Of a stretch of 64,000 nucleotides of DNA, positions 1 to 64,000 are shown one piece after another. Location of the stretch: positions 1,860,072-1,924,071 of the forward strand of contig NC_134034.1 of NCBI RefSeq assembly GCF_964204645.1. The letters are read 5' to 3'. Both the position numbers and the translations under genes were made by a program. The DNA is from Tubulanus polymorphus (taxonomy: Eukaryota > Animalia > Nemertea). A model generated the notes under the pieces. That model was given only the letters and a program-made list of their open reading frames with translations. It did not search any database and was not told the origin of the DNA. Every line of letters begins with the position of its first letter. The stretch's first letter is position 1.

Positions 1-421
1 AAAGGCAATTTTTCCACTGACCTTTCTGAAAGGCACAACGCACAATAATACAGCCGGGCGCAATATGCTTCGAGACTGCTCGCCTTCTCAGGATGACTAG
101 CCACTGTAAAAACAGCACCATTGATGATGAATTACTTTATATTCTATATGAATAGGGATGAGCCAACCGTCTGTCTTCATATACACATATAGATATTAAT
201 GTAAACAGACACAGGTTGTAACAGGTTTCACGCGACCCGTCGCCCACTTCCAAATTGTCGCCACACTTCTTTCGCCTTTTGTTTTATACAATTAATCAAA
301 CTCAACGCAAGAATGCTCGCGGTGCGGCGTAAAATATTTGTTAATTAACAAAAAGCATTCGATCGGATAGGCAAACGCTAAAACATTGGTAAGAAATAAT
401 CTTTTCGGGAAAGCAATATAC

Positions 422-496
422 TATAAAACGTTGCGTTAACTAGAAATATACAAGTGCCAGTGTTTTCATGGTTTTTGCTGCGCTGTTTAGGTAATT
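422..496 (+). promoter_or_regulatory. Candidate TATA box and short non-coding first exon of the laccase-like gene
   Basis: TATAAAA at 422-428, and a TAG|GTAATT donor-like site at 490/491 upstream of the signal-peptide exon. Confidence 0.3.
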
Positions 497-845
497 AACA
501 TAACATTAACATAAAATTTGAATATGCTAATCAGGGGCAAATTATGAAACCGTCATCTAGAACCAAATTTGGTTCCAACTCAGAAAAACAGACCCCGCTG
601 GAGATACACAGTACAGTACAGTAATGAGCATAATTTACTGAGCTTGTGCATGAACATAATCTGGTGCCTCCCGATTGGTCGACAATACCTTTGAATTGGT
701 GTTCTTGAGATTTCTGGCTTTTCTATGGTAGTTATAACGAATAAGACACTACTATTGAGTGACTCAGAATAGAATGTACTGCCTAACTGATGGATTTCAC
801 AATTCATTTACAGTTTTTTCTGGTTTGCTAATTCATTTTGAAGAG

Positions 846-3800
846 ATGAACATCGTTTTGCTGGTTTGCCTGATGATCCAGGTTTCCTTGGCCTTCAATT
901 TTCCAGGTATGAAAAACAATCGAAGCGTGGTAACATCCTAATCCTCTAAGCGAGGTTGAAATGAACAATATTGATGATATCATTATTTTTTGTTGTTAAG
1001 CGCTATCTTCTATTATCCTATCATATCAGTTTTCATAACGCTATTTTAGGTACCGCAAATAAGATAAAACCCCACTATTTACAAATTAAAAAGAAATCTA
1101 AAAGCACACCTAAATCTAAGGCACACTTGACGATGATCTCTAGGGTGAGATCGAAACGTCGCGTTCGTATATTTTAGATTGTTTCAATAAATAAATTTCT
1201 CGATTTTAGATTTCTTTTAATTTGTAAATGGTGGGTTTTTATCTTATCATCTGTTCACCCGACGTTTGAGTGTGGTTATCGTACTAGGTACCGCTATCTT
1301 AGGCCTTGTGTAGATTATCAATCCAAGACGTATTCGTATTGACAGGACTCTACACAGATCGGTTTAATCATACGTTTCCCAAAATCTCGTTAAATTTCCA
1401 GAGCAATAAAGATAATGATGATAATATCTTATAAGAGTAATTTTTAGTGTCTGGAAACAAATAAACCTGCGTATATGCTTACAGGGATGCCTCGTCAGGT
1501 GCAAAATATTATTGGAGGGACATCACCCCGAGGACAAGACGCCAATGAAGGAGGTTTTGACGTGTCCGGAATGTTGGGCCGACTGAAGAAAGATATCCCT
1601 CAACTAACGCCGGGCTATAAACAGCCTCAAAAAGGTACCCAACAGCAACAAGGTATCCAACAACAAGGTATCAGACAGCAACAAGACGGTATCCAACGAC
1701 AAAGTATCCAACGGCAACCACAAGGTATCCAACAACAGGGTTTCCCGCAGCAGCAAGGTTTCCAGCAACAGCAAAAAGGTTTCCAATCGCAGACGAGACC
1801 TATTCGGCAAAGGCGCCGAAGACGACCGCGTCCCCGATTGCAACCTCAATCCAATATCATCAAACAAAGACCCGTTCTACGGCCTCAATCTAAGCCAGTT
1901 CAATCTGAAGCTCGACCTGTCAAACAGGCAGAAATAGAGCCTGTTCAGTTTCAACCCGCACAAAAGGCTCAAGAAAAACCAGCCACACAACCTCAACAAA
2001 GCACTCAGTCACAGGCGAATGTACAACAATCTGCACCAAGACAACCAAAGGCAAGAGATTCATACGTGCATGTAGTCGAACAGCCTGCCCGACAAGCAAA
2101 TCAGAAAGAACCAGTAGTGAATCCATCTGTGGGCCCGAAAAACAACATAGGAGCACCACCTCCGCAAACAAGTATTTTCAGCCCTCCACAAGCTCAGCAG
2201 AGTAAACCCGTGCCGCAAAATAACATCGGCGCACCTCCACAAGCAAGTATATTCAGTCCCCCGACACCGGCAACAAATAAACCCCTTATACAGCAACAAA
2301 TGAACTCCTTACCACAAAATAATATGGGAGCACCTCCACCGCCACAGATGAGTATGCTGAACTTACAGCAACAACAAAATCCGCAACAAATGAATCCTCT
2401 CCAACAGAATAACATGGGTGCTCTCCCGCGACCACAGATGGGTATGGGTAACCAACAGTTTCAACAAAATCCTCAACTAATGCACCCTCCCCAACAGAAT
2501 GGTATGGGCACACCCCAACAACCACAGATGGGTATGCAAAACCCACATCAACAGATGCACCTACCACTGCAACAAATGCGACTACCACAAAATAACATGG
2601 GCGTTCCCCCACCACCACAGATGGGTATGGCTAACCTACAGTCACAAGAAAATCCTCAACAAATTCATCGTCTTCCAAATAACAAAGGTGCATTCCGGCC
2701 GCCATCGATGGGAATGCAAAATCCAAAGCAACACATGAACCATCGACAACAAATCAACATGGGTGTACCCCTGCCACCACACATGGGAATGCAAAATCCA
2801 CAGCAACAAATAAACTCCTTACCACAAAGCAATATGGGCGTACCCCGGCCACCACACATGGGAATGCAAAATCCACAGCAACAAATGAACTCCTTACCAG
2901 AAAGCAATATGGGTGTACCCCGGCCACCAATGATGGGAATGCAAAGTCCACAGCAACAAATGCACCATATACCACAAAACAACATGGGTGTACCCCGGCC
3001 ACCACAGATGGGTTTGTTGAACCCGCAGCTTCAAAAAAATCCTCAAGCTCAACCTCCTCAGCAAATGCATATGCAACATCCTCAATCAGGTCCGATGATT
3101 CAAAATTCACCATCGCCAGCCTCTAACCCGGGACAACAATCTGTCGTGATGGGTAAGCATTTCCAACAACCAGGATCACCAGCGCAACCCGGACAACCAA
3201 CTCAAACGGCTTTCCCATATTTCCCGTTCAATTTCCCACCGGCGAAAGCCAGATACCCTTACAACATGGTACCGTGTACACCGGACATGCATCAATGCGA
3301 GTTCTCGCTCATCCTGCAGCACTACCTTACAATGGTAAGCGTTAACAACGAACAGGTCTCCATCGATAACAGTGGAGCTATTGTCGATCCGACGAATCTC
3401 GCGAATACCATTGAAGAACAGGACAAGATCGTCATAGCTGACGGGTTACAACCGCCTAAACTAGTTATAGCCGTAAACAATTCAATACCGGGTCCAGCTC
3501 TACACGTCTACACAGGTCAGGATATCATCGTACACGTAACAAACCTACTGCTATCCGAGTCTGCGAGTGTACACTTCCACGGGCAAGATGTAGCCGGTTC
3601 CCCTTGGACGGATGGTACGCCCTATATCACCCAATGCCCGATTGGGCCCGGGCAAACATTCACGTACCGGTTCCAAGCCGGGATACCGGGCACGTCGTTT
3701 TACCAGTCGATGTTGGGTATGCAACAACAAGCGGGGGTTTACGGGGCCTTTATTGTCCATGCTCGCGACCAGCCGCATGACCCGCTACACGATAAGGAGC

Positions 3801-5655
3801 TAGTGCTGTCAAACTGGAATGATAGAGAGACACCTGTTGAGCTGTTTATGAAGGATGACTGGGATCAGATGCAAGGTTCCCCACTTTTTTCTGGTATTCT
3901 AATGAATGGGAGAAAAAGCGCGGTTGGTCCAGCTATTTTCGACTTCAAAAGCGGTGAATCCTATCGCTTCCGATTAATCGGCGCTCAAACTAAAAACCCG
4001 ATCACTGTACGATTCCATGAGCACTCGTTTACAGTTGTGGCGCTAGATGGCGTTGATATAGAGCCGGTTGAAGGTCACATTATTACCATATGGCCGGGTG
4101 AGAGAACCGACGTCATAGTTAAAGCCGACCAATCACCGACATTTGATTATAAGATAATTGCTAAGTATCCGGGTGGGAATTACCAAGGTTTTGCTTTGAT
4201 ACGGTACGATGGTACAAGCGGAACTGTTAGTACAAACCCTGCCGGATGCACGGCCGCTACTCCTTGTGTCATCATCAATTGCCTCAGCCCGAAAGATGTC
4301 GCCGATTCTCCCATATTCAAATGCGTTTCGCTAAACGATATGAAATCGAAAGGCGTACCGGCGCCGAACCTTTACTGGAAATCCGGCCCGATATTCCTAA
4401 ATTTCGTCGTCGCTTCGTTAGCACAACCAGAAAACGTGGTCAACGCTCGCAGATTCATAAACCCGACTACAAACACCCTGGTGGCGTCCGGTGGAACGAC
4501 ACCGTGCGATCCGCGTAAGTGCATCGACGGCCAGGTTTGTAAATGTACGGCTCAATTCAACGTGATGAAGAAGTCAGTGACGCAATACGTGTTCGCTAAT
4601 ATGGGCTCTAACACGCAGATGAGAGCCATTCATATGCACGGAAACCACTTCCACGTGTTGAAAGTGCAATACGACCCAACACACGGCGAAATCGTCTGCA
4701 GCAACGACCAAATAACCGAGTTATCGCTTTGCAGACGTCTGAAATGGGCAGACGACAAGTGGAACTACAACTGGCACCTGATCCCGAATCTGAACATCAT
4801 GAACCCCATAGTTAAAGATACTGTATACATCCCCCCGAATGGATACGTGGTAGCTCGTGTGTTCAACTATAATCCGGGAGCCTGGGCCATACATTCTACC
4901 GACGTGAACGAGTTTATATCGGGAATGTCTATCGTCAGTCGAGTCGGAGAGCCGGGTCGAGATTACAGGACGCCTGTAGATTTACCGATCTGTTCGAATT
5001 ACGACGCCGACATACAAAGAAGTAAGTGACTTAAATTTATGTCCATAACTCTTTTTGAATCGTCATTCATCTTATCATTATTAACAATAATGTTTTCGTT
5101 CGCAGTTTTCAGTATTCCAGATGTTATCAGGGATAGAACAGGGTAAGATATTTGTCTTAGTTCGAACCGAGAGTCCTGAGCATTCCTAAGTACTGGGGCC
5201 GCGCTCCTCAGACCCACGATACCATTTCCGCCGTTCTTCCAATTTCCGATCGTCGACATGTGACACGTATTCAGGATTTACCTATTACTTGATTGCTAAA
5301 GAGCTACAAACACCAATTATTTGACATCCAAAAACTGATCGTTTACATGTTTTCAGTACCTCACCTGAGCAGGATTATGTTGATCCTTAAAGAATGGTTC
5401 TGACAGTAACTTTTCTGTTAGCTCGTGGTGGTACAATAACCACTGACAATACACAATTGGTATTCTGTAACTAAAAGGATAATAGGTCTTGGCATTGATA
5501 TGGAAAGTTTCGTCTGTCAGCTCTTAGCCATTTAAAAGTCCAGGGACAAAATTTCAATGAATTCTTCCTTATTTTACTTTTTTTAAATGCCTTTTTCTGC
5601 TCTGCTCACTTTCAGACAAACTCACAGCGCTGCCGCATCCGTTCCTGGAGTCTGA
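846..5655 (+). CDS. Secreted Gln/Pro/Met-rich low-complexity protein fused to a degenerate laccase-like (three-cupredoxin) multicopper oxidase domain, ~1224 aa
   Basis: Exons 846-906 (signal peptide MNIVLLVCLMIQVSLA|FNFPG, phase-1 GT at 907), 1485-5021 (in frame with ORF 1475..5029), and probably 5106-5142 and 5616-5655 (A|GTAAGT donor at 5022, GG|GTAAGA at 5143, all in phase; AATAAA at 5710). An unspliced form would stop at 5029. MCO hallmarks: NNSIPGPAL, SVHFHG, DGTPYITQCPIGPGQTFTYRF, YRFRLI, IHMHGNHFHVL, KDTVYIPPNGYVVARVFNYNPGAW. Confidence 0.85.
2140..3060 (+). repeat. Coding tandem repeat, ~75 nt (25 aa; NMGVPRPPHMGMQNPQQQMNSLPQS-type)
   Basis: AATATGGG recurs at 2831 and 2906 (75 nt apart); about 10 degenerate copies in the translation. 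Confidence 0.85.
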
Positions 5656-7378
5656 ACAGATCACCACTAACCATATTATCTATTCTGAGCTATGTATTTA
5701 TTATCTAAGAATAAATTGGTCTTGGAAAATGACACTCATGAGTTTTAGATTTGCTTTTTTTCCTTATAGATGGAATGAGAAACCGAAAAGTTGGTTAAAG
5801 TTAGATAATATACACACAATTTAAACAATATGTTTGTTATGGCATGCGTTATACAGATGGTAATTTACTTCAACCAACTTTTGAACAACTGGTCCCAGGA
5901 TGATGGAGAGTTAAGAACTAATCGAAGGATGTGGTCTCTATGTCTTTTCATAGATATGGGGATGGTGAATCAACCTTCAGCAAACTGATTCAGCTTATAG
6001 CCTGGCTAGGTATTGATAGCTGGAGATTGGGATGCAGTGGCTTCAATTCGTTCATCCCTGGTCGGCGATTCCTAAGACCCAGATCCATGACTTCATTGAG
6101 AGTTAATCTGCCCCAAGTGACAGATTCATTAGAGTTAGACTCGTTTAGTTTCTGCGTCCATTATTTCACGAAACGGAAATATGTTCCTATAGTTACATTG
6201 GATTGGTACATGTAACACCTAGACAAACGTTGATGAACGAATGACTTGCCCTAGTCAGGGCCTAAAACTGCCCCAAATGAAAGATTTCCTCCTTTTCGAC
6301 ATGGTTTATATACATCCACGATTTAACGAAACGGAACTTTCCTTGCCTCTCATATTCCACGTAAATGACTTCATCGAATGTAAATCTTTTAAAAGAAAAG
6401 TTTGTTCCATTTCCACGAAATCAAATCTCTCGAGCCCCGAGTTTGTGAATTTCACACCTAGACGAATATAGACAAATGAGTGACTCCCTTGAAAATCTGC
6501 CCATTCCACGAAAAAGAAATTTCTCTAGCCTAAAAAAGGATTGGTAATGAAATAACAAATGTAGACAAAATTATACTTCCTTGTAAATCTGCCCTAAGAA
6601 AGAAACAGATTTGCTTTTCACGAAAAAGAAATTTCTCCACAGACTAGCCGCGCAGGATTAGTGAATTTAAACGTAGGGAAATAAAATCTTGCCCCCGATA
6701 AAACACAAAACCATATGCCTTGATTCAAATCTATATGTACACGTAATCTTCTACTAAGAACGATATATCTATTCATTTGGAACGAGTTGAAAAAGCGTAC
6801 CGTCTGTTGACTGAGAAATAATCGTCCATCATTGCTGAAGGTTTTGACGGTAAGATATTGTAGGAAATGGACACAGGTGTGTGGTTCAGGGGTATGATTT
6901 ATCGCGGGGTCCAGGTGTTCACAGCGATATACCTATGTTCATTGCTAGGTGTCCACCACATAGTCTCTACATAGACGCGCGAGATTTAGGTAAGATTATC
7001 TTCGTTTTCTCAGATCAAGAACATTAACAGCATCTGATGTCAAGGTAATTTGCGTATTGATAATTTGACTGTGAAACTAACTCAGGCCTACGTACAATCT
7101 GAAATTGGGGTTTTATAGACTGGGTATAGTTTAGTTATCCCTAGGGATTCTTGCCCTGGGCCCGGTTTCATAAGACCGGGTATAAAAGTTATCACTAGGG
7201 ATAAATCCTCGACAATGGACCCGGTTCTATAGTGTGGGTGATAGATAACCCAAATAGTGAAAACTAAAAAACCAGATGAAATCAATTTCATTCTATATGC
7301 AAATACAATGAAGTTGAAAACCTAGATACAAATATATCATATACCACAGAATAAGGGATACCCATCAACCGCTATATT

Positions 7379-7450
7379 TGGGCTGTAGCTCAGTAGTAGA
7401 GCGCTCGCTTCGCATGCGAGAGGCCCCGGGTTCAAATCCCGGCAGCTCCA
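7379..7450 (+). tRNA. tRNA-Ala(CGC), variant or possible pseudogene
   Basis: Anticodon stem CTCGC/GCGAG with loop TTCGCAT (CGC), G3:U70 alanine identity pair, intact B box GGTTCAAATCC, discriminator A, TTTT at 7454-7457. Position 1 is T opposite C72 and the D-loop GG is AG. Confidence 0.8.
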
Positions 7451-7479
7451 GTCTTTTGAAAATCATATTCTATTCTAGT

Positions 7480-9269
7480 ATGGCGTTGTTGAATTTGGTA
7501 ACGTTAGTGTGTGTTGTGGCGGGTGTACGGGCCTTCAATGTTCCAGGTAAAATAATCATTTTTTGAATGAAAGCATTTCATTTACTCGATTCCGGGGGGA
7601 TCATGCTGTTCATGAGTACTTCACTTTTTCAGGTTTGCCTCCTCAGCTGGGACAACTGATGGGCGGTGGCGGTGGCGGAGGTGGCTCACCATTTGGAGGA
7701 GGAAGTCCATTTGGAGGTGGTTCCCCATTTGGAGGAGGTGGTAAGAAGAATAGTATTTCGATTCTCTAAGAATTTGGTCTAAGAATGTTGACAAAGTTCT
7801 AAATTTCTGTTGATCAGTTCGAAAATTGTCTGTGTTTAATTTGACTCTGGATACAGTTCCACAGTTATGTGGATAATTAGACTGTGAATCCAGCTCCACA
7901 GTTGTGTGGATTCAATTTAGATCCAATTCCACATGTGTGCGTTGGTTTACCCAGATCCACACAGAATTTCCCAAATAATCTCTGACCAAACGTAACTCTT
8001 GAGTTCCATAAAGCCTAATTCTTGTTGGTTTAAATAGTCAAATACAACTTGCAGCCTTGGTAAATGATCATTGAGCGTGTTCATTTTCGACAAAGTATCC
8101 AGATCCAAAATATCGTGGGAGGACAGCTGTTCTGCATAAAAAAGGCAGCGTCCAATATTTCTCACCTTAGAAAAGTTCCTTCTATGCCCCATTTGTATTC
8201 AATAGAATCTCATCGCATCATGAAGTCCTTTATCGTAAGAATATTTGTTTCTTTCATTTTAGGAATGTCTCGAGTATCGCAATTCATGGCTCCTCCAGGA
8301 GGACAACAACAACAGGGAGGTTCAGCCGGTTAGTATCCTAATCACATCAGTCGATTTATAGCTAGGGATTGTAACATATACAAGGTGCGGTTTATTGCGG
8401 TTACAGGTGGTTTGCCGCCCTCCGTTCAGAAATTCATGCAACCGAAAAACACCAAGAAGGTGGATATGGGATCTATGGCATTCGACCCCGCTGACTTTGC
8501 CGATATCAAGGAAAGCATGAGGAAAATGAAGGAAGAAGACGATAAGAAAAGGGCGAGAGAAAAGGCTGCTAAAAATGGTCAGGCCACTGGACAAGGACAA
8601 GGACAAGCTGCCGGACAAGTGCAAGGACAAGCCGTTAGACAGGGGCAGGCCCAAAATGCTGGACAAGGGCAAGGGCAAATATCGCAAAAGTGGAATACCG
8701 GTAACGGTCAGAATCAACAAAACCAAGTTGCCCAAAATAACCGGGCACAGCAGGCGCAAGGAAGAAATGTGAATATCAACCAACAACAGATGCAGAATGC
8801 TTACCAGATGCAACCCCAGTTCCAACAGCAACAACAACAGATGCAGAATGCTAACCAGATGCATCCCCAGTTCCAACAGCAACATCAACAGATGCAGAAT
8901 GCTAACCAGATGCAACCCCAGTTCATGCAGCACGGACAGCAGATGCAACCACAGAATTATGGCCAAAACAACCAGATGCAAATTCGACAAAATTATCAAC
9001 AGGCCGCAATGCAAGCCCAGCAACCTCAGCAAACTTATTTCCAAAACGTTCAGCAACCACAACAGAACTATCATCCTCAACAAGCGTTATACCAACAGAC
9101 GCAATATCAGCAGCCTCAACAGAACTTCTACCAAAGCTATCAGACGCAACAACCACAGCAAAACTATTTCCAAAACAACCCGGGACATTACGTTCAGCAA
9201 CCGCAGCAGCACCAACACTGGCAAACTCCACAAGGATTTGGTCACCACGGAGGCTACATGCAGGGATAG
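7480..9269 (+). CDS. Secreted Gly/Gln/Tyr-rich low-complexity protein, isoform A (~367 aa)
   Basis: Exons 7480-7546 (signal MALLNLVTLVCVVAGVRA|FNVPG), 7633-7740 (GGGSPF repeats), 8263-8328, 8407-9269; all introns GT-AG and phase 1; AATAAA at 9309. Confidence 0.75.
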
Positions 9270-10974
9270 ACACCGATTGCCCGGCCATCCTCTATTACTG
9301 GAATATTGAATAAATTTGATTTCTGTGAACTCTAAGATGCTAGTTTCCTACCGATATCATTTATATTTAGATACGTTTTGTTTACTTCACGCTCTCTCTC
9401 TCTCTCTCTTTCTCTTTCTGTCCGTCTTAGATTTAGGCAGATTTCTAACTCTATTGTAGGGAGGCTTCTTCACAAACTTGGAACGAGATGAATTGAATAT
9501 TACGTTTTGTACGATTTCTTTTTGTGCAGGTCAAGGCCAGAACATGATGACTATGGGTTTAAATCCGAATCAACATCAAACTCCAGCACATGCCGGTCAT
9601 GGCCACGGTCATATGGGTGGGCACGGACATGCTAGTATGTTGGGCCACGGGCGCGGAGGGGTCGCCAGTGGACAACCACAGACGGCTGGATTTGGGCAGC
9701 CTCAAATGCAAGGTAGGTTCGGTCAGCCTCGTATGCAAGGACAGTTTGGTCAGCCACACATGCAAGGGCATGGATTTGGCCAGCCACAAATGCAGGGGCA
9801 TGTATTTGGCCAGCCACAAAATCAAGCTGTTAGATTCGGTCAGCCACAACCACAAGAAGTTAGATTTAACCAACCACAGATGCAAGGGCGTGGATTTGGT
9901 CAGCAACAAAGGCAGGCAGGTGGGTTTGGCCAGCCAAAGATGCAAGCAGGTGGGTTTGGCCAGCCTCAGCCTCAGATGCAAGCTGCTCGATTCAGCCAGC
10001 CACAAGCTCAACGTGAGGGTGGGTTTGGCCAGCTACAAAGGCAGGCAGGTGGGTTTGGCCAGCCACAGATGCAAGCAGGTGGGTTTGGCCAGCCACAAAG
10101 GCAGGCAGGAGGAATTGGCCAGCAACAAAGGCAGGCAGGTGGGTTTGGACAGCCACAGATGCAAGCAGGTGGGGTTGGCCAGCCACAAAGGCAGGCGGGT
10201 GGAATTGGCCAGCCACAAAGGCAGGCAGGTGGAATTGGCCAGCCACAAAGGCAGGCAGGTGGCTTTGGTCAGCCACAAATGCAAGCAGGTCAGCCACAAA
10301 CCCAACAAGGGGTTGGTTTTAACCAAGGATTCCAGCAGCAGCAGCAGCAGCAGCAGCAACAGGGAGGATTTAGACCTCCTGGGATGCCGACAAATGGAGG
10401 ACTACCGAAAGATGTTCAAGAAATTCTCAACATGAAACAATCAGAAACGAAAGAGTTTGATCTGGATGAAATGTTGAAAGAGATCGGTCAAGTTCGTGCT
10501 CAGATACCCAGTCTTAATCAGGACAAAGAAAAACAGCAAGGAGGTCCCCAACAACAGGGTCAACCGCCTAATCAAGGACAAGGGGGTCCTCCACAGCAGG
10601 GCCAACGGCCTAACCAAGGCCGTCCTCCCCAGCAGCAATTCAACCAAGGTCAACCTCCCCAACAGCAATTCAACCAAGGTCAACCTCCCCAACAGCAATT
10701 CAACCAAGGTCAACCTCCCCAACAGCAATTCAACCAAGGTCAACCTCCCCAGCAGCAATTCAACCAAGGCCAACCTCCCCAGCAGCAAAACCAGAACCAA
10801 CAGCCTCACCAGGGTCAGCCACAACCTCCTCAGCAGCAGATTAATCACGGCAAAGCAGCACAGCAGTCCATCCAGGGCCAGGTACCACAGGAGTCCAATA
10901 AAGACCAAAAGGCGCAGCAGTCCATGCAGGACCAAACGGCTAAATCAACAAACTTCGGAACATGGAGAAAATAG
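7480..10974 (+). CDS. Same gene, candidate isoform B with terminal exon 9530-10974 (His/Gly segment, GFGQPQMQ repeats, QGQPPQQQFN repeats; ~561 aa)
   Basis: Strong phase-1 acceptor TTTCTTTTTGTGCAG|GT at 9529/9530 opens the 9478..10974 ORF, which has no signal peptide of its own; AATAAA at 11031 and 11202. Confidence 0.6.
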
Positions 10975-11351
10975 AGGCATGTCACGGGGAAATTGCAGTT
11001 GGTAACGCTCATGTTTTCGACTGGTTTAGAAATAAATGGCATTTCAAAATCGGGGATGGTTTTCATAAATGTGGGATCTTAGTTTTTCCTTTCTATAATC
11101 CCAAATATTGCGATGGCAATAGTGCGCCTTTAATGTTTAAACCATGATTGCGCATGGAGGCCCAGACTACACTCATATTGAAGACATTGGACATTTCTTT
11201 GAATAAAATACGATTTTATTTCCTTTCAGAATAGATTCATAATTTCACAAACTAAGTAATTCCGTATATAATGACGTAGATAATGTTACAAATGTTATAA
11301 AATGAATACACAAAATATGTATGGCTACAAAAAACAAAGATAACTTGTAAA

Positions 11352-11880
11352 CTGATGACATCGAGAGAATCTACCACGTTCCTCCCTCGGCAGGGATACA
11401 AATCTGATGGCGTCGTGAGACTCTACAATGTTACTCCCTCGGCAGGGATACAAATCTGATGGCATCGTGAGAATCTACCATGTTATTCCCTCGGCAGGGA
11501 TACAAATCTGATGACATCGTGAGACTCTACAATGTTACTCCCTCGGCAGGGATACAAATCTGATGACATCGTGAGACTCTACAATGTTACTCCCTCGGCA
11601 GGGATACAAATCTGATGACGTCGTGAGACTCTACAATGTTACTCCCTCGGCAGGGATACAAATCTGATGACGTCGTGAGACTCTACAATGTTACTCCCTC
11701 GGCAGGGATACAAATCTGATGACATCGTGAGAATCTACCATGTTACTCCCTCGGCAGGGATACAAATCTGATGACATCGTGAGACTCTACAATGTTACTC
11801 CCTCGGCAGGGATACAAATCTGATGACATCGTGAGACTCTGTCGCGTTCTTCCCCAGGAGGGATTCGAACCTGATGGCAT
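11352..11880. repeat. 52-bp minisatellite, ~10 copies
   Basis: Unit TGATGACATCGTGAGACTCTACAATGTTACTCCCTCGGCAGGGATACAAATC. Confidence 0.95.
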
Positions 11881-12671
11881 CGTTGCTATGTGCTTATTTA
11901 TTCAAATATAGATCTAGGATGAAATACACAAAACATTGACTACAATACAATCTAAAGAACACGAAAGAAAGAACGTGGATCCAGTTTCACAGTTTGCGAG
12001 TTCGATATCAGTTCATTTCGATGTTCTAAACTCGTGGCTCAAATCTGATCCCGCAGCTGCGGAACTGGATCCAATCTAGTCAGATCGTGGGTATATTAAA
12101 ATAATACATCTAAAACAAATGAAATGCACAAAAAACAATAAAAGCAAAAAACACAACAATGAAATAAAAGCTACAGTAGAGATTGCTAGGCAATTGTCAG
12201 TCGATTATACAAAACTATATAAAACATGCACGGGTAAATGTTACAAAATAGCACGATATATTATATATTAATATCTATATTATTATATTAATATATATCC
12301 ATTATCCGGCAAAACAAGCACGCTTCGATATTTTGTCCCGAGTCCATCCTCGGCTACAGGGGCTCGCAGCTTCCGTGCGCAGTCGCACGGGAAGACAACG
12401 TTCTGGATGAAACTGGACCCTGGTAGGCGAGTATGGCGTACAAAGGGGACAAGAAAATTAGTATATAAAACTAGAGCCACTTAATAAAATACATGAGATA
12501 AAATAGCGGAATTGGTCATCAGCAGCTTTTAAACCTTAATACAGATACCATCGTTAGGACAATGAAAGCTATAGCGTCATAACGAATTTGGCAATGTCGT
12601 AAAGAATGGTATTTTCATTAAAATTTGACTTAGATTGAGCAAATTTGTTCTCTGAAAAATGTTGTTGTTAA

Positions 12672-12964
12672 CCCTTTCAGTGCTGACTAATCAATACCCT
12701 ATAGTGCTAGAGATAATTTGAAAATTTTCAAAAATTCCACCCTAGTGAGTTGAATAACAGGAATATCACTATAGTGCGTCTACACCATGACGCGGTGTAT
12801 CATTAGTTACTAGTATTTTACTATGTTTGACAGGTGCTGCCATCTTTCAATAGAGATAAAAACTAATTACTAATTACATCAATTTTATACACCGCATTGC
12901 GGTGTGCTAGCGAAATCTATCACTGATTTATACACCGCACTGCAGTGTAGACGCACTGAAAGGG
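12672..12964. mobile_element. piggyBac-like MITE
   Basis: TTAA|CCCTTTCAGTGC...GCACTGAAAGGG|TTAA; near-identical copy at 27781-28051, partial or inverted copies near 22040-22280, 28450-28660 and 36275-36395. Confidence 0.8.
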
Positions 12965-13137
12965 TTAACTGTAGTAACCAAACGAACACAATTCAAACTT
13001 CGCATGCGGAATTATCGAAATTTTTTAAACATTTTCAGGACTTTTCACGAATAATTCAAATTGATCGCAATATTTCCGCATTTCTTCAAAGGACGACATC
13101 AGTTTCTCACATCAATCCGAACCCGATCGACGTGTAA

Positions 13138-29977
<16,840 letters not shown>

Positions 29978-32229
29978 CACGCTTTTAGATACTGAAATTG
30001 AAGACACGAAAAAAAAAATGTTTCGATTCAAAGATAGAAAAACCAATCTTTTTACTTTCCAAGTTTAATGCTTTCCCCTCCAATTCCAAGTTTAGTTCAT
30101 GGGAGCAAATGCAGTCTAGGTGCCGCTCTCTTCTTGATTTGGAGTCAGGGATAGGAGACAGTAGAGTCGGAGCAGGCCAGAGAGGGGCGGAGTTGCAACA
30201 GACAGCAGCCCTTCTCTCCTCTATTAGTTTTAGTCTTCTCCTCTGACAGATGAGACAGCAGAGAGAGGAGCCAATTCGAGTTCAGGGACAGGGTTAAGAA
30301 AAGCGGAGCCTAAATATTTAGAAATCTGTGACTGATGTTGGTGATACATGAACAGTGGTTGACTGGATTTCGTTAAGTCATCAGATCAGTATCTCCTTCC
30401 TCAAAATCCGTGTTCCAAAAAAGGACTTTGAATCTACTTTTTTCATGTGGAACTTAGTTTATAACACGTCTCAGATTTCAGTCGATTTAGACTATTATTA
30501 AACGATGCACTTTATCATATCTACCTTCACTGAATGCTTACTGCAGAATCCTCCTCACGGGACCTTTTTAATTACGATGACCCGGCATATAACAATAAAA
30601 AATTATTTTTATTTCCTGCTCCGCCCGACCTTCACGGTTGAATAAAATTCCGAATTGAATTGATTACGACGATACGGATTACTGGACCGGACGTATTCAA
30701 TTCAATTTTACGTTATTGATAATTTTTTCTGACATGCGGTACGGGTGTGAAAATCAGAATTGTCCAATTGCGTCGGAGAATCGAAATTTTAAAAAAATAA
30801 AGTTTCAAAGATTTAATTATTTCTTCATTTTTATTTCGACGTTGCAGATACAAATGCTGGGTGATAATATAGAAAAAAACATAATCCCATTGGCTTTAGA
30901 AAACAAAAGCCCGCCAAGCAAAATCAAACTCCTTAAAGATAACAGACAAATCTATTACAGTATAAACTTTGCCTTACACACACGTATCCAACTCGGACAA
31001 AAACGAAATCCTCTTTCTGAATTCCTAATCCATTTTCCTATCCTTGACTTGGTGATAAAAAAAATGTGGACAAATTTTACCGGTTGCGCAAGTTTGTCTG
31101 AGTAAGGTGAGAGTTTAACTGTGAAAAAAAGTTTCAATTCAACACTTGGTATTACAGCCTGATTCAGATTGTCTTTAATAATCAAAATAATGAGATAATC
31201 CTTTTTCACCTATTTAAACGATCCTATATCATTGCAATATCATGGTCCAGACTAGTTAGTTACCTAATCGTTGGTGGTAAGCTTTTTATAATCGGATGGG
31301 CTTATGTGAAAATATCCGATCGTGAAACTAAACCACAGTTAGGTTACTGACTAGGTCCAGACTTGATACCGCAGGAGGGTCCAATTCAGGAAGGGGTACG
31401 AGCATTTCAAATTAGGGCGAAGGTCACCTTGAAAGAGAGCTTAACTCATTTTTGGAAAACAGAGAGCAAGCTTATAAAATTAAAGTGTTTTATCTACAAT
31501 ATTTTCATTTTTCCGTGGAATTGCAGGACTTGAATTTTCAGGGGGTGGGACACACTTTCCCCTTGGGACAGTCCACCTGCCTGCGCAGTAATCACGAATT
31601 TTGTGCAAAAAAAAGAACAGAGATCAACATAAAATACCTTAAGCCGAACGACTTGACTGAATTCACTAGGCGTCCACAACTAATTCTAATAATACATTAA
31701 ATATCACAGGTAATGGGTCAATCATCAATAACATTGACACAAAATCATTAAAAAACAAAATAAATAATTACACGGCTTGAGAAACTCTAACAGGACTGGC
31801 CTTCAGCTTATTCAATAATAAAAACCAACAAATTCTAAGCTGCTTTTTCTGGAAAATATACCCCGAATCACATCATTATTCAAATTGGGATCCAGTCTCA
31901 TGAAGAATCAACTGAAACCGCCTTCAACCGATGACAAATAATATGATTACAAATTTAATTGTCACGGACAATTCTTAATTCCACAAATCCCATCAAACCA
32001 ACATTGTCGTCATAGGTATAAAAGTGGTAATTTTTAATGAAGTCATTGGGGGATTTATCGAGACAACCAGTCCATCTTTCTGTAAAGGTGCCTATGTATG
32101 ATGTCATAGGGGGATTCATTGAGTCACCCATTTTTCTGAAAATCAGTACCATTTTTTGGTTTGTTTATGAGTCTACACACTAACGTACGATGTCATAGGG
32201 GGATCAACGAAGGCAGCCATGATAGAAGA

Positions 32230-35200
32230 TTACGAATGATGATGATGATGATGAGGATGAGATTCGCTAGGAACTTCATCGACGACCTTGACCTCGTCGC
32301 TGTTGTCTGCCTCCGATTCCGTCTGCTCCTGTTCCGATTGTTGTAATTTCCACATCGAATGATAGACGTCTTTACGCTCCAACAAATCTTCGTGTCTGAA
32401 TAGAGAAAATAAAAAACCCGATATTCGAAGTCGATTCTATTTCGACGTCGGTGCTGCCCCCTGGTGGCTGTAGGTCAAAATACCCCATCAAGAATCCCCC
32501 AGGAAAATTCGTGAAAAACTCACCCAGGAAAACTCCCCCCACAGAAGAATGTTCCAAATTTCCAATCAATTTTCAAAGGATTGTTTACATATCATCCTGT
32601 CAAGTGTAATTCACAGGGTTTCATCCCTTCATGGTCTCATGTTGAAAAGGGAAAAGATCAGCCAGTTTTGAAATTCTAACAATAGGCCTATGTTTCCTGT
32701 GTTTCCATGGCTAGGCACCATGATAGGGATAATTACCTGCAGGATTTCTACTTTGGGGGTTTGACATTCGTGGAATCTTTCTGAGAGATTTTTAGATTGG
32801 TTATCAAAATCTACCGATGGCGGTAATAAATACTAACCGGCCGCGTTCGACGATGGCGCCCTCTTTCAGTACGAGTATCTGATTGGCGTGCACGATCGTC
32901 GACAGTCGATGAGCGACGATGATCGTCGTGCGGTTCTCGCAGATTTTCGCCAGCGACGCCTGAATGTTACGTTCGGTCTGCGTGTCGAGAGCAGACGTCG
33001 CCTCGTCGAGTAGAATGATCGCCGGCGATTTCAGGATCGTCCGCGCGATCGCCACGCGCTGTTTCTCGCCGCCGCTCAATTTCAACCCTCTCTCTCCGAC
33101 CACCGTGTCGTATCCTGCGTTAGAGAGAGAAAATAACAAATAACAGATAACGCCCCCTATTAGCGATACAAACAACTTATACTACGGAAATGTTTACAGG
33201 GCTGCCAACCTTTTTGAAAAGTGCGATCGGTAACAATTGAATTTTTTTCAGTAACATTTCATTGAAACATGAGGAAAGTAACAAATACTGAAAATCAGGA
33301 GCATTTGGCAGCTCTGAACTTAAGACCAGTCTAAGATCATCTTAATTCTGGGATCATTCATTTATTACCTACGCATTAGGGGAGGGGTCAGTGTAATTGC
33401 GTACTGTAATGCTTACTGAATATGAAAAAATGGCCGATTTTGCGTACAGAGGGGGGTTGAAAAAGTCAAATTTCATGCGTACGTAATAAATGAATGATCC
33501 CTCTATAACTAATCTAACAACTTAAGACCAGTTTAAGCTGATTTTGGTTCCGTAACCAATCTAACATTTTACATTGTGGCCCCTACAGCCTATCTGAATG
33601 GACTGTCAAGCCGCCTGTGATGAGTGATAAAAGGGACCTCTGCAGTTGATAAGAAGAACTAACAACAAATTCTCTGCTCCAAGATGAACTTATAACCATT
33701 ACTACGCCCTCCGCAGTTGACAATATGAACTAATTAAAAACTTACTATCGGGGAATGCTAATATTTTCTGATGAATATCCGCGGCCTCGGCCGAACTCTC
33801 GACCTCGTCGTCGCCGGCGCCGACGCGTCCATAGCGTATGTTATAACGGATATTATCATTGAACAGTACGGTATCCTGCGGCACGACGCCGATACTCTGT
33901 CTCAACGAGTGTTGCGTAACCTAGCAGATAAAACAAAACTAACAGTACGAATTTATATCGGGGAGTATCCTCGCTTGCCAGGGTTCGATCGCCCCCCCCC
34001 CCCGCGAAAGCTCACAAATATCAACGGGCATTGTTACGCGTAACTAACCTTCGATATATTTTGCCCGTCGAATAAAATGGCGCCCGATTTTATATCGTAG
34101 AATCTGAACAGCAGACGGATGATGGTCGATTTGCCGGCGCCGGACGGACCGACGAGAGCGTACGTCTGCCCGGGCGGAACCGTGAACGATATATCCTTCA
34201 ATATCGGTTTACTGTAAAAAATTACACAACCATCGTGATTAAAACATCGACCCGATTTTGGGTAACAACCCGATTTTACTTTGACCCTCACTACAGGGTG
34301 TCTTCTCATTAAATCATATTCTGTTAAAATCCAATGTAATAGTGCGTATTATTCGGAAATTAACTTAGAAATCAATGTTGACCCAATATTGGGCAACAAT
34401 CCGATTTTACTTCGACCCTCACCTCGGGTTGTAATGGAAGTTGACGTTTTTGAATTGGATTTGACCTTCGGTTATGGTTAGAGGTCGCGCGTCATCATCG
34501 TCGACTATTTCCTGTTTCTCTTTCATCAAATCGAACATGTTCTCCATATCGATAAACGATTGTTGTAAAACTCTGCAAAAAAAAACCGAAAAATTTCATA
34601 ATGTCTTCATATCGGCCATCTTGAATTGATAAAGAGTTACTGCAGGCATCACCAGATGGCGTGACTAACAGTCAGTATATGACGGTGAAAAATTACAAAT
34701 GTGAATGAATCACATTTAAACTAGCAACACCTGGTGGATCCTCACTTGCTATAGGAGGAATCTCTATTGCCGCAGTAGTTGATGTCCTACTGCACACCAA
34801 TGACACCTGGTGGATCCTCACTTGCAATAGGAGGAATCTCTATTGCTGCAGTAGTTGATGTCCTACTGCACACTAACGACACCTGGCGATCCACACTTGC
34901 CACAAGATAAATAATCTTCTATTGCCGCATTAGTTCATTCTTCACACTAGTGACACCTGGTGGATTATCTAGCACACTCTATTTTCACAGTTACGTAGCT
35001 AGGCGACAACCCGATTAATTATACAACAATTCTTACCGATAGAATGTTCCGAAGAAGTTAAGCGGTCCGTAAAGCTGCACGACGTACGTAGCGAACAACA
35101 CGAAATCTCCAACAGTAAAACGATCGCCGTCGACGATATACGACGCCATTAACAACGAACCGGCTAAAAATCCACACGTTATAATCACATTCTGTAGAGT

Positions 35201-38200
35201 ATTTAACAGATTCAACGATGCGGTCGTGATCCATTCAGCTTCCTAGAGAAGAAGAAATCGTTTTTAGAATATTTTTGAAATCGAAATCAGGCCTCGGTGT
35301 CAGGCCTATCTCCTGTGTACGAGACTTCGGACTGGACCTCCAGTCAATGAGACCACACTCCAGATCTTACCCATCCTCTGACTCCATCCACTCTATGAGA
35401 CTTGACCTCCAGTCTTTGAGACCTCCTATCTATGAGACTGGTACTTCATTGTGATACCAGTCCTACAATTTGTAAGACCAGACCTCCAGTCTATGTGACT
35501 GACCCTCAAGTCTATGAGGCTGACCCTCCAGTCTATGAGGCTGACCCTCAAGTCTATGAGGCTGACCCTCCAGTCTATGAGGCTGACCCTCCAGTCTATG
35601 AGGCTGACCCTCCAGTCTATGAGGCTGACCCTCCAGTCTATGAGGCTGACCCTCCAGTCTATGTGACTGACCCTCAAGTCTATGAGACCATACTTCAGCC
35701 TATGAGACCAGACTCCAATGTATGACGCTGGACCTCCCATCTTTAAGACCAGACCTCAAGTCTATGAGACCGGCTCACGAGACTCACCTGATATTTAGCG
35801 ATTGATTCCGCGTAACGATTCACTTCAAACTTTTCGGCCCCGTAATATTTCACGGTTTCGAAGTTGATCAATGAATCGACACCGCGAGCGTTCCGTTCGT
35901 TGTCCAATTTATTCATCGTACGACGGTACTTTGTCCTCCACTCGGTCACCGCGATCGTTGCCACTGGAAACCGATGCAACAATCGAAAACCGTTAAGCAA
36001 TCAGAGATCCAACAACAAAATCGGACAAGAAAATATCAATCTTTCTAACCGTATGGGTCTAAAATCAGGGTACTGTGTATACCTCAGACAAACTAGACCG
36101 ATTAATTTTTCTCTGAGATTTTAGAGCAATAAGATGAATGGTTATCACGAGTAAGAAAATTTGTTATGTATCTTAAGGTGGGGGCACCCTGTCAGGGGTA
36201 AGTGTAGTTAGTTACCTAAACGTTGGTGGTAAGCTTTTATAATCGTATGGGCTTATGTGGGCGTTAATATTTCACCATGTTTGACAGGTGATGCCATCTT
36301 ATATTAGTGATAAGAACTAATTACCGGGTACTAATAACATCAATTCACAGTGATATCACCGATTTATACACCGCACTTGTAGACGCACTGAAAGGCTTCG
36401 ATGAATTAGAATTGAAAGATTTACAACTTACGAAGATAGAGGAACATCGTGAGGAATACAATCAGACCGAACCAGCCGTTGAACGTCGTTATGAAATACA
36501 CGATAGCGATTATGATATCTACGATCGTCGGGCCGATATTAAACACCATCGTACTGAAAATAATACAGAGAAATACAGAAAAACTACCCTCAACGAAACA
36601 CGCTCCTAAATCGCTCCTTTGTGGAGCAGGGGCAGATCCAGGGGCTGGTTGCGTAGTCATGGCTTAGACTTGAGACCAGTCTAAGACCAACATAGTTCTA
36701 TAGCCAATCTAACAACTGAAGACCAGTCTTTAGTTTTGAGACCACTTTTGAACTTAAGTCACGACTGTGCAACTGGCCCCAGGGGACTTTTGAGACTTGA
36801 ACGAGCCCATCAAATATGTTTTGAGCGCCCCGTTTAATTTTGTTAACAAACAAAAAAAAAAAATTGGCGCATTTCAGAGCGGATGTACGCTTAACCTCTT
36901 CACTACCGCAGATAATGTAACCTATCTCACCAGGATTCGAACCCAATGGCATCAATCAATTCAAATAAAATCGGTATTAGAGGCTGTTAGCATTACTAAT
37001 CCTCCACCTATGAGTAAAAATTGGAACTAAGTTGAGGCAGACAAGTCTATAGTACGGCTACACACCAGCAGTGCAATGGCTCACCACACCAGCAATTGTA
37101 GTAAATGGCGACGTAAATATACGTCGCGCATGGTGAGAGAAGAGGTTAATATTCAATACGAAAAGATAGGCCTATTAGCAGACGACCGCCCTAATTCTAC
37201 CCTCGATGAAGACTTACTTGAGAACTTGATTGATGCTGCTCGTGCCGCGGTCCATAACACGCAAAACTTCACCGGTTTTCCGGCTCAGATGCCAACTCAA
37301 CGACAATCTAAACGCACGAAAAAACATTCCACGCGTTGAAACAATCGAAGCATTTGATCGTAAAATAATAAAAATTGCTTAGGGTATAAACACGCGTCGA
37401 ACCCTACCCGTGTAGATGGTCGAATAACTTCGTTTCGATCCCCTTCGTCGTGTATTGTTGAACGCGTATCCATAGAAACGTGCGCAGATTATTCAACAGA
37501 CCCATCGAACCTGAAACAGATCGCGGCGATATCTTGAAATTTCAAACGTCGATTATTTCTATCAAAGAATTTAGAATTTGAGCATTTTCTAAATTGGGCC
37601 ATTTAAAATTTTTCAATATCAAGATTTGAAAATTTCCTATTTTGAAATTTCAAAGCGATTGGACTTACCAAATCCTCCACCTTGTAGGAACCTCAACGCG
37701 ACGTAGATGAGAACTAGATCCCAGCGGAACAGTAATGTCTGCTTCGGTTTAGGCGTCAAACTATCAACTGTGAAATCAATCAAATTCATCGATCAATCAA
37801 TCAAAAGAAACTCATGAATCAAATCACTCAAACTCAGAAATCAAACTCATAATTAAAATCACTCGAACTTATAAATCAAATTGATCGCACAAAAAGGCCT
37901 AAATGAATCAAATTTCTAGGAAATTGAATCGAGAAATTGAATCTTGCCGATTTGTTTGTAGTAGATGGGTACGAGTAGATTGACGCCGCGTCCGGCTATC
38001 AGAACTATCAAACAGAATATCACTCGAAGCTGAAGTAAAATGCTTCCCTTCGGCCAAATGAAAGGAAATATCATTTTGAATTTCGAGATTATTCCCGCCC
38101 ATGTTGACTGCCTTTGCTGTTCCTCGGCTTCGTTCAACAAAGCCTGAAATAAACAAACGAATCAAACAGAATTCAATGAGTTCTGTAACTGATGTCTGCC

Positions 38201-40834
38201 TCCATAAATCCCCCTATGACATCATCAAATTGTCTACAAGTGATTTGCTTTATGGATACTTCTAGAAAAGATGTCTGCCTCCATAAATCCCCCTATGACA
38301 AGTGATTTGATCTATAGAGACTTCTAAAGAAGATGGCGGCCTGCATAGATCTCCCTAACACATCATCAAATTCTCGCAAAGCGATTCGATCTAGAGATAC
38401 TTCCAGAATAAATTGATGCCACCATCAATCCCCCTATGACATCATTCGATGCTATCAGTTAGATGGATCAATTCACTTGTCGCTTTTGATGATGTCATCA
38501 TACACAAGGGGCTTGTATTAGAAGTTTGGGGTGAATGGTAGTCAGTAACCTGACTGTGGTTTAGTTTCACGATCGGATATTTTCACGGAATAGTAGCTTA
38601 GATCATCCAATATCCCTGTGATGTCATGGGGGGATTTATAAAGGTAGCCATCTTCTCTGAAAGGGTCTATCAATCAATTTGATGATGTCATAGGGCGATT
38701 TATGGAGGCATATCTTTCCTAAAAGTGTTTATCGATCAAATCACTGGGCAACTCAATGATGTCACCGGGAGATTTATGGAGGCAGACATCTTTTCTAGAA
38801 GTTTCACATGATGATGTCATAGGGGGATTTATGAAGGCAACCATCTTTTCTAGAAGCATCTATCCGATCAAATTACTGGTAATCAATTTGATGATGTCAT
38901 AGGGGGATATATGGAGACAGACATCTTTTTTAGAAGTGTCACATGATGATGTCATAGGGGGATTTATGAAGGCAGCCATCTTTTCTAGAAGCGTCTATAT
39001 CAGATCAAATTACTGGTAATCAATTTGATGATGTCATAGGGGGATTTATGGAGACAGACATCTTTTTTAGAAGTGTCATTTGATGATGTCATAGGGGGAT
39101 TTATGAAGGCAGCCATCTTTTCTAGAAGCGTCTATCAGATCAAATTACTGGTAATCAATTTGATGATGTCATAGGGGGATTTATGGAGGTAGTTATCTAA
39201 ATTGATGGTTCATAGGATTGAAGACAGCGACCTATTATTAGCTTTATTTACCTCTGCTTGTTCCTCATCAGCATTTATAAGCAATCTGAGTTGATGTAAA
39301 GGTAAAGCAGGAGCCTTTATTCCTAACACAAACAAACTGAAAGTGCTGATATAACGCACCAGCCACAACCCGAATTCAATCCTGTGAGATGATCTGAAAT
39401 CGAGAATGAGAAAAAATTTGAATTTACACGTTAAGCTAAGCATACATCGACAAAGCGACCGGAGACAACTAGTTGCTAGTGAGCGAGTACCCCGATCAGA
39501 TCGAAAATTTAATGAAAACCAGCAACTGCGTGGCTCATGCCGGTCGCTAGGTCCGTAGCGCACACATCGACAGCAACTGAGATGTGTTTTAGCAAATATT
39601 CTTGAGGGCATCACAAGTCACGTGACAAATAGCTTTGTTTTAGTAAGTTACAACTATGTGTTGTTGATTATGGAGCGCTCACATCGACGGATATGAGAGC
39701 AACTGAGTACAACTAGTTGCTCAAAAGTAGAACATGAGCAACTGGGTAGAACTGGAGATAGATGGACGCTAACCAATCGTAAGCTCGCTCACATCGACAA
39801 ATTCGAGCAACTGATTGTATCCAGCCAGTTGCTCTCATGCGCCGAAAACTGCCCGGCAACTAGTTGTCTCCAGTTACTTCGCCGATGTACGCTAGGCTTT
39901 AGATTTTATCACAGTCGCTCAGAAGTTGATTTAAGATAACCGGCGGATGAATTACATAGTATTCACAATGGACTCTTAATTGTCACTATGTCAACTATCC
40001 ACTTATTGTTTCTAACCAACTTTTGACCAACTGGACCCCGGCCAGTAACTATTCAGTAACCTGTCTGTGGTTCAGTTTCATGATCGTATATTTTCACAAA
40101 CCACAAGCCCATCCGATTTTAAAAAGCTTACCACCAATGATTAGGTAACTAACTATAACCAGTAACGAGACTGTTTTTAGTCAGTAACTGGACTACGGAA
40201 CTGCAGTTTAGTCAGTGAATGCCTTGATCTAAAGAGCGGCCATATAGAACAATGTTTCCAACAAAATCGGTCAAAATCTCACATAATCCAATATCTCCAT
40301 TTTGATGCGGAATAGGCAGAGCTGAACTTACCCTTTAATATCCCACCACCAGAGGTCGCTGTTCCAGCTGACGAATGCCACATTCTCCGATAAGAACGCC
40401 GCGCCCCAGAAGACGAGTAAAACGAGCCCGTGCCCGCGGGTCGGTATCGTCGGCAACAACCAGCGCCGCTCTTTAAAAACCAAACAAATCGACACGGTCC
40501 AAGCGGCCGTGCGTAAACAAGCGCGCGCGATCTCGAACCCGTAAACAGTTCCGGCGTGGAGTTCAGAGACGTCCATAATCACCCGCACGACGCTCTCGAC
40601 GGCCATCACACCGGCCAGCGCCATCTGCAGGACGAACCATGCGTTCACGCGTAATAAACGTTCGTCGACGCGGTTGCCGTACTTCCGATAGAACCCGAGT
40701 TCGGCGACTCCACACGCGACCACGAACACGAACAGCACGCCCGCCGATATCGTTTCAATAAAACACGGAGCGAATCCTTCGCGCAGCCACGGAGTGGTCA
40801 AATTCGCATCCGTCGGACAGTACAACTTCAACAT
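32230..40834 (-). CDS. ABCB6: ABCB6/HMT-1 half transporter (heavy-metal tolerance / porphyrin family), ~855 aa, 14 coding exons
   Basis: Exons 40834-40332, 39393-39252, 38143-37948 (GC donor), 37767-37669, 37510-37408, 37307-37218, 36553-36432, 35963-35788, 35242-35037, 34572-34423, 34211-34049, 33920-33746, 33114-32838, 32395-32230. TMD0 start YCP...W...[73 protein letters not shown]. Confidence 0.93.
33350..33501. mobile_element. PIF/Harbinger (Tourist)-like MITE nested in a TTAAGACC MITE
   Basis: GGGATCATTCATTTATTAC...GTAATAAATGAATGATCCC with 3-bp TCT duplication; second copy at 42973-43138 with TTA flanks. Confidence 0.7.
34720..34970. repeat. ~77-bp intronic tandem repeat (CACCTGGTGGATCCTCACTTGC...)
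   Basis: 3-4 degenerate copies; related core at about 48225. Confidence 0.7.
35330..35780. repeat. 21-bp minisatellite (CTGACCCTCCAGTCTATGAGG)
   Basis: Produces spurious VYEADPP/LIDWRVS ORFs inside an ABCB6 intron. Confidence 0.9.
38190..39200. repeat. Clustered dispersed repeat GATGATGTCATAGGGGGATTTATGGAGGCAG
   Basis: Copies in both orientations here, and in clusters near 13520, 15940-16230, 18525-18680, 19480-19760, 20275-20640, 32090-32220 and 56920-57350. Confidence 0.85.
39434..39898. mobile_element. Harbinger-like non-autonomous DNA element
   Basis: Imperfect TIRs AGCTAAGCATACATCG...GGAGACAACTAGTTGC / GCAACTAGTTGTCTCC...CGATGTACGCTAGGCT with TTA on both sides. Confidence 0.65.
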
Positions 40835-41228
40835 TTTTCTAAACAAAAAAGGGGCGAGACCAATTTAGTTCCAAGAAACCAGCAAATATCTGACAACGTT
40901 TTCTGGCCTGATTTTAAGATCAAAGTACAATTACAACAGATAAGCTTCTCGGGGCATTAATTGGGTCGCAGATTTTTATTTTTTTACGTAAAGATCAACG
41001 ACCTTCAGTCTGTCGGTGAGTCGGCAAATCTATATTGAATTTGAATAAAGTCTGCTTTGAATTTGAATAAAGCGAATTGGATTTATTACGGTACGGAATT
41101 CGGACCGGACTGAAATAGCGGTCGTTCGGTTGAATCAATCATCAGTCGTTCGCTCAGTTGATCCTGGTAGTAGGCGTCGTCGGTTTCTGTCTGGTGTGTC
41201 ACTTCACAACGAGTTCTAAAAGTCCACG

Positions 41229-43412
41229 ATGTCTGAGGTGAGGCAAAATTTACTCCATTCGATTTTTGCCGTTTTCTGAACGATTACGCATCAGTTGTCA
41301 CGTGTCGATTCGTTAGATTTTGGTCGTTTCCGAAGCGAAAAATGAAAAATCCGATTTTTTCCCTGCTAATTAACGCACGAAACCTATCCGTGTTTTCGAC
41401 AATTTTACGGTTCCGACGCCGGTCGAGAATTCGATGAATTAATTTATGTCAACCAATTTTAAACCGGTCACAGAGGCCAATGAGTCTCGTATTTGAAGTT
41501 TCGATATGAGAATACTAACTTTAGATCATCCAATATCCCGGGTACTAAAGGCCTGAACCTGTGGATTGGAATGAATGATTCGAGCTTACTACACCTCCAA
41601 ACTTCAAACACGGGCCCCGTCATATGTCAAGGTAGATACGATATAAAGATCGAACAATGATGGTATCTCAGTAGGTAGCTTGATTTAACTAGCCTGCTAC
41701 AACTACTGCTAGAGCAAGAAATAATTATAGTGATCAAAACCTCCAGCTGATGATTCTGTAATCAGGCTTATTAGTTAATTGATGAGCTAATTAGTTTCAT
41801 GTTGGGCGGCGTGATACAAATCATGTATACCTCATATGGAATTAAGTCCAAAGGTAATAATACTCAACAAGTTCTTTCATGACATATAGCAATTGATAAG
41901 ATAGGGATAGTGATATATCTAAGTTTGATAAACTACCTGAACTTTCAGTGACAACACTACAGGTCCGATAAATGTCCTTATAAACAGTGTGGATCCAGGT
42001 GGGTACCGAAGATTCTGGAATACCGTCGAGCTTTGTCAGCACCCCTGGAATCCATTCCATGGATTTGACGTAACTAAAATTGCCCTCATTTGGCATGATT
42101 TGGCGTAGTTTGATGTTAAGTGCCCTTCCCCATAATAGTGAGTGCCCTTATACAATTTGGAACCCACTCGAGATAGAGCCCTGGATCCGCTTTCGATAAA
42201 ACGCTTTGTTACACACTTTTTAGAATCTCTCATGTGACTTGTTTGGTTAAACATGTGTATCTTTATAGGGAGCGTCCAGAAATTACTTACCTCAAAATCT
42301 CCCGTTTTTCTGACCCCCCTCCCCCCGTGTACCACCTTTGTTCCAAATTCACTGATCCCCCCTCATAGGTACGTACCATGGTACCCATGACCACACCCCC
42401 CCCCCAAATTATATTGATGCAAAGAACACAAATCGAAACAATTTAAAAAATATCAATACCTGATTCCAACAAGTGCGTGTAAGATCGATACCGGAACCTG
42501 GTAATGGGGAATTCCCAGTTGAAGTCTACTACAAGTCACTTGAACAAGTCACTAAAAGCCGATAAAACACCAGTATCGGCTATTTTCATTTGAGTTTGGT
42601 GCATAAAGTACGTACCAAAATTGACCCCTCCCTCAAAGTATGTACTTTTTTTGCTGACACACTCCCCCATGTACCACTTTGTACCAAAATTCAGTAACTT
42701 CCCTCCCCCAATTAGAGTTACGTAATTTTAGGACGCGCCCTTAGCTACTTCATGTGCGAGTCAGTCGAGTGCAATCGAAGTTGTGATTGTTTTGTTTTTG
42801 TTTATTGTAGGCATTCCTTAAAGCAGCGGAGGAAGTAAAGAATTTAGCGAGTGAACCGAATGATCAGGAGAAATTGTATATATACGCTCGTTTCAAACAA
42901 GTTAATGTAGGAGACTGCAATACTTGTGAGTATCGAATAAAATAAACTGCCTTCACCCTATCCATCTAATTAGGGGTCATTCATTTATTACGTACGCATT
43001 AGAGGAGGGGGGAGGGGTCAGTGCAATTGCGTACTGTAATGCTTAATGTATACGAAAAAATGGCCGATTTTGCGTACAGAGGGGGAGGGGGGGTTGAAAA
43101 ATTCAAATTTTATGCGTACGCAATTAATGAATGATCCCTTATGACTGTCAATATTATTCACTTATCAAATCTTCGTGTTTTGTAGCTCGCCCGGGAATGT
43201 TAGATTTCGCTGGTAAAGCTAAGTGGGACGCTTGGGACGCTTTGAAAGGTTGCCATTGATAATCAATAACCTCGCAATTAATCAAAATCAACAGCGTTTC
43301 TAAATGTTTTTATTTGATTATCTTTATTTTTGTAGGTATGACCAAGGAGACCGCCGAACAAGAATATATAAAAAAAGTAGAAGAATTGAAGGCCGCCTAT
43401 GGGATGAAGTAA
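41229..43412 (+). CDS. DBI: Acyl-CoA-binding protein (ACBP / diazepam-binding inhibitor), 87 aa
   Basis: Exons 41229-41237, 42811-42925, 43186-43248, 43336-43412 give [87 protein letters not shown]. Not visible in the ORF track. Confidence 0.93.
42268..42740. mobile_element. MITE (GGGAGCGTCCAGAAATTAC...GTAATTTTAGGACGCGCCC) in ACBP intron 1
   Basis: Imperfect TIRs with GGG/CCC termini. Confidence 0.6.
42973..43138. mobile_element. Tourist-like MITE in ACBP intron 2
   Basis: Near-identical to 33350-33501; TTA flanks. Confidence 0.7.
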
Positions 43413-44166
43413 TCGACCCTCACTCGCCACAGCGTGTTTCACGGACCGGGCACCGGTCTTTACATGGATCAACGAAGCACTTACTCTGGCATGTGAGGCG
43501 GAGTTGTATACGATCAAAGAATTGCTCACATCCGACCTAATTAAATCATGCATTCTACGTGTTAATTGAAATTAAGAATCTATGAATGTTTCGAATTTTT
43601 ATTTGTTTCTCTTTTGTTCGAAATTTTTTAATTATTTCCTTCGATGGGGCCAGAGTAAAATAAAGTAGATCACAGCAGTATGTCAATATATTTCTGTAAA
43701 CCACAGAGTTTTCTCTCGAATTATTGTTTATCCGTCTGCTTCTAAGGATTAAGTAGCTGATTGATCAATGAGTGAGCCGATGATAGTACTACAGTGGAAC
43801 CTCGTTAGTACGATATCTTATTGAGTTTTACATTAAAATTTCCGTCAACAATTCAAGGTTTATAATAAATACTGTTCACCTGTTGCACTAAAGGTTCTGG
43901 TTACTGAAATTTCTACTCGCTGAACAATGAACGTGAATTGATGAGTAAATATGGCCTAAATGTCTACCAGTTTCACATTACTGCGCGTACTGACAGACGA
44001 ATCAATGATAAGCGATATATCTGCCAAAAATCGATCCCACACAAAAAAAAATAGCCACCAATACTGTCCACTGCTACATTTAAGGTTCTGGTTCCTGAAA
44101 TTTCTGCTCGATGAACAAACGTCGTGAATCGATGGGCAAATAAATGTCCACCAGTTCCATCTAGGG

Positions 44167-47100
44167 CAATCTTAAGACCTGCTGCATATGGCGTCACAAG
44201 CCCCGAGGCTTGTCACGCCATATTGGGGCCTGACACGCCATGTGGTAAACGTAAAATGAAAATCAAATCCTATGCATGAGATGAAACGTCGACTAAGTCT
44301 CGCGGGTTTTTCTTCCGAAGTTGAAATATTCGGTTGGATATTAATTTGTCTTAGATGATTAACAACGTATTATATATACATAATAAGAACTACATATTAC
44401 ATCGCATTTACACTAAAATGAGTTTTACAGAATAGAAATTGATCGTTGTTTGTTAATCTAATGCAGTGTACACACATTTTGAAACACAATTTAAACAATC
44501 ATATATTTCGCCAGCATATGAAAAATACAAAAACATTACATATATATCTACTGAATGAGTTTTACAGGATAAAGATTTTAATTAACTATCTTACATTTCA
44601 ATGAATCATTCATCTATTTCACATGATTTGTTGATCAATTAGTCTTAGAAGAACATGGATAATGTTAGAAAAACATATATGGTGAGCCAGGCTCCAATCT
44701 AGTGTGATCTGCAGTCATATGGCTCCTAAAATCGCTAAGCCTTCTACATGGCGTGTCAGGCCCCAAATGTTCTGCAGCCAATATGGCGTGTCAAGAGCCC
44801 CAAATTGTCTGCAGAATAGCTTCAATAATTGAAACATGGTTTGTCGAACGGTTTTCTATGGAAGCAATTAAATTATATCTTTAGTTTCAATTAGTTATAT
44901 ATTGTTCATGATTTGATAATCACAAAGCAAATACTGCTAGAAAAACCGCGATTTGTCTTCTATATGGCGTGTCAAGCCCCGAATGTTCTGCAGCCAATAT
45001 GGCGTGTCAGGCCCCGAATGGTCTGCAGAATAGCTTCAATTGAAACATGGCGTGAGAGGACCCGATCAGTTTTCCTATAATTGTCACTAATTATCATAAA
45101 TATTCAAAGATTTATCATTCTACATGGTTTGTCAATCATTTAGACTTAGAAAGAAAGCAAATATTGTTTCAAAAATAGCTCCTCAAATCACGCTGTCTTC
45201 TACATGGCGTGTCAGGCCCCAAACGGTCTGCAGCCAATATGGCGTGTCAGTCCCCAAACGGTCTGCAGAATAGCTTCAATTGAGATATGGCGTGAGAGGA
45301 CCCGAACGATTTTCCGTACAAACAAATGAATAATTGTCACTAATTATCATAAATATTCAAAGATTTATCATTCTACATGGTTTGTCAATCATTTAAACTT
45401 AGAAAAAAGGCAAATATTGTTTCAAAAAGCTCCTAAAATCACGCTGTCTTCTACATGGCGTGTCAAGCCCCAAACGGTCTGCAGAATAACTTCAATTGAG
45501 ACATGGCGTGAGAGGACCCGATCGATTTTCCGTACAAACAAATGAATAATTGTCATTAATTATCATAAATATTCAAAGATTTATCATTCTCCGTGGATTG
45601 TCAGTCATTTAGACTCAGAAAAAAGGCAAATATTGTTTCAAAAATAGCTCCTCAAATCACGCTGTCTTTCACATGGCGTGTCAGGCCCCAAATGTTCTGC
45701 AGCCAATATGGCGTGTCAGGCCCCAAACGGTCTGCAGAATAGCTTCAATTGAGACATGGCGTGAGAAGACCCGAACGATTTTCCGTACAAACAAATGAAT
45801 AATTGTCATTGATTATCATAAATATTCAAAGATTTATCATTCTACGTGGATTGTCAATCATTTAGACTCAGAACAAAAGGCAAATATTGTTTCAAAAAGC
45901 TCCTAAAATCACGCTGTCTTTCACATGGCGTGTCAAGCCCCAAACGGTCTGCAGAATAACTTCAATTGAGACATGGCGTGAGAGGACCCGATCGATTTTC
46001 CGTACAAACAAATGAATAATTGTCATTAATTATCGTAAATATTCAAAGATTTATCATTCTCCGTGGATTGTCAGTCATTTAGACTCAGAAAAAAAGGCAA
46101 ATATTGTTTCAAAAATAGCTCCTCAAATCACGCTGTCTTTCACATGGCGTGTCAGGCCCCAAATGTTCTGCAGCCAATATGGCGTGTCAGGCCCCAAACG
46201 GTCTGCAGAATAGCTTCAATTGAGACATGGCGTGAGAAGACCCGAACGATTTTCCGTACAAATAAATGAATAATTGTCATTGATTATCATAAATATTCAA
46301 AGATTTATCATTCTACGTGGATTGTCAATCATTTAGACTTAGAACAAAAGGCAAATATTGTTTCAAAAAGCTCCTAAAATCACGCTGTCTTCTACATGGC
46401 GTGTCAAGCCCAACGGTCTGCAGTCAATATGGCGTGTCAGGCCCCAAACGATTTTCCGTACAAACAAATGAATAATTGTCATTAATTATCATAAATATTC
46501 AAAGATTTATCAGTTTGTCAATCATTTAGACTTAGAAAAAAGGCAAATATTGTTTCAAAAAGCTCCTCGAATCACGCTGTCTTCTACATGGCGTGTCAGG
46601 CCCCAAATGTTCTGCAGTCAATATGGCGTGTCAGGCCCCAAACGGTCTGCAGAATAGCTTCAATTGAGACATGGCGTGAGAAGACCCGAATGATTTTCCG
46701 TACAAACTAATGAATAATTGTCATTAATTATCATAAATATTCAAAGATTTATCATTCTCCGTGGATTGTCAGTCATTTAGACTCAGAAAAAAGGCAAATA
46801 TTGTTTCAAAAATAGCTCCTCAAATCACGCTGTCTTTCACATGGCGTGTCAGGCCCCAAATGTTCTGCAGCCAATATGGCGTGTCAGGCCCCAAACGGTC
46901 TGCAGAATAGCTTCAATTGAGACATGGCGTGAGAAGACCCGAACGATTTTCCGTATAAATAAATGAATAATTGTCATTGATTATCATAAATATTCAAAGA
47001 TTTATCATTCTACGTGGATTGTCAATCATTTAGACTCAGAACAAAAGGCAAATATTGTTTCAAAAAGCTCCTAAAATCACGCTGTCTTCTACATGGCGTG

Positions 47101-48177
47101 TCAGGCCCCAAACGGTCTGCAGAATAGCTTCAATTGAGACATGGCGTGAGAAGACCCGAACGATTTTTCCGTACAAACAAATGAATAATTGTCACTAATT
47201 GTCTTAAATGTTCAATGATTAATCCTTCTATATGATTTGTCAATTATTTAGTCTTAGAAAAAAAAGCTAATACTCTTACAAAAAGCTCCTAAAACCACGC
47301 TGTCTTCTACATGGCGTGTCAGGCCCCAAAGTGTTCTGCCGCCAATATGGCGTGAGAGTACGCGATCAGTTTTCTATGGAAGCAATTAATTGTCACTAAT
47401 CATATCTTTAGTTTCAATTAGTTATATATTGTTCATAATCATAAAGTCTAAGAAAAAAAAACAAATACTGCTAGAAAAATCGCGATTTGTCTTCTATATG
47501 GCGTGTCAGGCCCCAAACGGTCTACAGAATATAGCTTCAATTTACATGGCGTGAGAGGACCCGATCAGTTTTCCGTAGAAATAAATGAGAAATTGTGACT
47601 GATTATCTTAAATTAGTACAATAATCATTAAGTCTTAGAAATAGGTTTATAAATCGTTGTTTCTATTTTGTTCATATGTAAAAATATACAAAATCGCTTA
47701 TGTAAATGTAGCTGATGATCTCCTGATCGTCTCGCACCATAACGGAAACCTATAAAAAACATATTCGAAGAATTTTACATAAAAATCTGTCGATATATAT
47801 GCATCTGAATATAGTTATGAAGTAAAAACGGGATATAATTTTCTTTCAAAGTGGTTGCACTGAACGGAATACTACAATATAACGTATAAGTACATATTAT
47901 ATTTAGACAATATTTAGTAAGTATATATTTAGACAATAAGTTAAGAAAAAATAGAAATTCATTACACATTGACATACCGGTACTTGAAATTATCTCATTC
48001 AGGTTTTACACGTCGTATCGGACTTAAAAACGTGGTCCGTTCGACGCGAACATATATCTTCGTTCCGCGTGAATTATATATAGTCTGCATTTTACTCAGG
48101 GCTTGTGACGCCATGTCAGATATGGCGTGACAAGCCCCGGGGCTTGTGACGCCATGTTCTGCTGATTCTTAAGATTG
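44167..48177. mobile_element. ~4-kb non-autonomous TIR element with internal ~200-240 bp satellite array
   Basis: TIRs CAATCTTAAGA...ATGGCGTCACAAGCCCCG(A/G)GGCTTGTCACGCCATAT at both ends; internal tandem units (44740-47570) built on ATGGCGTGTCAGGCCCC; no transposase ORF. Confidence 0.75.
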
Positions 48178-49351
48178 ACTTCACTCACCAGTTCAGTAAA
48201 AATCGATCGAGTAACTACTAGCGACGCCTGGTGGATCTTCACTTGCCATAGATGGAATCCTTGCTTGCACTGTCATAAGTAGAATCCTCGATTGCCACAA
48301 TATCGTTGAGGGTCGTTCAAACTTTTAAAGTTCTTGGTTCAGTTCAACAGTTCTGAGTTAAGATTTGACTCTGAGTAAACTCATTGAAAATAAATGAACT
48401 AATTTCAACTCTGAGTTAACTCCACAACTGTGGAACTGTATCTATGGCTATAGATTTAATGTACTCATGTTCTGAGTCGACCCTTTGCGCATTTTGACGC
48501 GAGAAACAGCGATTGAAATGGCGATAGAGACTCGTGAAAACTGATATATTCACCACGTTTCGCAGAAGAGAATATTGAACAGGCGAGTGGATATATCTGC
48601 AGGTCTTTCCTAGGGAGGGAGCGCTGAAAAATGTACGGCATATAAATGACTGCGATAGAATGTTCCTCATACAATGAAAATATAGGAATAATCCACTATT
48701 AGAAACTACTGGGAAACTCACATGATATACGGCGCATATCACCAGAAATCTCCAGAGGCCCAGCAGCAGCTGCGATCGATTAGACAACATGACACGTTTC
48801 ACAAGAGTGCAAAAAGAGGATGAACAATCACCTGCTAATTATAGCAGGTGCATGGGTGTAGCAAGAGTGTTCACCCCTCCCCATAAAAGAAATTGTAGAA
48901 TGAATGATTTATTTACTTTTAAAAGGCCTATGTATGATTTATTTACTTGTAATAAGCCTATGTAAAAGATTTAAAAAAAACATGATTTCCTGGGATATAG
49001 TTTCATAGATGGAAGTTCTGCTGTATTAGGCACAACAAGATATCATTCCACGTATCTAAGAATACAGAATTTTTTTTCGATGTAGGGGGCCGGCCCCTGA
49101 TCCCGACAGCTTCGTGCCTTGTTTCTGGGAGAGGCCTTGTTCCCCATCCCTGCACCTTTCGTATTCCCCGCTTTGTGCCAAAAAAATGCTAGAGGCCAGT
49201 TCCACCTTCTGAAAAATGACCCCCTTCTCCTCAGACAATCCTTGCTTTCCCCAGAGGTGCGAATCGGAAATTTCTAAAGAGACCGCTCTCCATCTATTCT
49301 CCATCAGGTTCACCATTGATAACACTATCTGTGTTGTGACGCAGTAATAGA

Positions 49352-50214
49352 TAGAGAATACCAATGACGAAAAACTGAGTTCGAAAATGTTTCCTTGAGA
49401 GTTGTTTCAACGTTTCGACTATTTTCTAATAGTCATCTTCAGGAATACTGTATTCCTTGAGCTAGTGTAGTTTATTCAACGTTTCGACTATATCCTAATA
49501 GTCATCATCAGGAATACTGTATTCCTTGAGCTAGTGTAGTTTATTCAACGTTTCGACTATATTCTAATAGTCATCTTCAGGAATACTGTATTCCTTGGGC
49601 CATTGTAGTTTATTCGACGTTTCGACTATATCCTAAATGTCATCATCAGGAATACTGTATTCCTTGAGCTAGTGTAGTTTATTCGACGTTTCGACTATAT
49701 CCTAATAGTCATCTTCAGGAATACTGTATTCCTTGAGCTAGTGTAGTTTATTCGACGTTTCGACTATATCCTAATAGTCATCTTCAGGAATACTGTATTC
49801 GAGCTAGTGTAGTTTATTCGACGTTTCGACTATATCCTAATAGTCATCTTCAGGAATACTGTATTCGAGCTAGTAGTTCAACGTTTCGACTTTATCCTAA
49901 TAGTCATCTTCAGGAATACTGTATTCGAGCTAGTAGTTCAACGTTTCGACTTTATCCTAATAGTCATCTTCAGGAATACTGTATTCCTTGGGCCAGTGTA
50001 GTTTATTCAACGTTTCGACTATGTCCTAATAGTAATCTTCAGGAATACTGTTTTCCCTGAGCTAGTGTATTTTATTCAATGTTTCGTTAATATTCTGATG
50101 GTATTCTTCAGGAGAACCATTTTGCTCTTTTAACGAATAAACTACACTAGTTCTAGGAAACATTTTTGGACTTTGTCTTTCGTTATTACTTTTATTACTC
50201 TATGATTCTCTCTA
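49352..50214 (-). mobile_element. Second element of the hammerhead-carrying family, ~11 tandem units on the minus strand
   Basis: Units of 69 nt (some 60-66) from about 49409 to 50113; termini GTTCGAAAATGTTTCC / GGAAACATTTTTGGAC resemble those of the 26.5-kb element. Confidence 0.75.
49680..49723 (-). ncRNA. Minimal type I hammerhead ribozyme motif (best intact unit, GUC cleavage triplet)
   Basis: Reverse complement reads TATTC CTGAAGA T GACTAT TAGGAT ATAGTC GAAA CG TC GAATA: stem I, CUGANGA core, 6-bp stem II, GAAA, palindromic ACGU stem III, GUC site. Identical units at 49749-49792 and about 49815-49858. Confidence 0.7.
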
Positions 50215-50629
50215 TATCAACTCCATTTCTAGGAGCAGGTGCGAATCAGATATATATTTCACAGGAATGTAAAAAGTCAGCTGCCGGGATGAACACTCTC
50301 ATGTGAAGTTGGATACGTGTTTCGCGACCGCTTTATGTCAGATGGGTTTGATGGAGAGATGGTGCGGTTTAGAATAAAAGCAGCATATTTTAGCTAGCAA
50401 TCGCATACAACTTTACGAAGCTTAAGTGACGTGTGTTGGAACCAACTAAAACTGTAAGTACAAACTGATAACTATGGAAATGACTTTGTTGGTTAGTTAC
50501 CTACTCGTTGGTTGTAAGCTTAACCGGATCGATGGCCAAATCTTGTCGTTTGTGAAAATATCCGATCGTGAAACTAATAAAACCACAGATAGGTCAGCGA
50601 ATCGAGGTAATGATGTCAGAGGTAAAACT

Positions 50630-50825
50630 GTCAAAATATCTAAAGCCGGGAGTGGGACCTCACTGGTTCTAGGAAAGATTTCTTCAAAATATATATCTAA
50701 AGCCGGGAGTGGGATCTCACTGGTTCTAGGAAAAATGTCTTCAAAATATCTAAAGCCGGGAATGGGACCACACTGGTTCTAGGATAGATTTCTTCAAAAT
50801 ATCTGGGAGTGGGACCTCACTGGTG
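50630..50825. repeat. ~55-bp tandem repeat (AAAATATCTAAAGCCGGGAGTGGGACCTCACTGGTTCTAGG)
   Basis: 4 copies. Confidence 0.8.
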
Positions 50826-50972
50826 GACTTCGAAAGGGCTGCTTAATCGGCCAGGCCTTTTTCTTCTGGACTCCAGACTTCCGGCAAATCCAAAGATCCG
50901 CCCCTTACCCTTGCCATTTACATACATCTAGTTAACTGTATGTGTCGCTTCTTTGATCGCTTATAGGTAACA

Positions 50973-51353
50973 ATGTTCAGAACCGATGTGATCGCTGTTG
51001 TCGTCGTCGTCGTGTTGGTGTCGTCTGCAGCTCTCGTGCCCGTCAATGCGGAAGAAGAATGCGAGACCAGATGCCGATATTGTCGTAAAATGAAGCACAC
51101 GATTTGTTTCAAGAATCTCGAAAAGTGCGAAGAGGCGTGTGCACGTGCGAGTAATGCTAACGAGTTCAAATGTGCCGATATCCCAGGATATGAAGCATAC
51201 GAATCATTGAAAGGCGATTGTTATCAGGGGTGTTATAGTGCATGCACTAATACAAAGACAAGAGCAAATTGTCAGTATCGATGCGTTAATGATAATGATA
51301 CGGAAGGGCTTGAATGCAACAATCCCCCAGCTTGCCAGACAAATCGCAGTTAA
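50973..51353 (+). CDS. Secreted cysteine-rich protein (126 aa precursor, 14 Cys, multiple CX3C), toxin/defence-peptide-like
   Basis: Hydrophobic signal peptide ending ...VPVNA|EEEC; acceptor CTTATAG at 50966 just before the ATG; upstream donor T|GTAAGT near 50454; AATAAA at 51637. Confidence 0.8.
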   Translation: MFRTDVIAVVVVVVLVSSAALVPVNAEEECETRCRYCRKMKHTICFKNLEKCEEACARASNANEFKCADIPGYEAYESLKGDCYQGCYSACTNTKTRANCQYRCVNDNDTEGLECNNPPACQTNRS

Positions 51354-53534
51354 TCCGCCTGTGACGAGCAGTGTAAATTTCTAAAACCGGTCTTTATCAA
51401 TTTTAAAACGGCGGATGCGCATTGTTTCACGAAAAGGATTCAACTTAGAAACTTGTTTAACCAGGTTTTCGACTTGGTCCTTTCCGTGAAACTGCGCCCA
51501 CATTAATTTAAGCGTTGATCATATTTTTTTTTTCGTCGATACTGGATCACCGGATCGTCCGCAGTTCGACAATAATCGTCATTTAAAAGGGAAAAATTTT
51601 AGTTCGTTTTCGAAATGGATCCATTCGTGATCGAATAATAAAATACAGATCGGACAAGTCGAATAGTCGTTTCTTTATTTTCTTTCGCGCTCGAATTGAA
51701 AAACCCAATCTCTTAATTTCATCAACGGTTAATGAAGCGAGGTGACGTCTGGGGCACATCGATCAATAGTAAGACCATGAAAACCGAAAGCTCAAAAATT
51801 GGACATCAGTTGCAGTTTTAGACATTTGGCAACAACAGGGGACCATTCACCGTAAAATTATTTCTGAGGAAGGCGATTTCCGAGGTAAGGTAATTTTTCA
51901 ACAAACCACTTTACTGTTGCTATAGCCGCCATACTGGAGCGGATCTAGGAAAATTGGAAGGTGGGGATCCAGAAGAAAAGAAAAGTGTTTTTTTGCATTA
52001 AGGATGACGTGTTTATGGCAATAGTGGGGTCACTCGATGTCGTGTTAGGCAGATTTGGCAGAAATAATATATCGATGACGGGAAACGTTTACCGAGAGGA
52101 AATAGGAGTTTTAGTTGGAGGTTTTTTAATTCTGTCTTGGTGAAAAGGGCCACCTCGAAAGGCAGTAGTCCGGACCCGTGAAACCGCCCCCCTTAATCCG
52201 CCCCTGCCATGATCGGACAAAGTCAAACAGTCGTTGTTTATTTCCTTTTAAAAATTTATTTCAGCCACAAAATAGCGACAGGCGTCGTGGATCAGAGGCG
52301 CCGTGCATCAATGAATCTAAAACCAAATATACACGGATTTAAAAGATCACATTGATTAAAGCTGAGAAATTGAAAATCAAACGAGACCCGATCGTCGGAA
52401 TTTGTCTCCGGCCTCACTTATCTTGAAAATGATACTGTGCTGCGGTTATGGATTGACGACCCAGGAATCGAAGCCTGGGAAGACTCCCATGAAGTGACGA
52501 TGTGCTCACTCGATCGATTCTTTATTTACTATTGCTGCTTTATAACTAAACTAAGACAGAACAAATAGTGCTGCCGGATCCGGGAGAGTACCAGTAACGC
52601 ACTAATCTCTTTGCACGAGAGAGTGCTTCACACTACCTTTCGGCCGGTAAAGGCCGTTGAGTTAAAAAAGCGAAGACATTGAAGGAAATGTTACGCTGAT
52701 AAAGCAAATAATTACCAATTCGTCAATAAGGGCAGATTCGAAGGACGATGAGGGCGATAGATTTACGATGAGGTATTTTTCAAAATTACATTATTTTGAG
52801 TACGCGGATTCCGCTCTCCCAGTACAAAAACCATCAAATTAAGCTGTGTTATTTTTTTTTACAAGGCGTCCTAAATCTACGAGTTTAAGTCGACTTGTTC
52901 TTAATTGGGCCTTTTTGATTATTTTGCAAGTACGCGGATCCGCCTCGATCTGCAAAATCCATTAAGAAAATGTTTTCTTAAAGTCCTCCTTCGAGTGATT
53001 TCATCACAAATTTTTCAACAAAAAAAAGAAAATTATTATTTTTAGTCTAAGTATATAACTTAAAGTCGCACGGTCATATATTTTCAATCTCGTGAATTGC
53101 AAACAGTCTTTCTCATTTCTCCAGTCATTTGAATCAAATTCATCAAATTTCGACTCCCTTTTTATATTTTTCTGAAGTCCTTCCGAGGTTTTATCCGAGC
53201 CGAAAAAAATATTCGAAATATACGCGAATTTCAATAGGGTTTTCTGTGAAGTAACAGAAAACCCTAAATCAAGAAATATTTCTTTTTTATTCTCTGCCAT
53301 TTTCAAATGTATGTATGTATGTAAAAGGAATATTTTAATTTTTCTCTTCATCCTCCAATTTTTCTTGAAAAAAATCCATGCTCCAAGTAATTAAAAAAGG
53401 GAAGATTCCGAAATTGATAATTACACGGCAGCCCCAGCGAGCCAAGTCCGCGCGGTTACGTGCGCGCGTCGTTCTCGATATCTGTCTCTTATTTACTTCC
53501 TGGTTTGCGCTGCTCTCTGCATTTTGATCGAGAA

Positions 53535-58168
<4,634 letters not shown>

Positions 58169-59355
58169 AACGAAAACCGAGACACCGTGCCATAGGTACA
58201 CGGAGCAGACGGACTGTTTCAATTAATTAAACGAATAATTAATATCGACGATATCGCCATGTTTAACGATGAAATTAATAAGATTATTTATTACGTTAAT
58301 TTAGAAGTACGATTTTCGTTCGAAAGTCGTCAGGTCGTCGTCATGGCGACGCGCCGTGGTTGTTGTTGTCGCGGCGACAGATCTTATTCGATGTCTGTCG
58401 TGTCTATATCATTTATACATATACAGAAAAATGTTCAAATAAAAGCAATGCAAACAGGAATAATTACGTCGACTTTGTTGTGAATCGGTTTTTGCGGAGA
58501 AAATGGGATTTTTTCTTTATTCCTAAAGGGAAAGCTCAACGACTGGTACACAGTAAATGTAGGAAAAATGCCATCAGTGGAAATGACGGAAAAATGCCGC
58601 AAATGATTGTCTCAACGGTTAGAAATGAAAATGCTACATTTCAAACTTCTGGGGCCGGTTGCATAGTCATGACTTAGACTTAAGACCAGTCTAAGACCAA
58701 CTTAGTTCTACAGCTAATCTAACAACTTAAGACCAGTCTTAAGATTTAAGACCACTTTTGGACTTAAGTCACGACTGTGCAACTGGCCCCTGCCATCTAG
58801 ATTTTATAAACTTTCAAAGTAGAGTAATAACTGGACGTCTGGACACTTTGTAATAGATTAGGTAACGAACCTGTAATAGACCTTGGAGTAGTCGTTTCTC
58901 CAAGGTCGGACACAGTCCCGATGAAATGCGGGGTTGTTACGCACTCTCTCCATAGCGATAGTCGCTCCTAAGAAATACCAACCAAACAACAATCGATGTA
59001 AAAGATATAATAAATTTTTATTGGACACTGCCCACAATATATTTTCACATTTTGACAAGCATACAACATCTGAATACACACGTTATACATATATTCGTCT
59101 ATTTACTTTTCATTTAAAATAAAATATCATTTTATTGTTCACAAAAAACAATTTTTTCAATTCTCAAAATTCTCACAACTTATTCGTATTTGTTTATGAC
59201 GTATTACGACGAGTTCTGGTTTTGAACGATTATCATAATTATAATTATTATTAATTATAGTTCGTGTGCAACGTGTGACGACGTGATAATGAAAAATAAT
59301 CATCGAAAAGTAAAACGTAACGAAGTGATGAAATGCAGCATCCGATCCTACCGCA

Positions 59356-60388
59356 AGCACACGGTATATCTTTAGCTGACTAACGATACCCAGGTGCACA
59401 CAGTATATCAGTAGCTGATTGATGGTAGCCAGGTGCACACGGTATATCAGTAGCTGATCGATGGTAGCCAGGTGCACACGGTATATCAGTAGCTGACTAA
59501 CGATACCCAGGTGCACACGGTATATCAGCAGCTGACTGATGGTAGCCAGGTGCACACGGTATATCAGTAGCTGACTGATGGTAGCCAGGTGCACACGGTA
59601 TATCAGTAGCTGACTAACGATACCCAGGAGCACACGGTATATCAGTAGCTGATTGATGGTAACCAGGTGCACACGGTATATCAGTAGCTGACTGATGGTA
59701 GCCAGGTGCACACGGTATATCAGTAGCTGATTGATGGTAGCCAGGTGCACACGGTATATCAGTAGCTGACTAACGATACCCAGGTGCACACGGTATATCA
59801 GCAGCTGACTGATGGTAGCCAGGTGCACACGGTATATCAGTAGCTGATCGATGGTAGCCAGGTGCACACGGTATATCAGTAGCTGACTAACGATACCCAG
59901 GTGCACACGGTATATCAGCAGCTGACTGATGGTAGCCAGGTGCACACGGTATATCAGTAGCTGACTGATGGTAGCCAGGTGCACACGGTATATCAGTAGC
60001 TGACTAACGATACCCAGGTGCACACGGTATATCAGTAGCTGATTGATGGTAACCAGGTGCACACGGTATATCAGTAGCTGACTGATGGTAGCCAGGTGCA
60101 CACGGTATATCAGTAGCTGATTGATGGTAGCCAGGTGCACACGGTATATCAGTAGCTGACTAACGATACCCAGGTGCACACGGTATATCAGCAGCTGACT
60201 CATGGTAGCCAGGTGCACACGGTATATCAGCAGCTGACTCATGGTAGCCAGGTGCACACGGTATATCACCAGCTGACTCATGGTAGCCAGGTGCACACGG
60301 TATATCACCAGCTGACTCATGGTAGCCAGGTGCACACGGTATATCACCAGCTGACTGATGGTAGCCAGGTGCACACGGTAGCTGACTA
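59356..60388. repeat. 39-bp minisatellite (CAGGTGCACACGGTATATCAGTAGCTGACTGATGGTAGC), ~26 copies
   Basis: The period is a multiple of 3, giving the artefactual 419-aa VHLATISQLLIYR ORF. Confidence 0.95.
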
Positions 60389-61439
60389 ATAATAAGGGTA
60401 GCCTAGCATACGTCACTTACAGTTCAGCGCACACGACATCCTACAGCTCACGGTATACCAATGGCTGTCTGAATAATGATAGCCATGTGCACACGGTACA
60501 CGCTATATCCCAACGTGCACACGACATGGCACACCGGCTCATAAACTCGTATACCAGACAAGCAAGATGTTGAGCAACAATTGCCGGCTCATAAAAAATC
60601 TTTAACAAAACTTCCGAAATAAATCTATTATTTCTATCTATTCGTCCTTGACCGCTAATGGCAGACGATCGGCGATTCTTATAACAAAATTTGAAAAATA
60701 TCGATTTCAATCAATTTTCGGGATCAAATTCGATTTCGATCAAATCTATCACGTTGAAAACACTCAATATTCGACATCCGCCTTTCAACGCGCTCTTTAT
60801 ATTCTGTGTATCGATGAAAATTCACACGCCGCAAAAATATCTCACAAAAAAAAAGTGAGAAAAAAAAAACCCAAATAATTATTGTATACGATATTTCTGC
60901 ATTGATCATGCAACAACACTGAGATTTTATATAAAGTTGTCAACACATTTAAAAAGTTTTGCATTATTTTCATTTAACAACGTTTCGTCCCCCAAACTTC
61001 GAGGAGGAGCCCTTCGTTCCGCGATCGCGAGTTTAGTTCGACGCGATCGAGTTGTTGAAGTACATTCGTTTTCTATTATTTCAACTCTAAAAAGTCGAAT
61101 TCAACTCGCGATTGCGGAACCGGACTTCAATACATAATTTCCGACGAAATTCGAATCGATCTCGATTACTGTGTTGATATGGTTAAATACAAGTTATTTA
61201 TTCTACAACAAATTTTCGTGTGTATTTTCAAAATATTTTCTAAAGCATGCAGACACACCCGTGAACCCTGACTGACTATACAGGCACGAGGTGCTCCTAG
61301 GTAAGTAGTCTGTTCTTAAAGAATTTCCGGCCTATGAATAAATCTTGGTTTTCCTGTACGGAGGTCTAAACTAGGCTGGGCTATTACGACCTAGATCGAT
61401 GGACCGATCGAACCAGGGCACCAGGTCAACGACCACCAG

Positions 61440-61790
61440 GATTAACTCATTGGACCACTTAGTTCTAAGGACCAGTCTCAGTCCTTCTAGACTAGGCCAC
61501 ACTTTCACTAGATCTATGGACTGGTCCTGTAGCCACATATTGATGGAACGGTCCTATTTGACTTATATCTAAAGATCATATAGATCCAAGGACCAGTCCT
61601 AGCTCATCTAAACTGGGTCACATATGTCTAAGGACCAGTCCTAGCTCATCTAAACTGGGTCACAAAGCTCCAAGGACCAGTCCTAGCATATCTAAACTGG
61701 GTCACACAGATCTAAGGACCAGTCCTAGCTCATCTAAACTGGGTCACATAGATCCAAGGACCAGTCCTAGCTTGTCTAAACTGGGCAACT
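61440..61790. repeat. ~42-bp degenerate tandem repeat (AAGGACCAGTCCTAGCTCATCTAAACTGGGTCAC)
   Basis: 5 clear copies plus degenerate ones. Confidence 0.8.
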
Positions 61791-63033
61791 AAGGCCAGAC
61801 CGAGAATCGACAATAGCTAAGGTGCCACAATAATTAAAGTGGTCATGTGATAAATGAAAAACTTTCGTGCCCAACTTTGCCCAAGATATTCTTACATATC
61901 GTAGCAATTAGCGTTTGATGATTCTACACGAAATTCACGTCTATTTCACTACAAAAAACATGGCAAAAATGTATTAAGCGTAAATCATCTAAATCGTCGT
62001 ACAGTAAATCATCTAAATCATCGTACTGTGCTTGCTCGAAACGGTTTTATATAAAAATATAACTGCAGTCTTCTAATCAATTATTCATTAACTAATTAAT
62101 CATATTAATATCGATAAAAGAATCTAATAGCTTTAAACGTTTTATTTCTCTAAAAAACGAATTTTATTGCAAACGTTTTTTTTCTAGAGAACGAACTTTC
62201 GTTGTTTTTTAAACATAATTTTCAATTAATCACCGTTCGTTAACAATCGCTAAGGAGAACTTTAATTAACTAATTTTCAAATTTCTCAGATGAAAAAAAA
62301 ACCTATTTTTCTTTTCAAGGGGAGAGGGAGAAAGTATAGCAAAAACAGTTTCTCTTCGAGACTCGCTCGCCAAGTCTTTCATTCACAGCGTGTCGCTGAA
62401 ATATCGAAACTAAGATGAAAAAAAGAAATCCGCCGAAAACAGGCGGCGACTAGCGTAACAATTGCTTAGATACTGTTGCTATGGTAATGATGGCGGGCAA
62501 ATTCAGAATCGAGGCAATATTTACTCTGAGAAATGTTTGAGTTTTTCAAAAAAAAAGTCCGAGCCGAAACCGTGCGATTCGGATATCCCCGCGACCATCC
62601 ACTAGAGAAAGGGACGACCCAGCCTTGATTTCAATATCCTCGGAGCCAACCACTGAAGGGATGGCTCCATTTTTGGATATTGTTGGAGGCACCCACTAGA
62701 TGATGGGATTAGTCCATAATTTGAATAATCTTTGAGCCACCACCTAGTGAAAGGATTGATTCTGATTGTCATGGCTAAGATATTCCTGGAGCCACCCCCA
62801 TTAGGTACAAGCGTGAAAGCAACAAACATGGTTTTACATCCATCTAAAAAGGGGGAAAAGCCGATAATGTCTTTTCGGGGTTTTGGATTTGGCAACGAGT
62901 AACAACGTTATACAAACTCTGTTTTCTAATTAGTTTTCGTTCATATTAAATTAACTAATTAAACAACATCGTTAACATTTTAATCAATCGATAATTCGTT
63001 TTGTTTATAACGGATTAAAACATTTTGTATACG

Positions 63034-63338
63034 ATGAATACAACCCCCGCCCGGTCCCAGCCCCTGCCCGACCCTCGAGTCCCCACGCGTGGTCCCGCTA
63101 CAAATTCAAATCCTGTCAATAATATAATAAAGCCGCACTTATCAGGTTTCAAAGAACTAAACATTACACGAAAACCGAGCACAGTCCATGGTCCGCGATT
63201 TCAACACAACCGATATTCCGACGTTTTAAATAGTTCGTTAGATGGCGCTTCCCGCAATGTTACAAAACACACAAATTCACGCAATAAAGAGTTAATATTT
63301 GACAACTATCAGCGTCTGTTCAATGACTTCAAATCAGG
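63034..63338 (+). CDS. Possible first coding exon of a gene continuing beyond the window
   Basis: Open frame from ATG 63034 (MNTTPARSQPLPDPRVP...) ending at a strong GG|GTAAGA donor; no recognisable domain and no in-phase downstream exon identified. Confidence 0.25.
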
Positions 63339-63839
63339 GTAAGATTTTCAGATGGATGTTACGAGTAAGGTACCGGGCAATGGGGTACCGGCACCGCTAA
63401 CTGTGGCAATCGACGATTCCGCTAATGGCAGGAGAGGATCCACCAGGTGTCGCTAGTAGTTACCCAGTATTCCGCCTGCAATTTCTTCAATATATCAACC
63501 GAATTCTAATCATTTCTAATAAAACTATTTCTTATAAACCTATTGGGAAAGTCAATCTTATATCTATTCGATGACTTATTTGAGAGCGTTTCCATTTGGG
63601 AGCCTAAAAATCCAGTTCAAAGTTCATCGAAAATTAACTAATTTTCACTACGTATAATTGAGTGTATTGTAGCGCCATCTGGTTTCTGCCGATACCCCAT
63701 TAAAATTTTTGTTTCGCTCACGAAATGTCATTAACGCAGAGATCTGTATTCCGGACTGTCGACGGGATTCAGATGACTGTACTGGATGCTGGACAAGTTA
63801 CCAAACAGACCGATGGTCAAACTATCGACTAGTCACCCA

Positions 63840-64000
63840 ACTGTCAACCGGATACCTGACTGTCAACCAGATACCTGACTGTCAACCGGATACCTGACTG
63901 TCAACCGGATACCTGACTGTCAACCGGATACCTGACTGTCAACCGGATACTTGACTGTCAACCGGATACCTGACTGTCAACCGGATACCTGACTGTCAAC
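63840..64000. repeat. 19-bp minisatellite (CTGTCAACCGGATACCTGA), runs off the window
   Basis: At least 8 copies. Confidence 0.95.

Follow-up and report, generated by a model that had tools for sequence, protein, structure and literature searches.

At the beginning of the window, by which we mean the whole 64,000-nucleotide stretch of Tubulanus polymorphus DNA that was analysed, two genes on the forward strand are predicted to encode secreted, Gln-rich repeat proteins. A RefSeq laccase of T. polymorphus matches the genome at 97-99 %, in keeping with this species or one very closely related. Gene 1 (846-5029) also encodes a laccase fold, and a tRNA gene precedes gene 2 (7480-10974). Their features are as follows.

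846-906, + strand: gene 1 exon 1, with start codon and putative signal peptide, ending in A-F-N-F-P with a Gly codon split after its first base (phase 1), from translation
907-1484, + strand: gene 1 intron 1, GT-AG, phase 1, predicted from splice consensus at both ends
1485-5029, + strand: gene 1 exon 2, a single 3.5-kb exon with its TGA stop at 5027-5029
1485-1616, + strand: gene 1 N-terminal module, core decapeptide followed by the FD..ML..IPxL half
1617-3211, + strand: gene 1 disordered region, Gln 23 %, Pro 17 %, pI 11.9
3212-5029, + strand: gene 1 laccase-fold region, three cupredoxin domains with degenerate copper sites
3569-3589, 3695-3718, 4622-4654 and 4886-4927, + strand: gene 1 copper-ligand motifs, from ligand alignment
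7378-7451, + strand: tRNA-Ala(CGC) gene (ARAGORN), followed by a TTTT run; 28 nt separate the gene's end from the start codon of gene 2
7480-7546, + strand: gene 2 exon 1, putative signal peptide ending in A-F-N-V-P and g (phase 1), from translation
7633-7740, + strand: gene 2 exon 2, 108 nt, phase 1-1, core decapeptide followed by a Gly-rich SPFGGG repeat
8263-8328, + strand: gene 2 exon 3, 66 nt, phase 1-1, a looser core copy followed by Gln/Gly, predicted from splice sites
8407-9269, + strand: gene 2 terminal exon 4a, core decapeptide, charged stretch and Gln-rich repeats, with stop at 9267-9269 and AATAAA at 9309
9530-10974, + strand: gene 2 terminal exon 4b, with a strong consensus acceptor, stop at 10972-10974 and AATAAA at 11031

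We infer the splicing pattern of both genes and their secretion from the splice consensus and the signal peptides; the donor of gene 1 exon 1 is GTATGA. Exon 2 of gene 1 would encode the three-domain laccase fold after a basic, disordered region of 575 aa that is rich in Gln, Pro and Met and is itself preceded by the short N-terminal module. The disordered region contains Gln-Gly-Ile repeats of 15-36 nt and Gln/Pro/Met repeats of 75-90 nt, as well as a poly-Arg run at 1805-1837. A GTAAGT lies at 5022/5023, from which gene 1 might be spliced by read-through into gene 2.

Gene 2 has two candidate terminal exons. Exon 4a (Gln 33 %) has Gln/Asn/Met and Gln/Tyr repeats. Exon 4b has a Gly/His stretch (9589-9651) and two repeat arrays, about 18 decapeptides of the GGFGQPQ type (9745-10290) and six QPPQQQFNQG units (10612-10788), with a full module between the arrays (10399-10515). 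No GT[AG]AG donor was found inside exon 4a, and the two exons, each with a stop and a poly(A) signal, are probably alternative last exons. The small exon 3 is absent from the list of exons in the preliminary description of this locus. One could suppose that exon 4b, or 4a, is an unexpressed relic, or a single-exon gene for a non-secreted Gln-rich protein read from its first internal Met. Neither a start codon nor an own signal exon was found upstream of exon 4b, and the tRNA gene, lying 28 nt from the gene 2 start codon, leaves scant room there for a conventional promoter. Against this stand the open frames of 311 (4a) and 504 (4b) codons, the separate poly(A) signals and a consensus acceptor in phase with every gene 2 donor. 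Furthermore, differences between the exon 4b repeat units fall 36/41/107 over the three codon positions, and by this third-position bias the repeats are under coding constraint. We consider a relic or a non-secreted product very unlikely.

The signal exons of the two genes have the ends that had been described, A|FN[F/V]PG split by a phase-1 intron at 906 and 7546. Their last 20 nt are identical at 19 positions, while the h-regions differ, so the "shared" signal exon is a near-identical 3' end on two exons, one belonging to each gene. The 18-mer GCCTTCAATNTTCCAGGT occurs exactly twice in the 268-Mb genome, both times at this locus, and exact and degenerate DNA patterns found no further signal exon of the A-F-N-x-P-G kind in the 268 Mb; a match with one mismatch on C3 and a degenerate-pattern match on C7 are not signal exons. 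When the family is defined by an A-F-N-x-P-G signal exon, a phase-1 intron and the core decapeptide at the start of the next exon, it comprises genes 1 and 2 only. A shared-word search found no words common to the two promoters above shuffled controls.

The preliminary description also proposed a recurring motif, of which the core held up better than the whole. The core decapeptide has the consensus G-[LM]-P-x-x-[VL]-Q-x-[ILF]-[ILM], and its copies are mutual top non-self matches among the 73,778 six-frame decamers of the window. Compared with decamers drawn at random from these exons, those at the exon starts are more alike (p=0.009 as read, p=5e-5 with a one-residue shift and p=0.004 without the forced Gly). 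The core decapeptide is statistically real and marks the starts of coding exons. For the whole 44-aa motif, in contrast, the comparison with shuffled controls was marginal: the best Smith-Waterman pairs reached p ~0.05-0.12, the exon 8407 copy gave no signal with that of gene 1, and BLASTP returned no alignment across the whole copies. The FD..ML..IPxL half appears convincingly common only to gene 1 and the 9530 exon. A motif-profile search of the T. polymorphus genome, which had been suggested, recovered only the three input copies.

In AlphaFold single-sequence models, the gene 1 module has a predicted helix over 1562-1594 (pLDDT about 75) and the exon 4b module has predicted helices with pLDDT up to 92, at moderate confidence overall. 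A helix is thus predicted for part of the peptide, whereas the core decapeptide is non-helical in the gene 1 model. The motif seems less a free-standing tag than a conserved head carried by a module exon that has been duplicated.

Homology searches were run exon by exon. A three-copy profile of the module found no relatives among 1.84 billion protein representatives; four profile matches were rejected as unrelated repeat proteins (Kelch-like and others) aligning in several short pieces. A word search with the exon 4b module, covering proteins of 264-840 aa, gave no match, and the ESM Atlas gave no usable one. In the T. polymorphus genome the gene 1 tail matched only itself, and matches to exon 4b were rejected as compositional, being decapeptide arrays of other sequence (FGGYGAPQLY etc.). 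The Pfam family PF25296, 'Decapeptide repeat region', scored 23.2 bits on the exon 4b GGFGQPQ array against a cut-off of 45, reflecting periodicity and composition only. The window is preceded by 40 kb in which no further Gln-rich gene was found. The genome does contain one looser paralogous pair.

C9:13.953-13.964 Mb: a repeat-only gene for a putatively secreted protein, lying 3.6 kb upstream of a laccase gene that is fronted by repeats and lacks the type-1 site

Similarly to genes 1 and 2, the C9 pair has a signal exon ending in Pro-Gly, a phase-1 intron and an adjoining repeat-only gene whose product is predicted to be secreted. In its laccase gene, as in gene 1, a single giant exon encodes a head rich in Met and Gly, together with Gln/Met/Pro repeats and a laccase fold that lacks the type-1 Cys. 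The laccase parts are 33 % identical, the gene order on C9 is reversed, and the C9 N-terminal peptide is only loosely like the local module and was missed by the profile. In a tree the gene 1 and C9 laccases group with 100/99 support, but both are long branches and the grouping dissolves when either is omitted.

It is possible that genes 1 and 2 are mere tandem-duplicate neighbours, the peptide being residual homology kept for cleavage and splicing and the pseudo-laccase having an extracellular-matrix or growth role of its own, as insect MCORP or plant SKU5 have, that would be unrelated to gene 2. Plant SKU5/SKS are copper-site-deficient multicopper-oxidase-like proteins. Gene 1 resembles these and insect MCORP in its predicted secreted three-cupredoxin fold, which has lost most copper ligands with the frame intact, and differs from them by its 575-aa disordered Gln/Pro-rich front; the comparison is one of features, not of orthology. 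MCORP is a dead multicopper oxidase with a non-enzymatic role, and dead enzymes of this kind work without repeat partners (PMC4203857). Mere neighbourhood would also be consistent with a block that spans both cleavage site and splice junction, with conservation at the nucleotide level (19/20), with the marginal similarity over the whole motif and with the lack of common promoter words. On the other hand, the juxtaposition of a repeat-only gene and a repeat-fronted dead laccase recurs on C9, and the core peptide heads internal and downstream exons as well, away from the cleavage site and the signal junction. We regard this explanation as unlikely.

The laccase fold of gene 1 is recognised by Pfam as PF07732, PF00394 and PF07731, in this order (E 4.8e-32, 1e-19 and 1.1e-12), all past the curated cut-offs. 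Among solved structures, its relatives are those of ascorbate oxidase (1AOZ) and of laccases. A public search with full-length gene 1 returned only one distant laccase; with the C-terminal 601 aa, the best matches, such as the catalytic lophotrochozoan laccases of Biomphalaria glabrata (LOC106073971), Patella and Owenia, reached E 2.6e-84 at 34 % identity and had the same three Pfam domains. Unlike gene 1, these catalytic laccases have all four of their copper motifs in place and lack a long repeat region. Gene 1 falls among laccases of lophotrochozoans, with which it is about 30-35 % identical, and T. polymorphus paralogues are also among its nearest relatives.

Catalytic multicopper oxidases are recognised by ten His and one Cys in the motifs HxHG, HxH, HxxHxH and HCHxxxH. 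In the alignment gene 1 keeps 5 of these 11 copper ligands: both type-2 ligands, three of the six type-3 and none of the three type-1, of which the Cys and both His are lost. The HFH motif is complete, YQSM stands at the second motif, the third has Arg for the first His and the fourth is H-S-T...E. Because all three type-1 and three type-3 ligands are lost, the domain, as judged from its ligands, cannot oxidise phenols or other substrates and is catalytically dead. This agrees with the pseudo-laccase that had been proposed, with the fold present by Pfam and the type-1 copper site absent. The domain had also been read as the oxidase-fold partner of a matrix family; it is fused to the module and is not a separate partner.

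As regards composition, the Q/P/M, Q/Y, G/H and GFGQPQ repeats are all present as described, and both genes combine plausible signal peptides with intact low-complexity Gln-rich frames, consistent with secreted Gln-rich proteins. The disordered parts of both genes have 23-33 % Gln, a pI of 9.7-11.9, 4-8 % Ser plus Thr and no Cys; Tyr, Cys and Lys are scarce in the proteins, and Lys and Arg are sparse in the repeats. The tandem repeats are young at the DNA level. With so little Ser and Thr, and with no VWD or CK Pfam domains found, the proteins do not have the marks of gel-forming mucins.

The preliminary description placed these proteins in sclerotised, phenoloxidase-cured materials. They would then be quinone-tanned precursors working with a phenoloxidase-fold partner, the motif co-sorting matrix and oxidase into the same granules. 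Repetitive, putatively secreted proteins do adjoin and fuse with a laccase fold here, the module is predicted to be partly helical, and there are a Gly/His stretch in exon 4b and 12 Tyr (4 %) in exon 4a. Laccases that look active are encoded at other places of the genome, on C7 and in a cluster on C9 (5.69-5.74 Mb). However, quinone-tanned or DOPA precursors are marked by high Tyr or abundant His, Lys or Cys together with an active phenoloxidase, and this combination was not found. The local laccase is without the type-1 Cys, both type-1 His and three type-3 His, no active oxidase was found within the cluster or 40 kb upstream, exon 4b has neither Tyr (0 %) nor Cys, and the 575-aa tail of gene 1 contains 2 Tyr (0.3 %) and no Cys. 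Sclerotisation seems quite unlikely to us, and the proposed link to phenoloxidase-cured materials is not supported.

For the cohesive behaviour expected of disordered chains with Gln/Pro/Gly-rich tandem repeats, gluten, salivary basic proline-rich proteins and FG-repeat gels offer an analogy. Genes 1 and 2 are like these in their short repeats, spaced Phe, low charge complexity and Cys-free repeats; there is no homology, and here the proteins would be extracellular animal proteins with a predicted signal peptide. In spidroins, a conserved non-repetitive terminal piece is common to paralogues with fully diverged repetitive cores. The layout of genes 1 and 2 may be likened to this by analogy, as putatively secreted proteins with a conserved terminal piece and diverged repeats, although the conserved piece is 10-40 aa here compared with the 130-aa five-helix domain of spidroins, and there is no sequence relation. 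Salivary basic proline-rich proteins also soak up polyphenols, and basic Pro/Gln-rich chains could bind rather than build, taking up polyphenols, metals, or prey or microbial molecules, with the laccase domain as a phenol- or copper-binding head. The C-terminal half of exon 4b is reminiscent of basic Pro/Gln/Gly-rich proteins, the type-2 and some type-3 His are kept, and the Gly/His stretch would fit. No homology was found, however, which leaves an analogy, and we hold a binding role to be highly improbable.

The reading towards which we lean, with moderate confidence, is that genes 1 and 2 are, in the palaeonemertean T. polymorphus, a lineage-restricted paralogous pair for secreted, basic, disordered Gln/Pro-rich repeat proteins that form a gland-made, cohesive, non-mucin gel, glue or tube matrix. 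Argued from composition, they are probably part of a secreted gel, glue or tube. The building block would be a module exon entered through a phase-1 intron, with a conserved, hydrophobic, partly helical head and a fast-evolving low-complexity tail. Gene 1 would consist of a signal exon, one module and a laccase fold without catalysis, and gene 2 of a signal exon, two small modules and one of two alternative terminal modules. Gland cells would export both proteins, which could build a cohesive matrix, as in gluten, basic proline-rich proteins or FG-repeat gels, through weak multivalent contacts: hydrogen bonds between Gln residues, and Phe, Met, Tyr, Arg and His as 'stickers' in Gly/Gln/Pro 'spacers'. 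The conserved mature N-terminus may help to package or assemble the proteins. The dead laccase domain would be a folded binding or structural knob rather than a curing enzyme, perhaps holding copper at the kept type-2 and partial type-3 ligands. A more elaborate version is, in our judgement, unlikely: gene 2 as a cassette gene, in which one signal exon and head joined to alternative terminal exons would give, from one promoter, several chemically different cohesive repeat proteins. The head would then be a short storage and assembly domain common with the dead laccase, the laccase a copper- or phenol-binding cross-link hub, and all would jointly form the protein matrix of the ribbon worm's tube, glue or mucus.

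We found no paper on the proteins of genes 1 and 2 or on the chemistry of Tubulanus tubes, nor any on structural proteins of nemertean mucus, tubes or proboscis glue, the proteomic papers among those searched being concerned with toxins. The locus provides concrete candidate genes for the structural proteins of nemertean secretions. It appears that a laccase fold has been recruited, after catalytic loss, onto a long disordered repeat protein at least two times in one genome. The pair also presents a clean case of repeat-protein genes that have grown as phase-1 module exons were duplicated, with no more than a head of ten residues retained. Should the products prove to be a material, their Gln/Pro/Phe decapeptide repeats, which contain neither Tyr nor Cys, would add a new type of sequence to those of cohesive protein gels.

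The first of the two genes, gene 1, is modelled as a signal exon and a single large exon, and the following elements were defined for it:

ATG at 846, donor GT at 906/907, plus strand: gene 1 exon 1, a 20-codon signal-like peptide ending in A-F-N-F-P plus one base
Acceptor at 1484 (pyrimidine-rich) to stop TGA at 5027-5029, plus strand: gene 1 exon 2, a frame of 1,181 codons
1485-1616, plus strand: gene 1 copy of the recurring motif of about 44 residues, at the start of exon 2

The 575 residues after the motif are encoded by tandem repeats of 15-36 nt and 75-90 nt and consist largely of Gln (23 %) and Pro (17 %), plus Asn, Gly and Met; the region has a pI of 11.9, two Tyr and no Cys. About 107 residues into exon 2 there is a poly-Arg run (R-Q-R-R-R-R-R-P-R-P-R, 1805-1837), which looks like a proprotein-convertase site; if it is cut, the N-terminal module would be freed together with Gln-Gly-Ile repeats.

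The C-terminal end of gene 1 is a complete three-domain multicopper-oxidase fold (Pfam PF07732, E 4.8e-32; PF00394, E 1e-19; PF07731, E 1.1e-12). Among solved structures, ascorbate oxidase and laccases come closest to it, and the public sequences most similar to it are laccases from molluscs, annelids and cnidarians (31-35 % identity). The copper ligands were scored by alignment to catalytic laccases. Copper motif 1 (H-F-H) is intact, motif 2 reads Y-Q-S-M and has lost both His, motif 3 keeps two His and has Arg at the type-1 His position, and motif 4 reads H-S-T...E compared to H-C-H...H in the catalytic enzymes. With the standard laccase ligand assignment, 0 of 3 type-1, 2 of 2 type-2 and 3 of 6 type-3 ligands are present. 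Judging from these residues, the domain cannot take up electrons from a substrate, and it may still bind some copper. The type-1 Cys is also absent in two further T. polymorphus paralogues, the RefSeq laccase LOC141910578, which matches contig C9 of the same assembly exon by exon (97-99 % identity), and a repeat-fronted laccase gene on C9 (the C9 gene). The LOC141910578 match identifies the assembly as T. polymorphus or a very near relative. A laccase copy on contig C7 has all four copper motifs, and four copies in a cluster at 5.69-5.74 Mb of C9 keep motifs 1-3, motif 4 falling outside the aligned ORF pieces.

Gene 2 is modelled as a signal exon followed by four exons, the last two of which are called 4a and 4b:

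ATG at 7480, end at 7546, plus strand: gene 2 exon 1, a signal-like peptide unlike that of gene 1, ending in A-F-N-V-P plus g
7633-7740, plus strand: downstream exon, entered in phase 1
8263-8328, plus strand: downstream exon, entered in phase 1
8407-9269, plus strand: exon 4a, entered in phase 1
9530-10974, plus strand: exon 4b, entered in phase 1

The signal exons of the two genes are unlike over most of their length, with 19 of the final 20 nt identical, and the first 15 nt of the exons that follow them also read as similar. Exons 4a and 4b each have their own stop, with AATAAA 40-60 nt further on. No GT[AG]AG donor was found in exon 4a, and no start codon with a signal peptide in the 260 nt upstream of exon 4b. 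The simplest model is that 4a and 4b are alternative last exons after one signal exon. Ten regular 30-nt repeat units of exon 4b have 36, 41 and 107 pairwise differences at codon positions 1, 2 and 3, respectively, and this third-position excess indicates that the peptide is under constraint and the exon coding. In the 7378-7479 region, 28 nt separate the start codon from the end of a tRNA-Ala(CGC) gene that has a TTTT terminator. Unless the 5'UTR is very short, gene 2 must thus have a Pol II promoter that overlaps this Pol III gene or lies upstream of it. The stop codon of gene 1 is overlapped by a consensus donor, GTAAGT (5022-5029), in phase 1, and AATAAA first occurs after that stop at 5710. 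Since the donor has the phase of all gene 2 acceptors, read-through splicing from gene 1 to gene 2 would keep the frame.

The preliminary description had proposed that both genes share the long motif, and this holds for its first ten residues (the core) rather than for the whole. When each core copy was used as a seed against the 73,778 stop-free decamers in six frames of the window, its best non-self match was another copy. Five coding exons follow a phase-1 intron, and their opening decamers resemble each other far more than random decamers drawn from those exons do (p 0.009 to 5e-5), also without the splice-forced Gly (p 0.004). The core pattern gave 4 matches compared to 0.03 in shuffles, a circular figure, as the pattern was derived from the copies. 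For the whole 44 residues, BLASTP reported no alignment between copies, the Smith-Waterman scores of the best pairs exceeded only about 88-95 % of shuffles, and exon 4a against gene 1 did not score above shuffles. By the refuting criterion of the preliminary description, an alignment scoring no better than shuffled controls, the long motif comes close to failing, whereas the core does not. We take the core to be the conserved head of a module exon that has been duplicated. Apart from gene 1 and the internal copy within exon 4b, no copy retains the second half of the motif. A core-like decamer in intron 2 of gene 2 (7944-7973, plus strand) ranks third among the matches of the window. It sits in sequence without an open frame, has no AG acceptor and has a stop after it, and could be the remnant of a module exon or a coincidence.

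In single-sequence AlphaFold models the exon 4b module copy forms two short helices, over the core and over the second half (pLDDT up to 92), and the gene 1 copy one, over the second half only (pLDDT about 75). Hydrophobic moments at the module helix peak at 0.60-0.66. It is plausible that the motif, proposed in the preliminary description as an assembly or sorting tag, is helical and moderately amphipathic.

The 268-Mb, 77-contig assembly, in which the window occupies positions 1860072-1924071 of contig C10, was searched for further members. The terminal 18-mer of the signal exon occurs exactly twice in the genome, in genes 1 and 2; looser DNA patterns of the signal-exon end revealed no additional signal exon, and a profile of the three long motif copies recovered only the input copies. 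Word and Atlas searches of public proteins for the motif gave nothing. Among 1.84 billion public representatives the profile matched only four, all unrelated repeat proteins. The module is an orphan sequence family.

A looser relative is the C9 gene, in which a signal exon ending in Pro-Gly and a phase-1 intron precede one giant exon; the head of this exon is rich in Met, and the exon also carries Gly/Met repeats, Gln/Met/Pro repeats and a laccase fold without the type-1 site. Gene 1 and the C9 gene, both on long branches, grouped together in the tree (support 100/99); the grouping was not recovered in trees with either one left out. Their common architecture is a better argument for kinship than the tree. 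A further gene lies beside the C9 gene:

C9 about 13.9556-13.9569 Mb: repeat-only gene for a predicted secreted protein, located 3.6 kb upstream of the C9 gene

Its signal exon closes with A-F-S-F-M-P at a phase-1 donor; beyond it come a Gly-rich head and repeats of roughly 14 residues (Gly/Tyr/Pro/Gln/Met). On contig C6 (908412-909254) the decapeptide FGGYGAPQLY is repeated in an array that stays open for 300 codons, picked up by period and composition alone.

Elsewhere in the window, exon-sized ORFs with LSGGQ-type ABC-transporter signatures were recognised by eye on the minus strand (13141-30100 and 32800-41000); they point to two ABCB-type genes, one for a full transporter and one for a half-transporter. 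Exon-sized ORFs at 53627-56733 (plus strand), also recognised by eye, resemble a CDK5-type protein kinase. Three minisatellite arrays (14170-15500, 35420-35755 and 59160-60416) are open in several frames, with ORFs up to 419 codons, and are probably non-coding repeats, intronic or intergenic.

The products of both genes have predicted signal peptides and are basic. As their tails lack Cys and are poor in Ser and Thr, they are not mucins, and being poor in Tyr and Lys they would be poor tanning substrates. The repeats are young, fast-changing and tandem, with Phe, Met, Arg or Tyr regularly spaced in a Gln/Gly/Pro background. Such a composition is typical of cohesive disordered proteins, and on this likeness our preferred reading is a matrix secreted by glands, forming a gel, glue or tube. 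The resemblance to gluten, basic proline-rich proteins and FG gels is one of composition only, an analogy and not homology. Cohesion would come from weak multivalent contacts, possibly with additional transglutaminase or metal bridges, in view of a Gly/His stretch in exon 4b and the His ligands that gene 1 has kept. The dead laccase domain of gene 1 would then serve as a folded binding or structural end of the chain, in keeping with the view taken of other dead multicopper oxidases (PMC4203857). The gene anatomy of the locus is real, and the locus is a variation on two known themes, that of the dead multicopper oxidase and that of secreted repeat proteins built from modules.
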